In this document: positions 1-64,000 of the stretch, one piece after another
Position numbering within the stretch: the first letter of the stretch is position 1
How the letters are laid out: each line of letters opens with the position of its first letter
NCBI GenBank assembly: GCA_044222845.1
Contig: JBGAMO010000004.1
Location: forward strand, 509 to 64,508
DNA from: Phycisphaerales bacterium
Lineage (GTDB): Bacteria; Planctomycetota; Phycisphaerae; Phycisphaerales; UBA1924
Reading direction: 5' to 3'
DNA length: 64,000 nucleotides
Position numbers and translations under genes: made by a program
The notes under the pieces: model-generated
Told to the model about the DNA's origin: nothing
What the model saw: the letters and a program-made list of their open reading frames with translations, nothing else
The model's database searches: none

Positions 1-108
1 GCCTTCGTTCAGACCGGGCGTCGGGGCTTGGTGCTACGGGCGGTTTTGCACGTTCGGTAGCGAAGTGGTTCAGGGCGACGACATCGATGGCATGGGGACT
101 TGGAGGCC
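1..108 (-). mobile_element. 5'-end fragment of an IS5-family element (repeat family R1); the element body would lie left of the window
   Basis: nt 1-29 (gccttcgttcagaccgggcgtcgggg...) are near-identical to 2350-2378 inside the IS remnant. nt 30-108 continue like the copy at about 33110-33200. Confidence 0.4.
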
Positions 109-221
109 ACTCGCTTGGCAGCGTAAATTGCTGGAGTTGCCCGCGGAAAGAGGGGTTCTTCAACGGGCTGTTAGGGGAATCACAATTACCGTACATGGAC
201 GGAGGAATATGATCGATCCTC

Positions 222-1559
222 ATGGGGCAACCTGACAAACGGCGGCGAGTCGAAGTACCGAAAGGCGTCGCGACCGCGCTGCTTGAGCTAAGCCTTAGAC
301 GGTGTTGCGTCTGTTTTGGACTTCAAACTGGCTCGCTCGATGGTGTGGTAGATGGCCAGATTGCCCACTTGGACCGTAATCCCTCAAACAACGCCCTCGA
401 TAATCTGGCGTGGATGTGCCAGCCTCATCACGACAGGTACGATTCGAGGCCGAGCCAGACACGTGGGTTCTCCAAAGAGGAGGTCAAGTCTTATCGGGAA
501 CGCCTGTACCTTCGCAATAGGACCGATTCTCCTCAACGCAGGGGCTTGCTATTAGCGAACCGCCTCGATCCGACCGGCGTCTTGGCCGAAAGGCTCAGTG
601 CTGGACTCGTGCCGGTGGCCTCACAGCCATTGGTGTCTGAGTATTTGAGCCGACTCGACTCCTTGGTGAACGAGAATCCCGATGTTCTTGAAGCCGTAGC
701 ATCGAACCAGATGATCGTGTCCGGCGGGGAGTGCGCGTGGTTCGGTGGCGCCTGGACTCCTGTTCGGGACGTTCTACAAAGGGCCATCTCCGAATGCGGG
801 CTGGGCCGACTATCGCGACTCCCTCATCAGACATTTGAGGACGAGATAAATCCGCTGATTGCTGAACGCCATCGAGTTGTGTACCTATTTCCATTTTTCT
901 TGACTCCTTCGCGGAGACGGCTGTTTGGTGTCATTCAGTACGCGAAGCAATTCGCGGGCAGTATCATCATTCACAAGAAGCACCCTGCGTACGCGGACTG
1001 GCGAGCAAGGCGAACAAGGCCCCGTGTTCTTCAGACGGGCAGTAGTCATGTGCTGCCTGTAGCAGAGGCGAGGCGGTGGATTGATACGGCGGTCGAGCAG
1101 GCCGCAACGCGCGGTGGTTCTGTGGTGTGGTGTGCAGGCGAGAGTTTCTTTGAGATTCTCGGCTTGGTGTTAAACACACATGGGTCAGAGTCGGCCCAGA
1201 CAGCGTTGGCGCATGCTCAACGGGGGATTATTGCAAACGAGTTGCCCGACATTCTCCGTGGCCATTCTACTCCAGGTTCGCCGGAGTCTTTTAAAGTCCG
1301 CGCCAAGGATTCAATCTTCATCGTTGATCCCGCCTCGTCGTTCGACCGCAGCCTTCTCAGTGAGCTTCAATTCGATGAAATCCTTTGGGCGCACGGCATC
1401 GATATTCCAGTCGGGCTCGGCTTTTCGATGCCTGTTCTCCTGTCCTTGCTCCAGAATGATCGCTGGCAAGATATCGCGCGGACGAGCGCGGCAGCGGTCG
1501 CCAAGCTGCGAGAACCGTTGCAGAGAGTTGGCATAGCTGTGCTCGACCGGACTTCATAA
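222..1559 (+). CDS. HNH (His-Me finger) nuclease-domain protein with about 370 aa of unknown C-terminal sequence
   Basis: 445-aa ORF. The N-terminus reads CCVC...IAHLDRNPSNNALDNLAWMCQPHHDRYD (Cys pair, His, Asn, His-His), which is an HNH signature. I recognise no motif in the rest. GC is visibly lower than the flanks. Confidence 0.6.
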   Translation: MGQPDKRRRVEVPKGVATALLELSLRRCCVCFGLQTGSLDGVVDGQIAHLDRNPSNNALDNLAWMCQPHHDRYDSRPSQTRGFSKEEVKSYRERLYLRNRTDSPQRRGLLLANRLDPTGVLAERLSAGLVPVASQPLVSEYLSRLDSLVNENPDVLEAVASNQMIVSGGECAWFGGAWTPVRDVLQRAISECGLGRLSRLPHQTFEDEINPLIAERHRVVYLFPFFLTPSRRRLFGVIQYAKQFAGSIIIHKKHPAYADWRARRTRPRVLQTGSSHVLPVAEARRWIDTAVEQAATRGGSVVWCAGESFFEILGLVLNTHGSESAQTALAHAQRGIIANELPDILRGHSTPGSPESFKVRAKDSIFIVDPASSFDRSLLSELQFDEILWAHGIDIPVGLGFSMPVLLSLLQNDRWQDIARTSAAAVAKLREPLQRVGIAVLDRTS

Positions 1560-1694
1560 TGCTTGAGCATGACGGCGGCATGTGCCGCCTTGGTTGCGTT
1601 TCGGCTTTGGCATGTGTGCATTCCGCACACCAAACACCGCGTCGGTCAACGCGGCGAGGTTAGTTAGTTGTCATCGGACCACTTACAACCATTT

Positions 1695-2385
1695 TCAAAA
1701 TGACCTCATGAGGCGTTTGTAACAAATCAGCGCACACCCCAGGGACAGCAGCGACTCGTGGGTGTCATCACGGCGTTCATAGCGGACGCGGAAGCGGCGG
1801 TATTGGCGCAGCCAGGCGATACTCCGCTCGACCACCCAACGGAAGATCCCCGGATGGCGGTCGTCATCGGTGCCGCGCTCGGGTAGCCACGCCTGGATGC
1901 CGCGGACGCTCAACAGGACCACATTCGAGTTCCACGTGCATGCCTTGTCGGCCACCGCCTCTTCGGGCCGGAACAACGGCGCTCCGACCTTGCCCCTGAT
2001 CTTGGGGATCGCGTCGATCAGCGGGATGAGGTACTTGCCATCGGGTCGGTTGGCGCCGGAGACGGCGGCCGAGAGCGGCGTGCCTTCCGCGTCCGTGCTG
2101 AGGTGGTGCTTGCTGCCCGGTTTGCGTCGATCCGTGGGGTCCGGTCCCGTTTTTCCCCGCGCCCACGGCGCCGACCGTGCCGGAATCCACCGCGACCATC
2201 GACAGTTCAAGCGCATCGCGGCTCCGCAGCCACCCGAGCATCACGGAGCGGATCTTCTGCCAGATGCCCGCGGGCGACCAGTCTCGCAGCCTTCGCCAGC
2301 ATGAGGGGTGTGCGGTGTTGCTGCGGGCGTTCCCGCTCTTCACCGCGCCAAGCCTTCGTTCAAACCGGGCGTCGGGGGATGCGCT
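1695..2385 (-). mobile_element. IS5-family (IS427/IS1031-type DDE) transposase remnant, frameshifted and 5'-truncated
   Basis: Two overlapping minus-strand ORFs (1695-2216 and 1864-2343) must be joined to give one protein. It reads WRRLRDWSPAGIWQKI...AVDSGTV, then a frame break near 2170-2200, then ARGKTGPDPTDRRKPGSKHHL...LIPLIDAIP...FRWVVERSIAWLRQYRRFRVRYERR. This is the conserved motif order of IS5-family DDE transposases. The N-terminal HTH part is missing. Confidence 0.75.
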
Positions 2386-2648
2386 GCTGTGTCACACGTT
2401 ACAGGACATCATTTCCCACATCACCCCCTGCACGCGAACCGCTACGCTCATTCCCATGGAGAGAGACCCTACCGGTATTCTTGCGCACGTGTGTGTTCTC
2501 GCGGCCTGCTGCGCAGGGGCGAGCGCGGAGGTCTGGGCGCCGCAGAGCTTTGTGCTCTTCCCCCGCAGCGCGCCCTGGCCGAGACGTTCGGGCAGGCGGT
2601 GAGCACGAACGGGTACGCCGCGGCGGTGGAAGCCTTTAGGCACGGGGC

Positions 2649-3518
2649 GTGGCGCGGTACGCGCCGGGGGTGGGGTTCCAGAACCTGGGGCGGCCGGGGT
2701 CGAACACTGGGGTGTTCGGGGTGAACTCGCGCGGGGTGGTGGTGGGCGCGGTGACGGGGATCGTGCGTGCGGCGTACCGCTACGACGATGGCGTGGGGTT
2801 CTCGAGCGTGGCCACGGGTACGTTCAGCGCGGGGGCGTACGCCATCAGCGACAGCGGGTTCATCACCGGCGAGACCGATTCACGGGCGTTCATCTATTCG
2901 CCCGGGCAGGGCGTGACGTACCTGGGAAGCGGCGCGAGCGTGGGGTACGCGGTGAACGAGTCGGGGCAGGTGGCGGGGTTCGGCGTGGTGAACTCGCGCG
3001 ACCGGGCGTTTGTGTACACGCCGGGGGGCGGGGTGCAGTATCTCTCGGTGCCGGGGGCGGGGCATTCCTACGGCCGCGGCATCAACGACGCGGGGCAGGT
3101 GCTGCTGGATTCGCTCACGGGCGGGCTGGGCGCGAACGGCGCGTACGTGTACACGCCGGGTTCGGGCTATGCGCTGCTGGCGCGGACGGCCAACGTGCAG
3201 TCGCGGATGCACGACATCAACAACCGCGGCTGGGTGGTGGGCGACCTTGACGAGGGGGGCATGCTCTGGCTGCCGGGCGAGGCGCTGCCCATCAACCTCA
3301 CCAACTACGTGCGGCAGTACTTTGGCCCCACGTACACCATCACCAACGCCAACGCGGTGAACGAGGTGGGGCAGATCGTGGGCACCGCGACCGACGCCAC
3401 GGGCCGCTCGGCGGGGTTCATCCTGACGATCCCCGGGCCGGGAACGGCGTGGGTGGCGGGCGTCGCGGCGTTGGGAGTGAGGGTCCGGCGGCGGCGCACC
3501 GCCGCGCCGTTGAGGTAG
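2649..3518 (+). CDS. HAF-family extracellular repeat protein with PEP-CTERM-like C-terminal anchor; N-terminus probably disrupted
   Basis: Repeats of the type GVNSRGVVVG / AISDSGFITG / AVNESGQVAG / GINDAGQVL / DINNRGWVVG / AVNEVGQIVG, each followed by AFxYTPG. The C-terminus IPGPGTAWVAGVAALGVRVRRRR is Pro-rich, then TM, then basic. The ORF has a GTG start and no signal peptide in frame. Confidence 0.65.
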   Translation: MARYAPGVGFQNLGRPGSNTGVFGVNSRGVVVGAVTGIVRAAYRYDDGVGFSSVATGTFSAGAYAISDSGFITGETDSRAFIYSPGQGVTYLGSGASVGYAVNESGQVAGFGVVNSRDRAFVYTPGGGVQYLSVPGAGHSYGRGINDAGQVLLDSLTGGLGANGAYVYTPGSGYALLARTANVQSRMHDINNRGWVVGDLDEGGMLWLPGEALPINLTNYVRQYFGPTYTITNANAVNEVGQIVGTATDATGRSAGFILTIPGPGTAWVAGVAALGVRVRRRRTAAPLR

Positions 3519-3773
3519 TTGTTCTCTATGGAGTTGGGGGCGCCTCGCGCAACAATCAACCTGTTCGCGAGAAGGCGAAGCCTGACATAGGCAGGCCGGT
3601 GCAACACCGCCGCGTCGTTCACCGATGACGCCGAGCGCTCTCCGCACCCCAGAAGGGCGCGGGGCGACCGGCGCCGGGGCGATGGCGGGTGTGTGCGGCG
3701 CGCTCCCGTGGGGGCGGCGTGCCCGAAGTTTCATCCTGAGTCACACGATTCCACGAGAGAAAGGCAAGAAGAG

Positions 3774-4523
3774 ATGAGAGCCATGAACATCGGCGTGGTG
3801 GCGCTATCGGCGGTGGGCAGTGTGCAGGCGAACGCGACGATCCTTGGATCGGCGCAGAGCTTCGCGGTGATGGGCGGTTCGACCGTGACCAACACCGGGC
3901 CGACCCTGATCGACGGCGACCTGGGCGTGTGGCCGGGGCTGGCGGTGACGGGCTTCCCGCCGGGGAACATGTCTTCCGGCACGATGCAGGCGGGCAACGC
4001 GGTGGCGCAGCAGGCCCAGAGCGACATGACCACGGCGTACAACGCGCTGGCGGGGATGGCGGTCTCGGCGGACCTGACGGGCCAGGACCTGGGCGGGATG
4101 ATGCTCTTCCCGGGCGTGTACTTCTTCTCATCCTCGGCGCAGTTGACGGGCAGGCTGCACCTCAACGCGCAGGGGAACTCGGACGCGATCTTCGTCTTCC
4201 AGATCGCCAGCACGCTGACCACGGCGAGCGACGCCTCGGTGCTGCTGAGCGGCGGGGCGGACGGGTGCAACGTCTACTGGCAGGTGGGCAGCTCGGCCAC
4301 GCTGGGCACGGACACGCAGTTCACCGGGAACATCCTCGCGCTGGCGAGCATCACGCTCAACACGGGCGCGGACATTGTGGAGGGGCGCGCGCTGGCCCGC
4401 AACGGCGCGGTGACCATGGACAACAACACCATCAGTTCAATCTGCATCCCGGCGCCGGCGGCTTCGCTGCTGCTGGGCTCGGGGCTGTTCTTCGCGGCGG
4501 GGCTGAGGAAGCGGGCCGAGTGA
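3774..4523 (+). CDS. ice-binding-like (DUF3494) family protein with PEP-CTERM anchor
   Basis: Start chosen at the internal ATG 3774, which follows gagaaagg. Signal peptide MRAMNIGVVALSAVGSVQA. The body reads ILGSAQSFAVMGGSTVTNTGPTLIDGDLGVWPG...GNILALASITLNTGA..GRALARNGAVTMDNN, typical of DUF3494. The C-terminus is IPAPAASLLLGSGLFFAAGLRKRAE. Confidence 0.8.
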   Translation: MRAMNIGVVALSAVGSVQANATILGSAQSFAVMGGSTVTNTGPTLIDGDLGVWPGLAVTGFPPGNMSSGTMQAGNAVAQQAQSDMTTAYNALAGMAVSADLTGQDLGGMMLFPGVYFFSSSAQLTGRLHLNAQGNSDAIFVFQIASTLTTASDASVLLSGGADGCNVYWQVGSSATLGTDTQFTGNILALASITLNTGADIVEGRALARNGAVTMDNNTISSICIPAPAASLLLGSGLFFAAGLRKRAE

Positions 4524-4674
4524 ACACCAAGTCGCGCGAGGCCGACCCGGATGGAGAAACGCATGGATTCACCTGCGAGGAAGCCCGCGGAGATTGGGAT
4601 GCGCCGCGGCGGCATGGGCGGTTCAAGACGGATCCCGGGCCGATTGCCCGAACACTATTCATGGAGGCACAATC

Positions 4675-4854
4675 ATGCTTCGCTGGGCCCTGACATTTCT
4701 GGTGCTCGCACTCATCGCCGCTCTTTTCGGGTTCACCAACATCGCCGGTGATGCGATGTACATCGCCAGGATTCTGTTCTTCATCTTCATCGTGGTGTTC
4801 CTGGTGAGCCTGGTCTTCAGCCTGGTGACGGGCAAGCGGCCCGCCGGGTTGTGA
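4675..4854 (+). CDS. DUF1328/UPF0391 small membrane protein
   Basis: MLRWALTFLVLALIAALFGFTNIAGDAMYIARILFFIFIVVFLVSLV matches the UPF0391 pattern. A ggagg Shine-Dalgarno lies 7 nt upstream of ATG 4675. Confidence 0.8.
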   Translation: MLRWALTFLVLALIAALFGFTNIAGDAMYIARILFFIFIVVFLVSLVFSLVTGKRPAGL

Positions 4855-4979
4855 AACGATTTTTCAGGAGCGTGGTGCCGCGGAGGAGCGGCGCCGCGTT
4901 CTATTTCCCGCGGCCGCCGGGATCGAGAGTTCCCTCCGGCTGATTCGAGAGTCTGGAACCACTTCACAGGAGCAGTCGA

Positions 4980-5132
4980 ATGAAAAACCTCTTCAAGATC
5001 GCGTTCGCGTTGACGTTGTGCGTCGTGTTCATCAGCCTGGCGGCGTGCAACACGACCAAGGGCTTCGGCACGGACATCGAGAAGGCCGGGGCGGGCATGA
5101 AGAACTCGGCGGAGCGCAACGGGGCCCAGTAA
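4980..5132 (+). CDS. entericidin A/B-family small lipoprotein (50 aa, below the ORF-track cut-off)
   Basis: Read directly from the sequence: MKNLFKIAFALTLCVVFISLAACNTTKGFGTDIEKAGAGMKNSAERNGAQ*. The lipobox is LAAC, followed by the NT.KG.G.D.EKAG entericidin-like motif. aggag lies 7 nt upstream. Confidence 0.7.
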   Translation: MKNLFKIAFALTLCVVFISLAACNTTKGFGTDIEKAGAGMKNSAERNGAQ

Positions 5133-5174
5133 CGGGCGGGCCGGGCGGGCGCGGCGGTGGTTTGATACCTTTGG

Positions 5175-5870
5175 ATGGTTGTCGCCGCCCCCCCGATGAA
5201 CTGGTCCGCGCTCATCCTCAGCCTTGAACTCGCGTGCGCGACGGCGTGCGCGCTGCTGGTGGCGGGGTTGCCGCTGGCGTGGTGGATCGCGACGACGCGG
5301 AGCCGCGTGCGGGGCGTGGTGGAGGCGGTCGTGACATTGCCGGTGATTCTGCCGCCCACGGTGGTGGGTTTTTATCTATTAATACTGCTGGGGCCCAAAG
5401 GCCCGGTGGGGAGCGTGGTGCAGAGCGCGCTGGGCGTGACGATCCCGTTCTCGTTCGGCGGATTGCTGATCGCGTCGGTGCTGTTCAACCTGCCGTTCGC
5501 GCTGCGGCCGTTCATCGCGGCGCTGGGCGCGGTGGATCGGCGGCTGATCGAGGCCTCGTGGTGCCTGGGGGAATCAGCGTTCATGACGTTTTGGCGGGTG
5601 GCGCTGCCGCTGGCGTGGCCGGGGATCGTGGGCGGCACGGTGCTGGCGTTCGCGCACACGATGGGCGAGTTCGGCGTGGTGCTGCTGATGGGCGGGAACA
5701 TCCCGGGCAGGACGCGGACGATCGCGGTGGATATCTACGACAAGGTGCAGGCGATGGACTACGCGGGGGCGCACCGCAGCGCGGCGGTGCTGCTGGGGAT
5801 CTGCTTTCTGGCGCTGGCGGTGGTGTTCGCGTGCCAGCGGCAGAACGCGGCGCGGGGGGCGTCGCGGTGA
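5175..5870 (+). CDS. modB: molybdate ABC transporter permease
   Basis: Multi-TM ORF. Contains LPVILPPTVVGFYLL and the EAS..LG...F..V.LPLA.PGI permease (EAA-loop) motif, followed by GEFG..LM.GGNIPG.T, typical of ModB/CysTW. Confidence 0.85.
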   Translation: MVVAAPPMNWSALILSLELACATACALLVAGLPLAWWIATTRSRVRGVVEAVVTLPVILPPTVVGFYLLILLGPKGPVGSVVQSALGVTIPFSFGGLLIASVLFNLPFALRPFIAALGAVDRRLIEASWCLGESAFMTFWRVALPLAWPGIVGGTVLAFAHTMGEFGVVLLMGGNIPGRTRTIAVDIYDKVQAMDYAGAHRSAAVLLGICFLALAVVFACQRQNAARGASR

Positions 5871-6508
5871 GCGTGTCTCCCCAATCGCTCGCGGCGGATG
5901 TGGCGCACGAGTTCCCGGGCGGATTCTCGCTCAAGGTGTCGCTGCGCGTTGAAGAGGGCGTGTGCGTGCTGCTGGGAAGGTCCGGCAGCGGCAAGACGAC
6001 GCTGCTGCGGTGCATCGCGGGGCTGGAGACGCCCACGCGGGGGCGGATCGCGCTGGGGGACAGCGTCTGGTTTGATTCGCGGGCGAAGATCAACGTGCCC
6101 ACGCGGGAGCGCGGGGTGGGGATGGTGTTTCAGGATTACGCGCTGTTCCCGCACCTGACGGCGGCGGAGAATATCGCGTTCGGGCTGCGCCGCTGGGGAG
6201 CGAAGGAGAGAGCGGATCGGGTGGAGGAGTTGCTGCTGGCGTTCGGGCTGGGGCACGCGCGGGCAAGGCGGCCGCGGCGGCTTTCCGGGGGTGAGCAGCA
6301 GCGGGTGGCGTTGGCGCGGGCGCTGGCGCCGCGGCCGGGGTTGTTGCTTCTGGATGAACCGCTGGCGGCGCTGGATGCGCCGCTGCGGGCGAGCGTGCGG
6401 GGGTTCATCGCGTCGGCGGTGCGTGACGCGGGCGTGCCGGCGGTGATCGTGACGCACGACCCGGAGGACGCGGCGGCGCTGGGGGGCCGGCGCATCACGC
6501 TGGAGTGA
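5867..6508 (+). CDS. modC: ABC transporter ATP-binding protein, ModC-like but without a C-terminal TOBE/Mop domain
   Basis: GTG 5867 overlaps the modB stop (GTGA). Walker A is GRSGSGKTT, the signature is LSGGEQQRVALARAL and Walker B is LLLLDEP. Only the last 214 codons of track ORF 5234-6508 are credible. Confidence 0.8.
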   Translation: MSVSPQSLAADVAHEFPGGFSLKVSLRVEEGVCVLLGRSGSGKTTLLRCIAGLETPTRGRIALGDSVWFDSRAKINVPTRERGVGMVFQDYALFPHLTAAENIAFGLRRWGAKERADRVEELLLAFGLGHARARRPRRLSGGEQQRVALARALAPRPGLLLLDEPLAALDAPLRASVRGFIASAVRDAGVPAVIVTHDPEDAAALGGRRITLE

Positions 6509-6701
6509 CGCGAGGAATATTGACAGTTTTCGTGAAAGGAACCTTGGCGCTCCGCGAAGTATGAGTGTGGCCCGGCGTCGGGATTTTTGGAACCGACGCA
6601 TTTAGAGGGCCGCGTTCGTTGAACAACAGCACGACAGATCGGACCGGCGGGTGTGTGGCCCGCCGCCGGGGTGCCGTGCGCCTCAATCTTGGGAGCATGC
6701 G

Positions 6702-7847
6702 ATGAACAGGAATCTGGTGCGGTATCTGGTGTCGGGTCTGGCGGTGAGCGTCTCGTGCGTAGCGTGGGCGACGGGGCCCAAGGCGTACGTGATCACGGGG
6801 TACAACAAGGACGCGGACGACAAGGCGTGGCACGACAAGATCGCGGCGGAGGCCAAGAGCGATCTGGAGGCCGCGGGGTACAAGGTGACGCTGATCACCG
6901 AGGGGACCAAGGAGCAGTTCAAGAACGCGGTGGCGGACCCGGACGGCAAGGCGCTGGTGTTCATCGACCATGGGACGACGGGCACTGCGCGCGTGCGGCA
7001 CAAGGACGGGGCGGACGGCGCGGCGATGCGGAGCACGGCGGAGCAGTTCCGCGGGCCGTTCAACAACTACAAGGCGGTGACGATCCACGCGTGCGACCAG
7101 GACCAGGAGGCGTGGAAGGCGCTCTTCCCCAACGCGGACTTCCACTCGTGGGGCGGGTGTATCTATCCGAGCGACGAGCTGGAGTGGCAGAAGAAGAAGA
7201 CGTACAACCGGGTGACCGATCCGCCGCAGAACGATCCGCCGGGCGCGATCAACGGGGCGCTGCAGGAGGATCAGTTCACGACCGACGGCGGGGTGCAGGT
7301 GCCCAGCGGGTCGATCTCGGGGAACTGGCCGATGTCGCCGCCGCTGGCGGGGGCGTTCGGGAACATGGCGTACAACTTCTTCGTGATCGGCCAGCCGCCG
7401 AGTTCGAACGACTGCCTGTTCAGCGCGCGGGTGTCGGGCGGGGTGATCGTGGACAACAAGCCGGGCACGACGCGGCCGGACGCGGACTTCAACTGGTACA
7501 TGCCGGCGTTCATGTGGGAGCAGGCGCGGCGGTTCCCGGAAATCATGGCGCAGCCGGGCATCCTGGGCGGGGTCGTGCAGATCCAGCCGATGCACGCGGG
7601 GGTGGACCCGATCGTGGCGTTCCAGGGGGTGGTTCGGAATGTGTTCCGCATCGGGGATGAGGGGCCGGCGTGCAGCCCGTGCCCGGCGGACTTCAACCAG
7701 GACGGCGGCATTGATGGTTCGGATGTGGGCGCGTTCTTCGGCGAGTGGGAGGCCGCGGCGGGGTGCGCGGACGTGAACCAGGACGGCGGGGTGGACGGCG
7801 GGGATGTGGAGTACTTCTTCTCCTTGTGGCAGGCGGGGGGATGCTGA
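6702..7847 (+). CDS. secreted protein with C-terminal tandem EF-hand/dockerin-like module ending ...WQAGGC (GC-type dockerin-like)
   Basis: Internal ATG 6702 follows gggag. Signal peptide MNRNLVRYLVSGLAVSVSCVAWA. The C-terminus reads DFNQDGGIDGSDVGAFFGEWE...DVNQDGGVDGGDVEYFFSLWQAGGC*. Confidence 0.7.
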   Translation: MNRNLVRYLVSGLAVSVSCVAWATGPKAYVITGYNKDADDKAWHDKIAAEAKSDLEAAGYKVTLITEGTKEQFKNAVADPDGKALVFIDHGTTGTARVRHKDGADGAAMRSTAEQFRGPFNNYKAVTIHACDQDQEAWKALFPNADFHSWGGCIYPSDELEWQKKKTYNRVTDPPQNDPPGAINGALQEDQFTTDGGVQVPSGSISGNWPMSPPLAGAFGNMAYNFFVIGQPPSSNDCLFSARVSGGVIVDNKPGTTRPDADFNWYMPAFMWEQARRFPEIMAQPGILGGVVQIQPMHAGVDPIVAFQGVVRNVFRIGDEGPACSPCPADFNQDGGIDGSDVGAFFGEWEAAAGCADVNQDGGVDGGDVEYFFSLWQAGGC

Positions 7848-7877
7848 GAAGGGATGGACTGCACTCTCTCTTTCTGA

Positions 7878-7911
7878 CGGCGGGGCGGCTCTTGGGGCTG
7901 CCCCGCCGTTT
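7878..7911 (+). terminator. candidate intrinsic terminator after 6702-7847
   Basis: cggcggggcggct / cttgg / ggctgccccgccg followed by ttt. The stem is imperfect (two mismatched positions near the loop) and the U-tract is short. Confidence 0.35.
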
Positions 7912-8119
7912 GCGTGGAAAGGCGAGGATTGGGATGGGGCGGGGCCCTACACTTTGCCCCCTACAGGGGGATCCGCGGCGGTGGTGCCGACGGCGGGTGA
8001 GGTCGGCCCGAATCATGGCAACTCGACCAGTCGGTGGGAACCAAACGCCCGAAAGCGGCGGATGGATGACACACACACGTTGACCGGGGATTTCCCCCCG
8101 GCACAGTAAGGAACGCACA

Positions 8120-8452
8120 ATGTCCGAGAATCAACCCGCACAGGGCGACCAGCGTCAGATCCAGCTCCGCATCGACGAGAGCAAGATGTCGACGACGTAC
8201 GCCAACACCATCCGCACCTCGACCACGCAGGACGAAGTCGTCCTGGACTTCGGGATCAACCTCCCGGTGCCCGGGCAGGACAACCAGCCGGTGCTGGTGT
8301 TCGCGGTGGGCAGCCGCGTGGTGATGAACTGGGCGGGCGCGAAGCGTCTGGCGATCAGCCTCGGGCAGGTGGTTCGCCAGTACGAGGAGCGGGCCGGCGA
8401 GATCAACATCGGCCAGAAGGGCGGCTCGGGCGGTCCTCGGCTGGCGCAGTAA
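8120..8452 (+). CDS. DUF3467 domain-containing protein
   Basis: 110-aa ORF. TYANTIRTSTTQDEVVLDFG...VVMNWAGAKRLAISLGQVVRQYE matches the DUF3467 pattern. aaggaa lies upstream of the ATG. Confidence 0.75.
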   Translation: MSENQPAQGDQRQIQLRIDESKMSTTYANTIRTSTTQDEVVLDFGINLPVPGQDNQPVLVFAVGSRVVMNWAGAKRLAISLGQVVRQYEERAGEINIGQKGGSGGPRLAQ

Positions 8453-8476
8453 TAGTCCAATAAGTTTGGGATCGTG

Positions 8477-8511
8477 CACGGGCTGGCCTTCGGGCTAGCC
8501 CGTGTTTTTTT
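8477..8511 (+). terminator. rho-independent terminator
   Basis: cacgggctggcc / ttcg / ggctagcccgtg followed by ttttttt. The stem is 12 bp with one mismatch. Confidence 0.8.
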
Positions 8512-8652
8512 GCGCACCGAGAAACTCGCTCTTGTCAGGGGTTGAACTTCTTGTAGCGGCTCGCGAGTTCACCTATGGTGGCTCGATCAATCCGCCGGAC
8601 ATTGACGACATGAATTTCGCTGCTTACTGCATCGCGCGAGGGATACAATTCG

Positions 8653-10413
8653 ATGGGTAGGGGTGAAGAACCCAGCGATCGCGGTAGTACCGCCACTGGT
8701 TTCTCGCGGAAAGGAAAAGCCTTGAACTGCACCAAAGATCGTCGGCTTGAGTCGCGCTCATACGGGAGCGGATTTGACACCAGAACGGCAATTGGGAGAC
8801 CTTTCCGGCATAGACGCGGGAACTGGGTCGGAATTCTGATCGCCGTATTGTCGCATGCTCTGGTTTCTGGGAGTGCAACCGCTCAGTGCATTCCGCAAAT
8901 CACGAGATTGTTGGGTACAAACGTTCTGGGTTCGGCACAACGCGGATACTCGGTGGCCCTCAGCGCGGATGGAAGTACGGCAATTGTTGGTGCTCCTGGA
9001 GACAATTCGAACACGGGCGCCGTTCACGTGTTTGCTCGTACAGGTGTTAATTGGTCGCAGCAAGGACCGAAGTTGACAGTCACGGGGATGATTGGACAAG
9101 GGTATTTGGGAACTTCTGTTTCGCTCAGCGCGGATGGCAACACTGCACTCGTCGGTTCGTATGGCGACAACTGTTTCAACGGATCGGCATACGTATTTAC
9201 CCGTTCGTCCGGAACTTGGACACAACAAGGTGGAAAACTACTCCCCAGCGGTGCAGTGGGTTCCAGCCGTTTCGGTTATTCGGTATCAATCAGTGCCGAC
9301 GGAAACACAGCACTTGTTGGCGCATTTGGTGACAACGGAAATGTCGGCGCTGTTTACGTCTTTGTCCGCATATCTGGAAGCTGGTTTCAGCAGGGTACCA
9401 AGCTCGTTCCTTCGGGGTTGATTGGAACCGGATTCGCCGGCTACTCGGTTTCATTGAGTGGCGACGGAAACGTCGCATTGGTCGGAGCTTACGGAGACAA
9501 CAGCAACGTTGGCGCGGCATTCGTATTCGCCAGATCGGGCGGAGTGTGGTTCCAGAATGGGCCCAAACTCGTTCCATCTGGCGGCGTCGGACAAGGGCAG
9601 TTCGGTCTGTCGGCCAGTATGAGCGCTGATGGAACGACCGCCATCATCGGTGCCGCGAAAGATAACGGCAACGCGGGCGCAGCCTATGTATTCACCCGCT
9701 CGGGCGGTTCTTGGGTTCAGCAAGGTTCGAAGTTGGTACCAATAGGCGCATCCGGTGCCAGCCAATTCGGGCAGGCCGTCTCCCTAAGTCAAGACGGAAG
9801 CTCCGCATTGGTCGGCGCTAAGGACGATAGCGCTCTCGTGGGTGCTTCGTACGTTTTTGGTCGAACTTCCGGTTCTTGGTTCCAACAAGGGCCAAAGCTG
9901 GTGCCAGTTGGAGGGACCGGCAGCGGTTGGTTCGGTCAATCCGTGGCCCTTAGTGCAGACGGGCACTCGGCTCTCGTGGGTGCAGACCATGATGCAGATC
10001 TAAAAGGCGTCGCCTACGTGTTCGCGATAAATCCAACAGTCGATTTTGTCCAACACCCCGCGAGTCGTGCAATCTCGGCAGGCGAAACTGCGTTTTTTAG
10101 TGTCGGAGTTAGATCGGACGTACAGGTGACCTACCAGTGGCGGCGTCAAGGCACCAACCTGAGCAATGGCCCCACGGTTGACGGATCGGTCATTTCCGGT
10201 GCGAATGGCCCTACGTTAGCAATCGCAAATGCGACAATTGCGGACAATGGCTCCGCCATCGATTGTGTCGTGTCAACCGTCTGCGGAAGCTCGCGGAGCA
10301 ACCCTTCGGGACTTTCTGTCTCACCCTCTTGTGTCGCTGACATCAACGGTGACGGCGGAGTGGATGGATCGGACATGAGCTACTTCATTGATCGATGGGA
10401 AGATGGCTGTTGA
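8653..10413 (+). CDS. FG-GAP-like repeat surface protein with Ig-like domain and GC-type dockerin-like C-terminus
   Basis: About eight units of roughly 60 aa of the form G.SV(A/S)LSADG(N/S)TAL(V/I)GA.GDN...GA.YVF.R....W.QQG.KL. These are followed by an Ig-like segment (TYQWRRQG...PTLAIANATIADNGSAIDCVV) and then DINGDGGVDGSDMSYFIDRWEDGC*. The true start is uncertain because the signal-peptide-like GILIAVLSHALVSGSATAQ is internal. The gene is low-GC. Confidence 0.75.
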   Translation: MGRGEEPSDRGSTATGFSRKGKALNCTKDRRLESRSYGSGFDTRTAIGRPFRHRRGNWVGILIAVLSHALVSGSATAQCIPQITRLLGTNVLGSAQRGYSVALSADGSTAIVGAPGDNSNTGAVHVFARTGVNWSQQGPKLTVTGMIGQGYLGTSVSLSADGNTALVGSYGDNCFNGSAYVFTRSSGTWTQQGGKLLPSGAVGSSRFGYSVSISADGNTALVGAFGDNGNVGAVYVFVRISGSWFQQGTKLVPSGLIGTGFAGYSVSLSGDGNVALVGAYGDNSNVGAAFVFARSGGVWFQNGPKLVPSGGVGQGQFGLSASMSADGTTAIIGAAKDNGNAGAAYVFTRSGGSWVQQGSKLVPIGASGASQFGQAVSLSQDGSSALVGAKDDSALVGASYVFGRTSGSWFQQGPKLVPVGGTGSGWFGQSVALSADGHSALVGADHDADLKGVAYVFAINPTVDFVQHPASRAISAGETAFFSVGVRSDVQVTYQWRRQGTNLSNGPTVDGSVISGANGPTLAIANATIADNGSAIDCVVSTVCGSSRSNPSGLSVSPSCVADINGDGGVDGSDMSYFIDRWEDGC

Positions 10414-10721
10414 TTATGATCGTCAACGTCGATCTCATTAACGGCAATAACAAACCCGCTGTTGCACGCAATAAATCTCGCCAGCTCAGACCTGATGGTT
10501 CTCCCGATCGCATCGTGAACACGATTTCGCTTCTTCGGATTGTGCTCCGCGATATGCTCGCGCAGGTTTTCTTTCGTTCCGAGCTTCAGAATCTCGAACG
10601 CCGGCAGATTCACGATGAAGAACTTGACGTCAGTGTGTGCTTCATCCGGACTGGTGGTGTTCCGGATGAGCTGATATCGGAGACTGACCGTTGACAACAT
10701 GCCGTTGCCACTGTGGGCCAT
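10380..10721 (-). pseudogene. truncated N-terminal fragment of an unknown (possibly Abi/AIPR-like) gene
   Basis: MAHSGNGMLSTVSLRYQLIRN...NLREHIAEHNPKKRNRVHDAIGRTIRSELARFIACNSGFVIAVNEIDV, after which the frame stops inside the 3' end of the convergent gene 8653-10413. The family assignment rests only on a remembered NLR...VN..I..T....F...NNGITI pattern. Confidence 0.3.
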
Positions 10722-10976
10722 GTCCAAGCTCCTAACTTTGTGGCTGCCCCATAGTGAGTGACCACAACTGCGGTCCTCAATGACAGGCGACTGATTCAGG
10801 TAGCGCAAACCCTCTCGTGAGGCATGCGCTGTCCGTTTGCAAGAGGGAACGCGTCCAGGTAGGCACTGACGTGTCTGTGATTGGCAAGAAAAGACCCGCG
10901 GGGGCGGCGCACGCGCGTGTGGGGCGGCGCACAACTCACCCCCGCGGAGTCGGCGGGGTGCGGCGGTGAGTCGGGG

Positions 10977-11588
10977 TCAGTCGAGGCGGCGGGGTGTGAC
11001 GCTGGAGACCAGGCGGATGGAGGGGACCTGGATGTCGCTGCCGAAGCTGGCGTCCTGGAAGTCGTTGGGCTTCACGGTGAGGTCGGCGGTGGCGCGGCGG
11101 AGGCGGGGGCCCACGTCGTACTCGAGGGTGAACTGCATGAGTTGCACGCCGGAGAGAAGCAGGCGTTCTTCCTGCGCGGACTGCACGCCGCTCTGGAAAT
11201 CGGTCTGGATGTACCAGAGCTCGAAGGGGCCGGTGCGGGGATCGGGCTGTTCGCGGGTTTCGAGGCGCACAACGCGGCGGATGCCGGTGGCGGGGTCGTC
11301 GATGGCGGTGAACTCGACGGCGTTGCCGCGGACGGGGTTCTGGCCGGAATCGAGCGGGTCGGCGGGGTAGGGGCCGAACTCGGTGCCGGTGCGGAGCATG
11401 GTCATGATGCGGTTCATGACGATGCGTGAGATGACGTTGGTGGAGGCGCCCTCGGTGGTGATCTTGTAGCTCTTGAAGGAGGTGTCGAGCGCCGAGAGGG
11501 TGGCGGTGAGGAGCGTGCCGGTGATCGCGAGGGCGATGAGCAGTTCGGCGAGGCTGAAGGCGCGGCGACGGATGGTGGTGATATTCAC
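10977..11588 (-). CDS. pseudopilin with prepilin-type N-terminal cleavage/methylation domain
   Basis: GTG 11588 overlaps the stop of the upstream gene (GTGA) and is preceded by ggaggg. The N-terminus is VNITTIRRRAFSLAELLIALAITGTLL. Confidence 0.8.
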   Translation of the reverse strand: MNITTIRRRAFSLAELLIALAITGTLLTATLSALDTSFKSYKITTEGASTNVISRIVMNRIMTMLRTGTEFGPYPADPLDSGQNPVRGNAVEFTAIDDPATGIRRVVRLETREQPDPRTGPFELWYIQTDFQSGVQSAQEERLLLSGVQLMQFTLEYDVGPRLRRATADLTVKPNDFQDASFGSDIQVPSIRLVSSVTPRRLD

Positions 11589-14467
11589 AGGCCGCCCTCC
11601 TGGTAGGTGCCCGCGAGCACGTCCATCTGCATGGGGAGCATGATGCCGTTGGGCAGGGCCATCTTGGGATCCCAGCGGAGCTGCACGCGGCCGTAGCCGT
11701 AGAAGGGCACGGCGGTGGACCCGGTGGGTTGCGACTGATCGGCGCCGACGTCGGCGAGGCCGTCGCCGTCGGTGTCCCAACCGACGATGCGCTGGCCGTT
11801 GACGATGGGGAGCGTGGAAGGATCGAGCGATTCGCTGTCGCCGTCGGTGGGGCCGAAGTAGCCGAGGGTGGTGTTGAAGCCGGCGGGGTTGCCCATGGCG
11901 TTTCCGTTGGCGTCGATGAGCGGGGCCTGGCCGAGGGTGGGTGAGAAGGTCATGAGCAGCGCGCCGTCGATGGAGGCGTTGCCGCGGACGTCCATGACGC
12001 CGGCGATGATGGCGCCCTTGAGCTGGAGGTTCTGCTCGGGGGGGCTGTTGAAGGAGCCCAGGTCAACGGAGTAGCCGGGGAGCATCATGCTGCTCTTGGC
12101 GATCTCGGCCTTGTCGGCGGACTGGGGGTTGTACGCGGCGTCGTCGGGGTGGTCGGGGTGGGCGGAGACGAAGCGGGTCTTGCCGGTGAACTGCATCTTG
12201 TTGCGCGACTGGGTGTAGTTCTGGGGCGCGTCGCTGACGATGGAGCCGACGAAGAGGCAGTCGTGGAAGCGGATGTTGTTGGACCGGGCCTTGGTGTCGA
12301 CGACGCGCTTGCCGTCGATGACCAGGGGGTTGGGGAGGAGGTTGTAGCCGACGGTGCCGGAGATCTGGCTGTTGGGAATGTCGGCCTTGTCCATGGGCGT
12401 CTGGGCCATCAGGATCATCTGCTGGGGCGGGATGGCGGACGAGGGGAGCATGGAGGGATAGCTGGTCTCGGTCGTGTCATCGCCGTAGATGGTGCGGGTG
12501 ACGGTGGGCTTGGGGCGGCGGGTGGTGGCGTCCAACTGCATCTTGCCGTACTCGCCCCAGAGGACGTGGGTGTTGGCGGTGTCGCTGCGGACCCAGGTGA
12601 CGCCGATGAAGGTGCAGTTGCGGAAGAGGCCGTTGTTGCCCATGGGGATCTGCACGTCGCGGAAGACCATGTTCTCGTAGACGGGCCGGTAGTACCAGTC
12701 GGAGTATGAGGGGGAGTTGAAGGGCATCTTCTCGAAGTAGGCGGTGGCGCTGTTGTCGGGCAGGCCGTCGTTGTTGGTGTCGCGATCGAGGCGCAGGTAG
12801 CGGGGCACGGTGCCGCCGGCTGCCCGGGTCTCGACGTACGTCGCGAGCTGGGTGGTGGAGATGCCCAGGTTGGAAGCGACCTGGCGGTCGAAGGGATCGC
12901 CGTCCGCGGCCGTCTGGAGGCGCGTCTGCGTGGAGGTGAAGATGCTGGTGTTGACGCTGGGGAGTTCGGAGTCGGTGGCGCCGTAGCTGACGGCGGACTC
13001 GCCCTCGTCGGGGCGGAGGGGTCCGCGCATCTTGGCCGACGGCGGGCCCTGGGCCGCGGCCCACGCGGCCTGTGTGGCGCGGAAGGTGAGCTTGCCGCTG
13101 ACCTTGGCGTACTGGTCCTTCTTGTCGATGAAACCGTCGCGGTAGCCGAGCACCTGGTCGCGGCTCACGTTCATCACGGGGTCGTAGTCGAGGAAGGCCT
13201 CGCCCACGTCCCACTTGCCGTTGCCGTTGGAGTCGACGAAGCCGTAGACGCCGTTCTTGTTGCGGTCGGGATTGGAGGAATCGATCAGGAGCGCGAGATC
13301 GTCGTCGGCGGTGAACTCGGGGGTCATGCCGGCGGCGGGGGTGCCGGCGGTGAGGGCGGAGGAAAGGGTGACCTTGCCGTCGCCGTTGCGGTCGTACTGG
13401 CGGATGAAGATGTCGAGCTCGTCGACGAAGCCGTCGCCGGTGACATCCTGGAAGGCGTTGTCGGGCTGTCCGTCGCCGTCGTAGTCGGTGGTGCCGCTGG
13501 GGATGCCCTGGCTCTCGGTGGGGTGGCCGACGCGCAGGCGGTTGTCGCCGTCGACGTCGTAGGTGCCCAGCCCCGCGTAGAAGGCGTTGAGCTTGGCGTC
13601 CAGGACGGTGGAGAGGCCCTTGAAGTCGCTCTTCAAGACGAGGGGGTCGCCGTTGTTGTAGGTGACGCCGGTGTAGCGCAGGCCCATGCCGCCGCTGACG
13701 AGGACGTTCTTGCCGATCATGACGCGGCTGCTGGAGACGATGGCGTGCTTCACGCGCTTGGCCATGCGGAAGTCCTGCATGATCGTGCGGGTGACGAACT
13801 GGCCGGCGCGGCTGTAGGAGAGGTCGTAGCCGGTGACGATGGCGCGGACGTCGGTGCCGTTGGCGAGGGGGGCGTACGTAATGGAGTACGCCAGAGGCGG
13901 GAGAGACTCGCCGTTGCGACGCGACTCCAGCGCGACGGCGGGCGTGTACACCCAGTACGAGGCGGCGTATTCGCTGGTGCTGGCGCCGGCCTGGCGGTTG
14001 GCGATGGTGGGCGTGGAGACGCCGATCTGCGTGACGATGTCCTGATCGAGGGCGTGCGCGGCGGCGACGGCGGCGGCAAGGCCGCCGGGCATGCTGCCGT
14101 CCTGGCGGCCGGTCTTGGACGGGAGGACCTGCGTGGTGCCCAGCGAACTCAGGCTGCCCTGCCAGAGGTTGGTGCCGAAGGTAGCGTCGACGGTGCTCTC
14201 GGAGATGAGGAACTGGTTGGCGGCTTCGGCGAGGCGGGCCTTGGCGACGGCCAGGCCGGTTTCGGCGGCGCTCTGGGCGCGGCCGACGTGCAGGTGGGTG
14301 GCGGCGGTGGTGATGTTGCCCTTGCTGGCGATGGCCATGGCGGCCGAGAGTGAGCCGAAGAGGATCAGGAACATCATGGCGAGCACGGCGGCGACGCCGC
14401 GGCGGGTGCGCCACCACTTGCGTTTCGCCGGGCTGTTGTGCTTGCTCGAGCTGCGGTTCATAACCAT
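11585..14467 (-). CDS. 960-aa pilus/T2SS-associated protein (PilX/GspK-like N-terminus) with multiple Asp-rich Ca-binding-type motifs
   Basis: N-terminal TM GVAAVLAMMFLILFGSLSAAMAIA followed by HLHVGRAQSAAETGLAVAKARL. Motifs include DVDGDNRL, DYDGDGQPDN, DVTGDGFVDELD, DRNGDGKV, DSNGNGKWD, DTNNDGLPDN and DTDGDGLADVG. The gene lies between two pseudopilin genes. Confidence 0.7.
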   Translation of the reverse strand: MVMNRSSSKHNSPAKRKWWRTRRGVAAVLAMMFLILFGSLSAAMAIASKGNITTAATHLHVGRAQSAAETGLAVAKARLAEAANQFLISESTVDATFGTNLWQGSLSSLGTTQVLPSKTGRQDGSMPGGLAAAVAAAHALDQDIVTQIGVSTPTIANRQAGASTSEYAASYWVYTPAVALESRRNGESLPPLAYSITYAPLANGTDVRAIVTGYDLSYSRAGQFVTRTIMQDFRMAKRVKHAIVSSSRVMIGKNVLVSGGMGLRYTGVTYNNGDPLVLKSDFKGLSTVLDAKLNAFYAGLGTYDVDGDNRLRVGHPTESQGIPSGTTDYDGDGQPDNAFQDVTGDGFVDELDIFIRQYDRNGDGKVTLSSALTAGTPAAGMTPEFTADDDLALLIDSSNPDRNKNGVYGFVDSNGNGKWDVGEAFLDYDPVMNVSRDQVLGYRDGFIDKKDQYAKVSGKLTFRATQAAWAAAQGPPSAKMRGPLRPDEGESAVSYGATDSELPSVNTSIFTSTQTRLQTAADGDPFDRQVASNLGISTTQLATYVETRAAGGTVPRYLRLDRDTNNDGLPDNSATAYFEKMPFNSPSYSDWYYRPVYENMVFRDVQIPMGNNGLFRNCTFIGVTWVRSDTANTHVLWGEYGKMQLDATTRRPKPTVTRTIYGDDTTETSYPSMLPSSAIPPQQMILMAQTPMDKADIPNSQISGTVGYNLLPNPLVIDGKRVVDTKARSNNIRFHDCLFVGSIVSDAPQNYTQSRNKMQFTGKTRFVSAHPDHPDDAAYNPQSADKAEIAKSSMMLPGYSVDLGSFNSPPEQNLQLKGAIIAGVMDVRGNASIDGALLMTFSPTLGQAPLIDANGNAMGNPAGFNTTLGYFGPTDGDSESLDPSTLPIVNGQRIVGWDTDGDGLADVGADQSQPTGSTAVPFYGYGRVQLRWDPKMALPNGIMLPMQMDVLAGTYQEGGL

Positions 14468-14522
14468 TGGTTCCTGAGGTGTGCCACGCGTGGGTCCGGG
14501 GGATCGGCGCGGTCGGGAGAGG

Positions 14523-15224
14523 TCAGGGCGGGACGACCCAGGTGGTGCGCGTCACTTCCTCGGGCTGGGTATCCAGGGGTCCCTGGTACTCCACGATGAC
14601 GGTGATGCGCAGGGGGAACTGGTTGACGCGGATGGCCGGGAGCTGCGAGGTGGCGGCCTGCTCGTAGGATGCGGCGCGGGCGGTGCTGAAGTTGTACGGA
14701 TCGACCTTGGTGACGATGACGCGCTGGCGCCAGCCTTCCAAGGCCTGGGCGTGGCCTTCGCGGTCGGTGATGACCTGTCCGTCGAGGCCGATCTCCTGGA
14801 CGATGTCGCCGAAGGCGTCGATGGGGCCGGGGAAGTTGCCGCCCGCGCCGAAGGTGGTGTTGTCGAGATCGTCGAGATCGTCGATGTCGAGCACGGTGGT
14901 CTCGCCGGATTCGCGGCCCCAACCCTGGGCGGTGACAGAGCCGCCGGTGAGGGTCACGAGCGATAGACCGGTGACGGGGTCGTGGCGCGGGAGGCGGCGG
15001 GTGAACTCGCGGATTTCATTGGCCAAGAGCATGCCGGTGGCGGCGTGGCTGGACCAGTTGTTGCTGTGGGTGAAGGCGGTCTGGGCATCGACGAAGGCGA
15101 GGACGCCGACGGCGATGATGACCAGGGCCATCATGGTTTCGAGGAGGGTGAAGGCGCGGCGTCGCGGCCGGGCGGGGCCCGGCGCGGTACGTTGCTGAAA
15201 CTCCGAGAACCTGCGGATCGACAT
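14523..15224 (-). CDS. pseudopilin with prepilin-type N-terminal cleavage/methylation domain
   Basis: RRRAFTLLETMMALVIIAVGVLAF near the N-terminus. It is the first gene of the minus-strand operon 15224 to 10977. Confidence 0.8.
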   Translation of the reverse strand: MSIRRFSEFQQRTAPGPARPRRRAFTLLETMMALVIIAVGVLAFVDAQTAFTHSNNWSSHAATGMLLANEIREFTRRLPRHDPVTGLSLVTLTGGSVTAQGWGRESGETTVLDIDDLDDLDNTTFGAGGNFPGPIDAFGDIVQEIGLDGQVITDREGHAQALEGWRQRVIVTKVDPYNFSTARAASYEQAATSQLPAIRVNQFPLRITVIVEYQGPLDTQPEEVTRTTWVVPP

Positions 15225-15764
15225 CAGGCCTCCTGACGCTCACGCCGGCACACGCTCCGGCAACTCACGGCATCGGCCGGATGTGGGGGTGGGGTGAGCC
15301 GGCGGGCCGCGACGGTGCCGCGGCGGTGCGGGCGGGAACACCCTTGGGGTTTGAACGGGCGATGCCGGTTGTGCGAGGGGCCGGGAACGCGGGCGATCCC
15401 CTGTCCTGAGGTTGTTCTCTTCTGAGGTTGTTCACGAGCGAACTTCACGCATCGGCTGCGTTCCCGCCCGGGGCTGCGTTGACCATTCCGCGGGCAAGCG
15501 AGGGTCGGCCGGCACCTGTTCCGACGGGTGTCGCGGCAGATGAGATGCGTCGTTGGCCTGGACGTTGCGCGGGATGAATGGCGGCGGATGTGGAGCGTTC
15601 GGGCTGGAGGTTCAATCGGGAGGACGCTCGGCGCCACGGACGGCCTCCTGAATCAAGAGCCGCGTTCACCGAAGTCAGGGAGCAATTCCCGATGGCGAAA
15701 GCCTAGCTACTCGCGGCACGAAATGCGCATTGGGTGACGCCACACCCAACACACGGAGAGCCCG

Positions 15765-16847
15765 ATGAACCGCATGAACGCCGCCGTCATCCTGTCTGCA
15801 CTTGCCCTGACCACGTGCGCCGGCCTGCTCGTGGCGGGACCGTTAACGCCGCCCGCGGGAGCGATCGCGCCGTCGTTCAAAACGCTGACAGAGGTTGAGC
15901 CCCGGATCGCGATCAACGCCGTCAACACTCCGGGCGATGCCGACAGCGTGTTCAAAATCACGCAGCCCGGCTCGTACTATCTCGCGGGCAACGTGCAGGG
16001 AGCTTCCGGAAAGAACGGGATCAAGATCGTTTCCCAGAACGTTACGGTTGACCTCAACGGGTTCAACGTGCTGGGCGGATCCGGCAGCTTCAACGGCGTC
16101 TTGGCGTACCCGATGTCACGGGTGGTCCTGCGCAACGGCGTCGTCAGCGCCTGGGCGGGCAACGGCGTTGTCGTCGGCGCGGGCAGTACCGTGTCGGACG
16201 TCATCGTCGATCACTGCGGCCAGGCCGGCATCAGCGCCACCCAGGACTGCTCGATCCTCCGCTGCAACGCGATTTCGAACGGCGGCGTCGGTATCAGCGT
16301 GTATCGCGGCGCCAACGTCGTCGAGTGCCACGCGGACTCCAACAGCGGGGATGGAATCGCGACGTACGGAGCCGCCGCGGTCTCACGATGCACAGCGCAG
16401 GGCAACGCCCAATCCGGCATTAGCGCCGCGAGCGGGACGAGCGTTCTGGAATGTCTTGGAACCGCGAACATTGGTGACGGCATCACCGCCGCGGACCAGT
16501 GCACGATCAGCGGGAACACGTGCGTAAGCAACGGCGACGACGGCATTCAACTTGGCGGTTCCTGCCTCGTGACCCGCAATCAGTGCACGAACAACGACAC
16601 CGCGGGCGACGGCGCGGGCCTCTACATCCTGGGCACGTCCAACCGCGTCGATGACAACGTGGTGATCGCCAATCACTTCGGAGTCCTGTGTCCCGGCACC
16701 GACAACTTCATTGTGAAGAACACGTCCCGGGGCAACTCCGGGCTCAACTTCAGCGTCAGCGGCGGCAATGAGTTCGCGCCCGTGATCACCAATCCCGGGG
16801 CCAACTCGTTCGCCACCATGACCGCCTGGAGCAACGTCGCGTACTGA
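15765..16847 (+). CDS. secreted right-handed parallel beta-helix repeat protein
   Basis: Signal peptide MNRMNAAVILSALALTTCAGLLVAG. Then TPGDADSVFKITQPGSYYLAGNVQG..GKNGIKIVSQNVTVDLNGF, followed by many approximately 22-aa G-x-G-I/V repeats. Confidence 0.75.
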   Translation: MNRMNAAVILSALALTTCAGLLVAGPLTPPAGAIAPSFKTLTEVEPRIAINAVNTPGDADSVFKITQPGSYYLAGNVQGASGKNGIKIVSQNVTVDLNGFNVLGGSGSFNGVLAYPMSRVVLRNGVVSAWAGNGVVVGAGSTVSDVIVDHCGQAGISATQDCSILRCNAISNGGVGISVYRGANVVECHADSNSGDGIATYGAAAVSRCTAQGNAQSGISAASGTSVLECLGTANIGDGITAADQCTISGNTCVSNGDDGIQLGGSCLVTRNQCTNNDTAGDGAGLYILGTSNRVDDNVVIANHFGVLCPGTDNFIVKNTSRGNSGLNFSVSGGNEFAPVITNPGANSFATMTAWSNVAY

Positions 16848-17187
16848 TCGCGCGGGGCACAGGAGAGGTCGCCGGGGCGGCTGCGCTGAACGATCTGGGC
16901 TCCGGGCGGGCGACACGCGGCCCGCTCAGCAAGGACTTGTTCCGGCGCGGTCGGCGGAGCGGATGCTCATACCGGAAGGCATCCGTTTTCAGGCATCGGG
17001 CGTCAGGGGAAGCAGTCCTTGCTGCTGCTCGGGGCTCGTATCTCCGTCGAAATTTGCCGCACGGCTCAAGGATCGGTGTGCTGTTGTCGCGGTGACAGGT
17101 GGACACGTGACGCCCGGATGCCAGCAGCGATTGGCGTCATAGCCTTGGGGGAGTGCGGCCGAATGGAGACTGAGGAAGAAGGAACTG

Positions 17188-17472
17188 GTGGTGGAGTTGT
17201 ACGGGGCGTTCACGGACATCACCCGGACCCGCGATGGGGTGGAGTATTGGCACGCGCGGCAACTCCAGGAAGTGCTCGGGTACACCACATGGGACAACTT
17301 CCTGCTGGTCATCGAAAAAGCCAAAGAGGCCTGCGACAACAGCGGACAGCGCGTTTCTGACCATTTTGCCGACGTCGGGATAATGGTCGAACTTGGATCG
17401 GGCGCCCGGAGGAGGTTGAACGACGTAGCGCTCACCTAGTATGCGTGCTAAGTGATCACCCAGAACGGCGAG
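17188..17472 (+). pseudogene. dinD: DNA-damage-inducible protein D (DinD) pseudogene
   Basis: DGVEYWHARQLQEVLGYTTWDNFLLVIEKAKEACDNSGQRVSDHFADVGIMVELGSGARRRLNDVALT, then TAG, then YAC, then TAA, then VITQNGE. Two in-frame stops occupy positions where DinD proteins read ..L(S/T)RYACYLI.QNGD. Confidence 0.6.
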
Positions 17473-17608
17473 GGCCGGCGCACAGGCGTGTGACGACCGG
17501 ATGTCGCGGGTTCAAGTGACGGCGCGGGGTGGGAGTCGAGATTTGTTGATGACCGGGACGGCCGGGGCACGCTGGGGACAGGGTGGCGGCCGGGGGACAT
17601 GAAGGGAG

Positions 17609-17634
17609 GACCGACGGGGACCGTCGGGCCACCC
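17609..17634. repeat. 25-nt palindromic element (copy 1), just 3' of the GspF-family gene
   Basis: gaccgacggggaccgtcgggccaccc, with stem ccgacgg/ccgtcgg. It is almost identical to 31661-31686. Confidence 0.7.
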
Positions 17635-17661
17635 GGGAGCGCGGTCTTTGCGGGGCCGGGG

Positions 17662-18888
17662 TTACTTGACGATCTGGCTCATCTTGAAGATGGGGAGGAT
17701 GATGGCCATAGCGATGAAGCCGACGACGGTGCCCATGGCCAGGATCATGATGGGCTCGATCATGCCGGTGACGGCCTTGATGTTGTCCTTGAGCTGGCGG
17801 GCGTAGAAGGCGGAGATTTCGTCGAGGACTTCGCCGAGCTTGCCGGACTCTTCACCCGCGGAGATCATCTGGATGACGGCGCGGGGGAGGATGGATTCCT
17901 TCATGAGGGGCTGGCTGATCTTCTTGCCCTGCTTGACGCTGGTGTGAACCTTCTTCCACAGGCCGCGGAAAAGAACGTTGCCGGAGATGTCGCCGGTGAT
18001 GCTGAGGGTGTCGAGCATGGGGACGCCGGCGTTGATGAGCTGGCCCATGGTCTGGAGGCTTCGGCTGATGTAGAGGGAGCGGAACATGGTCCGCAGGATG
18101 GGGATGGTGAGCTTCATCTTGTCGACCCAGAAGGAGCCGACCTCGGTCCTGATGAAGCCGTAGATGCATCCGCCGATGGCGGCGGCGCCGCCGATGAGGA
18201 GGTACCAGTTCTTGACCATGAAGGCCGAGAGGCCCAGGAGGAACTTGGTGGCCCAGGGCAGGACGCTCTCCTTGCCCTGGAAGACGCCGGCGAACTTGGG
18301 GAGGACGAAGGTGAGCAGGAAGACGGTGACGCCCACGGCGAGGGTGCCGATGATGGCGGGGTAGATGGCGGCGCCCACGACCATCTTCTTGGTTTCCAAC
18401 TGCTGGGCGATGTAGCCGGCGATGCGGTCGAGCATCTTGCTGAAGCCGCCGGACATTTCCGACGCCCGCACCATGTTGAGGTAGAGCGGGTTGAAGAGCT
18501 TGGGGTGCTTGGCGAGGGCGGCGGAGAAGGGCTGGCCGCTCTCGACGTCATTGCGCATCTGATCGATGACGCGCTTGAAGCCCACGTGCTGGGTCTGCTC
18601 GCCGATGCCCTCGAGGGCGGCGCGCAGGTTGATGCCGGCGCGGATCATCACGGCGAGCTGGGTGGTGAAGTCGAGCACGTGCTTCTGGGTGGGCTTGCCG
18701 GCGTTGAGTTCCCTGAACTTCTCGGCGAGGCTCTTGCCGTCGACGCTGCCGGCCTGGGCGGAGAGGCTCAGGACGTGGGCGCCCTGGTTGCGCAGGATCG
18801 ACGCCGCGGTGGCGGCGGTGTCGGCGGAGATGACACCGGCCTGCACCTGTCCGCCCGAGGTCTTGATTTGGTAACGGTAGTTGGCCAT
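17662..18888 (-). CDS. type II secretion system F-family platform protein (GspF/PilC)
   Basis: 408-aa ORF with two T2SSF-type halves (...GINLRAALEGIGEQ... and ...LINAGVPMLDTLSITGD...) and three TM regions. Confidence 0.85.
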   Translation of the reverse strand: MANYRYQIKTSGGQVQAGVISADTAATAASILRNQGAHVLSLSAQAGSVDGKSLAEKFRELNAGKPTQKHVLDFTTQLAVMIRAGINLRAALEGIGEQTQHVGFKRVIDQMRNDVESGQPFSAALAKHPKLFNPLYLNMVRASEMSGGFSKMLDRIAGYIAQQLETKKMVVGAAIYPAIIGTLAVGVTVFLLTFVLPKFAGVFQGKESVLPWATKFLLGLSAFMVKNWYLLIGGAAAIGGCIYGFIRTEVGSFWVDKMKLTIPILRTMFRSLYISRSLQTMGQLINAGVPMLDTLSITGDISGNVLFRGLWKKVHTSVKQGKKISQPLMKESILPRAVIQMISAGEESGKLGEVLDEISAFYARQLKDNIKAVTGMIEPIMILAMGTVVGFIAMAIILPIFKMSQIVK

Positions 18889-18894
18889 GACTTA

Positions 18895-18925
18895 GGCACC
18901 AGGCATCGGGCATCAGGCATCAGGG
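18895..18925. repeat. phased heptamer tract GGCACCA-GGCATCG-GGCATCA-GGCATCA-GGG
   Basis: Read directly from the sequence. It lies in the 58-bp gap between the pilT stop (18947) and the GspF-family start (18888). Confidence 0.8.
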
Positions 18926-18946
18926 TCGGACACGGGAACGAAGAGA

Positions 18947-20002
18947 TCAGGCGGCGAGCTGGCGTTCGAGCTTGTCGGGGTGGGCGGACTGGGCGATAGC
19001 GTCCTCGCGGCTGATGTAGCCGTTGAAGTAGAGCTCGGCGATGCTGCTGTCGAGGGTGCACATGCCGATGGAGCGGCTGGTCTCGATGACGTTGGGGATT
19101 TCGAAGGTGCGGTTCTCGCGGATGAGGTTGCGCACGGCGGGGGTGCACAGGAGCACCTCGACGGCGGGGACCATGCCGGGCTTGTCGGCGCGGGCGAAGA
19201 GGGTCTGGCTCAGGACGGCCTGGAGCGTCGCGGCGAGCATGGAGCGGATCTGGTTCTGCTGGCCGCCGGGGTACATGTCGATGATGCGCTCGACGGTCTG
19301 GCTGGCGCTGCAGGTGTGCAGGGTGCTGAGGACCAGGTGGCCGGTCTCGGCGGCGGAGATGGCCAGGGCGGTGGTTTCCAGGTCGCGCATTTCGCCGACG
19401 AGGATGATGTCGGGGTCCTGACGCAGGGCGTGCTTGAGGCCGCTGGCGAAGGTGGGCATGTCCTGCCCGAGTTCGCGCTGCTCGATGAGGCATTCCTTGC
19501 TCTCGAAGCGGTATTCGACGGGGTCTTCGAGGGTGAGGATGTGCTTCTTGTAGCGCTGGTTCATCGCCTCGATCATGGCGGCGAGCGTGGTGGACTTGCC
19601 CGAGCCGGTGTCGCCGGTGACGAGGACCAGGCCGCGGGGGAGGTAGGTGAGGCGGGTGATGACCTCGGGGAGGCTGAGGGCCGAGAGGGGCGGCACCTTG
19701 CTCTTGATGGTTCTCATCGCGATGCCGGCGCGGCCGCCCTGGTAGTGGGCGTTCACGCGGTAGCGGGCCAGGCCGTCGACCTGATAGGAGAAGTCGGCGT
19801 CGCGGTGCTTCTCATACGTGGCGACGACCTCGGGGGTGGCCATCTGCTCGACGAACTTGCGGGCGGCCTCCTTGGTGATGACGGGGAACTCCATCGGCGT
19901 GATGACCTGATGGACGCGCATCACCGGCGGCTGGCCGGCGACGAGGTGGATATCCGAGGCGTTGGCTTCGTACGCGGCCTTGAGAATCTGGATGAGGTCC
20001 AT
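18947..20002 (-). CDS. pilT: type IV pilus twitching-motility ATPase PilT
   Basis: Internal ATG 20002 gives MDLIQILKAAYEANASDIHLVAGQPPVMRV. Walker A is GDTGSGKSTT. Also present are ILVGEMRDLETT and GHLVLSTLHT. Confidence 0.85.
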   Translation of the reverse strand: MDLIQILKAAYEANASDIHLVAGQPPVMRVHQVITPMEFPVITKEAARKFVEQMATPEVVATYEKHRDADFSYQVDGLARYRVNAHYQGGRAGIAMRTIKSKVPPLSALSLPEVITRLTYLPRGLVLVTGDTGSGKSTTLAAMIEAMNQRYKKHILTLEDPVEYRFESKECLIEQRELGQDMPTFASGLKHALRQDPDIILVGEMRDLETTALAISAAETGHLVLSTLHTCSASQTVERIIDMYPGGQQNQIRSMLAATLQAVLSQTLFARADKPGMVPAVEVLLCTPAVRNLIRENRTFEIPNVIETSRSIGMCTLDSSIAELYFNGYISREDAIAQSAHPDKLERQLAA

Positions 20003-20144
20003 GCGGCGGGGCTCCAAGGGCGCGGCGTGCGCGCTCGGAGCGTGTATCGGTCGCAAGCAGGCGCGCCATCACGCCCGAGATTCGCGCGCGACAGGCCGGA
20101 CGCTCGCGCACGCCCGCGCAACCGACACAGACGGACCGGGATCG

Positions 20145-20654
20145 TTATTGGCTCCCACCATCGGGGCGGGGCCGGCGGGATTCGGAGAGGCCGGCGCGTT
20201 CGCCGCGTTTCACGGCGGTGAGCCACGCGAGCAGGCCGTCGGCGTCGCGGTATCCCACGGCGCGGTCGAACTCCTCGCCGCCGACATAGGCGATGAGCGT
20301 GGGGACGGCGGTGATGTGCAGTTGCTGCGCTTCCTGGGGAGCGGCGTCGACGTCGAGGCTCACTGCCAGGCCGTTGCTCGCGAACCACTGCTCGACGCGG
20401 GGGTCGCGCCACGTGCCGCGGTTCATCTGTTGGCAGGGGCCGCACCAGGAGGCTGTAGCACGCACCACCAGCACGCCGCCGGTGGCCTTGACCTGCTGCA
20501 ACGCGGCGTCGCGGGAGAGGGGCGCGAAGACGGGCGGCTCGCCGCCGCGACGCACGAGCAGGACGATGGTGACGGCGAGGAGCGCGAGGAAGAGGGCGAA
20601 GGCGAACTTGTTGGTCTTGCCGGCGGGGGTGCTGTTGGCGGGTGGCGGGGTCAT
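20145..20654 (-). CDS. membrane-anchored thioredoxin-family protein
   Basis: N-terminal TM FAFALFLALLAVTIVLLV. WCGPC active-site motif, and ...ITAVPTLIAY... Confidence 0.8.
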   Translation of the reverse strand: MTPPPANSTPAGKTNKFAFALFLALLAVTIVLLVRRGGEPPVFAPLSRDAALQQVKATGGVLVVRATASWCGPCQQMNRGTWRDPRVEQWFASNGLAVSLDVDAAPQEAQQLHITAVPTLIAYVGGEEFDRAVGYRDADGLLAWLTAVKRGERAGLSESRRPRPDGGSQ

Positions 20655-20659
20655 CGCGT

Positions 20660-21133
20660 TCAGCGTCTGCGGGACATGGCGCGATCGATGTCGCGCTGGG
20701 CTTCGCGCTCGCCGATGGCCTGGCGCTTGTCGGACTTGCTCTTGCCGCGGGCGACGCCGATCTCGAGCTTGGCCCAGCCGTTCTTGAAGTAGAGCTTGAG
20801 GGGGACGATGGTCATGCCCTTCTGCTCGATGCGCTTCGCGAGCTTGACGACTTCACGGCGGTGGGCGAGCAGGGCGCGGGCGCGGGTGGCGCGGTGACCC
20901 AGGCCGCCGGCGGGTGCGTATTCACCGATGTTGACGCCCACGAGCGTCATCGTCGGGGGGTTGCCTTCGACCAGGACGTAGCCTTCACCCAGGGAGACGG
21001 TGCCGGCGCGGACGGCCTTGACTTCGCTGCCGCGCAGGGCGATTCCGACCTCGAGCGTCTCTTCGATGTGGTAATCGAATCGGGCTTTGCGGTTCTCGAT
21101 GGTGCGGGGTTCGTTCGCCTGTTTTTTGGCCAC
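20660..21133 (-). CDS. smpB: SsrA-binding protein SmpB
   Basis: IENRKARFDYHIEETLEVGIALRGSEVKAVRAG...LLAHRREVVKLAKRIEQKGMTIVPLKLYFKNGWAKLEIGVARGK. The start is taken at GTG 21133, so only the C-terminal 157 aa of the track ORF are credible. Confidence 0.9.
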   Translation of the reverse strand: MAKKQANEPRTIENRKARFDYHIEETLEVGIALRGSEVKAVRAGTVSLGEGYVLVEGNPPTMTLVGVNIGEYAPAGGLGHRATRARALLAHRREVVKLAKRIEQKGMTIVPLKLYFKNGWAKLEIGVARGKSKSDKRQAIGEREAQRDIDRAMSRRR

Positions 21134-21170
21134 GCGGAGGGATTGTACGTAAGGGGCGCGTGGAGCGGGG

Positions 21171-24100
21171 CTACCTGGTGCGCCATTCCAGAACGCGGTC
21201 TCGCTGGACGACGAGGGTGGCGCCGTCGGGGGTTTCGAGCAGCGATTGGACGCGGTCGTCGGTGGCGAGGGTGGCGCGGAGGGTGGCGGACTCGGCGTCC
21301 CAGACGCGGATGCGTCGGTTGGCGCCCGCGAGGATGCGGGGCGGGTCGGCGCGCCAGGCGAGGCACTCGATGCGTTGCTTTTCGCCCTCGAGGGCGGTGG
21401 TGGCGCCGGTGGCAACATCAAAGACCAGGGCGTGACCCTGCGGGCCCGCGGCGGCGATGCGTTTGCCGCCGGGTTCGATGGCGACGGCGGCAACGGAGTT
21501 GGGGAGACGGAATGTCCTGGGCGAAAGGGCGAGATCTTCGGCGAAGACTTCGACGGTGCGGGCGTGGGAGACGGCGACGCGGCCGGCGAGGACGTTGAGC
21601 GTGGTGAACGGCCAATCGGAGCTTTTGCGTTCGCCCCAGTCCATGTCGCGGCCGGCGATGGGGGTGGCGGTGCGGAGGTCCATCTTGTCGAGGCGGGCGG
21701 CGGGGCCGTCGCTGACGCGGAGGACGTACGCCGCGCCGTTGTGGACGCAGACCTTGCAACCGAACGGGAGTGCGTTGATGGGCCCCTGCTCGGAGAGTTT
21801 CATCGCGGGCAGGGCGATGGTGCGGATGCGGGTGCCGTCGGCGAGGTTGTGGAGCGTCAGGATGTTGTCGGGGCCGAGCACGAGGACCTGGTTGTGTTCC
21901 GGGTCCGGGCAGCCGACGACGCCGGGGGGGAGGTTCCACGCGGGGCCGGCGCCCAGGCGCCACACCACCTGGGCGGCTGCGAACCGGGGGGGCGTCAGGA
22001 GGATGAAGCCGCGGCCGCAGTCTTGTGCGGAACCGACTTCGGGGAGGTCGAGTTCCTTCTCGACGTCGGAGAGTTTGCAGGCGCGGATATCGCCGGCGTC
22101 TTCGGCGAGGAAGAGTTCGCCCTGGGGAGAGTCGGCGATGGCGGTGACGGGTGTGGCGTTGCCGCGGACAGAGCCCAAGCGGGCTCCGGTGCGGGCATCG
22201 GCGGTGATGACGATGTTGTCGAGGGCGACAGCGATCTGCGAACCGCCGGCGATGAAGGCGGCGGCGGTGCAGTGGCCGCGGAGGATCGGTTGGGTCGGCT
22301 GCGTCGGGTGCAGCGGCCGCATGGGCCACGCGGAGGCGTCGTAGAGGCGGACTTCGGAATCGGTCGCGATGAGGACGTGGTCGGCGGCGGCGAGGGCGAG
22401 AGCGGCGCGTCCGGCTTCGGGCGCGGGGGCGATGAGCGGGTTGGCGTCGGGGCGGGAGAGGTCGTAGACGCGGTGGTCTTCGCCGATGAGGAGGAGGCGT
22501 CCGTCGGGCAGGAAGGTCCAGGCGTGGGCGTCGGGGAGGATGAGGGGCGGGGCTTCTTTCGTGAGGTCGTACACGAGGATGCTGCGCTGGTTGATCACGT
22601 CGCCGCCGATGGGGAAGGCGCGGACGGCGACGCGGTCGCTGCGTTCATCGAAGACCGCGAGCAGCGGGGCGTTGTCTGCGCGTGCGGTGCCGAGTTCGCC
22701 GAGGGCGCGGCCGTGGTCGCCGGTGGCGGCATCGGTGAGGTAGAGGGTTTGGGGGTGTGGCGTGCCCGCGGCGGAGAGATGGCGGGAGACGAGACGGCGA
22801 CCGGAGGGATCGCCCCCCACCACGCTCCAGTTCTGGCTGGATTCGCCGGAAGGGGCTTTTTGCGAGATTGCCTTGGTGGGGACGGGTGAACCATCGGCGA
22901 GGCGCCAGCGGACCGGGCCGGTGACGCGCACGCCGGAGAGATTGTCGCCTTCGACGCGGAGCGAGAGGGTGCGCGGGGCTTGATCGGCGAAGAGGCGGGT
23001 CATGGCGGAGGCGGCGCTGAGGCGTCGCCATTCCCAGCCGCGGAGGTTGGGGGGGCAGTTCTCGAGCGATTCGACGGCGAGATCGACGCGGCCCTGGCGT
23101 GCGTAGTTGTCGGCGGCGGCGATGTTGGCGGTGTACGCGGCGATGGTGGCGTCGTTGCGTGCGAACATCGCCTGTCGCATGAAGAAGAGGGAGACGATGA
23201 GGCCGAGCAGGAGGGCGAGCGAGACGGCGGCGGCGGCTGGGAGGAGGCGGCGGTGCCTGCGGATGAACTTCCAGAACTCTGCGCCGAAGCGGTGCGTCTC
23301 GGCGATGAGGATGTCGCCGGTGAGATAGCTGTTCACATCCGCGGCGAGATCCTGGGCGCTGGCGTAGCGGTCCTGCAGGTCGGGTTCGAGGGCTTTGAGA
23401 GGGATCAGGGCCAGGCGGCCCTTGAGTTCCTGGGTGAGGCGGGCGACATCGGTGCCGCGTGCTTTCGCGACGGAGTCGGTTTCATTTCCCAGGGTGCTGA
23501 GGCGGGTGCTGGGTTTGGGCGGAGGCTGCTCGCGGAGCATCCGAACTACATCCTGCCGGAAGCACTCGAAGAACGCGTCGGCCGGGATAGGCAGAACGCC
23601 GGTGAGCAGTTCGTAGAGGAGGACGCCGAGGCTGTAGACATCGCTGCGTCCGTCGACATTGACCAGACCGCCTTCTGCCTGCTCGGGGCTCATGTAGCCC
23701 AGGGTGCCGATGAACTGGGAGAGTTGGGTCTGGCCGTTGGGGTCTCGCTGCAGGCCGCCCAGTGACTTGGCGATGTTGAAGTCGATGACCTTGGGGATCA
23801 CGCTGGAAGGATCGCCGGCGCGGGCGTCGGGGACTTCGGCGACCAGAACGTTTGCGGGCTTGATGTCGCGGTGGATGATGCCCCGGAGGTGGGCGTGGTG
23901 GACGGCGTCGCAGACCTTGATGAAGAGCCTCATGCGTTCGCCGATGGTGAGGCGTTTGTCGTCGCAGTACTGGGTGATGGGCTTGCCGCGGATCAGCTCG
24001 AGGACGCAGTAGTCGCGGTTGTCGTGGGTTCTGCCGACGTCATAGACCTTGACGATGTTCGGGTGATCCATCAGGGCCAAGGCCTGATGCTCGTGACGGA

Positions 24101-24386
24101 AGCGGGCGATGAGTTCCGGCGTTTCTCGGCCGGGGGCGATCATCTTGATGGCCGCGGGCTGGAAGATCTCGGTGTGCCTGGCCTGGTAGACCACGGCAAA
24201 GCCGCCTTGGGTCAGCTTGCCGACGATCTCGTAGGGCCCGATGCGGTCGCCGGGCCGGAACTCGTCGACGCCCACGATATCGCGCAGGAGGGTGGGATCA
24301 TCGGGGCCGATGGGGCGGAAGGGCTGAAAGCTGGTCGCGCTGCCGGAGTCGCCCGCTGGAGATGGTGGGGTCGGGGGTTGCGGCAT
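21171..24386 (-). CDS. Ser/Thr protein kinase with TM segment and about 650-aa WD40/beta-propeller-like extracytoplasmic region
   Basis: GGFAVVYQARH, HRDIKPANVLV, DFNIAK and GTLGYMSPEQ. The TM is LLPAAAAVSLALLLGLIVSLFFM. The C-terminal region is long and repeat-rich. Confidence 0.85.
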   Translation of the reverse strand: MPQPPTPPSPAGDSGSATSFQPFRPIGPDDPTLLRDIVGVDEFRPGDRIGPYEIVGKLTQGGFAVVYQARHTEIFQPAAIKMIAPGRETPELIARFRHEHQALALMDHPNIVKVYDVGRTHDNRDYCVLELIRGKPITQYCDDKRLTIGERMRLFIKVCDAVHHAHLRGIIHRDIKPANVLVAEVPDARAGDPSSVIPKVIDFNIAKSLGGLQRDPNGQTQLSQFIGTLGYMSPEQAEGGLVNVDGRSDVYSLGVLLYELLTGVLPIPADAFFECFRQDVVRMLREQPPPKPSTRLSTLGNETDSVAKARGTDVARLTQELKGRLALIPLKALEPDLQDRYASAQDLAADVNSYLTGDILIAETHRFGAEFWKFIRRHRRLLPAAAAVSLALLLGLIVSLFFMRQAMFARNDATIAAYTANIAAADNYARQGRVDLAVESLENCPPNLRGWEWRRLSAASAMTRLFADQAPRTLSLRVEGDNLSGVRVTGPVRWRLADGSPVPTKAISQKAPSGESSQNWSVVGGDPSGRRLVSRHLSAAGTPHPQTLYLTDAATGDHGRALGELGTARADNAPLLAVFDERSDRVAVRAFPIGGDVINQRSILVYDLTKEAPPLILPDAHAWTFLPDGRLLLIGEDHRVYDLSRPDANPLIAPAPEAGRAALALAAADHVLIATDSEVRLYDASAWPMRPLHPTQPTQPILRGHCTAAAFIAGGSQIAVALDNIVITADARTGARLGSVRGNATPVTAIADSPQGELFLAEDAGDIRACKLSDVEKELDLPEVGSAQDCGRGFILLTPPRFAAAQVVWRLGAGPAWNLPPGVVGCPDPEHNQVLVLGPDNILTLHNLADGTRIRTIALPAMKLSEQGPINALPFGCKVCVHNGAAYVLRVSDGPAARLDKMDLRTATPIAGRDMDWGERKSSDWPFTTLNVLAGRVAVSHARTVEVFAEDLALSPRTFRLPNSVAAVAIEPGGKRIAAAGPQGHALVFDVATGATTALEGEKQRIECLAWRADPPRILAGANRRIRVWDAESATLRATLATDDRVQSLLETPDGATLVVQRDRVLEWRTR

Positions 24387-24590
24387 GGGTGGGCGGGGCT
24401 GTGGTCAGACCTCCTGCAGATCATACATCCCGGGGCGGCAACGTATTGCACCTGCGGGATGAGAGGAGGGCCGATGTGGATAGACGCGTGCTGCGGGGTG
24501 TGGCGCGCGGCGGAGAGGATTTTCACCGGGAGGGCGGGGGTGGGGAAAACCGGATCATCTTCCGCCTTGGAATTATCCGATACCCTTGCG

Positions 24591-26153
24591 ATGCCAACCG
24601 CCGCGCCCGTTCTGACGCCCGCACCGACCATCGCCGTGCCACGCTCGCAGTCCCGTCCATCTTCGGAGCAGTTCGACCCCGCGGGGAAGCACGCGTACTT
24701 CATCGGCATCGGCGGGTGCGGGATGTCGGGGCTGGCCCGGATGCTGCGGACGCGGGGGGCGGTGGTGAGCGGGTCGGACAAGGAGCAGTCCTGTGCCACG
24801 GACACGCTGAGCGCCGAGGGGATCGCGGTGGGGTTTGACCAGAGCAAGCAGTGGCTGCCGGAGGGGTGCGACTTTGTCGTGGCGTCGGCGGCGGTGAAGC
24901 CGGACCATCCGCAGATGCTGGAGGCGGAGCGGCGTGGGATTCCCATCTATCTATATGCCGAGGCGCTGGGCAAGAGCATGATCGGCAGCACGGGCGTGGC
25001 GGTGGCGGGGACGCACGGCAAGAGCACGACGACGGCGATGCTGGGGTGCGCCCTGACAGATGCCGGACTCGATCCGAGTGTGATCGTGGGAGCAACGAGC
25101 CATCAGTTGGTGAGCGGGTGTCTCAAACCGCTCGCGTCGGTCGCGGCGGGGTTCCGGCTGGGATCGCCGGTGATCCCCACCGGGGAGCAGGCGGGCCGGC
25201 CGGGTGTGCTGGTGGCGGAGGCGTGCGAGTACAACCGGTCGTTCCACAACTTCCGGCCGACGGTGGCGTGCATCAGCGGCGTGGAGGCGGACCATCTGGA
25301 TGTGTACGGGACGCTGGACGCGGTGGTGGAGAGCTTCCACGAGTTTGCGCAGTTGCTGCCGCCGGCGGCGGAGGGGGGCTACCTGCTGATCGGGCATGAC
25401 GGGGCGCACCGGCGCGAGGTGACGGCGGGGCTGGACTGCGCGGTGGAGACGATCGGGTTTTCTCCGGCGGCGGATTGGGTGGTGGGGTACGACGCTTCGA
25501 CGCGGGGCGTGACGATTTCACGCCGCGGACGGGTGGAGGCCAAGTGGACGAACACGGTGGCGGGTGCTCACAACGCGGTGAACGCGGCGAATGCGTTCGT
25601 GCTGGCGCGGCGGCTGGGGGCGGACCCCGAGCGGCTCGCGGCGAGCCTGTCGCGGTTCTCTGGGATTGATCGGCGGATGCAGTTGCTGGGCGAGCGGCCG
25701 GTGCCGGGGGGCACGGTGCGGGTGATCGATGACTACGGGCACCACCCCACCGAGATCGAGGTGACGCTGCGGGCGCTGCGCGAGGCCGAAGCGCCCGAGA
25801 AACGCGGGGGGCGGCTGATCTGCGTCTTCCAGCCGCACCAGCACAGCCGCACGCGGCACCTGCTCGAGGAGTTCGCCGCGAGCTTCTCGCACGCGGACGT
25901 GGTGATCGTGCCGCACATTTACTTCGTGCGCGACAGCCTGGAAGAGAAGCACAAGGTGACATCGGCGGACCTGGTGGACCGCCTGCGGGAGAAGGGCGTG
26001 CGGGCGATGCACCTGTACCCGTTCGAGGCGATCATCGAGCAGCTCGAGACGATGTGCCGCGCGGGCGAGGTGGTGGTGACGATGGGGGCTGGGGATGTGT
26101 GGAAGGTGGCGAAGGGGTATCTGGAGGCGGGGGAGGGGATGCCGCGTGGTTGA
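24591..26153 (+). CDS. murC: UDP-N-acetylmuramate--L-alanine ligase
   Basis: Internal ATG 24591. HAYFIGIGGCGMSGLARML, GTHGKSTTTAML and DDYGHHPTEI. Confidence 0.9.
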   Translation: MPTAAPVLTPAPTIAVPRSQSRPSSEQFDPAGKHAYFIGIGGCGMSGLARMLRTRGAVVSGSDKEQSCATDTLSAEGIAVGFDQSKQWLPEGCDFVVASAAVKPDHPQMLEAERRGIPIYLYAEALGKSMIGSTGVAVAGTHGKSTTTAMLGCALTDAGLDPSVIVGATSHQLVSGCLKPLASVAAGFRLGSPVIPTGEQAGRPGVLVAEACEYNRSFHNFRPTVACISGVEADHLDVYGTLDAVVESFHEFAQLLPPAAEGGYLLIGHDGAHRREVTAGLDCAVETIGFSPAADWVVGYDASTRGVTISRRGRVEAKWTNTVAGAHNAVNAANAFVLARRLGADPERLAASLSRFSGIDRRMQLLGERPVPGGTVRVIDDYGHHPTEIEVTLRALREAEAPEKRGGRLICVFQPHQHSRTRHLLEEFAASFSHADVVIVPHIYFVRDSLEEKHKVTSADLVDRLREKGVRAMHLYPFEAIIEQLETMCRAGEVVVTMGAGDVWKVAKGYLEAGEGMPRG

Positions 26154-26178
26154 TTGGGGGGGGAGGAAGCAGGGACTG

Positions 26179-26195
26179 GGCATCGGGCATCAGGG
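26179..26195. repeat. GGCATCG-GGCATCA-GGG heptamer motif
   Basis: The same 17-mer, ggcatcgggcatcaggg, occurs at 54780-54796. It lies 26 nt after the murC stop. Confidence 0.75.
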
Positions 26196-26235
26196 AAGCG
26201 GGACTCGGGGCTGGTCCCTGGGGGGGGTTGATGCG

Positions 26236-26312
26236 CGAGCGGGGGGTTGGGTCTTTGGTGCTTTGGGCTGTTGTGCATGGTCGACAGCGAGGTTGTTCGG
26301 GGCGGCGATGCC
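26236..26312 (-). mobile_element. diverged R1 (IS5-family 5'-end) fragment
   Basis: By-eye alignment of gcgagcggggggttgg..ggtgctttgggctgttgtgcatggtcgacagcgaggttgttcggggcggcgatgccacc to the 33095-33190 copy. The similarity is weak. Confidence 0.3.
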
Positions 26313-26457
26313 ACCAGCCGAACATCTACTGCAAACGCGCCAAGTCCCGCGGGGTTCGTTCACTTCACGCGCATCGTCGGCCCGCATGCCAGAAGCCGAC
26401 ATTGTTCAACTCCCGAGTTGCCCGCGTCGCTTGATGTGCGCAGAACGCAGCCGGGTG

Positions 26458-27285
26458 TCAGAGAGTATCGACATCAGAGGTCTTCTCATCTCCGCGGTTT
26501 CGCCCGGGCTCCACAAAGACGGCGACTTCAAGACACTTTCCGCACTCCGCACAAGTACTTCTGCCATCGCCGGCGGGGTAGCCGCAGTTCCAGCACTTGC
26601 CCACAAGCACTCGCCACCATGCGTGCAAACACGCCAACACTCCCACGCCAGCGGCGAGAGGCAGCCAAATCCTGGTGAGGAATAACCATAGCCCAAGAAA
26701 CGAAACTCGCCACGGCAGAGAAATAGTTCGAAGAAATGGAATACCAATATCAATAACATCAGCAGGCCCAGATACACCGTCTATGCTGAATACCTTGGAG
26801 TACATAAGGCGAAACGGAAAGCCATAATAATATATCGTGCATCCACCAGCTCCGGTTCGAAGGGCTGACTGCACTTCCGAAGGAAACACCGGGTCATAGG
26901 TCCAATGCTCCGAACGAAGTACACGCTCTAGATTCTTCTGGTGGCCGATCGTTTCGACTTCCTGCGGACACACAATGCCGTAATAGTCGTACAAATACTC
27001 GGAGTGCTTCTCGTAATACACACGGTCCTCTCGAACGACATAATGATAATTTGGGCCCTTGTCACCAGCCGATGCAGATATACAACACGTAATATACCCG
27101 GTCACCAATATGCCGATAAGCCACCAAAACTGATTTTTCAAAGCAACCGAGCAGGCCACGCGCCACCCGAGTGGTGTCGGCTTCGTGCGCCTGATTCTTT
27201 GAACGATCGCCAGAAGGTCAGATTTTAGTGCTCGCGCTCGTCGCATGGTGTTCCTGCGATGACATACTGAGTGATTCTGATCCAA
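26458..27285 (-). CDS. ZR1: low-GC membrane protein with C-terminal CxxCGY..CxxCG zinc ribbon (paralog of 29246-29848 and 32187-32798)
   Basis: N-terminal TM FWWLIGILVTGYI, motif YYGFPFRLMY, second TM LWLFLTRIWLPLAAGVGVLACL, then CWNCGYPAGDGRSTCAECG. The start may be the internal ATG 27246. Confidence 0.65.
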   Translation of the reverse strand: MDQNHSVCHRRNTMRRARALKSDLLAIVQRIRRTKPTPLGWRVACSVALKNQFWWLIGILVTGYITCCISASAGDKGPNYHYVVREDRVYYEKHSEYLYDYYGIVCPQEVETIGHQKNLERVLRSEHWTYDPVFPSEVQSALRTGAGGCTIYYYGFPFRLMYSKVFSIDGVSGPADVIDIGIPFLRTISLPWRVSFLGLWLFLTRIWLPLAAGVGVLACLHAWWRVLVGKCWNCGYPAGDGRSTCAECGKCLEVAVFVEPGRNRGDEKTSDVDTL

Positions 27286-27333
27286 TCTGAGGCATGTTCA
27301 AACATCAACAATTGGAGTTCGCTCTTCACGTTT

Positions 27334-27866
27334 AATTCGCCTTTGGAATCTCTGAATAACTGCGCAGCCGCGCCGAGTGAATGAGCGGATCCGGTGTGGG
27401 TCGGACGGCCGGGCATCGGGCAGGCGTGATCGTGGCGGTGCGAAGGAACGGATCGATGGGGGGTGCGGACGCGGCGTTGGCGGGGCTGGGCGGCCTGCGC
27501 TTGGCGGCATCGCTCACGCGGCTTTACGCGCTCGGACCCTGCGGCGACCTGGCCTTTGTCATGATGGCGGTGTTCAGTGGCGGCACCTGCACGGAGGTTC
27601 TGCGGGGTGTGTTGCCGCGGCTGTTGAGTGGGGTTGCTCGATGCGCTCCACCCGCGCGTGTGGCGGTGCGACGAGGCGCGGCGGCTTGTGGGCTTGCCGG
27701 CGCTGGTGGTGGAGATGGTGTGGCCCCGGTGCTTCATCCTTATCCGCCGCGATTGAACCGCCGCGCGGAGTGGGCGGCGGGGGTGGTGCTGGGTCAGCGT
27801 AGGGCGGGGGTGGGGTTCGTGAACGGGGCACGTGCCTCCCCAGGGCTAGGGGGGCATGCCACCCGG
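27334..27866 (-). repeat. module A: about 530-bp high-GC repeat carrying decayed RHS-core-end sequence
   Basis: Aligns along its whole length with 29860-30384, roughly 85-90% by eye, with 1-nt and about 5-nt indels. The right part (from ctggtggtggagatgg) is also shared with modules C, D and E. Confidence 0.75.
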
Positions 27867-27971
27867 CGTGGGCTGAACTGCTCCGCAGAACCGCGGACCA
27901 CCAGCATCGCAACGGCGCTTCCGATGCCAGCCGACGAAGAGGCGGCACCAACTCCGCATAGCGATGTCGTG

Positions 27972-28334
27972 CTAGCGATCTGTCTCTTGAACGGGACAAT
28001 ACACACTCCATTCCAGGCCCGGAAGCCGCTGGCCGACCAGAGAAACACAACGCACTCTGCGATCAAGTTTCTGATCACGCATCACGATCGTTGTTCGGCC
28101 AGAGGCAATTTCATCGCATGGCACCGAACACAAAACACTGCCGGTCTCATCGTAAAGCACGATGGTCACCTTGGTAAAGCGCCTGCCAGAGTTGACCGCA
28201 ACGATATCACCATTGACCACAGATAGATGCAGCGGACGGGTCGCGATCCACAGCACAGCGAACGACACCACCGCAAGAAGCAAAACTGCGATCAACACGT
28301 AGACGTAAACCATGTTTTTTCTGATTATCACCAT
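27972..28334 (-). CDS. small N-terminally anchored membrane protein, candidate immunity partner of the 28406-28783 tip
   Basis: 120-aa low-GC ORF. TM VYVYVLIAVLLLAVVSFAVLWIA. It lies 71 nt downstream of the RHS-tip ORF on the same strand. Confidence 0.5.
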   Translation of the reverse strand: MVIIRKNMVYVYVLIAVLLLAVVSFAVLWIATRPLHLSVVNGDIVAVNSGRRFTKVTIVLYDETGSVLCSVPCDEIASGRTTIVMRDQKLDRRVRCVSLVGQRLPGLEWSVYCPVQETDR

Positions 28335-28405
28335 TCAATTATGCGGCGAATAATGTCCAGCGGTGGCGGCACGCAAAACACCGCCATGCATGCAACCCAC
28401 GTTCC

Positions 28406-28783
28406 CTACCCCCGCATGAAACACATGCGGCTCACATTTCTGACGCAGTCATCATATGCAAAACACGCCAGTACGCAGCGCCCAGGCCCATGCGGACATT
28501 TAGTCAGAAAGAACCCAACTACATGATATGCAATACCGGAATGCCCCATAAAATCGCATTTGCATGTAGAGCCGAGTGACAGACCACTTTCATCGCTGTG
28601 CAAACCCGGAATAGAAGAGACGCATTCAAGCAAGTTCTTGCCATCCACATACCCCGCGGGATCCCTCCTCCCCCACCGATCCATCCCGGGAGGTAGCCTC
28701 GATGCCGCACACGATCTTGTCGGGTCGCGGGCGCCACTCGTGGCGAGCACGGTCCTTGCGGACACCCAAGCGGCTTCTGTCGA
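28406..28783 (-). pseudogene. orphan RHS C-terminal end plus 55-aa Cys-rich tip (degenerate)
   Basis: AASRLPPGMDRWGRRDPAGYVDGKNLLECVSSIPGLHSDESGL aligns with the canonical RHS core end ARYYDPxxGRWxxRDPIGYxDGxNLYxYVxxxPxxxxDPxGL. YY, LYEY and DPxGL are mutated. The sequence continues SLGSTCKCDFMGHSGIAYHVVGFFLTKCPHGPGRCVLACFAYDDCVRNVSRMCFMRG*. The frame is closed by TGA codons immediately upstream (about 28784 and 28840). Confidence 0.55.
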
Positions 28784-28807
28784 TCAATGCGTCGGCGTCC
28801 GCCCGCC

Positions 28808-29027
28808 GGTTCTGCGGGCTGTGCTGCCGCGGCTTCAGGGTGCGGTTGCTCGATGCGTTCGGCCCGCGCTTGTCGGGGTGCGACAAGGCGCGGCGGCGTG
28901 TGGGGTTGCCGGCGCTGGTGGTGGAGATGGTGTGGCCCCGGTCCTTCATCCTTATCCGGCGCGATTGAGCCGCCGCGCGGAGTGGGCGGCGGGGGTGGTG
29001 TTGGGTCAGCGTAGGGCGGAGGTGGGC
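28808..29027 (-). repeat. module C: partial copy of the high-GC module
   Basis: ggttctgcgggctgtgctgccgcgg...ctggtggtggagatggtgtggccccggtccttcatccttatccggcgcgattgagccgccgcgcggagtgggcggcgggggtggtgttgggtcagcgtagggcggaggtgg matches modules A and B. Confidence 0.65.
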
Positions 29028-29130
29028 AGGGGAGTTGTTGCGACTGGTGTGAGGCGGGTGGGGGCTGGAGGTTTGGAGTCGCTGATGCCGGGGGCGGCAG
29101 CCCCACTCCCGGCACCCCTCCGCTGTTGTG

Positions 29131-29200
29131 GGGCGGGGGCGGCTTTGTACGTTCGGCGTGGAGAATGTGCGGGGCGGCGACATGAGATGGAATGGATGCG
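29131..29200 (-). mobile_element. R1 (IS5-family 5'-end) fragment
   Basis: gggcgggggcggctttgtacgttcggcgtggagaatgtgcggggcggcgacatgagatgg parallels 33101-33175. The minus-strand translation IPSHVAAPHILHAERTKPP parallels IPVPSQVVALDDFDAERAIPP. Confidence 0.35.
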
Positions 29201-29245
29201 TGGATGCGACCCGGCGGTGGTACGGGGCCTTTGGATGCTATCCGC

Positions 29246-29848
29246 CTAACACCGATTGTTGCCACATTCAGGACACGTATCACTTCGATTACCTTCCAAC
29301 GAATATCCGCAATTAACACAGGCCGTGGCCCCGGTAAATAAATAGAAAATCCTGCGACACCGCTTTAGCAAGGTAAACCTCGCGATCGCCAGAATCGCCC
29401 ACTCAATCGTCCAAATGACCACCAGGGAAGCAGAGAATCGAAGGAAATCAATATTATGAGGAAGGAACCTCAAGCCGCCATCAACGGTCCTTTGCAACAC
29501 CTCACAGGATGAACCTTCTGCAACGGTGCTGTCCGAGAACAGCACAATCTGACATGAACGCCATCGAAACGGCCACCCGCTTGAGTAGGTAAACGCAGCA
29601 TGAAGTTCTGGAACATCAATCATCGAATCAACCGTGACATTATTATACATTGTCTCCAAACGACACTCATGCCAAAGCGTCAAACGACCAAGCCCGGTTG
29701 TGACGGTCCCGGGCGCCCCGATCAGCGAAAGCAGATCTTGACTTGAGATACCAATGGTCGGCGGTAAAATCGCGAGTTTTGTCGTTAGCAACACACCAAC
29801 TAGCGCCAATGCTAGATGAGTTATCGTCCGTTTAGACATACTGCACAC
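29246..29848 (-). CDS. ZR2: low-GC membrane protein with C-terminal zinc ribbon
   Basis: TM HLALALVGVLLTTKLAIL, motif SSGWPFRWRS, second TM FSASLVVIWTIEWAILAIARF, then CVNCGYSLEGNRSDTCPECG. Confidence 0.65.
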   Translation of the reverse strand: MCSMSKRTITHLALALVGVLLTTKLAILPPTIGISSQDLLSLIGAPGTVTTGLGRLTLWHECRLETMYNNVTVDSMIDVPELHAAFTYSSGWPFRWRSCQIVLFSDSTVAEGSSCEVLQRTVDGGLRFLPHNIDFLRFSASLVVIWTIEWAILAIARFTLLKRCRRIFYLFTGATACVNCGYSLEGNRSDTCPECGNNRC

Positions 29849-29859
29849 TCGCCAAACTC

Positions 29860-30384
29860 AATTGCGGGATTGGAATCTCTGAACAATTGCGCAGCCGCGG
29901 CGGGTAATTGGGCGCATCCGGTGTGGGCCGGACGGCAGGGCCTCGGGCAGGCGCGATCGTGGCGGTGCGGAAGAACGGATCGATGGGGGGGCGCGGCGTT
30001 GGCGGGGCTGGGCGGCCTGGGCTTGGCGGCGTTGCTCGCGCGGCTTGGCGCGATCGGACCATACGGAGACCTGGCCTTTGTCATGATGGCGGTGCTGAGT
30101 GGCGGCGCCTGCACGGAGGTTCTGCGGGGTGTGGTGCCGCGGGTGTTGAGTGGGGTTGCTCGATGCGTTCGGCTCGCGCGTTTGGGGGGCGACGGGGCGC
30201 GGCGGCTTGTGGGCTTGCCTGCTCTGGTGGTGGAGATGGTGTGGCCCCGGTCCTTCATCCTTATCCGCCGCGATTGAACCGCCGCGCGGAGTGGGCGGCG
30301 GGGGTGGTGCTGGGTCAGCGTAGGGCGGAGGTGGGGTGCGTGAACGGGGCACATGCCTTTCCAAAGCTGGAGGCTTGCCACACG
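29860..30384 (-). repeat. module B: about 525-bp high-GC repeat (see module A)
   Basis: See 27334-27866. Its decayed RHS-end frame (FFRTATIAPARGPAVRPTPDAPNYPPRLRNCSEIPIPQLS..V*) stops on tATGtcTAAa, overlapping the candidate ZR2 start. Confidence 0.75.
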
Positions 30385-30459
30385 CCGCTACGAAAAATCA
30401 ACCAAACTCTTCCAAGGCCTTCTCCACTTAGGATGCTCGATCATCTTGCTCAAACAGGT

Positions 30460-30969
30460 TTACGGATCGGCTCTAGGCAAATAATAAGGATCCATCCATT
30501 TCCATGGGGATATTTTTCCATTGGTTGTTGCTGAAGTGATTACTGATATGGCTTGTGTTTCGTCAACGGCCACACCTTGTTTCAGGCTCTGAGTATCAAT
30601 ATATCCAATTTTCCATATTGGACTACTTACGACTTTATATAGACCTGTCGAGGAGGAATTCGGTGCTACTACTTTTAGATCACAAAAACGTACGAGCACG
30701 AAGCGATTGTCAATCACCGCGACTTCCTTAATATCAATCCCCACAAACAGCTGCGAGAGTTGGATCGCAGATCGCGGGGGCTGAATTTGACAACCAAAAG
30801 GGTCAATCTTGATGATTTGGAAACCATTAGGCAGCTGGCGATTCCACTCAGTCGGGCGAGCACAGCTGCAAATGCAAGCCACGATCATGATGGCGACGCC
30901 GCGAACAATCGCCATTGTGTTACATCGAGTTATTTGTGTGCGCATCCTTGTTTGCATCATTTTATCCAT
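30460..30969 (-). CDS. low-GC putative lipoprotein
   Basis: 169-aa ORF with an internal signal/lipobox-like MAIVRGVAIMIVACICSC. I recognise no family. An AT-rich tract follows at 30970-31170. Confidence 0.45.
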   Translation of the reverse strand: MDKMMQTRMRTQITRCNTMAIVRGVAIMIVACICSCARPTEWNRQLPNGFQIIKIDPFGCQIQPPRSAIQLSQLFVGIDIKEVAVIDNRFVLVRFCDLKVVAPNSSSTGLYKVVSSPIWKIGYIDTQSLKQGVAVDETQAISVITSATTNGKISPWKWMDPYYLPRADP

Positions 30970-31113
30970 GTTTACTGCAGTCGAGTCATTGTAAAGTATA
31001 GTTTATCATAATGACTATTTGCGATGCAACCCGCTCCGATGTCATTTTATTTGTTTTGATTTTGAGTGTTCCGAGTTCACTTGAACAAGTCCCACGAGGC
31101 TTTGAGTTGGGCG

Positions 31114-31455
31114 CTATTCACTTGCTGAATAAACTGTGCAAATCTGGTTCATAAACTGGCAAGAATAAACCGCCGTTTCGTCCGCCGAGTCGCAGACGCC
31201 GTCTGTGTTCATGTCCCCCGCGGCGTACACCGTCGGCTCCCCGTACGGGCTGTACCGCACGTACTCGATCGGCAGCCCCGTGCTGCCCACTACCGCCGCC
31301 ACATCCGCCCGCCAGTTCGGAAGGAAGTACTGCCGCACCTCCAGCGCGCCGTCGCTCAAAGAGTCCCGCCCGCCCGTGTGGTCGTACGACGAACCCGGGT
31401 GGCCCGTGGGCCCGCCGAGACTGGTGCTGGAGATGGAACTGCCCCGGTCCTTCAT
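31114..31455 (-). pseudogene. RHS-core-end-like fragment D, truncated by a low-GC junction
   Basis: MKDRGSSISSTSLGGPTGHPGSSYDHTGGRDSLSDGALEVRQYFLPNWRADVAAVVGSTGLPIEYVRYSPYGEPTVYAAGDMNTDGVCDSADETA. Codon GC3 then collapses (VYSCQFMNQICTVYSASE*). The pattern Y..(H)..(D)..GS...l.d..G..ve.Y.Y.PYGE is that of the RHS-associated core. Confidence 0.55.
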
Positions 31456-31582
31456 CCTTGTCCGCCGCGATTGAGCCGCCGCGGGGTGGGCGGCGGGGAG
31501 TGGTGCTGGGTCAGCGTAGGGCGCGGGTGGGGTGCGTGAACGGGGCACATGCCTCCCCAAAGCTGGAGGCATGCCACCCGGC
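31171..31582 (-). repeat. module D (tandem with module E)
   Basis: About 90% identical by eye to 31723-32133. It ends with a perfect hairpin, catgcctcc-ccaaagct-ggaggcatg. Confidence 0.75.
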
Positions 31583-31584
31583 GA

Positions 31585-32007
31585 CTATCGCGGGAAACAG
31601 ATTAATACGGATTCACACTCAAACTCGCGCGAAGAAGAAGTAGGGCGTGTAGAAGGGGAAGGCCGACGGGGACCGTCGGGCCACCCACGGACGCCCGTGG
31701 TCGAGTTCTGCAGATCATCCCACGCCGTTTCGTCCGCCGAGTCGCAGACGCCGTCTGCGTTCATGTCCCCCGCGGCGTACACCGTCGGCTCCCCGTACGG
31801 GCTGTACCGCACGCACTCGATCGGCACCCCCTTGCTGTCGATCACCGCCACCACGTCCGCACGCCAGTTCTGCAGGAAGTACTGCCGCGTCTCCAGATCG
31901 CCGTCGCCCAAAGAGTTCCACCCGCCCGTGTGGTCGTACGACGAACCCGGGTGGCCCGTGGGCTCGCCGACACTGGTGCTGGAGATGGAACTGCCCCGGT
32001 CCTTCAT
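31585..32007 (-). pseudogene. RHS-core-end-like fragment E with EF-hand/dockerin-like continuation
   Basis: ...YDHTGGWNSLGDGDLETRQYFLQNWRADVVAVIDSKGVPIECVRYSPYGEPTVYAAGDMNADGVCDSADETAWDDLQNSTTG..., then a low-complexity tail running through the 31661-31686 palindrome. Confidence 0.55.
31661..31686. repeat. 25-nt palindromic element (copy 2)
   Basis: ggccgacggggaccgtcgggccaccc. See 17609-17634. Confidence 0.7.
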
Positions 32008-32180
32008 CCTTGTCCGCTGCGATTGAGCCGCCGCGGAGTGGGCGGCGGGGGGTGGTGCTGGGTCAGCGTAGGTCGGGGGTGGGGTGCGTGAACGGGGCAC
32101 ATGCCTCCCCAAAGCTGGAGGCATGCCACCCGGCGCAGTGCTCCCATGTCTCCCCGGGGCCGGAGGCATGCCACCCGCCG
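31723..32180 (-). repeat. module E plus an extra duplicated half-hairpin
   Basis: See module D. A second hairpin copy, atgtctcc-ccggggcc-ggaggcat, lies at about 32146-32176, directly after the ZR3 stop. Confidence 0.7.
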
Positions 32181-32186
32181 CAAAGC

Positions 32187-32798
32187 TCAACGATGATCTC
32201 GGCGGGTGGTTTGTCCGCATTCGGGGCAGACTCCGGTTTGGCTGCGCATCGGATAGCAGCACACTTCACAGAGATGACGGCGCCGTCGCAAGGCGATTCT
32301 GCCGAATCGAAAGCCGGTGATGGACACGAAGTACACGCCGACCCACACGACGACACACAGAAGCAATCGCGGCCACTCGATGTCTACGGGGAAGATCCGC
32401 ACCCTTGCGAAGTCCGACGGGTGGGTGACGACGCCACTCTTGGGAAGGCCGCTGCTGATGAACGCGCCGTCGCGGCTTCCCACGAGATGATATTTCAGGC
32501 ATCGAATTGGGAAACCAAATGTCCTCGTTATCTTAATGATCTCAGGTGGCGCCTTTACGCCATACCCGTGGTTCACATCCCAGTTTCGGTAGATGTCCTC
32601 GCTGCGGGTTCCGCTGGACGCGAACGAACCCACTTCCGTTTGTGTCGTCCACCTGCCGATGGTTGTTGCGGCACCCACGGGCTGGTCGCCATGCAGGTCA
32701 GCCCGAATGATAACTCCCACGATCAGTGCGACGGTGAGTGCGGACATCGGGACCAGATACGCGATGGTGACGAGCGTTCGTGTGATCGATGGTCGCAT
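32187..32798 (-). CDS. ZR3: low-GC membrane protein with C-terminal zinc ribbon
   Basis: Internal ATG 32798 gives MRPSITRTLVTIAYLVPMSALTVALIVGVII. Motif TFGFPIRCLK, second TM LLLCVVVWVGVYFVSITGF, then CEVCCYPMRSQTGVCPECG. Confidence 0.65.
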   Translation of the reverse strand: MRPSITRTLVTIAYLVPMSALTVALIVGVIIRADLHGDQPVGAATTIGRWTTQTEVGSFASSGTRSEDIYRNWDVNHGYGVKAPPEIIKITRTFGFPIRCLKYHLVGSRDGAFISSGLPKSGVVTHPSDFARVRIFPVDIEWPRLLLCVVVWVGVYFVSITGFRFGRIALRRRRHLCEVCCYPMRSQTGVCPECGQTTRRDHR

Positions 32799-33043
32799 GC
32801 TGGTTTGGCCTGTTATGCAAGGACCTTCTGCGCGATGATGCGGCCACGGCGGGCGCTTGATCGTACCTAGTTGGAGTTGGCTGATCAGCCTGTGCGAGGA
32901 CGAGATTGTGCAAAGGGGGATACGGCGAGTTGCGGGTTTGCGCTTTGGGGGGCGGCGACGGTGCTCCGAGGTCGCTGAGGAATGGAGTGAGGGAGCGCGA
33001 GAGGAGAAGCCCATGGACTGCGGTCCATGGGTTTTCGGGGTGA

Positions 33044-33262
33044 TGCGGTGTTGCTGCGTGCCATCCCGGACTTCGCTGCGCAGAGCCTGCGCTCAGTCCG
33101 GGCGTCGGGGGTTTGGTGCTTCGGGTGGTATTGCACGTTCGGCATCGAAGTCGTCCAGGGCGACGACTTGCGATGGCACGGGGATGGTGGTTGCGTGTTT
33201 CTCCCACACTTCCAACCACTTGTGCCGCGCTGTGCCTTCACTCGGGTTGGATTCGGTCGGCG
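33044..33262 (-). mobile_element. R1: longest solo IS5-family 5'-end fragment
   Basis: 33044-33110 match 2306-2385, the part contiguous with the transposase remnant. 33095-33200 match nt 1-108. One minus-strand frame reads ..HKWLEVWEKHATTIPVPSQVVALDDFDAERAIPPEAPNPRRPD*, compatible with a decayed L.D..WE.I.PLLP....GRP transposase N-terminus. Confidence 0.45.
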
Positions 33263-33263
33263 C

Positions 33264-34796
33264 CTACGCGTTCATGTCGCTCCAGCGTCTGGCCATGCGG
33301 CCGAAGACCCAGAGGCCGATGGTGGAGACCACGCCAACGAGGGCGAAGGGGATCCAGACGTAGTAGTGTGGGGAGTAGGTGTCCCAGAGCAACTGGATCG
33401 CGGCATCGGGGCCGAGGTTTGTGGTCTCCATGAGCTTGGCGAAGGCCTGGGGGCGGTCGACGCCCAAGAGGGCGTCGAGTTTGGCGGGGTCGTGGTTCCA
33501 GACCTTGCCTTCGCCGAGTTTGGTGTGCTGGAGCAGGTACTTCTGGGCGAGGACAGCGCGTTCGCCGAAGTGGCCGTAGAGGTAACCGGCGATCTTGGAG
33601 CCGATGAAAACGCCCACGCCCACGGGGATGTTGACGTACCCCAGGTACAGGCCCTTCTTGCCCGGGGGGGCGATGAGGGCGAGGTACTCGCTCTTCTTGG
33701 GACCGGTGGTCATTTCGCCCAGCGAGAAGCAGAGGATGCCCAGGAGCAGGAACCAGACGCTCATGGTCCAGCCGGCGATGAGGATGCCCATGGTGGCCAG
33801 GACCATGCCGAAGAGCATGGCGCTGAGGGTGCGCATCTTGCGGGTGAGCCAGGACATGCCGACGACGCCGACGATGATGCAGAAGGAGTTGAGGGAGAGC
33901 AGTACCTGCTGGGGGATCTGCAGGCCGCGGGGCGTTTCTTCGGTGACTTTGGTGAAGACTGCGTCGGGGAGCCAGCGGATGGAATCGACCAGGGGCGTGC
34001 TGTTGACCCAGTCGCGGATGAAGTTGGGGTGCAGGTCCCAGAGTTGGTACATCATCAGCCAGAAGCCGGACATGATGGCGAGCCAGGCGAGGAGGCGCGG
34101 CTCGGCGATGCTCACGACGGTGCGCTTGAGCACTCCGATCACCGACTCGCGCTTGTCGGCTCCGCTGGGGACATCCTTGAACGTGAAGAGCATCACGAGG
34201 TTGAGGGCGGTGAAGGCGGCGGAGGCGATGAAGAGGTTGCGCCAACTGGCAGCGGAGTGATCGCGCGTGAGGAGCAGGCCGGGGAGGTAGTGGCCGACGA
34301 ACGCGCCGACATTCACGACCCAGTAGAAGATGCCCCAGCCGACGGAGGAGTTGGACTTGTCGAGGTTCTGGGCGAGGGAGCCCTGGATGCTGGGCTTGAA
34401 GAAGGCGGTGCCCGTGGCCAGGACCATGATGGCGGTGAAGAGGGCCCAGAAGTTGCTGACGCCGGGGATGTCGCGCATGAAGGCGATCATGAGGTAGCCG
34501 ATCATCATGAGGACGATCGAGAAACCCAGCACCTTCTTGTAGCCGTAGCGGTCGGCGAAGCCGCCGGTGACGATGGGCAGGAGGCTCTGGAAGACGGCCC
34601 ACCAGGCGTAGATGGTGCCCTTGTTGGCGGCGGTCAGGTGCAGGCCGCCGGGGTCGTCGGCCTGCATGATGTAGATGGGGGCCATGACGCGCAGGTTGTA
34701 ATACGCGAGGCGCTCCCACATCTCGATGGTGTTGAGCATCCAGAAGGAGCTCGCGAAACGGGTCTTGGCCGGCGACGGGGTGGCGGGGTCGGGCAT
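33264..34796 (-). CDS. POT/PTR2-family peptide:proton symporter (MFS)
   Basis: Internal ATG 34796. FWMLNTIEMWERLAYYNLRVMAPIY and GGFADRYGYKKVL (POT signatures), with about 14 TM segments. Confidence 0.9.
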   Translation of the reverse strand: MPDPATPSPAKTRFASSFWMLNTIEMWERLAYYNLRVMAPIYIMQADDPGGLHLTAANKGTIYAWWAVFQSLLPIVTGGFADRYGYKKVLGFSIVLMMIGYLMIAFMRDIPGVSNFWALFTAIMVLATGTAFFKPSIQGSLAQNLDKSNSSVGWGIFYWVVNVGAFVGHYLPGLLLTRDHSAASWRNLFIASAAFTALNLVMLFTFKDVPSGADKRESVIGVLKRTVVSIAEPRLLAWLAIMSGFWLMMYQLWDLHPNFIRDWVNSTPLVDSIRWLPDAVFTKVTEETPRGLQIPQQVLLSLNSFCIIVGVVGMSWLTRKMRTLSAMLFGMVLATMGILIAGWTMSVWFLLLGILCFSLGEMTTGPKKSEYLALIAPPGKKGLYLGYVNIPVGVGVFIGSKIAGYLYGHFGERAVLAQKYLLQHTKLGEGKVWNHDPAKLDALLGVDRPQAFAKLMETTNLGPDAAIQLLWDTYSPHYYVWIPFALVGVVSTIGLWVFGRMARRWSDMNA

Positions 34797-34834
34797 TGGG
34801 CCCAGTGTAGCGGAATGGGGGCGGCGGGCCGGGC

Positions 34835-35776
34835 TCAGGGGGCCCAGCGGACCTGCGCGGTGACGGCCCAATGGTCGCTGGGGAACCTGCCCTCAAAGGT
34901 GCGACGGTCGATCGCGGCATCGAGGATTTGGGTGCCGCGGCGGACGAAGATGTAGTCGATCTTGTCGGGGCCGACGGACTTGCCGAAGCCCTGGAAGGTG
35001 CCGACGTTCTTTTCATCGGGGAACGTGGAACGGAAGGTGTCGACGAGTTTGGGCGATTCGACCGGGGTGGGGGCGGGGGGGGGGGTTGGGTCGTCGGCGG
35101 CGCGGGCGGCCTCGCCCTTGAGGTAGCGGATGGCGTTGCTGGATTCGCCGCAGTTGAAGTCGCCGGTCAGGATGACGGGGGCTGCACCGGCGTGCTCGGC
35201 GATGTGGCGGGCGATGGCTTGTGCGGACCGGCGGCGGGCGGGCTCGCTGCGGTGGTCGAGGTGGGTGTTGTAGACCCAGACGGAGCCGCCCTGGGCGATG
35301 GTGAACTTGGCGAAGGTGAAGATGCGGGGGATGTCGTTTCCCCAGGACTTGGAGCCGGGGGTGTCGGGCGTGTCGGAGAGCCAGCGGGTGCCGCGGGTGG
35401 CGGGATCGGGGTCGAGGGTGAGGCGGCCGGTGTGATAGAGGATGGGGGAAAACTCGCCGGCGTCCTTGCCGTCGTCGCGGCCGACGCCGAAGACGGCGAG
35501 TCGGCCCTTGGAGGATTCGACGATCTCATCAATCTGGAACCTCAGGGCTTCCTGGAGGCCGACGATGTCGTAGGGGTGCTCGTTCACGAGGCGGAAGACC
35601 AGGTCCTTGCGCTTGGGCCAGGCGTGGTCGCCATCGTCGGCGGTGCCGTAGCGGATGTTGAAGGTCATGATGCGCAGGTCTGTCGGCGGCGCGGCGGGGG
35701 GTGCTGGGTTTGTCGGGGGTTGGGTGCAGGCGGCGAGGAGAAGCACCAGCGGCAGAAGGTGGAGCGCGGCGAGCAT
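34835..35776 (-). CDS. endonuclease/exonuclease/phosphatase (EEP) family lipoprotein
   Basis: Lipobox LLLAAC. RIMTFNIRYG, IVGLQEA, NTHLDH, GDFN and SDHWAV are the EEP catalytic motifs. Confidence 0.85.
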   Translation of the reverse strand: MLAALHLLPLVLLLAACTQPPTNPAPPAAPPTDLRIMTFNIRYGTADDGDHAWPKRKDLVFRLVNEHPYDIVGLQEALRFQIDEIVESSKGRLAVFGVGRDDGKDAGEFSPILYHTGRLTLDPDPATRGTRWLSDTPDTPGSKSWGNDIPRIFTFAKFTIAQGGSVWVYNTHLDHRSEPARRRSAQAIARHIAEHAGAAPVILTGDFNCGESSNAIRYLKGEAARAADDPTPPPAPTPVESPKLVDTFRSTFPDEKNVGTFQGFGKSVGPDKIDYIFVRRGTQILDAAIDRRTFEGRFPSDHWAVTAQVRWAP

Positions 35777-35854
35777 GAAAGAGGTTATGGCTGGTGGCGT
35801 GAATCCCTAACGCGACGAACCGGTATGATTCACGGGACATCGAGGAGCCTTTGC

Positions 35855-36928
35855 ATGTTCAAGAGCCAGCGTTGGATTGCCGTTGTGGGTGGTGCGCTCA
35901 CGTTGGTCGCGGCGGGGCAGTCGCCCGCGCCCACGGCACCAGCGCCCGCGGCGCCTGCGCCCACCGCGCCCGCGCCGACAGCGCCGGCGGCCGGGCAGCC
36001 GGCGAAGGTGCCGGAGGTTCCGGACCAAGCGATGAAAGAGGAAGATCTCGGCAGACTCATCGAGGCGGAGCAGCCCGCGCTGGAGGCCCGCTTGGCACGC
36101 ATCGAGGCGGAGGTGGCGGCGCAGGCCAAGGACGCCCCGGAGTGGTTCAAGGAGTGGGCGGGCAGGTATTACACGGGCGACGGGATGGGCATGAACGTGA
36201 TTATTGATTTGGCTCCCAAGGCCGGGTTGACGTACATATGGAGAGGATGCACGGGCCTGTACGACGCCAACCACGGCGATGTGGTCGAGTCGTTCCCGGG
36301 CGGCATCAAGGTGAAACTCGCGATCCGACCCGCCGCGAGCCGTTACCGGTTCATGAGCGAGACGCTGTACTTCGTCCGGTGGGGGCCGCGGCGGTATTTG
36401 GTGCCGGGGTCGCAGATGATGAAACTCGTCAACAACTACAACGAGGGAGGCTATTCACGCGAGCGTATGAGGAACATTCCGCGGCGGATCGAAAGTGATG
36501 GTGATTATGTTCCACGACTTGAGCCCGAGCCGGAGGGCGTGCCGGAACTGCCGCCCGAGTTTTCGAAGTTGCTGCTCACCAAGCCGCTGGCGCTCAGTGT
36601 GACCAAGGTCACGGCGGAGCCGGTCCACACGGTGACGGGAGCGGTCGAATGCCTGGGCGCTGAGATTGAGTTCAGCGGCGGGCAGGAGATTGGGGTCGCC
36701 AAGGGGATGACGTTTCATTGGGGGTCTTTGCTGGGTCGGGGGACCATCTTCATCACGCGGGTAGATGCAAAGACGTGCACGGGGAGGTTTATGGCCTTCG
36801 GCCATGCGGAGGAACTGCGGACGCCGCCGGTGGGCGCGGTGGTGAGGCTGCCGGAGCCGCCGTTGGAACTGCCGGGACAGCCGAAACAGCCAGGACAACC
36901 GGGGCTGGGCGCGCCGGCGGGCAAGTGA
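35855..36928 (+). CDS. secreted hypothetical protein with Pro/Ala/Thr-rich linker
   Basis: ATG 35855 follows gaggag. Signal-like MFKSQRWIAVVGGALTLVAAGQS, then (APT/APA) repeats. I recognise no family. GC3 is high throughout. Confidence 0.6.
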   Translation: MFKSQRWIAVVGGALTLVAAGQSPAPTAPAPAAPAPTAPAPTAPAAGQPAKVPEVPDQAMKEEDLGRLIEAEQPALEARLARIEAEVAAQAKDAPEWFKEWAGRYYTGDGMGMNVIIDLAPKAGLTYIWRGCTGLYDANHGDVVESFPGGIKVKLAIRPAASRYRFMSETLYFVRWGPRRYLVPGSQMMKLVNNYNEGGYSRERMRNIPRRIESDGDYVPRLEPEPEGVPELPPEFSKLLLTKPLALSVTKVTAEPVHTVTGAVECLGAEIEFSGGQEIGVAKGMTFHWGSLLGRGTIFITRVDAKTCTGRFMAFGHAEELRTPPVGAVVRLPEPPLELPGQPKQPGQPGLGAPAGK

Positions 36929-37320
36929 ACTCGGCGGGGCCCCGCGCTGGTTGGTGAATGCAGGGAATAGGTCGCCGCGGTTCGTTATCGAACCACGTTT
37001 GGCGCGATCGCGGGGGATCGCGGCGCGGCGGAGGCGGCGTTACGGGGACGCAGGCCGGGGCCGCGGGAACGCTGTGGGTTGGCACGATCGGCGTGGCGTC
37101 GCAGCCGCGGTCGGCTTCGATCTGCCCGTTGGGCACGCAGGACAATTCGGTAGAGTCCGCCGGGACGGTGACTTCGTGGCAGTGGCAGTGGCGCTTCCAG
37201 GGCGCGGCCCCCTGGAACGGCAAAATCTACAATGGCGGCGGGAAACGGACTTTTTACCGCGTTGCACCACCCATCGCCGATACTCCCGCCGTGATCGCAC
37301 CCTTGCTCAACGCACCGGCC

Positions 37321-38211
37321 ATGCAGTATGAACGCCACGCCGCGATCCCCACCTGGTTCAAGGTCGGGGGCGGCGCGGATCGGTTTGCGCGCGTGAGCGA
37401 CAGCGGGCAACTGCTGGTGTGCCTGCGGGATGATCCGGACCTGCTGATCCTGGGCGACGGGGCGAACCTGCTGGTGGATGATGACGGCGTGGACCGGCTA
37501 GTGGTATCGCTGGCGGGGCTCAACGAGTGCCGGTGGGACATTTCGACGGGGCTGCTGACGGTGGGGGCGGGCGTGAACCTGCCGAAACTGATCACACAGA
37601 CGGTGCGGGATGGGTTGGGCGGGCTGGAGGTGCTGGCGGGGATCCCGGCGACGGTGGGCGGGGCGCTGGTGATGAACGCCGGGGGAGCGTTCGGGCAGAT
37701 CGCGGATGTGGTGCACCGGGTCTTCGCGGTGTCGCGGGAGGGGCGGGAGATCGCGCTCTCGCGGGCGGAGATTCCGTATTCATACCGGCACAGCGGGCTG
37801 GGTGGTCTGATCATCACCGGGGCGGAGCTGCGGCTGACGCTGGGGGACCCGGCGGCGCTGCGGGAGCGGCTCAAGGAAGTGATGGCGTACAAGAAGAAGA
37901 GCCAGCCGATGGGGGACAACTCGGCGGGGTGCTGCTTCAAGAACCCCACGCTGGGCACGGATGTGGCGGGGATCGGCGCGGCGGGGCAGCGGGTGTCGGC
38001 GGGGATGGTGATCGACAAGGCCGGGTGCAAGGGGATGCGGATCCGCACCGCCGAGGTGAGCGAGGTTCACGGCAACTTCCTGACGGCGGATGAGGGGGGC
38101 AAGGCGCGGGATGTGATCGAGTTGATGGAGGCGGTGGAGAAGCGGGTGATGGAGCGGTTCGGGATGAGGTTGGAGCGGGAGGTGGTGGTGTGGCGGCGGG
38201 GGATGAGGTAA
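37321..38211 (+). CDS. murB: UDP-N-acetylenolpyruvoylglucosamine reductase
   Basis: Internal ATG 37321. WFKVGGGADRF, ILGDGANLLV, AGIPATVGGALVMNAGG, YRHS and GCCFKNP. Confidence 0.85.
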   Translation: MQYERHAAIPTWFKVGGGADRFARVSDSGQLLVCLRDDPDLLILGDGANLLVDDDGVDRLVVSLAGLNECRWDISTGLLTVGAGVNLPKLITQTVRDGLGGLEVLAGIPATVGGALVMNAGGAFGQIADVVHRVFAVSREGREIALSRAEIPYSYRHSGLGGLIITGAELRLTLGDPAALRERLKEVMAYKKKSQPMGDNSAGCCFKNPTLGTDVAGIGAAGQRVSAGMVIDKAGCKGMRIRTAEVSEVHGNFLTADEGGKARDVIELMEAVEKRVMERFGMRLEREVVVWRRGMR

Positions 38212-38223
38212 CACGGGCGCGGG

Positions 38224-39852
38224 ATGGAACTGACTTTCGATCAACTGCAACAGTTGCTTCACTTGCCAGAAAGCGAACATCTGGAGTTCAAGGAAGCCAA
38301 GCGTGATTTCAGCTTCGACCGGCTGCTTTGTTACGGCGCGGCCTTGGCGAACGAGGGGGGAGGCACGCTCGTTCTTGGTGTTGGAGATCGCCGACCCCGC
38401 AAAGTGCTTGGATCAGCGGCGTTCCAGGATCTCGTCAAGACGCGGGCCAACCTCACTCGGGAGCTGCAGTTGCGGGTCGAGGCGTGCGAGATGGATCACG
38501 CAGATGGCCGGGTGGTCATTTTCAAGTTTCCGCCAAGACCGATCGGGCGGCCGATCAGGATCAAGGGGGTGTACTGGACACGTCGGGGCGAAGAGCTGAC
38601 GGCCATGACCGAGGATGCGTTACACGAAGCATTGATGGAGGCGTGCACCGATTTCTCGGCATTGCCGTGTCGTGGCGCAACGGACCAAGACCTTTCGCCG
38701 TCGGCGATCGCGGCATTTCGGGCCGCGTGGCACCGAAAGACGGACAATTCGACGATCGCGACCGCGCCGGTTCGGCAACTTCTTCGTGACGCGGAACTTC
38801 TGGCGGATGGCGTGCCCAACTTTGCGGCGTTGGTCGTCATGGGCAAAGGCGAGTCGCTGGGCAGGCTGCTGCCACAGGTCGAGTTCGTGTACGAGTATCG
38901 GTCGAATGAAAGTTCGATTTCGTACCAGCAACGGCAGGAGTTCCGCGATGGATTTCTGAACTTTGCGGACACGATCTGGAACCTGATCAACCTTCGGAAC
39001 GACATACAGCAGGTACGGGACGGGTTGTACATGAGTGACATCCGCACCTTCAATGAAGTGGTGGTGCGAGAGTGCCTTCTGAACGCCATGTGCCACCGTG
39101 ATTACCAGTCACCCGGGTCGGTGTTCGTACGTCAGTATCCCCAACGGCTGGACATCGTGAGCCCGGGAGGGTTGCCCAAGGGGATTACACCGGAGAACAT
39201 CGTGTTCCGGCAGTCTCCCAGAAATCGGCGTATCGCCGAAACACTGGCGCGATGCGGATTGGTCGAGCGCTCGGGGCAAGGCGCCGACCGAGTTTTTTCG
39301 GAGACGATCCGCGAGGGCAAGGCGGTCCCGGACTTCGCGAACACCGACGCCCAACAGGTTTCAATTTCGCTGCGCGGAGAAGTGACCGATCCGGTCTTCG
39401 TTCATTTCCTTCGTCGTTTGCAGGAAATGCGCGGCGAGGCGCTCTCGGCCAATGACTACATGGCGCTCGATTTGCTCCGTCGGAATCAACAGTTACCCCC
39501 GGAGCTACAGCAAAGCCTGCCTAGGCTCTCGCGATGCGGCGCGATAGAAGCGATTGGCCGCGGCAAGGGCACACGGTACATTTTGGCCAAGGACCTTTAC
39601 CGGGCGCTGGGCAATCCCGGTGCGTACACGCGTGAACGCGGACTGGATCATGAAACGCAGAAACAACTCCTGCTCAAACACATCCGCGACAATGCGGAGT
39701 ATGGCAGTCCACTGCGGGAGTTGCAGCAAGTGCTTCCGCACGTTGGCCGACGTTCGGTTCAACGTCTGGTGGCCGAGCTTCGGGACGAAGGGTTCATTAC
39801 GGTGCGCGGTAAGACCAATACGGCCATGTGGCTACCAAAGGAAGATCGCTGA
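38224..39852 (+). CDS. AlbA_2/Schlafen-type DNA-binding domain protein with ATPase-like and wHTH C-terminal parts
   Basis: LPESEHLEFKEAKRDFSFDRLLCYGAALANEGGGTLVLGV (AlbA_2 signature), NAMCHRDYQSPGSVFVRQYPQRLDIVSPGGLP (HATPase_c_4-like), and a C-terminal wHTH-like SVQRLVAELRDEGFI. GC is lower than in murB and ddl. Confidence 0.75.
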   Translation: MELTFDQLQQLLHLPESEHLEFKEAKRDFSFDRLLCYGAALANEGGGTLVLGVGDRRPRKVLGSAAFQDLVKTRANLTRELQLRVEACEMDHADGRVVIFKFPPRPIGRPIRIKGVYWTRRGEELTAMTEDALHEALMEACTDFSALPCRGATDQDLSPSAIAAFRAAWHRKTDNSTIATAPVRQLLRDAELLADGVPNFAALVVMGKGESLGRLLPQVEFVYEYRSNESSISYQQRQEFRDGFLNFADTIWNLINLRNDIQQVRDGLYMSDIRTFNEVVVRECLLNAMCHRDYQSPGSVFVRQYPQRLDIVSPGGLPKGITPENIVFRQSPRNRRIAETLARCGLVERSGQGADRVFSETIREGKAVPDFANTDAQQVSISLRGEVTDPVFVHFLRRLQEMRGEALSANDYMALDLLRRNQQLPPELQQSLPRLSRCGAIEAIGRGKGTRYILAKDLYRALGNPGAYTRERGLDHETQKQLLLKHIRDNAEYGSPLRELQQVLPHVGRRSVQRLVAELRDEGFITVRGKTNTAMWLPKEDR

Positions 39853-39880
39853 CGCCCCGGTCACATACCAAACAGGCTGT

Positions 39881-39920
39881 CGCAAGTTGGCGCGAGTTGG
39901 CGCAAGTTGGCGCAAGTTGG
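39881..39920 (+). repeat. 4 x 10-bp perfect-phase tandem repeat CGCRAGTTGG
   Basis: cgcaagttgg cgcgagttgg cgcaagttgg cgcaagttgg, read directly from the sequence. It lies 29 nt after the 38224-39852 stop and 139 nt before the ddl start. Confidence 0.9.
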
Positions 39921-40058
39921 CCGACGAACAGAACTCTGATGGGAGCCGACAAACAGTCTTGAATTGCCGAAGATGACCACTGATGGTGAGCATGGTTCGA
40001 AGACCAAGCGACGAATACTGAGTTGTCGCAAGATCACCCTGAATTGCTGAACACACCC

Positions 40059-40970
40059 ATGTCCACGCTTCCTCCCATACTTGTGCTCGGCGGCGGCCCT
40101 GATTCCGAGCGCGAAGTCAGTCTGATGAGTTCCAAGGCGGTGGCCGACGCCCTGTTTGAGCGCGGGCGGACCGTGCACTACAAGGTGATCGACCGGGTGA
40201 CTGGTCCGGAGTTGGCGGCGATGCCGGGGAAGGTGATCTTTCCGGTGCTGCACGGGGGGTGGGGCGAGGGGGGGCCGCTGCAGGACCTGATGGTGGCCGA
40301 TGGGCGGCCGTTCGTCGGGTGCGGGCCGCGGGCGGCCCGGCTGGCGATGGACAAGATGGCGATCAAGCTGGTGGCGGCGGGGTTGGGGGTGCCGACGGCG
40401 GAAGCGGTGATCGTGAACCCGGTGGACCCGGGCCTGCCGATACCGGCGCCGGCGGTGTTCAAGCCGGTGCACGAGGGGAGCAGCGTGGGGCTGCACGTGT
40501 GCCGCGACGCCGGGAAGTTGGCGGAGGCGCACCGGGCGGTGCTGGCGGATATCAAGGAGCATCCGGCGCGGGTGTACATGCTGGAGCGCGCGATTCTGGG
40601 CGGGCGGGAACTGACGGTGCCGGTGCTGGGGGGCAAGGCGCTGGACCCGATCGAGATCCGGCCGGCCGAGGGCGTGTACGACTACCAGGCCAAGTACTTC
40701 CGCAACGACACGAAGTACGACGTGGCGCCGACGCTGCCCGGGAACACGACGGCGACGATCCAGCGTCAGGCGGTGGCGGTGTTCGAGGCGATCGGGGCGC
40801 GGCACCTGGCGCGGGTGGACTTCATTCTGGGGGCCGATGGGGTGGCGTACCTGCTGGAGGTGAACACCATGCCGGGGTTCACAAGCCACTCCCTGGTGCC
40901 CAAGGCGGCGGCGCACGTGGGGGTGGATTTTGGGACGCTGTGCGAGCGGTTGGTGATGATGGCGCTGTAG
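40059..40970 (+). CDS. ddl: D-alanine--D-alanine ligase
   Basis: ILVLGGGPDSEREVSLMSSKAV, FPVLHGGWGEGG, FKPVHEGSSVG and LEVNTMPGFTSHS. Confidence 0.9.
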   Translation: MSTLPPILVLGGGPDSEREVSLMSSKAVADALFERGRTVHYKVIDRVTGPELAAMPGKVIFPVLHGGWGEGGPLQDLMVADGRPFVGCGPRAARLAMDKMAIKLVAAGLGVPTAEAVIVNPVDPGLPIPAPAVFKPVHEGSSVGLHVCRDAGKLAEAHRAVLADIKEHPARVYMLERAILGGRELTVPVLGGKALDPIEIRPAEGVYDYQAKYFRNDTKYDVAPTLPGNTTATIQRQAVAVFEAIGARHLARVDFILGADGVAYLLEVNTMPGFTSHSLVPKAAAHVGVDFGTLCERLVMMAL

Positions 40971-41037
40971 GGCACGGGGATAACATCTGTGGTGCAAGGG
41001 GTGGTGCGGGTGTGTTGTCACCTGCAAGGGAGTCGAT

Positions 41038-43452
41038 ATGCGCCATCAGCGGATCATCGCGGCGGCGTTCTTGCTGCTTCCGAGTGCGGCGAGCGGGCGG
41101 CAGTGCGCGAGTTGGGAGCGGGTGTTCGAAACGCCGTACCCGAATATTGTGAACGCGGGTTTCGGGTTCGATCCGACGCGCGGGGTGCTGCTGCTGTACG
41201 GCGGGGGGACCGGCACGCTGCCGATGAATGAAACCTGGGAATGGGATGGGGCCCGGTGGGCGGTGCGCGATTCCGGGGCGCCGTCACCGCCGCCGCTCAG
41301 AACACCGTCGATGCGGTTTCACCCGATGCGCGGTCGGATGTGGCTCGATGGCGGCATCGCGCCCACGACCCTGCCGGCGAACCAGCCCCGCAACGGGCTG
41401 TGGGAGTTTGATCCCGCCGCGGGCTGGGCACCGGTGGCAGCGCCGTCGGCGGTGCAGGATGGGTCCCGGTGCACGCAGCACGTGCTGATGTACTCGCACG
41501 CCATCGGCCAGATGCTGTACTACCCGTCGGACCAGTGCACGAACTCGACGCAGGTGTTCATGCTGCTGCCCAACGGCACGGTGGCCCCCATCCCGCGGTC
41601 GGCGAACAGCCCCGAGGTGGTCCCGCTGAGCAACGCGTATTGGATCGAATCGTCGGACATGGGGCCGCAGACGACGGTGGCCTGGGGCCGGGGCCGGTTT
41701 GACGAGACATTTCTGGGCACCTTTTACGCCAATCCGAGCGCCAGCATGGGAGTGGGGATCAAATGGCGGTACGCGCCGATCCCGTACCCGGGCCGCCCGG
41801 CTCCGGACCGCATGGCCTCGCCCCCTGTGTTCGACGAGGCCCGCCGCACGATCGTCGTGCTCGTGTGGAACTCCACGAGCACCGAAGCGCAGTTGTACGA
41901 ACTCGCCCTGGGCACATTCACGTGGACGCGAATCCCCGCCGCGGAGCCGTGGCCCCTGCGGACGCGACGCATGGAGATCGGGTACTACGACCCGGGACGG
42001 CGCGCGGTGACGTTCATTCAATCCGACGCCGATCCGGAGGCGGGGCCGCACGCCTGGAGTTGGGACGGCGCGGCCTGGACGGCGGCGGGCACGAGCCCGA
42101 ACACCCCTGCGCGCCGGCTTTGGAGCTCCGTGGTGGCGGACACGCTCAACGGACGGTTGATCATGTTCGGCGGGCGCGGCAACACGACGGATGCCCCCAC
42201 CAACACCTGGGCGTGGAACGGGGCGGCGTGGACGGTGGTGGGGAACGGCGGCCCGTCGCCGCGCTATCTGCACGGCATGGTGTACGACGCGGCGCGCGAT
42301 GAGGTGCTGCTGTACGGCGGACGGAACACCACGGGCCCGCTCTCCGTTGGGGAGACGTGGGTGTTCCGCGAGGGGGTGTGGACTCGACGACCGAACGGGG
42401 CTCCGGGCATGATTTCACGACGCGGGCACGCAATGGTGTACGACGCGGCACGGGGCAAGACCGTGGTCTTCGGCGGGCGAGATTCCAACAACGCGCCGAT
42501 GAACGACACCTGGGAATGGAACGGCGCGGCCTGGACGCGGGTCGCTGCGGGGGGCCCCGAAGCCCGGGCGTATGCATCCATAACGTACGACACGCGGCGC
42601 GGCGTGGCGGTATTGTTCGGCGGCACCACGGCCACCGGCTCGCTCGGCGACACATGGGAATACAGCGCCGGATCCTGGCGACGGGTGGCGACGTCGGGCC
42701 CGGCCCCTCGCGTCTACTCGGCGATGGCGTACGACCCGAGCCGGGGCGTCTGTGTCCTTGCTGGCGGCTGCCGTTCCATCGATTCGAATCCTGCGCCGGT
42801 GCCGATGAGCGATACGTGGCAATGGGACGGCGTGTCGTGGCGACGCCTCGCCGACAGCGGCTTCGGGATCAGATTCGGCGCGGCCCTTGTGTATGACCCG
42901 GTATCGGGTCGTCCGTTGATGTACGGCGGAGACCACGCGGCGGAGTACGGCAGTTCCGACGGCTTGGGCATGCCGTACGGCGATCTGGTGGCCCTGAACC
43001 GCGCGGGACCGCCGCCGCGGATCAGCACGCCGCTGACGGATGCTCGGGTTTCGCCGGGCGGAGCGATTGCGTTCACGGCGACAGCGGAGCACGCCGCGAG
43101 TGCCACCGTGACCTGGCTCCATAACGGCGTGGTCATCGCGGACGATGGGCGGGTGCAAGGGCAGGGGACGCCCACGCTTGTGGTGTCGAGCATCGGGCTT
43201 GAGGACGAAGGGGCCTATCGCGTGGTCGTTACCAGCGACTGCGGTTCGGACTTTGCTGATGCGTCGATCCTGATCGACCGGCCGTGCGCCGCGGACTTCA
43301 ACCTGGACGGCGGCGTGGACGGGCGGGATATCGAGCGGTTCGTGGCGATGTGGGAACGTGCCGACCCGGTGGCGGACGTGGACGGCAACGGCGGGTGCGA
43401 CGGGGAGGACGTGGCCGAGTTCTTCCGGCGATGGGAGGCCGGAGGGTGCTGA
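41038..43452 (+). CDS. Kelch/galactose-oxidase-like beta-propeller surface protein with Ig-like domain and GC-type dockerin-like C-terminus
   Basis: Signal peptide MRHQRIIAAAFLLLPSAASG. More than ten repeats of the type (N/S)DTWEW(N/D)G.AW. An Ig-like segment TVTWLHNGVVIADDGRVQGQGTPTLVVSSIGLEDEGAYRVVV. The C-terminus reads DFNLDGGVDGRDIERFVAMWE...DVDGNGGCDGEDVAEFFRRWEAGGC*. Confidence 0.8.
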   Translation: MRHQRIIAAAFLLLPSAASGRQCASWERVFETPYPNIVNAGFGFDPTRGVLLLYGGGTGTLPMNETWEWDGARWAVRDSGAPSPPPLRTPSMRFHPMRGRMWLDGGIAPTTLPANQPRNGLWEFDPAAGWAPVAAPSAVQDGSRCTQHVLMYSHAIGQMLYYPSDQCTNSTQVFMLLPNGTVAPIPRSANSPEVVPLSNAYWIESSDMGPQTTVAWGRGRFDETFLGTFYANPSASMGVGIKWRYAPIPYPGRPAPDRMASPPVFDEARRTIVVLVWNSTSTEAQLYELALGTFTWTRIPAAEPWPLRTRRMEIGYYDPGRRAVTFIQSDADPEAGPHAWSWDGAAWTAAGTSPNTPARRLWSSVVADTLNGRLIMFGGRGNTTDAPTNTWAWNGAAWTVVGNGGPSPRYLHGMVYDAARDEVLLYGGRNTTGPLSVGETWVFREGVWTRRPNGAPGMISRRGHAMVYDAARGKTVVFGGRDSNNAPMNDTWEWNGAAWTRVAAGGPEARAYASITYDTRRGVAVLFGGTTATGSLGDTWEYSAGSWRRVATSGPAPRVYSAMAYDPSRGVCVLAGGCRSIDSNPAPVPMSDTWQWDGVSWRRLADSGFGIRFGAALVYDPVSGRPLMYGGDHAAEYGSSDGLGMPYGDLVALNRAGPPPRISTPLTDARVSPGGAIAFTATAEHAASATVTWLHNGVVIADDGRVQGQGTPTLVVSSIGLEDEGAYRVVVTSDCGSDFADASILIDRPCAADFNLDGGVDGRDIERFVAMWERADPVADVDGNGGCDGEDVAEFFRRWEAGGC

Positions 43453-43564
43453 ACAGCACCGCCAGAACGGGGCCCGACGGCCTTTTTTCACGCAAGCCGC
43501 ACGATCGGGCGATGAATATACTTGGTCCTTTCCCCTTCTGCGCCCACCAACGGCAAGGACGCCA

Positions 43565-44476
43565 ATGGCTCGCCAAGCATCGTCATCTCAGTTCTGGCCG
43601 CTCGCCCGGACATACCTCTCGGCGGCGACCATTGTGGTGTTCACCGGGGGCATTGTCGCTGCGCTCGCGCTGGGCGTGCGTCCTCTGGAGACGCGTGCCG
43701 CGGCGGTGATTGATCGCGGCCCCCCCACTATCACGATCGCGTGGCCGGTGGCGCGGCCGGGCGAGGGGACGTGGCTGCCGCTGCCGATCCAGGAACAACT
43801 GACTGTGCTCGCGACTGACGCGGCGGGCAGTTCGGCGGACTGCCTCTCGGCGGAGCAGTTGCGGCGGATCGCGTTGGCGATGGAGCAGTGCGGCTGGTAC
43901 AGCCAGACGCCGCGGGTGTCGCGCCGGGCGAACAACGAGATCGTGGTGGATGGGTCGTGGCGGATCCCGGCGGCGAACGTGGTGTTCAAGGGCGGGCGGT
44001 ACCTGATCTCTTGGGATGGCAAGCCGATGCCCCCGGGGGTTGAATCAACGTGGACGATCCTGGAACCGGCGGTGGGCCCGCCGCGGGACGTCGCGGGCGA
44101 CCGCGACTATTCGCAGGCGTGGGCGGGCGAGGACATGGCGGCGAGCCTTGAACTGCTGGCGAAGGTGTCCGGGGAGGCGTGGTCGTCGCAGGTGCGGGCG
44201 ATCGACGCGTCCAAGTACGCCGACGGCGGCGGGCTGATGCTGGTGACGGACAAGGACACGCGGGTGGTGTGGGGCGGTCGGCCGAGCAAGCCGAGGCTGG
44301 GCGAGGTGACCACGGCGCAGAAGCTCGAGCACATCCGGCAGTTGGTGCAGGACACCAAGCGGATCGACGCGGGGTATCCGCTGATCTACGTGAACCAGGA
44401 GCGGATGCAGTTTGATATCTCGGCGTCGGCGCAGCAGCAGGCGCGGGCGGATGTGGAGCCGGACGAGCCGCGGTGA
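43565..44476 (+). CDS. single-pass membrane protein, FtsQ/DivIB-like (POTRA-like plus beta domain)
   Basis: Internal ATG 43565. TM YLSAATIVVFTGGIVAALALGV. CGWYSQTPRVSRRANNEIVVDGSWRIPAANVVFKGGRYLISWDGKPM resembles the POTRA pattern pWV..a.V.R..P..l.v.v.eR.P.A......yLv..dG. Later, LMLVTDKDTRVVWGG...KLEHIRQLV. The gene follows ddl, as ftsQ does in dcw clusters. Confidence 0.5.
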   Translation: MARQASSSQFWPLARTYLSAATIVVFTGGIVAALALGVRPLETRAAAVIDRGPPTITIAWPVARPGEGTWLPLPIQEQLTVLATDAAGSSADCLSAEQLRRIALAMEQCGWYSQTPRVSRRANNEIVVDGSWRIPAANVVFKGGRYLISWDGKPMPPGVESTWTILEPAVGPPRDVAGDRDYSQAWAGEDMAASLELLAKVSGEAWSSQVRAIDASKYADGGGLMLVTDKDTRVVWGGRPSKPRLGEVTTAQKLEHIRQLVQDTKRIDAGYPLIYVNQERMQFDISASAQQQARADVEPDEPR

Positions 44477-44582
44477 CATCGGCGGGGCCGGTTCGCCGAG
44501 AAGCGGAGTTCAAGGAGGAAACCGACAGCGCGGCCGGGAAGCGACAAGCGGTGACGCTTGCGCTGGTGGTACCCTACCGCCC

Positions 44583-45473
44583 ATGGACGAAAAGAGGCTG
44601 CCCGCGAACTTGCGTGTGATCAACGCCGGGTTGATCCGGATTGATCCGCGGCTGGACGCGAAGGGGAATCTGGAGGAGGATCAGACGTGCATCCAGTGCG
44701 GGTACATGCTCCGTGGGGTGCCGTTCCTGGGCCCGTGCCCGGAGTGCGGCACGCCGGTGAAGCGGTCGTTCATGGGGGACTTGCTTGAGTACAGCGATCC
44801 GCAGTATGTGGTGGGCCTGCACCGGGGGGTGGTGCTGATCATCGCGGCGGCGGGGGTCATGCTGGTGCAGATGGTTGGGCTGATAGTCGCGGGTCTGTTG
44901 ACGGGGACGAGCGGGACCCCCTCCGGCAACACGGGGGGGAGCATGACGGACGGAATCTCCACCGCGATGTCGATCGTCGGCGTGGTGCTGCACCTGGTCG
45001 GGTACGTGTTCTACAGCCGCCCGGATCCGGGCCAGATGACGGCGAACAAGGGAGAGAAGCCGCGGCGTCGGCTGCGGCAATCGTTGGCGATGCAGGTTGC
45101 TCTGTACATCGGGTCGGAGGTGATGCGGTATACGCCGAGTATCGCGGCGATCCCATGGATGCACGGCGCGGTGGATATCGCATCGCTCACGGCAATGGTG
45201 ATCAACTTCCATGCGTCGATGGTGTACACGCAGTGGATCGCGCGGCGGCTTCCGAACGAGGCGCTGGCATCGCGGGCGAAGCAGTTCCTGTGGCTGGGGC
45301 CGTGCCTGACGCTGTCTCTCGCGTGCATCCTGCTGGTGGGGCCGATCGTGGCGGTGGCGATGTACATCGCGATCTTCAACACGCTGAGGAAGGACCTCAA
45401 GTCGCTGCGGGAGGATCAGGGGACGCTGGGGGCGCAGATCTACGACGACACAAGCAGGCCGTTCGCGGGGTGA
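44583..45473 (+). CDS. ZRN1: N-terminal CxxCGY..CPECG zinc ribbon plus polytopic membrane domain
   Basis: CIQCGYMLRGVPFLGPCPECGTP, then YSDPQYVVGLHRG, several TM segments, and the C-terminal IAIFNTLRKDLKSL...SRPFAG*. Confidence 0.7.
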   Translation: MDEKRLPANLRVINAGLIRIDPRLDAKGNLEEDQTCIQCGYMLRGVPFLGPCPECGTPVKRSFMGDLLEYSDPQYVVGLHRGVVLIIAAAGVMLVQMVGLIVAGLLTGTSGTPSGNTGGSMTDGISTAMSIVGVVLHLVGYVFYSRPDPGQMTANKGEKPRRRLRQSLAMQVALYIGSEVMRYTPSIAAIPWMHGAVDIASLTAMVINFHASMVYTQWIARRLPNEALASRAKQFLWLGPCLTLSLACILLVGPIVAVAMYIAIFNTLRKDLKSLREDQGTLGAQIYDDTSRPFAG

Positions 45474-45495
45474 GTCGGGGGCGGTATAGTGAGGC

Positions 45496-46362
45496 ATGTC
45501 AGAAGTCGGGAAGACCGGCGATGACGCGGGGCGCGGCGGGCCACGGCTTGACGCGGGCGGGGCCATCGTGGACGAAAAAGCGTGCCGCGGGTGCGGGTAT
45601 TGCCTCAAGGGCGTGGCCTTTTCCGGGGTGTGCCCGGAGTGCGGGCTGGCGATCGAGGAATCCAAGCGGAGCATGTTTCTCAGGGACGCGGACGCTTCGT
45701 ACGTGGCGGGCCTGCGGCGCGGGGTGGTGCTGATCATGGCGGCGGGGTGCATCATGCTGGCGTACGTGGTGCAGACGGTGCCGCTGCAGATGTTGCTCGT
45801 CGCGCTGGGCGTGAGCCCGATGCCGCTGATCGTGATTCACGGGGTGTTCACCGGCGCGCTGATGATCGGGCTGCTGCTGCACGTCGCGGGGTATGTGCTG
45901 TACAGCCGCGCGGAACCGGGGAGGCTGATGGAGAACGGCGGGGAGACGGCGCGGCGGATGCTGCGATGGTCGCTGGCGGTGCAGGCGCTGCTGGTGGCCG
46001 CCTCGATGGGCCTGGAGTCGTTGCCGGCGATGGGGCCGGTGGAGTGGTTGGACTACGCGGTGAGGATCGCGTCGTACGCGGCGATGATGATCTGCTTCTA
46101 CGCGTCGATGGTGTACACGCGGTGGGTCGCGGGGCGGGTTCCGGACATCAAGCTTGATGAAAGAGCGCAGCGGTTCATGTGGCTGGGGCCGTGCCTGACG
46201 GTGCTGCTGGCGTGCGTGCTGCTGGCGGGGCCGATCGTGGCGCTGTGCATGTACATCACGATCTTCAACACGCTGAGGAAAGACCTTGGGTTGATAGCGC
46301 AGGAGCAGAGGAAGCGGTTGGACGCGATCTACACTGACACACGCGTGCCGTTCGCGGGGTAG
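45496..46362 (+). CDS. ZRN2: paralog of ZRN1
   Basis: CRGCGYCLKGVAFSGVCPECGLA, DADASYVAGLRRG, and ASMVYTRWVAGRVP...RFMWLGPCLTVLLACVLLAGPIVALCMYITIFNTLRKDL...RVPFAG*. It aligns colinearly with ZRN1. Confidence 0.7.
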   Translation: MSEVGKTGDDAGRGGPRLDAGGAIVDEKACRGCGYCLKGVAFSGVCPECGLAIEESKRSMFLRDADASYVAGLRRGVVLIMAAGCIMLAYVVQTVPLQMLLVALGVSPMPLIVIHGVFTGALMIGLLLHVAGYVLYSRAEPGRLMENGGETARRMLRWSLAVQALLVAASMGLESLPAMGPVEWLDYAVRIASYAAMMICFYASMVYTRWVAGRVPDIKLDERAQRFMWLGPCLTVLLACVLLAGPIVALCMYITIFNTLRKDLGLIAQEQRKRLDAIYTDTRVPFAG

Positions 46363-46391
46363 GTGCGGGGCGTGCGTACGGAGGGGCAAGC

Positions 46392-47357
46392 TTGGTACAG
46401 GCGCAAACGGCACGGATCAGGACGACGGGGAAGTACAACCACGCACGGCCGCGGCTGGACGAAGCGGGCGGCGTGCTGGACGACGTGGCGTGCATCCGCT
46501 GCGGGTACTCGCTGCGGGGCGCGCCGTACAGCGGGGCGTGCCCGGAGTGCAGCCTTTCGACCGTGCGGACGTTCATGGGGAACTACTTCGAGTGCAGCGA
46601 GCCGAGCTATGTGGCGGCGCTGGGCCGCGGGGCCGCGCTCATCGCGTGCTCGTGCGTCGCGCTCATGGTTCTGCCGTCGATCATCATCGTGTTCGGGCTG
46701 GTGATCTCGCCGCTGCTGGAGGAGTACTCGCAGTCTTTCGGCGTTCTGGAGAATGGTCTGACGTACCTGGTCGTCCTGCATCCGGCGTTCATCTGCCTGC
46801 TGGCGGGCTTGTGGCTGTACGGCAGGCCTGATCCTGTGGAACTGAGCGTCGGCGGCGAGGTGCCGCGGCGCGTGATGCGCTGGTCGGCGTGCGCATCGGC
46901 GGTGGCCTGGATGTTCCTGATCGTCATCGGGTTCACGGCCCTGGGGAGGGCCTTTCGGTGGTACTACCCACCTGTGTTCCTCATGAGTTTCGGCGCGGCG
47001 GCCGCGAGCCTTGTGTGCTCCATCCTGTACACGCGATCGTTGGTGCCGCGCATCCCGAACCTTGAGTTGCTTGCGCACGCGGGGCGCCTGCGGTGGGCGA
47101 TGCCGGCGCTGTGTGTGTTCCTGTTCTTCGTGCTTCAGCCGCGGCCGCTGGTGTACACGGTGGTCAGAATCCGCCGGTTTTCCGGGCCGAATCCGGTTTT
47201 TCCATATGCCTGCATCATGATTCTTCCGCTCATCGCGATGGGTTGGTACATCTACACCATCAATGCGCTGCGCAAGGACCTCTGGGTAATCCGCAGGAGT
47301 CAGAGGACGCTGGAGCCGCGGATCGTGGGGGACCCGGATCGGCCGAGGCTGGGGTAG
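46392..47357 (+). CDS. ZRN3: more divergent paralog of ZRN1/2
   Basis: CIRCGYSLRGAPYSGACPECSLS, CSEPSYVAALGRG, TM segments, and IYTINALRKDLWVI...RPRLG*. The start is TTG. Confidence 0.65.
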   Translation: MVQAQTARIRTTGKYNHARPRLDEAGGVLDDVACIRCGYSLRGAPYSGACPECSLSTVRTFMGNYFECSEPSYVAALGRGAALIACSCVALMVLPSIIIVFGLVISPLLEEYSQSFGVLENGLTYLVVLHPAFICLLAGLWLYGRPDPVELSVGGEVPRRVMRWSACASAVAWMFLIVIGFTALGRAFRWYYPPVFLMSFGAAAASLVCSILYTRSLVPRIPNLELLAHAGRLRWAMPALCVFLFFVLQPRPLVYTVVRIRRFSGPNPVFPYACIMILPLIAMGWYIYTINALRKDLWVIRRSQRTLEPRIVGDPDRPRLG

Positions 47358-47795
47358 CGGGCGCGGGCACGCGGGAAAGGAGTTCACACGCGTCGGTGCG
47401 TAGGGAAGATGTCACGGCGACCATTCACGTCGCGTCCCCGGTCGACCGCCGCGGTAATCTTGACGTGGGGCGTTGTGCGGCAGGGTTTCGCGTTCCTTGG
47501 AATCCGATGCGTAATGAGTGGTGTCTTGCGGCCGCGGACTGTTCGCGACGACGGCGAAGGGGTAGACGCCGCGGCACATCGCGTGGAGTTCCGGTTCAAC
47601 CGCGAGCTTGGTTGGATTGAATTGGGTATACCTCACCGCGACGCTCTACTTTGTGGGAGATCGACAGTCTTGGATTTACCAAACAAAATCCGCACTATAT
47701 CGTGATTCGTAAGGGTAGATAAGATTGACATCTACTTGCTTTCGTACACCTGCAGGTTTATTATTTAACTTCTGGTTTTGACTTAAAGCTGCAGC

Positions 47796-48860
47796 TTGAT
47801 GACGACGTTTCGCCCTCAACCTCGGATTCTCGACGCCATCCACCCCAGCGGCCACGCTGTTGCGGAGGTGAAGTTCTCCGTTGATGCCATACGAACCGTG
47901 TGGGCGGCGCTGCTGGACCTGGCCTTTGCGCTGGGTCAGTACCCCGAAGCCCACGGATTCCTGGTCCTCGTCGATCCGACTGTTACTCTCCACCGTCTCC
48001 GCGAGGACTGGCGGAGCATTCACTCCGTCATCCGGAGCGACATGCTCGCACGGATCACGATCTGCGTGGTCACCGAAGGAGAGTCGTTCGAGTGTTTCCC
48101 GCAGGATCCCTCTGCCGAGTGGCGGACGTGGTTGGCCGAGGTTGTTCGAGGCGAACGGGCGGCGATGGCCCGGCATCGGGGGCGGCCAGACTTCGCCTTC
48201 GTGCTCCAGAAGCTCCTGCTGTATCAGTCGTTGGTGCTGCGGAAGCCGGTCACAGTCTCATGGCTCTCTCAGACTGCCGGATGCTCGTACCCCACGGTTG
48301 CCAAGGCGCTTGACGGGCTTGGGAGCCTTGTTGAGCGGACGTCGGATCGCCATGTGTGCTTGCGTTTCCTTCCGGACCAGGACCTGACGTCGCTGCTGGG
48401 CCGCGCCGAGAAGGCGCGTTCAACGGTGCGGTATGCGGACCGCTCGGGGCAACCCCGTTCTCCCGAAATGCATCTGAGTCGCCTTGAGAAACTCGGGGTC
48501 CAGGGTCTTGGCGTCGGAGGAGCGTTCGCCGCGCGGCACTACCTGCCAACGCTGGACCTGATCGGGTCGCCGCGATTGGATCTCTCGGTCCATGACCTGA
48601 GTGAAGCGGCCGACGCGAGGTTCATCAACCAACTGGACCCTGCTCTGGAGCCTGAGTACGACCGCAGGAAGCCGGCGAACGTCGTGGTGCATTTCATACG
48701 GCACGCGGATCCCCTGTTGGCGCCGAGAGAGCAGGGGCTGTTGTGGGTAGACCCGATCGAGTGCCTGTTCGACCTTCACGAGGCGCACCTGGAAGCCCAG
48801 GCAACTGAGTTCATGAACGCTTTGCGGGGGGGATTGATCGTCAGTGGCAAACAACCTTAA
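47796..48860 (+). CDS. hypothetical protein with central winged-helix-like segment (candidate antitoxin/regulator)
   Basis: 354-aa ORF with lower [33 protein letters not shown] is HTH-like. An AT-rich region (47640-47795) lies upstream. The 3' end overlaps the next gene by 17 nt. Confidence 0.55.
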
Positions 48861-49743
48861 AGACATCTCGCCCGAAGCGGTCCTCAAGGCGGTCGCGCTC
48901 GCGATTCCGAGCGACCTGCATCCGCAAGTCATCATCATCGGCAGTCTCGCCGCGGCGTACTGGTACGCGAGAAAGTACCCTTCGTTCAGCGTTCGCACGA
49001 AAGATGTCGACACGGTGCTCACGCCGCGCAGCCAGGCGAAGGGAACAAGCCAGGCGGTAGCGGAAAGGCTGCTCAAGGACGGTTGGAGGCCCAAGCGAGA
49101 CGGAAAGTTCGGCCATCCCGGGAATGTGGACACGCCCGACGACGGCCTGCCCGCGTTGCGGCTGTTTCCCCCGAACAACGACGACTGGTTCCTTGAGCTT
49201 CTCACCGAACCCGAATCCGAATCGCAGACCGAGCGTCGGTTCATGCGGTTCACGCTCGGGACGGAGGAACACTACGGCCTGCCGAGCTTTCGGTTCACGA
49301 GCATCGCGACGTTCGAGGCCGCGCAGACGGAGTTTGGCGTGCGGATCGCGAGACCCGAGATGATGGCCCTGGCCAATCTGCTGGAGCATCCCGAGATCGG
49401 TCCCCAGCTCATCGAAGGCACCAGTACGAAGCGGAGCAACAAGGACCTCGGTCGTGTCCTCGCCCTCGCGTGGCTCAGCAATGGCGAGTACGAACACTGG
49501 GGGGTTGAGTGGATCAAGGCGCTGCAAAGGATGTTCCCGACGAAGCGGGAAGAGCTCGCGGCCCGGGTGGGGCAGGGGCTTCAGGCGCTCATCGACAGCC
49601 CGCGGGACTTGGAGCAGGCGGTTCAAACCTGCAACAACGGGCTGCTGGCGAACAAGAACGTCACCGGCAAGGAGCTCGAGCTGACCGCGAAACGCTTGCT
49701 CTCGTTCACCGTCGCGGCACTACGGAGTCACTTTGTCGGCTGA
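48844..49743 (+). CDS. nucleotidyltransferase-fold protein (AbiEii/minimal-NTase-like)
   Basis: GTG start. [30 protein letters not shown] fits the G-S-x(n)-D-x-D polymerase-beta-type NTase motif. The C-terminal part is helical. Confidence 0.6.
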
Positions 49744-49962
49744 TGCCGTGAGGCATTTTCATCTGCCCACGGGCATGAAGGAAGGTCTTCTTCGCGGACG
49801 CGATGGTCCGCGGCACGAATGGGCGTTTATGCACGCTTCGAGCGTCGGCGCGTTGCGGTTGCCGTGCGAGGCGCTCGGAGATCACCCCGAGTACAGGGCT
49901 TGGTTACGGGGGCCTTCGTGTGACCTGGTGCGCTGTCGCTGCTCGGGCGTGCCGACGGCCTT

Positions 49963-51093
49963 TCACGTGCCTCCGAAGACCATGCCCGGCGATACCTTGA
50001 TCACCTTGCGGATGCTCAGAACGCTGCCCAGGCCGATGGTGAGGAGGGTGGCGAAAAAGGAGCCCACGAGCAGTTGCCAGGGGAAGTAGGCGGAGAGTTC
50101 GCTCTGGACCTTGCGGGTGAGGATGGTGAACGCGCCGGCGGCTCCGGCGCCGATGCCGTAGCCGATGCAGCCGACGACGAGGGCCTGGAGCAGGACCATT
50201 CCCACCAGGGCCCAGTTCTTGGCGCCCAGCGCCTTGAGCACGGCGAAGTGGCGGATGTTCTCGATGGTGAACTGGTAGAAGATCGAGGCGCTCAGGAGCA
50301 GGCCGACGACGAAGCCCAGGGCGATGGTGATGCCGAAGTTGATGCCGATGCCGGTGGCCACGACGATGAAGCGGATGCTGCGCTGGCGGAACTCGTCGGC
50401 GGTGAGGGCGATGACGTCGCCCAGGGCGTTGATGCCGGCGCGGGTGGCCTCCAGGTCGGCCCCGTCGCGCATCTTGACGAGGATGAAGGAGATGCGCTCG
50501 CGACCGGTGGGGGTGAAGCGGACGGCGTTATCGAAGGTGGTGTACAGGATGGTGTTGGACTCAAAGCCGCGCTTGGCGCGGCAGAGCCCCACCACCACCG
50601 CGCGCTTGTCGTTGATCTTGAGGATGTCGCCCACGTGCGCGTCCATCAGCCTGGCGGAGAGCTCCTCGACGATGATCGCGTCGGGCATCCAGAGGTCTTC
50701 GAGGCGGCCTTCCACCATCTCGGGCGGGCGGCCCACCAGCGTGTTGCGGGGGATGCCCAGGATCTGGCAGCGCTTGAAGGTGTTGTCCTTGAGCTCGGCG
50801 ACGGCCCAGGCGTTGAAGAAGGGCTCGGCCCAGGCCACGCCGGGCACGCTGCGCACGCGGGACAGTTTCTCGTCCGAGAGCGACCGGTACTCGGCGACCC
50901 ACTGCGTGCCGGGGTCGGTGACCCACAAATCCGGCTGGCTGATGTTCTGCAGCGGGCCGGTGGACTGGAAGAGCAGTCCCAGGAAGATCGCGCCCTGCTG
51001 GTTCATGAGCAGCGCGGCGAAGGCCAGCCCGAGCACGAGGGTGACGTACTTGGTGCGGTCGCCGAAGAGCATGCGCAGGGCGACGTGCATCAT
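49963..51093 (-). CDS. ABC transporter permease, FtsX/MacB (DevC-like) family
   Basis: Internal ATG 51093 gives MMHVALRMLFGDRTKYVTLVLGLAFAALLM. A large periplasmic domain is followed by three C-terminal TM segments, with AVLKALGAKNWALVGMVLLQAL. Confidence 0.85.
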   Translation of the reverse strand: MMHVALRMLFGDRTKYVTLVLGLAFAALLMNQQGAIFLGLLFQSTGPLQNISQPDLWVTDPGTQWVAEYRSLSDEKLSRVRSVPGVAWAEPFFNAWAVAELKDNTFKRCQILGIPRNTLVGRPPEMVEGRLEDLWMPDAIIVEELSARLMDAHVGDILKINDKRAVVVGLCRAKRGFESNTILYTTFDNAVRFTPTGRERISFILVKMRDGADLEATRAGINALGDVIALTADEFRQRSIRFIVVATGIGINFGITIALGFVVGLLLSASIFYQFTIENIRHFAVLKALGAKNWALVGMVLLQALVVGCIGYGIGAGAAGAFTILTRKVQSELSAYFPWQLLVGSFFATLLTIGLGSVLSIRKVIKVSPGMVFGGT

Positions 51094-51842
51094 GGCGTGC
51101 GGCCTTGCGGGGCGGGGTGGCCCCTGAAGGCGTACTTGAAGATGCACCAGAGCGCGGCGGCGCCGTCGCGCCAGGTGATCTTCTTGCCTTCCTCGTAGGT
51201 GCGGCCGGCGTAGCTCACGGCGACCTCGTAGACGCGGGCGCGGCGGAGGGAGTTGCCGTCGGGCAGGCGCATCGCGGCGACCTTGGCGACCAGCTCGATC
51301 TCGACGCCGAAGCGGTCCTCCTCGATGGCGATTCTCTCCAGCACGGGGCGGGTGAAGGCCTTGGAGCAGCACTCAACATCGGTGAGGTTGAGGTTGGTGG
51401 TCATGTTGCAGACCTCGGTGATGAAGCGGTTGGCCACGCTGTGCCAGTAGTACAGCACGCGGTGCGTGAGGCCGATGAAGCGCGAGCCGACGACAGCGTC
51501 GGCGCGACCGTCGCGGATGGGGGCGAGCACGTCGTGGTGGTCCATCGGGTCGTACTCGAGGTCGGCGTCATGGATGATGGCGGCGTCGGCCCCGCGGGCG
51601 AGAGCCGCGGCGATGCCGGTGCGGATGGCGGCGCCCTTGCCGAGATTGCGCGGATGATGAACGGCGTGGACGCCGTGCTGGGCGGCGAGAGCGTCCACGA
51701 CCTGCGAGGCTCCGTCGGTGGAGCCGTCGTCAACGAGGATGACGTCGCGGCCCTGTTCGGGGTGTGCGGCGAGGACGCGCTCGACGCTGAGCCGCACCCA
51801 GCGGGCTTCGTTGTACACCGGGATGATCACGGCGATGCGCAC
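51090..51842 (-). CDS. family-2 glycosyltransferase (polyprenol-phosphate sugar transferase-like)
   Basis: MRIAVIIPVYNEARWV, VDDGSTDG and IIHDADLEYDP. The stop overlaps the downstream permease start (ATGA). Confidence 0.85.
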   Translation of the reverse strand: MRIAVIIPVYNEARWVRLSVERVLAAHPEQGRDVILVDDGSTDGASQVVDALAAQHGVHAVHHPRNLGKGAAIRTGIAAALARGADAAIIHDADLEYDPMDHHDVLAPIRDGRADAVVGSRFIGLTHRVLYYWHSVANRFITEVCNMTTNLNLTDVECCSKAFTRPVLERIAIEEDRFGVEIELVAKVAAMRLPDGNSLRRARVYEVAVSYAGRTYEEGKKITWRDGAAALWCIFKYAFRGHPAPQGRTP

Positions 51843-51847
51843 GGGTA

Positions 51848-53014
51848 TTAGGGTACGGAAACCGCCCCGCCCAGGGCGCGAGCGATGATCTCGCGCTGGG
51901 GGTTGGACATGCCGAGCCCCGCGGCCTGGGCGGGCGTGACCCAGCGGCGGGACGCGGCAGCAGTGGCGGCGGCGCTGGGGGCACCGATGGGGGCTTTGAT
52001 CAACTGCTTGGCGCGGGCGGGGTCGACGGGGCCGCCGAGCGACCAGACGGTGAACTGCACCTGGCGGTGGGTGAGGGTCTTTTTCATCCGCAGGGCGACC
52101 TTCGGCGCGTGGCCGCAGGCGGATTCACACGAACCGTCGGTGAACCAGTTGCGGGCGGGCCGCCTCGCCGCAAAGGATTCGATCACCGGGCATTGCCAGA
52201 GGCCGGCCCACAGGCCTTGATCCGGGCGGCGCTCCACGAGGATGCGGCCGGAGCGGTCGCGGGCGAAGAGCACGTCCTGCCAGAGCCGCGTGGATCTGGA
52301 TTTGGATTTTGGGGGCGGGATCTGCTCCTGCAGGCCCAGTGCAAAGGCGCGGCACGAGGAGCGCAGCGGGCAGATCGCGCACGACGGCGACACGGGCGTG
52401 CAGACGGTGGCGCCCAGCTCCATGATGCCCTCGTTGCAGAGGGCGACGTTGTCCGCGGCGGCGCGGGCGAGTTCGGCGGCCTGTTCCCAGACCCACGCGG
52501 CTGTCTGGGGCGAATCCTGCGGGCCGTCTTTGGCGTGCAGGCGCATGAGCACGCGGGTGACGTTGCCGTCGACGATTGGTTCGGGCTCGCCAAAGACGAT
52601 GGACGCGATGGCGCCGGCGCAGTAACGGCCGATGCCGGGGAGGGACTTGAGGCTCTTGACGTCGCGGGGGATGTTGCCGCCAAAGCGGGCGACGATGTGC
52701 TTGGCCGCGGCGTGCAGGTGGTGGGCGCGGCGGTAGTACCCCATGCCGGACCAGAGGGCCAGGACATCGCCGATGTCGGCGGCGGCGAGGGCCTGCACGG
52801 TGGGGAAGCGGGCGATGAAGAGCGGGAACTTCTCGGCGACCCTTGAGACCTGGGTCTGCTGGAGCATGATCTCGCTGACGAGGCTGCGGTAGGGATAGCG
52901 GCGGCCGGTGGCGGGATCAACCTCGCGCCACGGGAGAGGGCGGGCCACCTTCTTGAACCACGCGGCGAGAGGGGCGGCCGCGGCTGCGCTGGGACCCCGC
53001 GCTTCACGGGGCAT
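51848..53014 (-). CDS. mutY: A/G-specific adenine DNA glycosylase
   Basis: LPWR....PY..LVSEIMLQQTQV, LWSGMGYYRRA, LPGIGRYCAGAI and the 4Fe-4S Cys cluster CTPVSPSCAICPLRSSC. Only the last 388 codons of track ORF 51848-53944 are credible. Confidence 0.85.
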   Translation of the reverse strand: MPREARGPSAAAAAPLAAWFKKVARPLPWREVDPATGRRYPYRSLVSEIMLQQTQVSRVAEKFPLFIARFPTVQALAAADIGDVLALWSGMGYYRRAHHLHAAAKHIVARFGGNIPRDVKSLKSLPGIGRYCAGAIASIVFGEPEPIVDGNVTRVLMRLHAKDGPQDSPQTAAWVWEQAAELARAAADNVALCNEGIMELGATVCTPVSPSCAICPLRSSCRAFALGLQEQIPPPKSKSRSTRLWQDVLFARDRSGRILVERRPDQGLWAGLWQCPVIESFAARRPARNWFTDGSCESACGHAPKVALRMKKTLTHRQVQFTVWSLGGPVDPARAKQLIKAPIGAPSAAATAAASRRWVTPAQAAGLGMSNPQREIIARALGGAVSVP

Positions 53015-53273
53015 TGCCGAGCACCTTCTCGACCCCGGCCTTGACGGACTTCCAATCGGCCTTGGCGATCTTGCCGATGCTGATCCAACCGTCGTGGATG
53101 AGGATGTTGCTGACGCCGGCGACGGCCATGAGCGCGGCCCCGAGGGGATCGGCGGAGGCCTGGGGCGCGGTGGTGTAGCCGCGGGGCTTATCGACGCCCG
53201 TGCCCTTGTCCAGCACGCACTTGAGCGCGTTGGGGTTGGGGGTGTCCTGGTATTGCACGACGCGGTAGGGCAT
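53004..53273 (-). CDS. Nfu/NifU N-terminal-domain-like small protein
   Basis: VVQYQDTPNPNALKCVLDK...ALMAVAGVSNILIHDGWISIGK matches the Nfu_N pattern (TPNPN.lKF....f...gV..vf....fisv.K). It overlaps the mutY start by 11 nt. Confidence 0.7.
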   Translation of the reverse strand: MPYRVVQYQDTPNPNALKCVLDKGTGVDKPRGYTTAPQASADPLGAALMAVAGVSNILIHDGWISIGKIAKADWKSVKAGVEKVLGNAP

Positions 53274-53375
53274 TGGGGGAGGGTAGGAGTCGGTTCGTAG
53301 TGATCGGGCCCGGCGTGCTGCGCACCACGCGATTGCGGCTCGTTGCGGGCGGCATCACTTCGCCTATCCTGACCT

Positions 53376-54251
53376 ATGCGGATTATCGCGGGCGAATATC
53401 GCAGCCGACGCTTGTACACACCCGCCGACGGCGAGGTGACTCGTCCGATTCCGGACCGGGTGAAGGAGTCGCTGTTCGGCATGCTCCGGGGGCACTGCGA
53501 AGGGGCAAACGTGTTCGACGGGTTCGCCGGGACGGGGGCGATCGGGCTCGAAGCGGTGAGCCGCGGGGCGGCGCGGTGCGTGCTGGTGGAGAGCGACCGG
53601 GAGATCGTGAAGCTGCTCAAGCACAACGTGGAGACGCTGGGGTGCGGGGACCGGTGCGAGGTCTTCCAGGGTGATGCGCTGGGCGCCGGCGCGCTGGCGC
53701 GGGCCCCGCGGCCGCTGACGCTGGCGTTCCTGGACCCGCCGTACCCATTGGTGCGGGAGACGATCGGGTTTCGGCGCGTGATGGCGCAACTGGCCACGCT
53801 GATCGACCTGCTGACGCCCGACGGCTTCGCGGTGCTGCGGACCCCGTGGCCGCTGATGCACGACGCGACGGCGGGCGAGGTGGCGGTGCCGTTTGTTGAG
53901 GAACACCGCGAACGGACCAAGAAGGACAAGCGCGGCGAGATCAAGCGCGGGCGCAGCTGGCGGCGCTACGCGGACAACCTGGACCCCACCCGGGCGGCCG
54001 AGCAACTGGGCGGCGGTGAGCCGGTGGAAGAGGATGATGCGTTGGAGCCGGAAGTGATCGCGGCGTCGACGCCCGCGCCGCCCGCGGCGGCCCCCAAGCC
54101 CAACAAAGTCGCGGCGGACATGCGGCTGCCCAACGCGGTGGGACCGGAGACGCACGTGTACCACGGGATGGCGGTGCACCTGTACGCACGCAAGCCCGCG
54201 GCGACCCCCACCCCCGCCACCCCCACCGTCCCCACGGCCCCCAGCGCGTGA
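53376..54251 (+). CDS. rsmD: 16S rRNA (guanine966-N2)-methyltransferase RsmD with a long insertion/extension
   Basis: MRIIAGEYRSRRL..P....TRPIPDRVKESLFGML, FDGFAGTGAIGLEAVSRGA and AFLDPPYP. At 291 aa it is about 100 aa longer than the typical length for the family. Confidence 0.8.
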   Translation: MRIIAGEYRSRRLYTPADGEVTRPIPDRVKESLFGMLRGHCEGANVFDGFAGTGAIGLEAVSRGAARCVLVESDREIVKLLKHNVETLGCGDRCEVFQGDALGAGALARAPRPLTLAFLDPPYPLVRETIGFRRVMAQLATLIDLLTPDGFAVLRTPWPLMHDATAGEVAVPFVEEHRERTKKDKRGEIKRGRSWRRYADNLDPTRAAEQLGGGEPVEEDDALEPEVIAASTPAPPAAAPKPNKVAADMRLPNAVGPETHVYHGMAVHLYARKPAATPTPATPTVPTAPSA

Positions 54252-54278
54252 CCGCCGCGGCCGCCCAACGATTGGGGC

Positions 54279-54743
54279 ATGGCGATCACAATTGTTGAGA
54301 TTCAGGTAGCACTGCAGGCGCTCACGGCATCGGCGATCGCGGGCGGCCTGATTTTCACGGGCATCCAGTTCCGGGCGTACCGCAAGGCGGCGCACGTCAC
54401 CAACTTCACGAAGCTCGTGGAACTGCAGATGAGCCTGCGGCGGCTGCGGGTGGAGAACCCGGCCCTGGCACGCGTCCACGTCCATGATGTAGAGGATCTC
54501 AAGACCGACGAGGAGATTCAGCACTACTTCCTGAACCTGATGCAGATGTCGATCTTTGAGATCGTGTGGTTCAGTTACCGCAACGGGCAGTTGCCGGAAG
54601 ATTACTTCCACAGCTGGGTCACGCGGATGAAGGTGATCAAGGACGAGCCGTCGTTCCGGCGGGCGATGAAGAAGAACGCCGTCAAGATCTTCCACGACGA
54701 CTTCGAGCGGTACATGATGGACCTGACGCGGAGCGCGGGGTGA
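54279..54743 (+). CDS. hypothetical N-terminally anchored membrane protein
   Basis: 154-aa ORF with lower GC. TM LTASAIAGGLIFTGIQF. I recognise no family. Confidence 0.5.
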   Translation: MAITIVEIQVALQALTASAIAGGLIFTGIQFRAYRKAAHVTNFTKLVELQMSLRRLRVENPALARVHVHDVEDLKTDEEIQHYFLNLMQMSIFEIVWFSYRNGQLPEDYFHSWVTRMKVIKDEPSFRRAMKKNAVKIFHDDFERYMMDLTRSAG

Positions 54744-54744
54744 G

Positions 54745-54796
54745 GGGGGAAGGGGGAAGGGGGAAGGCATCAGGCAATAGGCATCGGGCATCAGGG
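54745..54796. repeat. 7-nt-phased tract: (GGGGGAA)x3 - GGCATCA - GGCAATA - GGCATCG - GGCATCA - GGG
   Basis: Read directly from the sequence. It starts 2 nt after the stop of 54279-54743. Confidence 0.85.
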
Positions 54797-54835
54797 AGGA
54801 TTCACCTTGGGGGCGGAGCGGGCTGAATGGTGTGA

Positions 54836-55249
54836 ATGCGTCGGAGGATGCCCGTACACTCACCGCCGATGAGCGAGCCGACGACCAATCCGGGGGCCGA
54901 GCACGTGGCGCGCAGGCCGGTGCTTTATCCGAACCAGTACTGCTGGTTCCTGCTGCTTTCGGCGCTGGACATCATGCTCACGCACACGATCCTGGAGAAG
55001 TTCCACGAGTTCGGCGGGCGCGAGCTGAACACGTTCGCGGACTGGGTGATCGGGAAGGCCGGGCTGTGGGGCGCGATCGGGCTCAAGACCTTCAGCGTGG
55101 TCGTCGTGGTGCTGGGGCTGGAGTACATCGGGCGGCGGCGGCCGGCGCTGGGGCTGACGCTGGTCCACTGCCTGCTCGCGATGGCGGTGGTGCCGGTGTT
55201 CGTCGCGCTCGTGCAGTTGGCTTGGGTGGCGTTCTCGCCGAACGCGTGA
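54836..55249 (+). CDS. DUF5658-like small membrane protein
   Basis: WFLLLSALDIMLTHTILEKFHEFGGRELNTFADWVI fits the DUF5658 pattern (D..lT......G..E.NP). There are three or four TM segments. The start may be ATG 54869. Confidence 0.6.
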   Translation: MRRRMPVHSPPMSEPTTNPGAEHVARRPVLYPNQYCWFLLLSALDIMLTHTILEKFHEFGGRELNTFADWVIGKAGLWGAIGLKTFSVVVVVLGLEYIGRRRPALGLTLVHCLLAMAVVPVFVALVQLAWVAFSPNA

Positions 55250-55253
55250 GGGC

Positions 55254-56282
55254 TCACGCGGCGACGAGGCGGGAGTTGCGCAGGGACGTCAGCACCGCGT
55301 CGGCGTCCATCGGCTTCTTCTCCAGCGCATCGAGCAGGCCGGTTCGGAAGACAAAGCGCTTGAGGGGCAGGTGCCGCTGGTACAGACCTTCAAGGTCCTC
55401 GGTGCGGGTGCGCGGGCGGTTGCCCAGGTCCAGGAACCACTCGAGCGTGCCGGCGGCGGGGCGGTGGAAGCCCAGGAAGGCCACGCAATCGGCGCGTTCG
55501 CGGGTGGAGAGGATGTCGCGCTGGAACATGTCTACGGCACACTGAGGAGAGAATCGCGCGAAGGTGGGCGAGCCGTAACCCTGTTCGTACTCACGGCGGA
55601 GGTACTCGGCGGGGGTCATCGGGTGGTCGTGCTCGGCCACCGCGCCGGGCCTGTACAGCACGGGCATGTCGAAGGCGCGGGTGAGACGGAATGCCAGTTC
55701 GTCGTCTTCGCGCCCGTAGTGCTCCATCGCGACGCGGATGCCGCCGATGGACCGGACGGGTTCGGCGGGCATCGAGACGTTGAGCATCCAGGCGTGGCGG
55801 TAGCCCCAGTCGCGGCCGGGGTCCTGGCCCTTCATGCGGTTGTAGAAGAAGACCATGGAGGTCTCGCGGAGCAACTGGGCGAAGAGGTTGTCGGGCGAGG
55901 GGACGCGCCAGGGCGAATCACCGATGATGATCGAGGAACGGCGCTCGCGGTGGGCGTGGAGGTGGGCGTGCACGCAGTCGCGGTGCGGCACCACGTCGTC
56001 GTTGAAGAAGATGAGCACGCGTCCGTTCGCGGCGTCGATGGCGCGGTTGCGGGCGGCGCCAGCGCCGGCGTGGTCGCCTTCGAGCACGCGGAGGCGGCCG
56101 GGCTCGGCGCCGGCGTCTTCCCACGTGTGGGCGATCGCGCGGGCGGTGGCCTGATCGCGGCCGTCGATCGTGACGATGACCTCGAACGCGCCGGGGTCGA
56201 TGCTCTGCGAAGCCAGAGCGCGGACGCAGTTGCACACCTTCTCGGGCCGCCCGAACGTGGGGATGATCACTGTGGCCTGCAT
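55254..56282 (-). CDS. family-2 glycosyltransferase
   Basis: Internal ATG 56282 gives MQATVIIPTFGRPEKVCNCVRALASQ. EVIVTIDGRD and FFNDDVV (the DxD region). Confidence 0.8.
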   Translation of the reverse strand: MQATVIIPTFGRPEKVCNCVRALASQSIDPGAFEVIVTIDGRDQATARAIAHTWEDAGAEPGRLRVLEGDHAGAGAARNRAIDAANGRVLIFFNDDVVPHRDCVHAHLHAHRERRSSIIIGDSPWRVPSPDNLFAQLLRETSMVFFYNRMKGQDPGRDWGYRHAWMLNVSMPAEPVRSIGGIRVAMEHYGREDDELAFRLTRAFDMPVLYRPGAVAEHDHPMTPAEYLRREYEQGYGSPTFARFSPQCAVDMFQRDILSTRERADCVAFLGFHRPAAGTLEWFLDLGNRPRTRTEDLEGLYQRHLPLKRFVFRTGLLDALEKKPMDADAVLTSLRNSRLVAA

Positions 56283-56305
56283 GAACGGAACTATCGGCCT
56301 GAATC

Positions 56306-56665
56306 GTGCCGATACCACTATTCATGCCCCACCTGACTGTCGCGACCGAGCACCGCCGCCATGAACGCCACAGCGTGTGCCGCCCGTGCAAGGTTTTTCA
56401 CGAGCCCACGGGGCGATACATCGCCGGGTTCACGGCGGATGTGTCGGCGGGCGGGGCGCTGCTGGACCTGACGCACCAGCGTCCGCTGCGGCCGGGCGAC
56501 CGGATCGAGGTGTTCATCGCGTGGGCGGATCGGGTGCTGCTCACATCGCAGGACGCGATCGTCGCGGAGGTGAAGCGCACGATGGTGCGGGGCAACGGGC
56601 GGCAGTTGGTGGGCGTGCAGTTCGCGCAGGAACTGGCGGCCCCGGTGTTCGCCGCGGCGGCGTAG
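56306..56665 (+). CDS. PilZ-domain (c-di-GMP-binding) protein
   Basis: RRHER (RxxxR) and DVSAGG (D/NxSxxG) at canonical spacing. 119 aa. Confidence 0.75.
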   Translation: MPIPLFMPHLTVATEHRRHERHSVCRPCKVFHEPTGRYIAGFTADVSAGGALLDLTHQRPLRPGDRIEVFIAWADRVLLTSQDAIVAEVKRTMVRGNGRQLVGVQFAQELAAPVFAAAA

Positions 56666-56668
56666 GGA

Positions 56669-57946
56669 TTACTTCTTCTCTTCCCGCACGAGCACGTCGA
56701 AGAGTCGCTGCTCGGCCTGCTGGTACTTGACCATCGCGTCGGTGAGCGCCTTGCTCACGGTGTCGTCGTTGTCGCCCAGCGTGGAGCGGGCCGCGCCGTG
56801 GCGGAGGGTTGAGGGCGTCGCTGGCGGCGCATCACTCGCGGCCTCGGCGTAGGCGCGGGTGGCATCGTAGAGCGATTGGGTGCTCAGTTCCTTGGTGGTG
56901 GGCGCGTGCAGGGCGCGCCAGGGCTGGGAACGCACCTCGATCGCGGTGAGCTTGAGGTTGTCGGACATCAACCGCAGGTTCGCGAGCACGCGGCGCACGT
57001 TGGGCGTCTCTTCCGTGATCAGGCCGGAGACCTTGGCGATGGTGTCGGAGAAGGACTGGATCGCCTCGCGCCCGCTCCGCAGGGCGGCGTTGGCCTCGTC
57101 CACGGTGGTCTTGTCGATCTTGGCGGTGGCGGACTCAACGTTCGCGGCGATGCGGTCGATGCGTTCCTTGTTGTCCGAGATGATCTTCTGGATGTCGGCC
57201 ACGGCGACGCGGGCGTCCTTGATGGCCTCGTGTGCGTCGGAGAGCATGGGGTCCAGACGGGCGGAGGCCTTGTCGACGTTCGCGGCGATGCGGTCGACCG
57301 ACTCGCTCCAGGCCTTGACCTTTTCGCGCAGGTCGCTGATCAACTGCTTGGCATCCGTCACGCCCTGCTCGGCCTGCGGGGAGACTCGCTCGATGAGGTT
57401 CGAGACTTTCGTCAGCCCGGTGTCGAGCGTGGTGATGATGTTGCGGATGTCGGCGATTTCCTTCTGGCCCAGGCCCGCCTGCGCGAGAAACGCCGGGGGC
57501 GCGAGGCCGCCGGGGAGGACGTCGCCGTCCTCGACGGTCTTGGCGCTGCCGATGGGGGTCTTCACGCCCGCCTCGCTACCTGCGTCGCTGATGTTGATGG
57601 AGGAGAGCGAACCGAGCAAGGGGCGGTCCAGCGCGATGGTGGCGTTGTCGAACAGCGGCACGCCGGCGGGCACCCGAACCGACACGTCAACGCCCGTGGG
57701 CGCGGAGTTGGCGGGGTAGAACTGGGTGGAGACCACCCGCCCGAAAGGCTGGCCGCCCAGCAGCACCGGCGAGCCGGCCTTGAGGCCCGCGGCCCCGTTG
57801 GAGAGGGGGAAGCGCACGGTGAAGGCCTTCTGCCGGCCCACGCCGGTGCGCTCACCGAGCATGAACGAAGACCAGACCGCGAGCACAACGCCCGCGACGA
57901 CGAAGCCGCCGGCCAGGATGTTGTCTCGCGCTGTGCGCATCGCCAT
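56669..57946 (-). CDS. MCE/MlaD-family protein with long coiled-coil C-terminus
   Basis: N-terminal TM ILAGGFVVAGVVLAVWSSFML. The MCE core is FTVRFPLSNGAAGLKAGSPVLLGGQPFGRVVS. About 250 aa of helical repeats follow. Confidence 0.8.
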   Translation of the reverse strand: MAMRTARDNILAGGFVVAGVVLAVWSSFMLGERTGVGRQKAFTVRFPLSNGAAGLKAGSPVLLGGQPFGRVVSTQFYPANSAPTGVDVSVRVPAGVPLFDNATIALDRPLLGSLSSINISDAGSEAGVKTPIGSAKTVEDGDVLPGGLAPPAFLAQAGLGQKEIADIRNIITTLDTGLTKVSNLIERVSPQAEQGVTDAKQLISDLREKVKAWSESVDRIAANVDKASARLDPMLSDAHEAIKDARVAVADIQKIISDNKERIDRIAANVESATAKIDKTTVDEANAALRSGREAIQSFSDTIAKVSGLITEETPNVRRVLANLRLMSDNLKLTAIEVRSQPWRALHAPTTKELSTQSLYDATRAYAEAASDAPPATPSTLRHGAARSTLGDNDDTVSKALTDAMVKYQQAEQRLFDVLVREEKK

Positions 57947-58059
57947 GCCGCAGGGTACACCGCGAGCGGCTGGCGATCCGGTGCGCATGGGGTTCCCCGG
58001 GGACCCGGCGGAGGGCCGGTGCGGACGGCGGTCGCCGGCTTCACCCTACGCTTGGGGCC

Positions 58060-59091
58060 TTGGAAGCAACGATCCGCATCACCAACAGCCCCGCGCGTCA
58101 CCTGGTCTTCGGGCCCGCCGAACGCAACCTCAAGATGATCCGCGAGGCGCTGGGGGTTCACATCACCAGCCGCGACGGGCGCGTCAGCATCACCGGCGAG
58201 CGCGGGGGTGTGATCGTCGCGCGCAACGTGCTGGAGGCCCTGAACCTCGCGGCGGCGGAGAAGAGGGCGCTCTCTCGCCAGCAGGTGCTGGACATTTTGG
58301 GGCGCGAATCGGCCCGCGTGGGCGATGAGGTCGGCGGTGATGATCTCGGCACCGCCTCGCACGGGTGGGACGGCTCGCTCAACGTGCACGTGGCGGGGCG
58401 GCCGGTGCGGGCCAGGACCCGCAATCAGCAGTTGTACATCGACGCGATCCGCGACTGCGACCTGGTCTTCGGGCTGGGGCCGGCGGGCACGGGCAAGACG
58501 TACCTGGCGGTCGCGGCGGCGGTGCACCTGCTCAAGACCGATCGCGTGAAGCGGCTGATCCTGACGCGCCCGGCGGTGGAGGCCGGGGAGCGGCTGGGAT
58601 TCCTGCCGGGGGATGTGCGGGCGAAGGTGAATCCGTACCTGCGGCCGCTGTTTGATGCGCTCAACGACATGATGGACTACTCGGTGCTCCGGCGGTTCAT
58701 GGAGAACGACGTGGTGGAGGTGTCGCCGCTGGCCTTCATGCGCGGGCGGACGCTGAACAACTCGTTCGTGATCCTGGATGAGGCGCAGAACGCGACCAAG
58801 GGCCAGATGAAGATGTTCCTGACGCGCCTGGGGCACGGGAGCAAGATGGTGGTGACAGGCGACCCGACGCAGACGGACCTGGAAGATGCGCGGGATTGCG
58901 GCCTGGTAGACGCCGCGGCGAAGCTGAGGAAGACTGAGGGCGTGGGGTTCGTGGGCTTTGACAAGACGGACGTGGTGCGGCACGCGCTGGTGCAGCGGGT
59001 GATCGAGGCGTACGGGGATGAGGATGCGCGGCCGCGGCGGGGCGGACGCGGGGCCAGGCCCGCCGGCAGCGGTGACGCGGCGGGCGGCTGA
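58060..59091 (+). CDS. phoH: PhoH-family ATPase
   Basis: GPAGTGKTYLAVAAAV (Walker A), FLPGD...K..PYLRPLFDAL, ILDEAQN and GD.TQ.DL. The start is TTG. Confidence 0.9.
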   Translation: MEATIRITNSPARHLVFGPAERNLKMIREALGVHITSRDGRVSITGERGGVIVARNVLEALNLAAAEKRALSRQQVLDILGRESARVGDEVGGDDLGTASHGWDGSLNVHVAGRPVRARTRNQQLYIDAIRDCDLVFGLGPAGTGKTYLAVAAAVHLLKTDRVKRLILTRPAVEAGERLGFLPGDVRAKVNPYLRPLFDALNDMMDYSVLRRFMENDVVEVSPLAFMRGRTLNNSFVILDEAQNATKGQMKMFLTRLGHGSKMVVTGDPTQTDLEDARDCGLVDAAAKLRKTEGVGFVGFDKTDVVRHALVQRVIEAYGDEDARPRRGGRGARPAGSGDAAGG

Positions 59092-59117
59092 GGCGGTTTG
59101 GGCAAATACAATCCATC

Positions 59118-59414
59118 GTGTTCACAGCCGAGTCATTCCGCGCGTACGCGGGCCGAGCAGGCCGGGGCATGGAGTTCGCCCGCCGACAGCCCACGGCGCT
59201 GGGGCGGCTTCTGGCGTTCGGGCTGATGGTGCTGGTCGGCGCGTTGGTGCTGCTGGTGGCGATCCCGATCCTGCTTCTGATGCTGATCGCGGGGGTGTTC
59301 GTGTGGGCGTGGATCGGGCTCAAGCGGCGGTTCTCGAGCGCGCAGGAACCCAACGGGATTCTGGACGGCCGCCGGAATGTGCGGGTGATCATGCGGGACG
59401 ACGAGGCGGGGTGA
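59118..59414 (+). CDS. small hypothetical membrane protein
   Basis: 98-aa ORF with two TM segments, LLAFGLMVLVGALVLLVAIPILLLMLIAGVFVWAWI. GC3 is high. I recognise no family. Confidence 0.45.
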   Translation: MFTAESFRAYAGRAGRGMEFARRQPTALGRLLAFGLMVLVGALVLLVAIPILLLMLIAGVFVWAWIGLKRRFSSAQEPNGILDGRRNVRVIMRDDEAG

Positions 59415-59420
59415 TGGAGA

Positions 59421-60338
59421 TCACACCAGCTCGATGAGGGCGGGATCGTCCTTGACGGCGGGCGTGAACTCGAAGCCCTTGCCCTTCTGGGTCTTGCGGA
59501 TCTTTTCAAAGTCGATGAACAGGTCGCGGGTGTACTGCTCGGGCATGGTCATGTCCCACTTCTGGCGGAAGTGGACGAAGGCGGCCTGCACGAGCTGCAT
59601 GCGGCGGGTGTTGGCGTCGTCCTGGGTCATCTTCTTGGCGTCCACGTCGGCGCGGATGTGGCCCGCGCCGTGGTGGCGGATCCAGGCGCCTTTGGCGCAC
59701 ACCAGCTTGAAGCCGGTGCGCTGGGCCCGCAGGCCGAAATCGATGTCCGAGAAGTAGCCGTAGAAGCGGCGGTCGAAGATGCCGATGCGGTCGATGAGGC
59801 TGCGCTTGATGAGCACGGCGTCGCCGGAGAGCAGGTCGTCGACGACGTGGGTGAGGCCCCAGATGTTGGAGACGTACTCGGCGAAGCGGTCGACATCGTC
59901 CGAACTGCGGAGCGCGTAGGGCGGGGGCACGGAGTGCTCGGGGTGGCTGTCGACCAGGTCGGCGGTGCCGCGAACGATGCCGTAGGTGGGGTCGAGGGCG
60001 GCGACGGCGAGGATGGTGCGGAGCCAGTGGGGCGTCAGGACCATGTCGTTGGAGATGAGGAAGACGTTGTCGCCCTTGGCCTTGGACATGCCGTAGGCGA
60101 AGACACCGGTGTAGTGCTGGCGCTGCTTGAAGCGGCCGACGGTGACGGTGCAGGGGGTGTGCTTGCGGAACTCCTGGAAGAGCTTGAGCAGGCCCAGGGC
60201 GGGCTCGGATTCGTCGTCGAGCAGCACGAACTCGCACTGCGATTCGATCCCCAGCGTGCGGATGGCGCTCAGAAGCGAAGAGAGGCACTCGCGGGTTTCG
60301 CCGGGCTGGCTGCGGGCGGGGATGACGAAGGAGAGCAT
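59421..60338 (-). CDS. glycosyltransferase (GT2-like)
   Basis: Internal ATG 60338 gives MLSFVIPARSQPGETRECLSSLL. LLDDESEP and ISNDMVLTPHWL. Only the C-terminal 305 aa of the track ORF are credible. Confidence 0.7.
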   Translation of the reverse strand: MLSFVIPARSQPGETRECLSSLLSAIRTLGIESQCEFVLLDDESEPALGLLKLFQEFRKHTPCTVTVGRFKQRQHYTGVFAYGMSKAKGDNVFLISNDMVLTPHWLRTILAVAALDPTYGIVRGTADLVDSHPEHSVPPPYALRSSDDVDRFAEYVSNIWGLTHVVDDLLSGDAVLIKRSLIDRIGIFDRRFYGYFSDIDFGLRAQRTGFKLVCAKGAWIRHHGAGHIRADVDAKKMTQDDANTRRMQLVQAAFVHFRQKWDMTMPEQYTRDLFIDFEKIRKTQKGKGFEFTPAVKDDPALIELV

Positions 60339-60498
60339 GGCGGAGGGTAGACGGAAACCGCGGAGATTGAAACGCGTACGAACGCCGCGGCCCTGTGAAC
60401 GGGGGATGCCCGCGCGGCCGATGGAAGGTCTGATACCGAAGACCCCGGGCGTGCCTCGCGCGCCCCGCGCTGCACAGACCACTATCCTCCCCCACTGC

Positions 60499-61425
60499 AT
60501 GGCGGCTCTTGACTTCATCCGGCTCGCGCGCCCCAAGCAATGGGCCAAGAACATCTTTGTTCTGCTGGGCCCCCTGTACGGCATGCGCGACCACCCCGAG
60601 ATGGGCCGGAGCACGGTAATCGCCGCGCTCATCACCGCCGCGGCGTTCTCGCTGGCGGGCAGCGCGTGTTACGTTGTCAACGACATTCTGGACGCGGAGA
60701 GCGACCGGACCCACCCGCGCAAGAAGCGCCGGCCGATCGCCAGCGGGGCGATCGCCGTCCCCGGCGCGTGGGTGTTCGCGGCGGTGCTCACGCTCGCGGC
60801 GCTCGGCACGACGATGCTGCTGGACGCGGCGGTGCGGTGGTCGGTGCTGGGGGTGCTGGGGATTTACGTCGCGAACGTGTGGGCGTACTCCCTGCGGCTC
60901 AAGCACCTGGTGATCATGGATGTGCTGAGTCTGTCCTGCGGGTTCGTGCTGCGGATGCTGGCGGGGTGTGCCGCGGCGGCGATCTCTCCCAGCACGTGGC
61001 TGCTCAACGTGACGCTGTTCCTGGCGATGTTCCTGGCGTTCGGCAAGCGGCTGGGCGAGCGGCGGACGATGGGCGACAACGTGGCCGCGGGGCGCGCGGT
61101 GCAGGGCGTGTACACCGATGAACTGCTGCGGATGTTCGTGGTGGTGACGGCGGTGGCGACGTTGATCACGTACGCGGGGTATGTGCAGGCGCGGGCCGAG
61201 GATTTCTCGCGCGTTTTCCCGGGGATGGGCGAGGGGTTCAACCTGCTGTGGCTGACGATGCTGCCGGCGATGTTCGCGATGCTGCGGGCCATCGTGCTGC
61301 TGGAGTGCGGGGACTTTGACGACCCCACCGAGATGGCCGCGAAGGATTGGCCTACGCAGCTCGCGGCGGCGGTGTTCGGGGCCTTGACGGTGCTGGCGGT
61401 CGTCGGGAAATCGGCGGCGGTGTGA
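60499..61425 (+). CDS. UbiA-family prenyltransferase (decaprenyl-phosphate phosphoribosyltransferase-like)
   Basis: Internal ATG 60499. RPKQWAKNIFVLLG and the NDILDAESDRTHPRKKRRPIASG Asp-rich motif. About 8 TM segments. Confidence 0.85.
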   Translation: MAALDFIRLARPKQWAKNIFVLLGPLYGMRDHPEMGRSTVIAALITAAAFSLAGSACYVVNDILDAESDRTHPRKKRRPIASGAIAVPGAWVFAAVLTLAALGTTMLLDAAVRWSVLGVLGIYVANVWAYSLRLKHLVIMDVLSLSCGFVLRMLAGCAAAAISPSTWLLNVTLFLAMFLAFGKRLGERRTMGDNVAAGRAVQGVYTDELLRMFVVVTAVATLITYAGYVQARAEDFSRVFPGMGEGFNLLWLTMLPAMFAMLRAIVLLECGDFDDPTEMAAKDWPTQLAAAVFGALTVLAVVGKSAAV

Positions 61426-61486
61426 AAGAGCCAGGGCGCCCCGGCGATATGCTCCCGTACGGCGATTCGCCGCAAGGAGCACCAGC

Positions 61487-64000
61487 ATGTCCCAGCGTCG
61501 CGATCTGGATGTCTTTGGATCATTCCGAGGCTTGGGGGCGGTCGCCGCGCTCGCGTGGGCCACGTCGGTCGGGTGGGCGCAGCCTGTACCGGTGACCGAT
61601 CTGGGGACGTTGTCGTTGACGCAATCGGTAGTGGTGCCCCTGCAGATGGGGCCGAATCCGACGCCCCGGGTAAAGTGGTTCCGGTTCTGCGTAGGGGGGA
61701 CGACGTGCCTGCCGCGGTGGATGGATATCGAGACGACACCGGCGGTGGAAGGAGAGACGACGAACACGATCGTCGGGCTGTACAGCTCAACCGGGACACT
61801 GTTGGGCGTGGACGACAACGACGGGCCGGGGAACTACAGCGCGTTGAGTTTCGGGTCGGCGACACCGGCGCGGCCGGCGACGACGTCGATCGTGGGGCCG
61901 GGTCCTTCGACGGGCCTGCCGTTCGACGGACGGGATGGGGGCGCACCGGCCGGATGCTACTACCTGGCGGTGACGCTGGCGCCTGCGACCTTTCTGGGTA
62001 ACTTTGAAGTGAACTCGCTGACGGGCCCGCCCCAGGGGCGGGCGACGCTGCGCGTGCAGATCGGGCTCAACCCGCCTGCGAACACGACGTCGCCGGGGTG
62101 GGACGTGCTGCCCGGGACGCCGGGCCTGAGCGGGGAGGCGTACGCGTCGTGCGTGTACGACAGCGGGCTGGTGGTCGCCGGGGTGTTCACGCAGGCGGGC
62201 GGAGCCGGGGCGCACCGGATCGCGAAGTGGACCGGATCGGCGTGGGTGCCGCTGGGGAACAACATCACCTTCAACAACACAATCAACGCGCTGGCGGTGT
62301 ATCAGGAGCCGCTGAGCAGCACGCCTTCGCTGTTCGCGGCCGGGCAGTTCACGCAGTTCCAGGTGGGCACGAACACGCCGGTCGTGGTGAACCACATCGC
62401 GAGGTGGGACGGGACGGCGTGGACGGCGGTGGGAACCACCGGGATCAACGGGTACGTGCCGGCGCTGCACGTGTCGAGCATCGGCGGAACGCCGAGCCTG
62501 TACGCGGGCGGCACGTTCTCGATGGCGGGGACAACGGCGTGCTCCAACCTGGCGCGGTGGGACGGCACCAACTGGTCCGCGGTGGGCGGTGGGACGAACT
62601 TCGGGGTGTTCTCCTTCGCGGACTACAACGACGGCACGCCGGGCCTGTTCGTGGGCGGGATATTCACCTCCACGGGCTCGGGGCCGGCCTCGCGGATCGC
62701 GAAGTGGAACGGATCGGCGTGGAGCCAGCCGGGAGCGGGTCTCAACGGCAACGTGTGGGCGCTGACGACGCACTTTGACGGCGTGAACACTCGGCTGTAC
62801 GCCGGCGGCGCGTTCACGGCGTCCGGGGCGACGGCGCTGGATCGGGTGGCGCGATGGGACGGCTCGGCGTGGACGCCGGTCAACTCGCCCACCGGCCAGG
62901 GCGTCAACGGGCAGGTGTACGGGCTGGCCTCCTACGACTCGGGCGACGGCACGGGCCCGGGCCTGTTCGCGGGCGGGGACTTCACGATGGCGGCGAATCT
63001 GGCGGCGAACCGGCTGGCACGCTGGCAGTGCAACGCGTGGTCGGCGCTCGATGGCGGGGCCGACGCGCGGGTGTACAACCTGCGGCCGGTGAATATCTCC
63101 CCGGCGCTGCGCGGGCTGTTCACGGTGGGGAACTTCACGCACATCGACGGACTGACGGCCAACCGGGTCGCCAGGTGGGGCGGGGCGGACTGCAACGGGA
63201 ACGGGGTCCTGGATGGCGTGGACATCTCGTGCGGGCTGGAGCTTGACTGCAACCTCAACTGCATCCCGGACTCGTGCGACATCGCGAGCGGGTTCTCGAC
63301 GGACTGCAACAAGAACGGGGTTCCCGACGAGTGCGAGGTGTGCCCGCCGATGCAGGTGCACCTGGCCGAGGGCGGGCAGTGCAACGGGCCAATGGCGACG
63401 GCGGCGTGGACGCGGCGGGTGAGCCTGATCCGCTCGTGGTTCGAGCGCGACGGGGACCCGATCTTCGGCAAGGGCGACGTGGTGTTGTCGTGGAAGAACC
63501 GGGCTGTAGACTCTCCGGACGACTCGGGCCGGACGTGCGGGTCCGTGCTGGAGTCCCGCACCAACATCAGCTCTCAGGAAATGAAGATCACCCGGACACC
63601 GAAGAAATCTCAGAACTGCACGGGCAAGCACTCGTTCAACTGGAACGACGAGAAGGCCCCCGCCGTGTTCTACGACGACGGCCCGGACGCGGCGGACATC
63701 ATCGGCAACGCCGCGGGCGCGCAGGTGCGGCTGGACATGGACTTCCGGGAGTACGACTACAACTTCCTCAAGGGTCTCGCGGCGTTCGGGCTGGTGGTGC
63801 TGTCGCCCGCGGCGCTGGTGGTGGACTGCCTGCTGTGGACGCTGCCCAACTGGATCACGAATGTCGATAACTACTGCCAGGGCGGGTTCATCGAGGACTA
63901 CGTCGACCTGATCTTCGCGTGGCTGGACCAGGAGCGCTCGGACAACTGGAGCAAGACGATCGGGCGGATCGAGTGCGTCTCGTCGGCCGACCCGCTGAGC
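61487..64000 (+). CDS. large secreted protein, 3'-partial: N-terminal domain, beta-propeller-type (A/I)(R/K)W(D/N/T)G..W repeats, Cys-rich DCNxNGxPDxC segment and a further unknown domain
   Basis: Not in the ORF track because it is open at the window end. I read it myself from ATG 61487 (aaggag 8 nt upstream) with no stop to 64000. Signal peptide GLGAVAALAWATSVGWAQ. There are at least 7 repeats such as IAKWTGSAWVPLG, IARWDGTAWTAVG, LARWDGTNWSAVG and IAKWNGSAWSQPG. Then CNGNGVLDGVDISCG..DCNLNCIPDSCDIASGFSTDCNKNGVPDECEVC. Confidence 0.8.
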   Translation, partial: MSQRRDLDVFGSFRGLGAVAALAWATSVGWAQPVPVTDLGTLSLTQSVVVPLQMGPNPTPRVKWFRFCVGGTTCLPRWMDIETTPAVEGETTNTIVGLYSSTGTLLGVDDNDGPGNYSALSFGSATPARPATTSIVGPGPSTGLPFDGRDGGAPAGCYYLAVTLAPATFLGNFEVNSLTGPPQGRATLRVQIGLNPPANTTSPGWDVLPGTPGLSGEAYASCVYDSGLVVAGVFTQAGGAGAHRIAKWTGSAWVPLGNNITFNNTINALAVYQEPLSSTPSLFAAGQFTQFQVGTNTPVVVNHIARWDGTAWTAVGTTGINGYVPALHVSSIGGTPSLYAGGTFSMAGTTACSNLARWDGTNWSAVGGGTNFGVFSFADYNDGTPGLFVGGIFTSTGSGPASRIAKWNGSAWSQPGAGLNGNVWALTTHFDGVNTRLYAGGAFTASGATALDRVARWDGSAWTPVNSPTGQGVNGQVYGLASYDSGDGTGPGLFAGGDFTMAANLAANRLARWQCNAWSALDGGADARVYNLRPVNISPALRGLFTVGNFTHIDGLTANRVARWGGADCNGNGVLDGVDISCGLELDCNLNCIPDSCDIASGFSTDCNKNGVPDECEVCPPMQVHLAEGGQCNGPMATAAWTRRVSLIRSWFERDGDPIFGKGDVVLSWKNRAVDSPDDSGRTCGSVLESRTNISSQEMKITRTPKKSQNCTGKHSFNWNDEKAPAVFYDDGPDAADIIGNAAGAQVRLDMDFREYDYNFLKGLAAFGLVVLSPAALVVDCLLWTLPNWITNVDNYCQGGFIEDYVDLIFAWLDQERSDNWSKTIGRIECVSSADPLS

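Follow-up and report, generated by a model that had tools for sequence, protein, structure and literature searches.

The 7-kb island located downstream of murC in this Planctomycetota genome is hypervariable and is probably a decaying array of orphan 3' cassettes of Rhs/YD polymorphic toxins with their partner genes, which is now mainly an immunity island. It consists of five broken Rhs-type toxin gene ends (modules A to E) interleaved with five intact small genes encoding membrane or secreted proteins. The original prediction that displaced polymorphic-toxin 3' ends and their partner genes occur here agrees with the Rhs core end present in module C and with the homology between modules D and E and YD-repeat proteins. 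Arrays of this kind are already known; the new features are a candidate immunity family of zinc-ribbon membrane proteins (ZR) and a uniform non-coding head.

In the 64-kb window, i.e., the whole stretch of DNA analyzed, the island lies between murC (24561..26153, plus strand; Pfam Mur_ligase, Mur_ligase_M, and Mur_ligase_C), which forms the conserved left flank, and a POT/MFS transporter gene (33264..34871, minus strand; Pfam MFS_1 and PTR2), beyond which come a gene of the EEP family (Exo_endo_phos) and murB (MurB_C). REP-like repeats occur at both edges, namely a dispersed intergenic repeat of families D7/D8 on the left (26242..26309) and repeats of D7/D8 and D8/D17 on the right (33044..33181), copies of the left-edge repeat also being present at 23-82, 29122-29181, and 33108-33167. 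The order on the minus strand, which the ORF and repeat positions give just as predicted, is ZR3, module E, module D, a lipoprotein-like gene, module B, ZR2, a REP-like fragment (29122..29195, D8; the "R1 fragment" of the original prediction, between ZR2 and module C) plus module C, a small transmembrane (TM) gene, module A, and ZR1. The source of the contig is a metagenome-assembled genome, and the array order or the frameshifts of module C could be assembly artefacts.

The five modules are all carried by the minus strand, share a near-identical head of ~130 nt, and alternate with the five low-GC genes (ZR1-3, the lipoprotein-like gene, and the small TM gene). The GC content is 0.65-0.72 in the modules versus 0.42-0.55 in the intervening genes, which are thus AT-richer, as had been claimed; the GC3 of the latter is 0.44-0.67, as compared with 0.87-0.93 in the flanking kinase and POT genes, and all five have kept an intact reading frame along with this foreign composition. 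A family of 234-nt direct repeats was found at 27581-27814, 28793-29026, 30102-30335, 31299-31532, and 31851-32084, with longer sub-pairs A/B and D/E showing 88-92% identity. When up to three mismatches were allowed, the two motifs of the conserved stretch, CGCCCTACGCTGACCCAGCACCAC and GGATAAGGATGAAGGACCGGGGC, were each found exactly five times, only on the minus strand and only within 27.7-32.1 kb, and nowhere in the rest of the 64 kb; since 0.00 matches were expected in shuffled sequences, these repeats are far above chance.

The Rhs character is clearest in module C (28406..29041, minus strand), a pseudogene in which the head is followed by an Rhs-associated core end distributed over three frames (28949-28732, 28731-28687, and 28690-28406), ending in ...RRDPAGYVDGKNLLECVSS..DESGL and a 57-aa Cys-rich tip. 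It aligns by tblastn, in three frames, to intact module proteins of the related metagenome-assembled genome SZAS-3. Since none of the window ORFs as they stand matched an RHS model in the HMM scan, the Rhs support for the window modules comes from frameshift correction and from the relatives. Corrected for its two frameshifts, module C matched TIGR03696 (Rhs_assc_core) at 21.2 bits (E=3e-4, profile positions 23-76), which is below the curated cutoff of 32.5 bits, while intact SZAS-3 module ORFs scored 37.4, 46.1, and 46.3 bits, all above it. The SZAS-3 module proteins align with the C-terminal core ends of the YenC2 and TccC3 Rhs shells and carry the motif typical of Rhs/Tc-toxin core ends (...GxxGxExDxxTGxxxxRxRxYxPxxGRWxxxDPxGxxDGxNLYxYV...DPxG(L/M)), a degraded form of which is present in module C. 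Judging from these alignments, module C is an Rhs core end, as predicted. Unlike Rhs/Tc toxins, only the last ~70-110 residues are present, and since there is no shell, neither encapsulation nor autoproteolysis is to be expected.

Module D (31114..31600, minus strand) is composed of a hairpin, the head, and an ORF starting with the ATG at 31455, which includes the last YD-type repeat (RQYFLPNWRADV...YSPYGEP) and half of a dockerin-like repeat (a weak dockerin match) before being truncated, with no toxin tip left. Module E (31585..32190, minus strand) duplicates D in tandem (92% over 300 nt; 85% identity between the modules as aligned), is preceded by two copies of the hairpin, and is truncated slightly later, inside the dockerin linker. 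It shows 46% identity over 70 aa (E=1e-18) with the last YD repeat and dockerin region of a protein of at least 1035 aa carrying YD repeats and a GC-type dockerin, encoded in a metagenome locus (L006). By this homology, modules D and E derive from a YD-repeat protein; no third-position excess was found among the D/E substitutions.

Modules A (27343..27870, minus strand; head ATG at 27737) and B (29870..30395, minus strand; head ATG at 30258) were delimited by repeats, their mutual alignment, and tblastn searches. Module A contains a hairpin, the ~130-nt head, ~50 degenerate Rhs-like codons, and a decayed tail of ~260 nt, and it is 62% identical to the first 32 aa of the SZAS-3 module proteins. 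Module B, a head followed by a decayed tail, shares 87-89% identity with A, from which it differs by indels of 1 and 5 nt, and only ~50 recognizable codons are left in these two modules. The peptide FFRTATIAPARGPAVRPTPD...CSEIP (FFRTATIAP...CSEIP), which had been taken to be their Rhs core end, was rejected: it fits no RHS model, module A gave no RHS HMM match, and in addition to the indels, the codon periodicity check showed no third-position excess among the A/B substitutions. It is puzzling that ~130 nt of the A/B tail are 71-88% conserved upstream of three ZR genes which are only ~25% identical to each other. None of the toxin halves is functional any longer: A and B are scrambled, two frameshifts disrupt C, and D and E break off before any tip. 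Most of the toxin tips are gone, as foreseen, the tip of C persisting behind its frameshifts.

It is extremely unlikely that the modules are a lineage-specific REP- or MITE-like non-coding repeat with an accidental likeness to Rhs, and that the genes are unrelated to toxin defence. The lack of RHS HMM matches among the window ORFs, the other REP-like repeats at the cassette borders, and the presence elsewhere in the window of zinc-ribbon membrane paralogues with native GC content would fit such a repeat, but it is largely refuted by the orthologous SZAS-3 modules passing the curated TIGR03696 threshold, the mapping of module C, and the homology of module E. Within the window, the head occurs only in the island, and in SZAS-3 only in cassette arrays; ZR genes adjoin toxin ORFs on at least three independent contigs in full-length form and on five more as variants.

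From their position, the five partner genes most likely have an immunity role. ZR1 (26458..27246), ZR2 (29246..29839), and ZR3 (32187..32798), all on the minus strand, were identified from their ORFs, alignments, and a ZR HMM. ZR1 (GC3 0.54) has a TM helix, an ecto-domain with a GFPFR motif, a second TM helix, and a C-terminal CxxCGY...CxECG zinc ribbon; it scored 132 bits with the ZR HMM, ZR1 itself being among the model sequences. ZR2 gave only weak zinc-ribbon and rubredoxin-like matches in Pfam/NCBIfam. The ORF of ZR3 is open to 33014, with M at 32798 as its likely start; in its AF2 model (mean pLDDT 54), two confident helices surround a poorly modelled beta region, and tblastn matched it with ZR genes in L006, L011, L013, L022, and L042. 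At E<=1e-3, the family comprises 582 representatives. In the independent metagenome contigs L006 (with a gap of 4 nt), L011, and L042, full-length relatives directly follow Rhs-type toxin ORFs, as do TM plus zinc-ribbon variants in L013, L022, L028, L032, and L053. The fact that no body domain was found for the ZR proteins in Pfam or NCBIfam agrees with the claim that this is not a described immunity family, and their sequences and immunity-gene position make them candidates for an undescribed one.

The lipoprotein-like gene (30460..30969, minus strand; GC3 0.44) encodes a putative secreted protein of 169 aa, has a sigma-70-like site nearby (31017-30988), and belongs to a cassette shared with SZAS-3 (window 30385-30986 versus L004 6293-6894, 95% nucleotide identity). 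The comparison with SZAS-3 gave a dN/dS of 0.25 for this gene, the only one of the partners open to such a test, and thus indicates purifying selection. A C-terminal remnant of an IS5-like DDE transposase (30353..30484, plus strand) overlaps the 3' end of the cassette on the opposite strand; its longer SZAS-3 counterpart matched PF13586 (DDE_Tnp_1_2) at 22 bits (E=2e-4), below the cutoff. The small TM gene (27972..28334, minus strand; GC3 0.59), which occupies the place of a partner to the tip of module C, encodes 120 aa with an N-terminal TM helix and has no significant family match in Pfam/NCBIfam. No homologues of the lipoprotein-like or TM gene were found beside a toxin.

The ATG of the head is conserved and in frame with Rhs-like sequence in 11 of 11 copies, and SZAS-3 has an intact 268-aa ORF which starts at this ATG, includes a core end, and carries a Cys-rich tip of HExxH-like type; a 222-aa gene comes next. 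These data might suggest that the modules are live stand-alone toxin-antitoxin-like units, translated from the head ATG and acting inside the producing cell. In Salmonella, main and orphan Rhs-CT/RhsI pairs act as internally expressed type II TA modules, and each orphan Rhs C-terminus comes with a start codon and upstream sequence of its own (PMC7043789); by analogy, the ATG-bearing head could serve as a start region. Unlike those of Salmonella, however, the window copies cannot encode a toxin: core end and tip are in one frame in none of the five modules, the substitutions show no coding constraint, and no sigma-70-like site was detected in the heads. The pairing of Cys-rich tips with partners that are membrane-bound or exported suggests that they act outside the cytoplasm, and we consider live units of this kind unlikely.

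The content of the island differs between close relatives. Synteny with SZAS-3 (L003 3183-8000 versus window 26251-21397, 93% identity) ends at 26251; the same site in SZAS-3, whose arrays contain N gaps, carries different cassettes, and the lipoprotein-like cassette is located there in a different island, behind a different module type. In metagenomes, 44 loci were found with ...QNWRADV...dockerin...GRWTRRDPxGYVDG...DPxG, behind which the Cys-rich tips are diverse; it is precisely downstream of the core end that strains diverge. Many toxin-family ORFs begin only 40-150 aa upstream of NWRADV, and arrays occur, for example with four modules (L015) or with a parent plus an orphan (L021). Every module is preceded by identical non-coding sequence, giving the same 5' junction throughout, and in SZAS-3 the head also directly precedes non-Rhs genes. 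This uniform head is not accounted for by simple displacement.

The identical junction, the short inverted repeat of the head (CCGCCGC ... GCGGCGG), and the co-directional low-GC genes with repetitive intergenic sequence, reminiscent of Bacteroidales rAID-1 (10.1101/471110), could be taken to mean that the head is a site-specific recombination site used by a dedicated recombinase in an integron- or rAID-like system. This is quite improbable: the window ORFs scanned include no tyrosine recombinase or integrase, the loop of the inverted repeat varies from 7 to 9 nt among copies, the fold is not more stable than that of shuffled sequence (z = -1.35), and the head has no Rfam match. The breakpoints, located at 30385 and 30986 in the case of the lipoprotein-like cassette and behind the core end in that of the metagenome alleles, differ in place from genome to genome, which fits homologous recombination.

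No rhs, PAAR, VgrG, integrase, recombinase, or tRNA gene and no ORF longer than 1071 aa occur in the window. The predicted lack of a nearby parent rhs gene therefore holds for the window, but it is less unusual than was implied, since orphan modules of this toxin family are abundant in metagenomes and immunity-only loci have been described (PMC3482391; 10.1101/471110). The parent could sit elsewhere in the genome. The island might then be a silent cassette store feeding a distant full-length rhs/YD gene by gene conversion, the toxin parts being no less important than the immunity genes: orphan modules are known to be mobilized when they recombine with the main rhs gene (PMC3967940; discussed in PMC7043789), no coding tract of the toxin family is more conserved than the core remnant GHPGSSY...NWRADV, and one module is still intact in SZAS-3. 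We regard such a store as very unlikely, the window having no intact donor tip, except possibly the 57-aa tip of module C behind two frameshifts.

Among known systems, displacement of C-termini gives rise to orphan rhs-CT/rhsI and cdiA-CT/cdiI arrays (Poole et al., 2011, PMC3150448; Koskiniemi et al., 2014, PMC3967940). As in these arrays, tandem 3' toxin fragments keep a conserved core piece and have a small partner gene after them, the GC content of tip and partner is below that of the core, and the content turns over between close relatives. The present array differs from them in that no full-length rhs gene is present upstream in the window, all the toxin parts are truncated or frameshifted, one identical head junction replaces event-specific junctions, the last YD repeat and the core end are separated by dockerin-like repeats in the parent family, and no T6SS genes are in view in the planctomycete host. 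Polyimmunity loci are likewise heterogeneous clusters of immunity genes without adjacent functional toxins (Zhang et al., 2012, PMC3482391), but here Pfam assigns none of the five island genes to an Imm, SUKH, or SuFu family described so far, and toxin remnants are still visible between the genes. Orphan immunity-gene arrays, skewed GC content, and repetitive intergenic sequences are shared with acquired interbacterial defence clusters such as rAID-1 of Bacteroidales, whose defining feature is a XerD-like recombinase at the 5' end (Ross et al., 2019, bioRxiv 10.1101/471110); no such recombinase is present here, the repeats are Rhs-core remnants plus head rather than integron-like motifs, and the host phylum and toxin delivery system differ.

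In the decaying-array reading preferred here, the original cassette would have begun with a short toxin core-coding stretch (GHPGSSY...QNWRADV...), with or without dockerin-like repeats, followed by the Rhs core end (...GRWGRRDPxGYVDG...DxSGL), a variable Cys-rich tip, and the cognate immunity gene. The ~130-nt head and the core remnant would provide the repeated homology by which cassettes are duplicated, deleted, and swapped through homologous recombination, and the head may also provide a start codon and a promoter. Polyimmunity loci have been proposed to be a pre-emptive defence against changing toxin repertoires (PMC3482391); the membrane-anchored or exported proteins of the island would neutralize extracytoplasmic Rhs-type toxins from related neighbours.

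The island at ~26-33 kb in the window is most likely a degraded orphan Rhs-CT/immunity array, persisting as an immunity island. Its backbone consists of five high-GC modules on the minus strand (A to E), which the direct-repeat search recovered as one five-member family (27581-27814, 28793-29026, 30102-30335, 31299-31532, and 31851-32084), A and B on the one hand and D and E on the other forming longer and closer pairs within it. The two motifs quoted in the original prediction occur five times each, all of them on the minus strand, with no further occurrence in the 64 kb (0.00 being expected in shuffled sequences), and the order of the elements read on that strand was confirmed: ZR3, E, D, a lipoprotein-like gene, B, ZR2, a REP-like fragment plus C, a small TM gene, A, and ZR1, where ZR1-3 encode zinc-ribbon membrane proteins. 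A remnant of the Rhs core is present in 5/5 modules, and a partner ORF follows A, B, C, and D, D being located directly after E. The alternating composition described previously was also found, the GC content amounting to 0.65-0.72 in the modules vs 0.42-0.55 in the intervening genes. Since the third-position GC of the latter (0.44-0.67) is well below that of the flanking kinase and POT genes (0.87-0.93), the intervening genes are foreign in composition to this genome. As the window belongs to a MAG contig, the frameshifts and the order of the repeats are provisional.

The modules had been proposed to encode the end of the RHS-associated core. No ORF or frame of the window matches an RHS model as it stands, even at E≤1; once its frameshifts had been corrected, module C scored 21.2 bits (E=3e-4), and no sequence in the window attains the curated TIGR03696 (RHS repeat-associated core) cutoff of 32.5 bits. 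A 21-mer of the sequence heading the modules was then used to scan the species-representative genomes: the same element was detected in the related MAG Planctomycetota bacterium SZAS-3 (JAFEBP01), its copies occupying an island on contig 2, the end of contig 23, and the start of contig 24. A Deinococcus locus (L005) gave a single 21-mer match. The intact module ORFs of SZAS-3, which start at the ATG of the head, match TIGR03696 above the cutoff (37.4, 46.1, and 46.3 bits) and align with the extreme C-terminal core of YenC2/TccC3. Since module C maps onto these proteins across three successive frames (28949-28732, 28731-28687, and 28690-28406) and its stitched translation matches TIGR03696 (profile positions 23-76), it corresponds to a twice-frameshifted Rhs core end followed by a 57-aa Cys-rich tip. 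The end of module C reads RRDPAGYVDGKNLLECVSSIPGLHSDESGL, with DESGL where the DPxGL of the autoproteolysis motif is expected (DPxG(L/M), after ...DPxGxxDGxNLYxYV...); at the same position the SZAS-3 modules show ...TDSSGL, and the metagenome relatives mostly show DPxG.

In modules D and E, the first ~40 residues are 62-71% identical to the SZAS-3 modules and are followed by RQYFL(P/Q)NWRADV...YSPYGEP and by half a dockerin-like repeat. Over 70 aa, this stretch shares 46% identity (E=1e-18) with the C-terminal region of a protein of at least 1035 aa encoded by metagenome contig L006, which carries YD repeats (TIGR01643) and a GC-type dockerin. The differences between D and E occur mostly at the first and second codon positions. 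The modules hold at most one or two YD-like repeats (SSYDHTGG..., RQYFLPNWRADV...YSPYGEP), and no YD-repeat shell precedes the core end, no ORF in the window exceeding 1071 aa; long N-terminal parts composed of YD repeats are present in the related loci L006, L016, L021, and L035. The absence of any full-length rhs gene upstream, as originally stated, was borne out: module E is preceded by ZR3, REP-like repeats, and the POT transporter, and no tRNA, PAAR, VgrG, or large YD gene was found in the window, nor any recombinase among its scanned ORFs, nor is any T6SS in view there. All five toxin parts look dead, and the Rhs-cassette reading explains the abundance of frameshifted high-GC pseudo-ORFs in the island.

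Modules A and B retain only MK(D/H)RGHTISTTSAGKPT... and a degenerate RQHTPQNLRA. After the core remnant comes a common tail of ~260 nt showing 1-nt and 5-nt indels and 30-odd substitutions without any codon-position bias. The minus-strand peptide 'FFRTATIAP...CSEIP', which had been read here as a core end, is not one: it has no match with any RHS model, and the substitutions show no codon bias. A plus-strand gene with a membrane-like look (frame GGAALAGLGGLGLAALLARLG...FVMMAV) was also considered and rejected, since the 5-nt indel by which A and B differ disrupts this frame, its ORF enters the TM gene on the opposite strand, and neither substitution periodicity nor homologues were found. The last ~130 nt of the tail (27343-27470 and 29870-29990; 3437-3590 in the SZAS-3 locus L001, where a 6-nt in-frame indel occurs) are 71-88% conserved right upstream of three ZR genes, despite the fact that these genes are only ~25% identical to each other. 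The tail was not found upstream of ZR3, the lipoprotein-like gene, or the TM gene. Its conserved end could be a leader, a promoter, or what is left of a toxin tip once shared.

The head shared by the modules is a block of ~130 nt (CCCACCCCCGCCCTACGCTGACCC...GGATAAGGATGAAGGACCGGGGCCACACCATCTCCACCACCAG..GGCAAGCCCAC) common to 11 copies in the two genomes, and its conservation far exceeds that of the coding remnant behind it. The part upstream of the ATG is non-coding, since the copies differ by +1, -2, and +3-nt indels, and it is preceded by two alternative contexts, one of which includes a GGCATGCCTCC...GGAGGCATGTGCC hairpin. The head is not Rhs coding sequence; the relatives read ...KELFVNHQAGLAGHGGSSY at that position. 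Scanning 25.5-34 kb against Rfam yielded nothing at E≤1, and hence no family for the head; its fold is indistinguishable from that of shuffled sequences (z = -1.35), its loop length varies among the copies, and it contains no sigma-70-like site. The sequence by itself prompted the idea of a G-quadruplex or an attC-like role, which was dropped as insupportable in a genome of 68% GC. The head pattern gave 0 matches in the JGI metagenomes and blastn of the heads none in 46 related loci; the element is lineage-specific. In SZAS-3, the head directly precedes non-Rhs genes and, in one case, a deletion has fused it to the final ~130 nt of the A/B tail before a ZR gene. The simplest account would involve a single ancestral fusion of the head sequence to a core remnant, after which duplication and cassette replacement would have proceeded by homologous recombination, the repeated head and core providing the shared homology. 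By analogy with the orphan Rhs of Salmonella (PMC7043789), the head might possibly serve as a promoter and start codon.

The family to which these remnants belong was traced with a motif-based metagenome scan, in which 44 loci were found to share one toxin architecture: YD repeats, GHGGSSYID...RHYYAQNWRADV...Y(S/R)AYG, two dockerin-like repeats, GNRKGYAGYE...GRWTRRDPxGYVDG...DPxG, and a Cys-rich tip that is highly diverse among the loci. Many of these loci are orphan modules, since the ORF opens just 40-150 residues upstream of NWRADV, and in L021 the array consists of a parent gene and then an orphan. Contigs from different samples are 98% identical as far as the core end and divergent beyond it. 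The orphans, the arrays, and the divergence after the core end match textbook polymorphic-toxin behaviour. The metagenome locus L015 (6388-13571) has four intact orphan modules in a row (~450-530 aa), with ~2-kb spacing and a small gene after each; all share a 5' boundary, opening at one core position (NGLGHRIMWQYDDD...), and L015 is a well-preserved counterpart of the array in the window. The SZAS-3 locus L012 (contig 2, 12593-14208) carries an intact 268-aa orphan module running from the head ATG through a core end to a Cys-rich tip, the CCVCT and VHEAVH (HExxH-like) motifs of which are shared with the tip of the full-length L006 toxin (28% identity, E=7e-4); behind this module lies a Cys-rich partner of 222 aa, which does not belong to the ZR proteins. 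Dockerin-like C-terminal repeats (C.DFN.DGG.DG.D...F...W) at 7677-7831, 10327-10400, and 43282-43355 end several native secreted proteins with FG-GAP/Ig and Kelch/Ig domains, and the toxin family carries the same type of repeat, inserted ahead of its Rhs core end.

ZR1-3 show pairwise identities of only 24-32% and one common architecture, comprising an N-terminal TM helix, an ecto-domain of ~100-150 aa ending in G(F/W)P(F/I)R, a second TM helix, a basic stretch, and CxxCGYxxxx...CPECG; confidence in the AF2 model of ZR3 is confined to two helices. The original prediction that they do not belong to a described immunity family holds, as Pfam (Imm1-74, SUKH, SuFu, and others) gave only sub-threshold zinc-ribbon matches. 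An exhaustive HMMER search yielded 582 ZR representatives at E≤1e-3, many of which are 190-260 aa long and matched from the GWPFRC motif to the zinc ribbon, and 40 of them showed no Pfam domain beyond sub-threshold zinc ribbons. Word-indexed protein searches, whether started from the D ORF, the ZR alignment, or the 40-member ZR alignment, recovered little besides the query genome or members of the alignments, and in exact look-ups the proteins of the window are singletons.

Gene context was available for two ZR members (P0018 and P0071), and the toxin loci provided further cases. The P0018 gene starts 4 nt past the stop of the L006 YD-repeat toxin, and that of P0071 is preceded by an ORF ending in ...RDPLGYIDSPNLSAYALSAPTSHLDPLGK and a Cys-rich tip. 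When the ZR HMM was run on the 2,409 ORFs of all the collected loci, a further full-length member was found directly after the toxin ORF in L042, and members were also present in L022 and in the SZAS-3 arrays. Full-length members lie beside toxin ORFs in L006, L011, and L042, and TM plus zinc-ribbon variants directly follow toxin ORFs in L013, L022, L028, L032, and L053. This position directly after toxin ORFs supports an immunity role for the ZR proteins, and their topology, together with the Cys-rich tips, suggests that neutralisation might occur outside the cytoplasm. Three tandem paralogues of native GC (44394-47357, plus strand; 289-359 aa), which belong to the repeat families D5, D7, D12, D15, and D16, carry an N-terminal-proximal CxxCGY...CPECG-type zinc ribbon followed by TM segments and match the ZR HMM weakly; the zinc-ribbon membrane theme extends beyond the island.

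For the lipoprotein-like and TM genes, no homologues were found beside toxins in the related loci, and the Pfam immunity profiles gave nothing. The lipoprotein-like cassette (30385-30986) is 95% identical to a copy in the contig-2 island of SZAS-3, where it lies behind a different type of module, and the dN/dS of the gene is 0.25. We infer from gene position and selection that the partner genes probably have an immunity function. Antisense to the 3' end of this cassette (30353-30484, plus strand) is a C-terminal remnant of an IS5-like DDE transposase (...RYEKSTKLFQG.LHLGCSIILLKQVY), a longer version of which in SZAS-3 (L004 5934-6392, plus strand) matches PF13586 at E=2e-4, below the cutoff; this remnant hints at the involvement of an IS in cassette movement.

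The island has murC on one side and a POT transporter, an EEP-family gene, murB, and ddl on the other. In the murC/kinase flank, the identity with SZAS-3 contig 24 amounts to 93%, and the synteny ends exactly at 26251, past the equivalent of which SZAS-3 carries heads and then unrelated genes of 335, 128, 144, and 239 aa; the SZAS-3 arrays have no adjacent parent gene either. Cassettes at this site evolve fast. The peptidoglycan genes murC, murB, and ddl (24561-26153; 36958-40970) are kept apart by the island, the POT transporter, the EEP-family gene, an unknown 357-aa ORF, and a Schlafen/AlbA_2-HATPase_c_4 gene (38224-39852). The borders of the island and the ZR2/C junction are marked by a dispersed intergenic repeat of REP-like type (23-82, 2311-2378, 26250-26309, 29122-29181, and 33044-33181), which differs from the module head; it is also present far outside the island and forms long tandem runs beside the SZAS-3 arrays (L001 ~3750-4900, L002 ~900-1700). 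Another repeat of ~170 nt, 80-82% identical between copies, is located near a beta-helix gene of the window (16959-17137) and in both cassette islands of SZAS-3 (L003 2003-2172, L004 4186-4364). At 6-15 kb to the left of the island (10977-20056) lies a type II secretion/type IV pilus-like gene cluster including T2SSE, T2SSF, two N-methyl pilin-like proteins, and a 960-aa ORF without any Pfam match.

The closest known systems are the orphan rhs-CT/rhsI arrays, the polyimmunity loci, and the AID/rAID-1 clusters, and the array works in the same way, although the window holds no adjacent parent, recombinase, described Imm family, or sequence reaching the TIGR03696 cutoff. In the orphan rhs-CT/rhsI arrays (PMC3150448, PMC3967940), each orphan likewise consists of a core-coding fragment, a variable end, and a small partner ORF, but these arrays lie directly downstream of a full-length rhs gene, as in L021 and unlike those in the window and SZAS-3. 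As regards the polyimmunity and acquired interbacterial defence loci (PMC3482391; 10.1101/471110), homologues beside cognate toxins were established for the ZR family only. The rAID-1 (10.1101/471110) and integron-like arrays have an adjacent XerD-like or IntI recombinase, whereas none was present among the ORFs scanned on both sides here, and they have structured attC-like sites between their cassettes, which were not found here on the basis of the head fold, Rfam, and loop length. The only unusual features of the array are the candidate new immunity family (ZR) and the uniform lineage-specific head.

The ZR proteins (TM helix, GWPFRC ecto-domain, second TM helix, cytoplasmic CxxCGYxLxG...CPECG zinc ribbon) may constitute a widespread undescribed immunity family directed against the extracytoplasmic Cys-rich tips of dockerin-bearing Rhs-type toxins in Planctomycetota, and the non-coding head plus start codon may provide cassettes with a promoter, a start codon, and a recombination handle. 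That both should be true, with ZR as such a family and the head as a functional cassette adaptor, seems rather improbable to us. If the adaptor reading were true, toxin/immunity cassettes would shuffle among several chromosomal islands without any adjacent parent or recombinase, in what would be a homologous-recombination analogue of an integron. As a candidate new immunity family, ZR comprises hundreds of sequence clusters, and candidate toxin-immunity pairs are formed by the L006 tip and P0018 and by the 268-aa module of SZAS-3 and its 222-aa neighbour. To our knowledge, contact-dependent antagonism has hardly been studied in Planctomycetota. The array shows that the genomic scars of Rhs-type polymorphic-toxin conflict, namely orphan cassettes, immunity-only islands, and a fast turnover at a fixed chromosomal site, are the same in this phylum as in proteobacteria and Bacteroidales.

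Follow-up and report, generated by a model that had tools for sequence, protein, structure and literature searches.

Three divergent membrane proteins with C-terminal ribbons in a degenerate orphan RHS cassette array of a Phycisphaerales bacterium

Gene content of the locus

The locus lies in a window of 64,000 nucleotides (the whole stretch of DNA that was analysed). Its features are listed below in the reading direction of the genes.

33044-33111, no strand assigned: REP-like intergenic repeat of 68 nt at the upstream edge of the array, second copy at 2311-2378
32187-32798, minus: ZR3, ORF of 203 aa (profile match, E = 7e-28); GFPIR at 32502-32516, TM2 at 32280-32375, ribbon at 32214-32270
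31723-32136, minus: F1, RHS fragment, a 92% copy of F2 and equally truncated
31171-31584, minus: F2, internal RHS piece (RQYFLPNWRADVAAVVGSTGLPIEYVRYSPYGEP and a dockerin-like GDMNTDG...), ending before the core end
30460-30969, minus: ORF169, lipoprotein-like small protein
29870-30388, minus: F3, A-type RHS fragment, 88-89% identical to F5
29246-29848, minus: ZR2, ORF of 200 aa with GTG start (profile match, E = 5e-12); GWPFR at 29564-29578, ribbon at 29261-29320
28406-29079, minus: F4, B-type; frameshifted RHS core end (...GMDRWGRRDPAGYVDGKNLLECVSSIPGLHSDESGL), then a 57-aa tip with 7 Cys
27972-28334, minus: ORF120, small protein whose N-terminus is a membrane anchor, immediately 3' of the F4 tip, in immunity position
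27343-27867, minus: F5, A-type (module A); hairpin, YD-repeat remnant (MKHRGHTISTTSAG...) and a 240-nt A-specific segment
26458-27246, minus: ZR1, ORF of 262 aa from the ATG at 27246 (profile match, E = 6e-13); TM1 at about 27064-27129, GFPFR at 26809-26823, TM2 at about 26605-26700, ribbon at 26539-26595

The three minus-strand ORFs of the preliminary description (ZR1, ZR2 and ZR3) were all present and intact. For ZR1 the ATG at 27246 is the more likely start, the alternative being a TTG at 27285 (ORF 26458-27285), and ZR3 starts at an internal ATG in a 275-aa ORF that reaches 33014. A hydropathy scan found two TM-like segments in each protein, in agreement with the earlier topology, and the long helices of the AlphaFold2 models coincide with these segments (residues 6-35 and 142-173 in ZR3, 25-59 and 183-214 in ZR1). 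All three proteins have the same order of parts, namely TM1, a beta region (predicted to be periplasmic) with G-[FW]-P-[FI]-R, TM2 and a Cys4 ribbon. The motifs YYGFPFR, SSGWPFR and TFGFPIR were found as described, surrounded by a beta hairpin in the models, as were the C-terminal ribbons CWNCGYPAGDGRSTCAECG, CVNCGYSLEGNRSDTCPECG and CEVCCYPMRSQTGVCPECG; at the C-G-Y position of the ribbon ZR3 has C and the other two have G. ZR3 clearly has the Arg-rich linker attributed to all three (LRRRRH), ZR2 has it in part (KRCRR), and ZR1 has almost none of it (WRVLVGK). By the positive-inside rule the ZR proteins are probably located in the inner membrane with both termini in the cytoplasm, and their Cys4 ribbon is a putative zinc-binding site.

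The low GC content noted earlier was confirmed (0.546 for the three ZR genes vs 0.66 for the rest of the window). This drop of 11 GC points below the surroundings exceeds that at all 65 other family loci, making the window copies the most AT-shifted of 66.

Homology and extent of the family

ZR1 and ZR2 matched each other weakly in BLASTP (E = 4e-5 across 115 aa), and the match of ZR3 to either was confined to the ribbon. A leave-out family profile consisted of 81 members from elsewhere, with the window sequences excluded. It aligned to ZR3 over profile positions 5-225, to ZR1 over 22-233 and to ZR2 over 105-223, each time from the G-W-P motif through the ribbon. Given these spans and the E-values listed above, the likeness of the three proteins is far beyond chance, and both the common descent and the architecture proposed for them were borne out. 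They do not, however, form a family of three: an exhaustive search gave approximately 18,000 cluster representatives at 50% identity, nearly all of them in Phycisphaerae. ZR1, ZR2 and ZR3 belong to a very large undescribed family found mainly in this class, in which they are divergent and compositionally foreign. As had been supposed, neither Pfam, NCBIfam, PADLOC and PDB nor the literature that was searched gave a functional description, and a search of about 15 billion proteins gave no close relative of any of the three.

The invariant features of the family are G-x-P and the four ribbon Cys. A Pro ahead of TM2 is nearly invariant (LPxRP in typical members), and the typical linker between TM2 and ribbon reads RRxLRxRRG. 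The predicted periplasmic domain is variable and beta-rich, its sole fixed feature being a beta-hairpin turn with G-[FWY]-P, and the predicted cytoplasmic end consists of the basic linker and the Cys4 ribbon. All three ZR proteins have the two TM helices and keep the six invariant positions (G, P and four Cys).

Family members are multi-copy and often stand in tandem arrays, in which paralogs are 45-69% identical over TM2 and ribbon and 9-20% identical in the outer periplasmic part. Their composition is native (median GC difference -0.006), and one member lies inside a DUF58-BatA/VWA operon. The ribbon also occurs at the N-termini of other membrane proteins (window 44.5-47.4 kb), and the TM plus ribbon tail is also borne by unrelated membrane proteins. 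The preliminary description had asked whether the family recurs next to toxin genes, and this was not the case for the family as a whole. Across 79 loci with flanks of as much as 10 kb there was not one RHS end; the closest 124 neighbours were spread over 150 Pfam families, mostly housekeeping, with at most three hits per family, and no conserved partner gene was found among them. Since the family at large has no toxin link, an immunity reading could hold at most for a subset of low-GC, cassette-borne members, ZR1-ZR3 among them.

RHS fragments and cassettes

The repeats between the ZR genes are decayed pieces from the 3' part of an RHS polymorphic-toxin gene. Their minus-strand translations contain YD-type repeats, 'WRADV...YSPYGEP' and '...RWGRRDPAGYVDG...DESGL'; in RHS toxins the variable C-terminal toxin domain follows a DPxGL-type cleavage motif. 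The fragments are 74-92% DNA-identical to fragments in the MAG SZAS-3, and F4 is 74% DNA-identical to an ORF of the SZAS-3 locus L002 that passes the Rhs_assc_core model TIGR03696 (37.4 bits vs a cutoff of 32.5). The window fragments alone remain below that model, F4 holding the last 37 core residues, and F1 and F2 are homologous to a stretch upstream of the core end in the RHS protein of locus L090. F5 is frameshifted relative to its copy F3, and the indels between the two are not multiples of three. A toxin tip after DESGL is retained in F4 only, with the ORF frameshifted upstream of it, and F1, F2, F3 and F5 are without a tip. No Pfam toxin domain was found, the A-type fragments upstream of ZR1 and ZR2 have no recognisable toxin domain in any frame, and the 64-kb window contains no full-length rhs gene. 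Four fragments, all but F4, are headed by a short GC-rich hairpin.

Because the repeats are toxin-gene remnants, the region is a degenerate orphan RHS cassette array, composed of GC-rich core remnants and AT-rich cassette genes. The five GC-rich fragments, all truncated or frameshifted, alternate with five AT-rich genes that are intact and encode small envelope proteins (ZR3, ORF169, ZR2, ORF120 and ZR1), which is the classical RHS contrast. A small ORF on the same strand lies directly 3' of four of them (ORF169 after F2, ZR2 after F3, ORF120 after F4 and ZR1 after F5). The earlier placement of the ZR genes 3' of repeats held: ZR1 and ZR2 directly follow A-type fragments, and ZR3 lies 3' of the REP-like repeat and 5' of the first RHS fragment.

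The array is flanked by a putative POT-type transporter gene and a murC-like gene (by their translations and a near-identical SZAS-3 homologue). The locus is hypervariable. The ORF169 cassette is 95% identical to a cassette of SZAS-3 that also follows a truncated RHS end there, murC is 84% identical, and the syntenic murC-side locus of SZAS-3 holds other cassettes. Several copies of the REP-like repeat flank the SZAS-3 array.

Ribbon proteins beside RHS ends in related genomes

Adjacency was assessed at about 20 RHS ends in 14 Phycisphaerae loci. At four of these ends (L090, L096, L097 and L098) a protein with TM and CxxCGY...CPECG starts directly 3' on the same strand, and at two further ends a ribbon-tailed protein lies within 1-2 kb, that of L091 being a full family member. 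With a background density of about one ribbon motif per 26.5 kb, approximately 0.4 adjacent cases were expected vs the four observed (Poisson P of about 1e-3). Three of the four RHS-adjacent proteins have only TM and ribbon in common with the ZR family and are without the G-W-P domain; the L096 protein also has the two-TM layout, with no clear G-W-P motif. All three copies of the A-type fragment have a ribbon-tailed membrane protein after them (ZR1, ZR2 and L002 ORF167). The toxin tips of RHS loci in the related genomes are rich in Cys and have no match among known domains, in keeping with an action in the envelope. In SZAS-3 the sole intact-looking RHS tip has a full family member (L002 1751-2446) on its 5' rather than its 3' side and is followed by a different ORF.

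Possible roles of the ZR proteins

Immunity genes normally sit between or after RHS toxin fragments, and, the repeats being remnants of an RHS toxin gene, the ZR genes occupy that place. Our preferred reading, held tentatively, is that ZR1, ZR2 and ZR3 are orphan immunity-type envelope proteins. The task of their periplasmic domain would be to bind or block RHS C-terminal toxins, Cys-rich and active on the envelope, that arrive from neighbouring cells. TM2 and the ribbon would serve as a constant membrane and cytoplasmic scaffold, and the toxin halves would have decayed with the protective halves retained. In its favour are the RHS origin of the repeats, the decay of the toxin parts beside intact cassette genes that keep the family's invariant residues, the GC contrast, the hypervariability of the locus, the ribbon-tailed proteins 3' of RHS tips elsewhere and after all A-type fragments, the Cys-rich tips, and the pattern of tandem paralogs, variable outside and constant inside. 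The immunity-like role first suggested by array position stands as regards the place of the three genes and the ribbon proteins found 3' of RHS tips elsewhere, but not as regards the family at large. Against it also count the lack of an intact cognate toxin ahead of any of the three genes and of a full-length rhs gene in the window, a cytoplasmic zinc ribbon with no obvious role in neutralising a periplasmic toxin, the 5' position of the SZAS-3 family member, and the RHS-adjacent ribbon proteins being mostly without the G-W-P domain.

A real, though lesser, possibility is that the ZR proteins share a general, lineage-specific envelope function of their family unrelated to toxins, and that the window copies are strays in a recombination hot spot of RHS debris. 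Such a function could take the form of sensing or scaffolding: the periplasmic domain would vary, and the ribbon would dock a cytoplasmic partner. The native composition, multiple copies and tandem arrays of the family argue for it, as do its housekeeping neighbours with no RHS end within 10 kb in 79 loci, the member in the DUF58-BatA/VWA operon, and a ribbon module that is very common and also N-terminal in other membrane proteins. It accounts poorly for window copies that are the most AT-shifted of 66 loci and that lie, all three, in a single RHS array of 6.3 kb, for which density predicts about 0.24 ribbon motifs; nor does it explain the ribbon proteins after A-type fragments in three of three cases, the enrichment beside RHS tips in other genomes, or the lack of a conserved partner gene. 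We think it improbable that the ZR genes are functionless, decaying leftovers, pseudogene-like cassette ORFs that happen to be still open. Every RHS fragment of the array is decayed, the linkers of ZR1 and ZR2 deviate from the family consensus, and close relatives were not found in the protein search; however, ORFs of 200-262 codons at about 50% GC would stay open by chance with a probability of about 1e-4 or less each, and the invariant positions and both TM segments are intact in all three. Very improbable, finally, is an analogy with sorting signals. Sortase and exosortase substrates bear signals made of a motif, a TM helix and a basic tail, and LPxRP, the TM helix and the basic cluster with its ribbon might likewise be a lineage-specific sorting or processing signal, the proteins being cleaved or anchored cargo with the variable periplasmic domain as the working part. 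The Pro motif, hydrophobic helix and Arg cluster are indeed the most conserved part of the family, and unrelated membrane proteins carry the same tail, but the ribbon is also found N-terminally, no candidate sorting enzyme recurs among the neighbours, and the LPxRP motif and Arg cluster are poor in ZR1 and ZR2. To our knowledge, moreover, sorting signals stop at the basic cluster and have no zinc ribbon.

An extension of the immunity reading to the whole family of about 18,000 clusters, and maybe to all TM plus CxxCGY...CPECG tails, seems unlikely. The family would then be a Phycisphaerae-wide immunity or decoy repertoire against envelope-acting polymorphic toxins, with the ribbon as a shared cytoplasmic signalling or anchoring module. 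If true, it would rank among the largest immunity superfamilies known, with an architecture undescribed for immunity proteins.

Comparison with known systems

Integron cassettes are each followed by a short attC site (an imperfect inverted repeat). An integron gene-cassette array was rejected here, the repeats being RHS coding remnants of 410-530 nt that are not attC-like, and no inverted repeats of at least 30 nt were found. ZAS-type membrane anti-sigma factors have an N-terminal HxxxCxxC zinc site and a gene that adjoins an ECF sigma factor gene. The ZR proteins resemble them in combining a cytoplasmic Cys-rich zinc site (putative here), a TM helix and an extracytoplasmic domain; membership was rejected on the C-terminal ribbon, the two TM helices and the lack of a recurring sigma-factor family among the neighbours.

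With generic zinc ribbons (Zn_Ribbon_1 PF13240, DZR PF12773; NrdD, bL32, Nop10, rubrerythrin) the ZR ribbon has in common two CxxC knuckles 9-12 residues apart and weak profile matches. Although the Cys4 pattern is present, the best score (18.1 bits) is below the gathering threshold of 25, and PF13240/PF12773 membership was rejected. Unlike in generic ribbons, CxxCGY-x(8-10)-CPECG is joined to a TM helix by an Arg-rich linker, an arrangement specific to this lineage.

Polyimmunity loci are arrays of immunity genes without toxins (PMC3482391). The tandem arrays of the family resemble these and acquired interbacterial defence clusters in consisting of small, fast-diverging genes without a cognate toxin, with a highly variable exposed part on a conserved scaffold. 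They differ in being homogeneous, of one family and compositionally native, where polyimmunity loci are heterogeneous mixtures of families and often mobile, and their protective function is putative.

Orphan Rhs arrays of C-terminal tips and immunity genes are described for polymorphic toxin systems (Zhang et al. 2012, PMC3482391; review PMC4436062), with orphan rhs in Salmonella (PMC7043789) and orphan immunity in Serratia (PMC10539506). Unlike these, the window has no full-length rhs gene upstream, all its toxin parts are truncated or frameshifted, and its candidate immunity proteins come from a family that is absent from known immunity-family lists and whose members mostly do not lie beside toxins. 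Like them, it has repeated 3' fragments, probably of the RHS core, as homology handles, GC-rich fragments of this kind alternating with variable cassettes that are AT-rich, a small ORF immediately 3' of each fragment, and a cassette content that varies between related strains.

Gene models and shared architecture

ZR1, ZR2 and ZR3 were delimited as open reading frames:

26458–27285, minus strand: ZR1, counted from a TTG; the likelier start is an ATG at 27246, giving 262 aa
29246–29848, minus strand: ZR2, 200 aa
32187–32798, minus strand: ZR3, 203 aa, starting at an internal ATG of a 275-aa ORF

Each contains two hydrophobic segments (TM1 and TM2), with G-[FW]-P-[FI]-R about 40–50 residues ahead of the second, and ends in a CxxC-x-Y...CxECG zinc ribbon. 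BLASTP aligned ZR1 with ZR2 over 115 aa (E = 4e-5), and the likeness of ZR3 to either was confined to the ribbon; taken alone, these pairwise comparisons are unconvincing as evidence of homology. A leave-out profile of 81 relatives from elsewhere, with the window sequences excluded, scored ZR3 at 7e-28, ZR1 at 6e-13 and ZR2 at 5e-12 in alignments spanning motif to ribbon, which upholds the common architecture proposed in the preliminary description. The low GC content also reported there was confirmed (0.546 for ZR1–3 versus 0.66 in the remainder of the window).

AlphaFold2 models based on an 84-sequence alignment were obtained for ZR3 (pLDDT 76.6, pTM 0.60) and ZR1 (pLDDT 70.9). In both, the motif forms a beta-hairpin turn followed by 2–3 further strands, a long TM2 helix and the ribbon, and confidence was low across the periplasmic region's outer half.

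Size and database record of the family

We searched 1.84 billion cluster representatives exhaustively with HMMER, taking as query a profile made from the conserved half of four sequences; 18,012 proteins passed E <= 1e-3, of which 214 reached E <= 1e-10. Among the best 150 of the 18,012 matches, most were 190–290 aa long with the profile covering motif to ribbon, and some were tandem doubles of 400–550 aa. Membership of the family runs to tens of thousands, and the ribbon-tail module perhaps tags a few percent of Phycisphaerae genes. A typical member starts with a basic N-terminus and TM1 closing in '..AVAW..', followed by 60–120 variable residues, G-W-P-x-R, about 30–40 residues of beta structure, LPxRPxWPG, a TM2 with N-T, RRxLRxRRG and finally C-x-x-C-G-Y-D-L-R-G-x(4-6)-C-P-E-C-G. 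A word-indexed homologue search with ZR2 as sole query gave no matches; with a three-sequence profile it returned the window's own proteins and three weak matches, one of them genuine (P0003, a metagenome protein and true relative matching ZR3 at E = 5e-8 over 123 aa).

Pfam and NCBIfam held no model for the ZR proteins, generic zinc ribbons matching below threshold, and 25 family members scanned singly against both libraries gave nothing beyond weak ribbons. PADLOC did not match the ZR proteins or family members. The ZR3 model compared with PDB folds had a best match no better than E = 1.3, and a PDB sequence search with the family profile found generic ribbons alone. Full-text literature searches yielded no relevant account of such proteins, and the immunity-family catalogue of PMC3482391 contains none. 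The earlier remark that this architecture lacks a functional description thus holds for Pfam, NCBIfam, PADLOC, the PDB and the literature searched: the family is large and undescribed, and the architecture and size of this candidate immunity family are unrecorded in those sources.

A CxxCGY...CPECG ribbon, here N-terminal, is also found in three tandem paralogous multi-pass membrane proteins elsewhere in the window (44583–45473, 45496–46362 and 46392–47357, plus strand), which are joined by DNA repeats at ~890-nt spacing and matched no Pfam or PADLOC family.

Genomic setting of family members

One genome per GTDB species was scanned, giving 286 relatives, from which 79 loci were kept. Nearly all belong to Phycisphaerae (Phycisphaerales, Tepidisphaeraceae), with a few in Planctomycetaceae and Isosphaeraceae, and many single genomes hold several loci. 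The genes often form same-strand tandem arrays of 3 to ~9 copies, in which paralogs are 45–69% identical over TM2 and ribbon, 26–52% over TM1 and 9–20% over the outer periplasmic part; a constant scaffold carries a highly variable exposed part.

The nearest non-family neighbours (124 proteins, 150 Pfam families, at most three matches each) were housekeeping enzymes, in a survey that is approximate because our own rough GC3-based gene caller mis-calls low-GC genes. RHS core ends were sought in the 79 loci and none was found. The median GC difference between family genes and their surroundings was -0.006 (65 loci), and the genes are compositionally native. With no RHS ends, diverse housekeeping neighbours and native GC, the toxin or mobile link raised as a question at the outset is not borne out for the family as a whole. 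Three metagenome contigs with members carried, respectively, a Fic gene, an integrase/methylase island and a DUF58-BatA operon. In locus L103 (2700–3329), a member lies between DUF58 and BatA/VWA genes of a Bat/MoxR-type operon, a context unrelated to toxins.

The RHS remnant array

The ZR genes lie in a 6.8-kb stretch of GC-rich repeats alternating with AT-rich unique segments. Features in and around it, and related repeats elsewhere in the window, are as follows:

ending at 26153, plus strand: putative murC-like gene, translation read by eye
33264–34871, minus strand: putative POT-type transporter gene, translation read by eye
28406–28576, minus strand: tip of fragment F4, after DESGL, the sole surviving toxin tip of the array
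27343–27580 and 29870–30100: A-specific 240-nt segment
32100–32188 (two), 31548–31591, 30352–30395 and 27830–27867: copies of a GC-rich hairpin (GGCATGCCTCC-AGCTTTG-GGGAGGCATG)
33044–33111, at the array's upstream edge, and 2311–2378: REP-like intergenic repeat of 68 nt (up to ~200 nt)
7686–7839, 10336–10408 and 43291–43444: repeated 73-nt units encoding dockerin-like 'ADFNQDGGIDGSDV..FF..W', located C-terminally in three large secreted proteins
38224–39852, plus strand: low-GC island with a 542-aa ORF of composition unlike the surrounding genome, which may be another horizontally acquired gene

Translated on the minus strand, the repeats are pieces of RHS proteins, here called F1–F5. They have '...RIRMKDRGHTISTTSAG.PTGHPGSSYDHTGG...' (YD-type repeats) in common, and the corresponding full-length rhs gene would carry a 'MKDRGHTISTTSAG' core. 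F1 and F2 carry 'RQYFLQNWRADVVAVIDSKGVPIECVRYSPYGEP' and the dockerin-like 'GDMNADGVCDSADE' and end short of the core end. F4, of B type, reaches '...GMDRWGRRDPAGYVDGKNLLECVSSIPGLHSDESGL' and then a 57-aa tip with seven Cys, and has a frameshift between 'GVRK' and 'RWGRRDP'. The A-type F3 and F5 differ by 1-nt and 5-nt indels, and both run into a 240-nt segment without a protein-like frame. All RHS fragments in the window are defective, and no full-length rhs gene occurs within its 64 kb. The five genes interleaved with them (ZR3, ORF169, ZR2, ORF120 and ZR1) are all intact and, by hydropathy, all encode small envelope proteins. We considered an integron cassette array but discarded the idea, since the repeats derive from RHS coding sequence.

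The hairpin stands at the head of four of the five fragments, just 3' of the preceding cassette gene, with a degenerate version in F4; a terminator and a recombination boundary are both possible roles. The A-specific segment recurs in the MAG Planctomycetota SZAS-3 (L002 3437–3590), with 72–89% conservation, and in 3/3 cases (ZR1, ZR2 and L002 ORF167; two organisms) lies directly upstream of a ribbon-protein gene. A structured RNA or leader was rejected for this segment (RNAalifold covariation term unfavourable, +2.12), and Rfam had no match over 26.0–33.5 kb of the window. In tblastx all its frames were equally conserved, with no consistent frame and no likeness to real RHS proteins. Simple promoter and terminator scans were uninformative.

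Comparison with SZAS-3 and other Phycisphaerae

A 21-mer from the shared RHS core retrieved one relevant species representative, SZAS-3; the one other match, a single stretch in a Deinococcus genome, was taken as chance, and JGI metagenome contigs scanned with the 21-mer yielded no further arrays. The SZAS-3 copies are 74–92% identical to the window's fragments. One SZAS-3 ORF (L002 641–1675) reads across an undamaged core end and scores above the TIGR03696 Rhs_assc_core cutoff, which RHS ORFs of other Phycisphaerae clear too. The RHS protein of locus L090 runs in the order seen in the fragments of the window: WRADV...YSSYG, dockerin-like repeats and GYAGYEW...RRDPLGYVDG...DPKG. Dockerin-like repeats of the kind at the three secreted C-termini are present within RHS proteins of the lineage, and the REP-like repeat is multi-copy at SZAS-3 array edges (L002 3961–4766, L003 1018–1587).

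The syntenic murC-side locus of SZAS-3 carries different cassettes; the array locus is hypervariable. The ORF169 cassette (window 30385–30986, L005 6293–6894) is 95% identical between the two organisms, versus 84% for the flanking murC end, which suggests, on sequence identity, recent lateral exchange of cassettes between their arrays.

Ribbon-tailed proteins next to RHS tips

An A-type fragment in SZAS-3 likewise precedes a TM...TM-ribbon protein (L002 2807–3310), after which comes a full family member (L002 1751–2446) carrying 'YGYPLRF...CGICKYPLSSRDGPCSECG'. Searching for RHS-end relatives turned up 14 Phycisphaerae loci with ~20 RHS ends. In four (L090, L096, L097 and L098), an ORF with TM helices, a basic linker and a CxxC-x-Y...CPECG ribbon lies on the RHS strand, starting <=150 nt from the RHS stop and, in L096, overlapping it, with the RHS frame at 2–1135 and the ORF at 1128–1766; in L094 such an ORF lies ~1 kb downstream of the RHS end, and in L091 a full family member ~2 kb downstream. 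In the far flanks of family loci the ribbon motif has a density of about one per 26.5 kb (none in reversed sequence), so ~0.4 adjacent cases were expected; four were observed (Poisson P ~1e-3, with several loci from one genome). The RHS-adjacent proteins differ from one another, though several loci represent one genome. Three of the four have the TM and ribbon tail alone in common with the ZR family; that of L096 has the whole two-TM layout, without a clear G-W-P motif.

At these loci the RHS tips are rich in Cys and without a Pfam match, which would fit toxins that fold and act outside the cytoplasm and, hence, periplasm-facing immunity proteins.

Interpretation

The family is mostly not toxin-linked, and ZR1–3 are an atypical subset: their AT shift is the largest among 66 loci, a single RHS remnant array contains all three, and each occupies or adjoins the immunity position. 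On these grounds we tentatively read them, at a little under an even chance, as orphan immunity-type genes, which would have stayed behind as their toxin partners decayed. The immunity-like role suggested initially may therefore apply, at most, to the cassette-borne genes, by position and array context; the family overall has no toxin link. That same absence suits the main rival account, in which ZR1–3 would do the envelope work general to the family and just happen to sit at a hot spot of recombination; we consider it somewhat less likely than the immunity reading. A lineage-wide immunity repertoire, though an unlikely reading, would likewise suit tandem arrays that are homogeneous yet hypervariable in their periplasmic part.

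Naming and modelling the family would provide annotation for many 'hypothetical proteins' of Planctomycetota genomes. Interbacterial warfare is, to our knowledge, almost unstudied in this phylum; should immunity be the role of the cassette-borne members, they would represent an architecture new to such proteins, with two membrane passes and a cytoplasmic zinc ribbon, and would indicate envelope-acting, Cys-rich RHS toxins in Planctomycetota. Should ZR1–3 turn out not to be immunity proteins, what remains is a commonplace graveyard of RHS fragments, with the family as the sole point of interest.

RHS orphan arrays are already known, and the candidate immunity family is the new part. A classical Rhs element has a GC-rich core with AT-rich tips and downstream ORFs (see PMC3482391, PMC4436062, PMC7043789). 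The array in the window has the same alternation of GC-rich and AT-rich sequence, but is cut down to orphan fragments.

What the first reader, a model, noticed from the sequence alone, without database searches (positions are those of the whole stretch)
27334..30384. About 500-bp modules A and B stay about 85-90% identical although they have no intact frame and their downstream paralogs have diverged strongly
Modules A (27334-27866) and B (29860-30384) align end to end with only scattered substitutions plus indels of 1 nt and about 5 nt. No reading frame is therefore conserved between them. All six frames give Pro/Arg/Ala/His-rich nonsense apart from short RHS-like islands.

The genes they precede, ZR1 and ZR2, share only motif-level similarity. 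A decayed pseudogene would not be expected to be better conserved than the adjacent functional gene. Three explanations are possible:
- Ongoing gene conversion.
- Use as a recombination substrate for cassette exchange.
- A non-coding role as a promoter, leader or RNA.

Both modules end 20-60 nt from the ZR start. In module B the last decayed frame stops on tATGtcTAAa, overlapping the ZR2 start region.
Basis: seen in the sequence. Interest (0 to 1): 0.6.

Follow-up and report, generated by a model that had tools for sequence, protein, structure and literature searches.

The report
Repeated heads of orphan Rhs cassettes
Modules A and B are two of at least five copies of a repeat that heads each cassette of a decayed, parent-less Rhs toxin/immunity array in a Planctomycete genome; they stay alike because cassette heads recombine with each other, whereas the genes behind them are unrelated or swapped cargo.

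Summary
On the minus strand, A (27334-27867) and B (29860-30388) are 88-90% identical, with 1-nt and 5-nt indels. The ZR1 and ZR2 genes behind them share only about 30% amino-acid identity over 115 residues.

A and B are not isolated. P, C and D in the window are further copies. One more lies elsewhere in this genome and eight in a congeneric MAG. No other genome searched has the repeat.

Each copy heads one cassette of a low-GC array between murC and a POT transporter. A copy has three parts:
- a hairpin, or a remnant of one;
- a 112-nt block that is nearly invariant, contains an ATG and shows no similarity to Rhs DNA;
- a fragment of the 3' end of an Rhs gene. It is still recognisable in C, D and P and intact in the congener, but decayed and frame-broken in A and B.

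A-B identity is uneven: 2/112 mismatches in the block against 42/363 in the tail. Block variants follow array location rather than tail type, and one cargo gene sits in a different array in the congener.

I found no support for an RNA or promoter role, but could not test it directly. This is a variant of the known orphan Rhs-CT/immunity arrays, of moderate interest.

The parts
27334..27867 (-). Module A: cassette head in front of ZR1. It consists of a hairpin remnant (27815-27867), the 112-nt block (27703-27814, ATG at 27735-27737) and a decayed tail (27334-27702).
   Evidence: The ATG frame is colinear with the Rhs-like ORF of D for about 66 codons, but the motifs are destroyed. There is no protein-level Rhs hit.
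29860..30388 (-). Module B: cassette head in front of ZR2. It consists of a degraded hairpin (30336-30388), the 112-nt block (30224-30335, ATG at 30256-30258) and a tail (29860-30223) carrying 1-nt and 5-nt deletions relative to A.
28641..29141 (-). Module P: cassette head with a different upstream extension (29027-29141), the block (about 28915-29026, ATG at 28947-28949) and a P-type tail. The tail runs into ORF 28406-28765, which still encodes an Rhs core end (GRWGRRDPAGYVDGKNL...HSDESGL) followed by a short Cys-rich tip.
   Evidence: tblastn with Rhs parents gives E = 1.4e-10.
31114..31584 (-). Module C: a perfect hairpin head (31548-31584), the block, an ATG at 31455 and a 113-aa ORF. The ORF encodes an Rhs fragment (RQYFLPNWRADV...VRYSPYGEPTVY plus the start of a dockerin-like motif).
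   Evidence: tblastn E = 1.5e-29.
31585..32188 (-). Module D: two tandem 45-nt hairpin units (32100-32188), the block, an ATG at 32007 and a 140-aa Rhs-fragment ORF. It is a 552-bp tandem duplicate of C, 93.5% identical over 413 nt, and has no cargo.
26458..27285 (-). ZR1: cargo of cassette A. It is a membrane protein with a C-terminal CxxCGY...C(A/P)ECG zinc ribbon; the probable start is the ATG at 27246.
29246..29848 (-). ZR2: cargo of cassette B, a distant paralog of ZR1. No homolog was found in the 5.8-billion-protein search.
27972..28334 (-). 120-aa membrane protein: cargo of cassette P and its putative immunity gene.
   Evidence: The role is inferred from its position.
30385..30986 (-). 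Cargo unit carrying the 169-aa ORF (30460-30969). It is 95% identical to a unit in the fabF-side array of the congener, where it follows a P-type head.
32187..33014 (-). ZR3: the first low-GC gene of the array and the third ZR paralog. No module precedes it.

Best explanation
**What A and B are.** A and B are two heads of cassettes in a parent-less array derived from Rhs polymorphic-toxin genes. The array lies on the minus strand between murC and a POT transporter. Each cassette is a head followed by low-GC cargo.

A head has three parts:
- a REP-like hairpin;
- a 112-nt block that is not recognisably Rhs, contains an ATG and is almost invariant in all 14 known copies;
- a fragment of the 3' region of an Rhs gene.

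In the congener the Rhs fragment is still intact in some cassettes, where it reads ATG ... RRDPAGYVDG ... toxin tip, followed by a putative immunity gene. In A and B it has decayed into Pro/Arg/His-rich sequence with frameshifts and the toxin tip is gone. Only the cargo (ZR1, ZR2) remains, as a probable immunity-type or membrane gene.

**Why A and B are 88-90% alike.**
- They are homologous heads of the same tail type. They either duplicated recently or were homogenised by ectopic gene conversion or unequal crossing-over.
- The conversion tract stops where homology stops: at the hairpin on one side and 10-90 nt before the ZR start on the other.
- The 112-nt block is shared by every cassette, so it has the most recombination partners and is the most homogenised.
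- ZR1 and ZR2 are heterologous cargo that cannot recombine, and cargo is exchanged between heads and between arrays.

**What is shown**
- The anatomy of the heads.
- Rhs ancestry of the head family.
- The non-Rhs nature of the leader.
- Uneven identity between A and B.
- Block haplotypes that follow the array.
- Relocation of one cargo gene between species.
- No recombinase gene near the arrays.

**What is inferred**
- Homologous recombination is the mechanism.
- The cargo genes have an immunity role.
- Whether the block also supplies expression signals is open.
For: **Copies**
- There are five copies in the window and one more in this genome: the contig C145 end (hairpins only) together with the C156 start. 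A tail-only fragment lies at C228:15020-15189.
- The congener G001 has eight copies, in arrays at the same murC and acpP-fabF loci and at one other locus.

**Rhs ancestry**
- Residues 25-105 of the D ORF match 886 proteins at E <= 1e-3. These include 2,100-2,350-aa proteins that carry PF05593 RHS repeats.
- tblastn with these parents gives 1.5e-29 for C, 2e-32 for D and 1.4e-10 for P.
- A 268-aa G001 cassette ORF starting at the same ATG passes TIGR03696, the Rhs-associated core model (38.3 bits; cut-off 32.5).
- A is 80-83% identical at the DNA level to D and C for about 150 nt past the ATG.

**The leader is not Rhs**
- The 78-80 nt upstream of the ATG give z = -0.9 to 1.2 against the matching Rhs coding DNA of six family relatives.
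- The first 156 nt of the C ORF, used as a control, gives z = 4.4-11.9 in five of six.
- 1-, 2- and 3-nt indels in the leader break any common frame.

**Recombination**
- Between A and B the block has 2/112 mismatches and the tail 42/363 (p = 7e-4).
- Between A and the G001 copy of the same tail type the block is 96% identical and the tail 72%.
- Block variants (the 5C/6C run, an AAG insertion, column 50) are shared by cassettes of one array that have different tails. Copies with the same tail type in different arrays carry different block variants.
- The cargo unit 30385-30986 is 95% identical to G001:C22:102293-102894. There it follows a P-type head in the fabF array. For comparison, murC is 94% identical.
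- D and C are a 552-bp tandem duplicate with no cargo between them.

**Precedents**
- In Salmonella the orphan and main rhs genes share 522 bp at 95% identity and recombine there (PMC3967940).
- Orphan modules keep upstream rhs coding sequence, sometimes with stop codons (PMC3150448).
- Genomes of the same family carry classic arrays of a main gene followed by orphans of this Rhs subfamily.
Against: - No full-length Rhs gene that carries the block or the head sequence was found in either genome. The classic use of an orphan, recombination into a main gene, therefore has no visible partner. Both MAGs are only 83-86% complete.
- A and B themselves have no significant protein-level Rhs similarity. 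Their ancestry rests on DNA homology to C and D and on the shared block.
- The last 200 nt or so of the A/B tail has no identified origin. It recurs four times: in A, in B, in G001 array C22 and in contig C228.
  - In A, B and G001 C22 it lies upstream of a ZR-type gene.
  - In C228 the contig ends before the next gene.
  - This could mean it is a ZR regulatory region.
- The C/D/E block haplotype follows tail type rather than array, so homogenisation is not uniform.
- Low divergence of the block fits purifying selection equally well.
Confidence: 0.65

Rival explanations
1. The 112-nt block is kept by purifying selection. It would supply a promoter and/or translation start that makes each cassette an independent expression unit, so that the cargo or immunity gene behind a dead toxin fragment is still expressed. 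On this view the rest of A and B is a decaying 5' UTR. This rival can hold together with the recombination explanation.
For: - The block is 91-98% identical among 11 copies with at least four tail types in two species, while the tails are 72-88% identical.
- It always ends in the same ATG, from which intact cassette ORFs start. Gene callers use that ATG for the two G001 proteins.
- It is not Rhs sequence, unlike classic orphans, which usually lack initiation signals (PMC3967940, PMC3150448).
- Salmonella orphan rhs elements are expressed on their own as toxin-antitoxin-like modules (PMC7043789).
Against: - No sigma-70-like site lies inside any module on the coding strand.
- The AAGGA motif abuts the ATG, which is too close for a normal Shine-Dalgarno spacing (seen directly in the sequence).
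- The distance from the block to the cargo start varies from about 180 to 490 nt.
- Block variants track array position, as expected for conversion and not needed under selection.
- The element is confined to two genomes.
Confidence: 0.25
2. The heads are attachment sites of an integron-like or rAID-like system. A site-specific recombinase encoded elsewhere would insert and excise cassettes at the block.
For: - The arrays consist of co-oriented low-GC cassettes 0.55-2.5 kb long, separated by a conserved repeat.
- Cargo includes a TacA/GNAT toxin-antitoxin pair and ORFan genes, as in chromosomal integrons.
- rAID-1 clusters also show skewed GC and repetitive intergenic sequences (10.1101/471110).
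Against: - No tyrosine recombinase (PF00589) lies on the window's contig. The nearest one to any G001 array is about 27 kb away.
- The block is strongly C-rich on one strand and has no attC-like imperfect palindrome. Fold z-scores are near 0 on both strands.
- Both borders of the block are ragged among copies, unlike precise site-specific junctions.
Confidence: 0.05
3. The modules encode a structured non-coding RNA (an sRNA, a riboswitch-like leader or an antisense regulator of the ZR genes).
For: - The sequence is conserved without a conserved frame.
- A GC-rich 7-bp stem (CCGCCGC/GCGGCGG), with a second GCGGCGG copy 7 nt downstream, could form alternative pairings (seen in the sequence).
Against: - No Rfam match at E <= 1.
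- Folding energies are not better than shuffles on either strand (z = -0.49 to +0.77).
- With 14 near-identical copies no covariation can be measured.
- The element is restricted to two genomes.
Confidence: 0.03
4. A and B are real protein-coding genes whose frames are broken only by assembly or sequencing errors.
For: The ATG frame is open for 170 aa in A and 145 aa in B, and the two indels sum to 6 nt.
Against: - On this C-rich, 70% GC strand open frames of this length are expected by chance. My estimate from base composition is about 1.4% stop codons per codon.
- The translations are Arg/Pro/His-rich, with every Rhs motif replaced (YD to HR, PYGEP to DKGQ).
- Differences between A and B in the shared frame are mostly non-synonymous (read from the alignment).
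- Neither translation has a family or homolog match.
Confidence: 0.02

Closest known systems
Orphan rhs-CT/rhsI (and cdiA-CT/cdiI) modules downstream of main rhs genes in Enterobacteria (Poole 2011, PMC3150448; Koskiniemi 2014, PMC3967940)
   Same: - Tandem, co-oriented cassettes, each starting with a few hundred bp of conserved rhs 3' core sequence followed by variable toxin tip and immunity genes.
- The retained core piece may carry stops.
- The homology block is of similar size (522 bp at 95% identity in Salmonella LT2) and is the substrate for homologous recombination.
- Cargo is shuffled between strains.
   Different: - No main rhs gene lies next to the arrays, and none with this head was found in either genome.
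- All heads share one identical junction to a non-Rhs 112-nt leader with an ATG. Classic orphans have independent truncation points and lack start signals.
- Most toxin tips are lost.
- Cargo includes a zinc-ribbon membrane-protein family and a TacA/GNAT toxin-antitoxin pair.
- The host is a Planctomycete, and the arrays sit at murC and acpP-fabF.
Tandem immunity-gene arrays that evolve by homologous recombination between paralogues, such as T7SS esaG/tsaI strings (PMC9484751), and orphan immunity islands
   Same: - Arrays of immunity-type genes without a cognate toxin.
- They are shaped by recombination between repeated homologous stretches.
- Gene content differs between close relatives.
   Different: In those arrays the recombining homology lies in the immunity genes themselves. 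Here it lies in a non-coding or pseudogenic head in front of unrelated cargo.
rAID-1 clusters of Bacteroidales and chromosomal integrons (10.1101/471110)
   Same: - Low-GC, co-oriented cassettes separated by repetitive intergenic sequence.
- Cargo consists of orphan immunity genes, toxin-antitoxin genes and ORFan genes.
- The structure suggests ongoing gene acquisition.
   Different: - No adjacent tyrosine recombinase.
- The repeat is not palindromic or attC-like.
- The junctions are ragged.
- The repeat is visibly derived from a toxin gene.

Membership tests
Rhs-family polymorphic toxin, C-terminal core region (head family as a whole) | Match to the Rhs-associated core domain (TIGR03696), ending in a DPxGL-type motif before a variable tip | tested here: met
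   - The G001 cassette ORF with the same leader and ATG scores 38.3 bits against a cut-off of 32.5.
- The tail of P encodes GRWGRRDPAGYVDGKNL..HSDESGL and matches Rhs parents at E = 1.4e-10 by tblastn. It does not reach the HMM threshold.
Rhs-family polymorphic toxin, C-terminal core region (modules A and B themselves) | Protein-level similarity to Rhs or YD-repeat sequence in some frame | tested here: not met
   - The best tblastn E-values are 0.05 for A and 0.013 for B, both on low-complexity Pro-rich stretches.
- There is no Pfam or NCBIfam hit.
- The link to Rhs is DNA homology only: 80-83% identity to D and C reaching about 150 nt past the ATG.
Orphan rhs-CT/rhsI array | Tandem cassettes, each with a fragment of conserved rhs core sequence followed by a variable region and a small downstream gene | tested here: met
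   Five heads with low-GC downstream ORFs lie on one strand. C, D and P retain Rhs sequence.
Orphan rhs-CT/rhsI array | Location downstream of a full-length main rhs gene that shares the homology block | tested here: not met
   - The neighbours upstream of the arrays are a POT transporter with a dispersed repeat (window) and acpP-fabF (C145; G001 C22).
- No long open frame carrying the head was found in G000 or G001.
- The genomes are 83% and 86% complete, so absence is not proven.
Orphan rhs-CT/rhsI array | The downstream small genes neutralise the cognate toxin tips (immunity function) | not testable with these tools
   The role is inferred from position only. ZR2 has no detectable homologs.
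Integron / rAID-1-type cassette array | An adjacent tyrosine recombinase gene | tested here: not met
   A PF00589 search found no hit on the window's contig. The nearest hit to a G001 array is about 27 kb away.
Integron / rAID-1-type cassette array | Cassette-end repeats that fold as imperfect palindromes (attC-like) with precise junctions | tested here: not met
   The block is strand-asymmetric (C-rich). Fold z-scores are -0.49 to +0.77. The borders are ragged among 14 copies.
Known structured RNA family | A covariance-model match in Rfam | tested here: not met
   No match at E <= 1 in 26000-33500 on either strand.

The most novel reading that the evidence does not exclude
The 112-nt non-Rhs block with its ATG may be a self-propagating cassette head. 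On this reading, one founder junction between a foreign leader and an Rhs 3' fragment has spread to at least three chromosomal loci in this lineage (murC, acpP-fabF and one more in the congener).

It would do two things:
- supply the expression signals for each cassette;
- act as portable homology by which toxin tips, immunity genes, zinc-ribbon membrane genes and toxin-antitoxin pairs are captured and shuffled.

No main rhs gene and no recombinase would be needed. This would be an integrase-free functional analogue of an integron, driven by homologous recombination.
Probability: 0.2. Interest if true: 0.6.

Novelty: new variant of a known kind. Interest (0 to 1): 0.35.

Why it matters
- It resolves the apparent paradox of a pseudogene that is better conserved than the gene behind it. 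The explanation is ordinary: homologous cassette heads recombine and heterologous cargo does not.
- It extends orphan Rhs cassette arrays to Planctomycetota.
- It shows an unusual form of such an array. There is no parent gene, and every cassette shares one junction to a short, almost invariant, non-Rhs leader with a start codon.
- If that leader drives expression or capture of cargo, it would be a simple recombinase-free way of building immunity or defence gene arrays.
- Otherwise the locus is a decaying relic that is useful mainly for annotation. The open frames in A and B should not be called as genes.

Tried and rejected
**Function of the modules**
- Pfam and NCBIfam gave no family for the A and B open frames. 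Among the other module frames, C had only one weak sub-threshold Pfam match, PF08684 at E = 0.23.
- Rfam gave no match for the whole array on either strand.
- RNA folding of the head plus block on both strands gave z-scores near 0.
- The sigma-70 and terminator scan placed nothing inside the modules on the coding strand.
- I considered a G-quadruplex on the G-rich strand as a recombination initiator. No canonical motif lies in any module.
- The leader could have been diverged Rhs coding sequence. I rejected this because it shows no DNA similarity to the matching region of six relatives, whereas the control did.

**Integron or attC reading**
- No R'/R'' consensus, no palindrome and no recombinase were found.

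**Searches for further copies and relatives**
- An exact-pattern scan for more copies found none in the JGI metagenome contigs. Among the genome representatives only the congener had it.
- ZR2 had no homologs in the large protein search.
- tblastn and the genome search found no parent gene.

**Not possible**
No read-level or RNA evidence could be obtained.
Full report
**Orientation and context**

The window is contig C28 of an 83%-complete MAG with about 68% GC. Its only close relative among the genomes searched is titled 'MAG: Planctomycetota bacterium isolate SZAS-3'.

All genes relevant to the finding lie on the minus strand. Going down in coordinates the order is:
- POT-type transporter (34871-33264)
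- a dispersed repeat (about 33194-32951)
- ZR3 (33014-32187)
- module D
- module C
- a 169-aa ORF (30969-30460)
- module B
- ZR2 (29848-29246)
- module P
- an Rhs-end ORF (28765-28406)
- a 120-aa membrane ORF (28334-27972)
- module A
- ZR1 (27285-26458)
- the convergent murC, which ends at 26153

GC alternates between about 0.70 in the modules and 0.41-0.53 in the ORFs behind them.

**Check of the observation**

A (27334-27867) and B (29860-30388) align end to end. 473 of 537 columns are identical (88.1%; 89.9% without gap columns). There are internal indels of 1 nt and 5 nt, and transitions and transversions are about equal, 27 to 26. blastn gives 88.8% over 526 columns.

ZR1 and ZR2 reach only 46% in a global nucleotide alignment. 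Their best local protein alignment is 29.6% identical over 115 aa. That is significant against shuffles (73 versus 32 +/- 4.8), so they are distant paralogs, and the same holds for ZR3.

- The two indels sum to 6. The frame from a conserved ATG is therefore open in both copies, but it differs over about 66 codons.
- Identity is very uneven along the modules, as described below.

**A and B are members of a repeat family that heads cassettes**

The repeat finder and MAFFT show five copies in the window.
- A versus P: 90% over 219 nt.
- C versus D: 93.5% over 413 nt.
- A versus D and C: 80-83% over 220-280 nt.

A sixth copy is split between the end of contig C145 and the start of C156. The C145 end has four tandem 45-nt hairpin units next to acpP-fabF. 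The C156 start has the block, and behind it a TacA-like antitoxin and a GNAT toxin.

The congener G001 has eight copies in arrays spaced 1.1-2.2 kb. These lie at the same two loci, murC (C15 end plus C16 start) and fabF (C22), and at a third locus (C32).

None of the other 39 relatives searched has a convincing match. An exact 27-nt pattern from the block occurs only in G001 among the 185,579 species representatives, and not in the JGI metagenome contigs.

Every array begins with a head and ends with cargo. The heads are therefore the 5' parts of the cassettes.

**Anatomy of a head**

The alignment of all 14 copies shows three parts.

1. *Variable upstream piece.* This is either a hairpin (perfect in C and D, degraded in A and B) or a different 45-nt extension (P-type).
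2. *Near-invariant block of 112 nt.* In A it is 27703-27814 and in B 30224-30335. It ends about 35 nt after a conserved ATG (...GGATAAGGATGAAGGACCGGGGC...). Upstream of the ATG there are 1-nt, 2-nt and 3-nt length differences between copies, so no frame is shared there.
3. *Type-specific tails.*
   - C/D-type tails translate from the ATG as MKDRGSSISSTS..GHPGSSYDHTGG..RQYFLQNWRADVVAV..VRYSPYGEPTVYAAGDMNADG.
   - P-type tails carry ..GYAGYEWDPATG..VRHRVYLPEMGRWGRRDPAGYVDG.., which is the end of the Rhs core.
   - In G001 one such ORF is intact for 268 aa with a Cys-rich tip. It is followed by a low-GC ORF of about 250 aa, a putative immunity gene.

**Rhs ancestry**

The D ORF finds 886 proteins at E <= 1e-3. 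The matches always start at about residue 25. Many of these proteins are 2,100-2,350 aa long, and the match lies about 300-400 residues from their C-terminus. The two full-length proteins tested carry RHS repeats.

tblastn of eleven such parents against the modules gave these best E-values:

| Module | Best E-value |
|---|---|
| D | 2e-32 |
| C | 1.5e-29 |
| P | 1.4e-10 |
| A | 0.05 |
| B | 0.013 |

The values for A and B are not significant.

The intact G001 cassette passes TIGR03696. The open frames of A and B match nothing.

A and B are therefore tied to Rhs only by DNA homology to C and D, which reaches about 150 nt beyond the ATG. A's ATG frame is still colinear with D, but every motif is destroyed:
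- SSHRHTRGW in A against SSYDHTGGW in D;
- RQHTPQNLRAGAA against RQYFLQNWRADVV;
- RHHDKGQVAAG against RYSPYGEPTVYAAG.

B is additionally frameshifted between its two deletions.

Genomes of the same taxonomic family carry classic arrangements of this Rhs subfamily. In G021, for example, a 2,255-aa open frame is followed by fragments of 427 and 111 aa at about 2-kb spacing.

**The leader is not Rhs**

The 78-80 nt upstream of the ATG show no DNA similarity to the corresponding coding DNA of six family relatives (z = -0.9 to 1.2). That DNA encodes ..DERWR..PKE..GSSYID. The first 156 nt of the C ORF, used as a control, gives z = 4.4-11.9 in five of six.

All 14 heads therefore share one junction between a foreign leader and an Rhs fragment. 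This points to a single founder that was amplified, not to repeated displacement from a main gene.

**Why A and B are similar, and why the ZR genes are not**

- Between A and B the block has 2/112 mismatches, the tail 42/363 and the hairpin region 9/51 (block versus tail p = 7e-4).
- Between A and the G001 copy of the same tail type the block is 96% identical and the tail 72%.
- Between the species, murC is 94% and the 169-aa cargo unit 95% identical. The heads in front of that cargo are of different types, C-type here and P-type there, and the cargo lies in the murC array here but in the fabF array there.
- At the 20 informative columns of the block, variants follow the array rather than the tail:
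  - A, B and P share the 5-C run and G at column 50.
  - The three murC-array copies of G001, with three different tails, share A at column 50 and an AAG insertion.
  - Copies with the same tail type in different arrays differ.
- D and C are a cargo-less 552-bp tandem duplicate.
- Both borders of the block are ragged among copies.
- No tyrosine recombinase lies near any array.

Together these point to homologous recombination between heads (gene conversion, unequal crossing-over, cassette replacement). This both homogenises the heads and reshuffles heterologous cargo.

The sharp ends of A/B homology are where the shared sequence stops. They lie at the hairpin on one side, and on the other about 10 nt before the ZR2 start and 50-90 nt before the ZR1 start (depending on which start codon is used).

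ZR1 and ZR2 never were recent duplicates in step with A and B.

**Non-coding function**

I found no support for a structured RNA: no Rfam hit and fold z-scores near 0.

There is no sigma-70-like promoter in the modules and no G-quadruplex motif.

Selection on the block for expression signals remains possible and is compatible with the recombination account. The ATG is the start of the intact cassette ORFs. Classic orphans usually lack start signals (PMC3967940, PMC3150448). Salmonella orphans can act as self-expressed toxin-antitoxin-like modules (PMC7043789).

**Unexplained**

The last 200 nt or so of the A/B tail recurs in A, in B, in the G001 fabF array (fused directly to the block by a deletion) and at C228:15020-15189 behind an acyltransferase gene. 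In the first three cases it precedes a ZR-type gene. In C228 the contig ends before the next gene. Its origin and any role for the ZR genes are open.

**Verdict**

This is a real feature that is explained in the main by known biology of polymorphic-toxin orphan cassettes. It has an unusual parent-less form with a shared non-Rhs leader. I class it as a new variant of a known kind, of moderate interest.

Noticed in passing
window 32951-33194 (also about 26265-26308 and 29137-29180): A dispersed repeat of about 140-240 bp. It has more than 25 copies in the congener and often occurs as 2-3 tandem units directly upstream of the first cassette head of an array (G001 C15:73018-73587, C22:107961-108766). 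No Pfam match was found in any frame tested.
   Followed up: partly
G000 contig C156:369-1191 (behind the sixth head copy, E): The cargo of this cassette is a type II toxin-antitoxin pair: a TacA-like antitoxin (PF08681, E = 1.9e-14) and a GNAT acetyltransferase toxin. The heads therefore also carry toxin-antitoxin modules, not only Rhs-type cargo.
   Followed up: yes
G000 contig C145:27002-27185 (contig end, next to acpP-fabF) and window 32100-32188: The 45-nt hairpin unit (stem CATGCCTCC/GGAGGCATG) occurs as four tandem copies at the contig end and as two tandem copies in front of D. The same hairpin lies at C256:12905, about 250 nt upstream of an orphan ORF that passes TIGR03696. The unit behaves like a REP-type element tied to Rhs remnants. 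It probably broke the assembly at this point.
   Followed up: partly
G000 contig C228:15020-15189: A stand-alone copy of the last 170 nt or so of the A/B tail (81-82% identical), without hairpin or block. It lies directly after the stop of an acyltransferase-3-like gene and 180 nt from the contig end.
   Followed up: partly
window 28406-28600: Behind the Rhs core end of cassette P, the low-GC tip encodes a Cys-rich peptide of about 55 aa (SLGSTCKCDFMGHSG...CFAYDDCVRNVSRMCFMRG). It is the only toxin-tip candidate left in the window's array and is followed by the 120-aa membrane ORF.
   Followed up: no
window 31017-30988, minus strand: This is the only sigma-70-like site on the coding strand of the array (TAGTCA-18-TACAAT). 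It sits just upstream of the 169-aa cargo ORF and just outside the 95%-identical unit shared with the congener.
   Followed up: no
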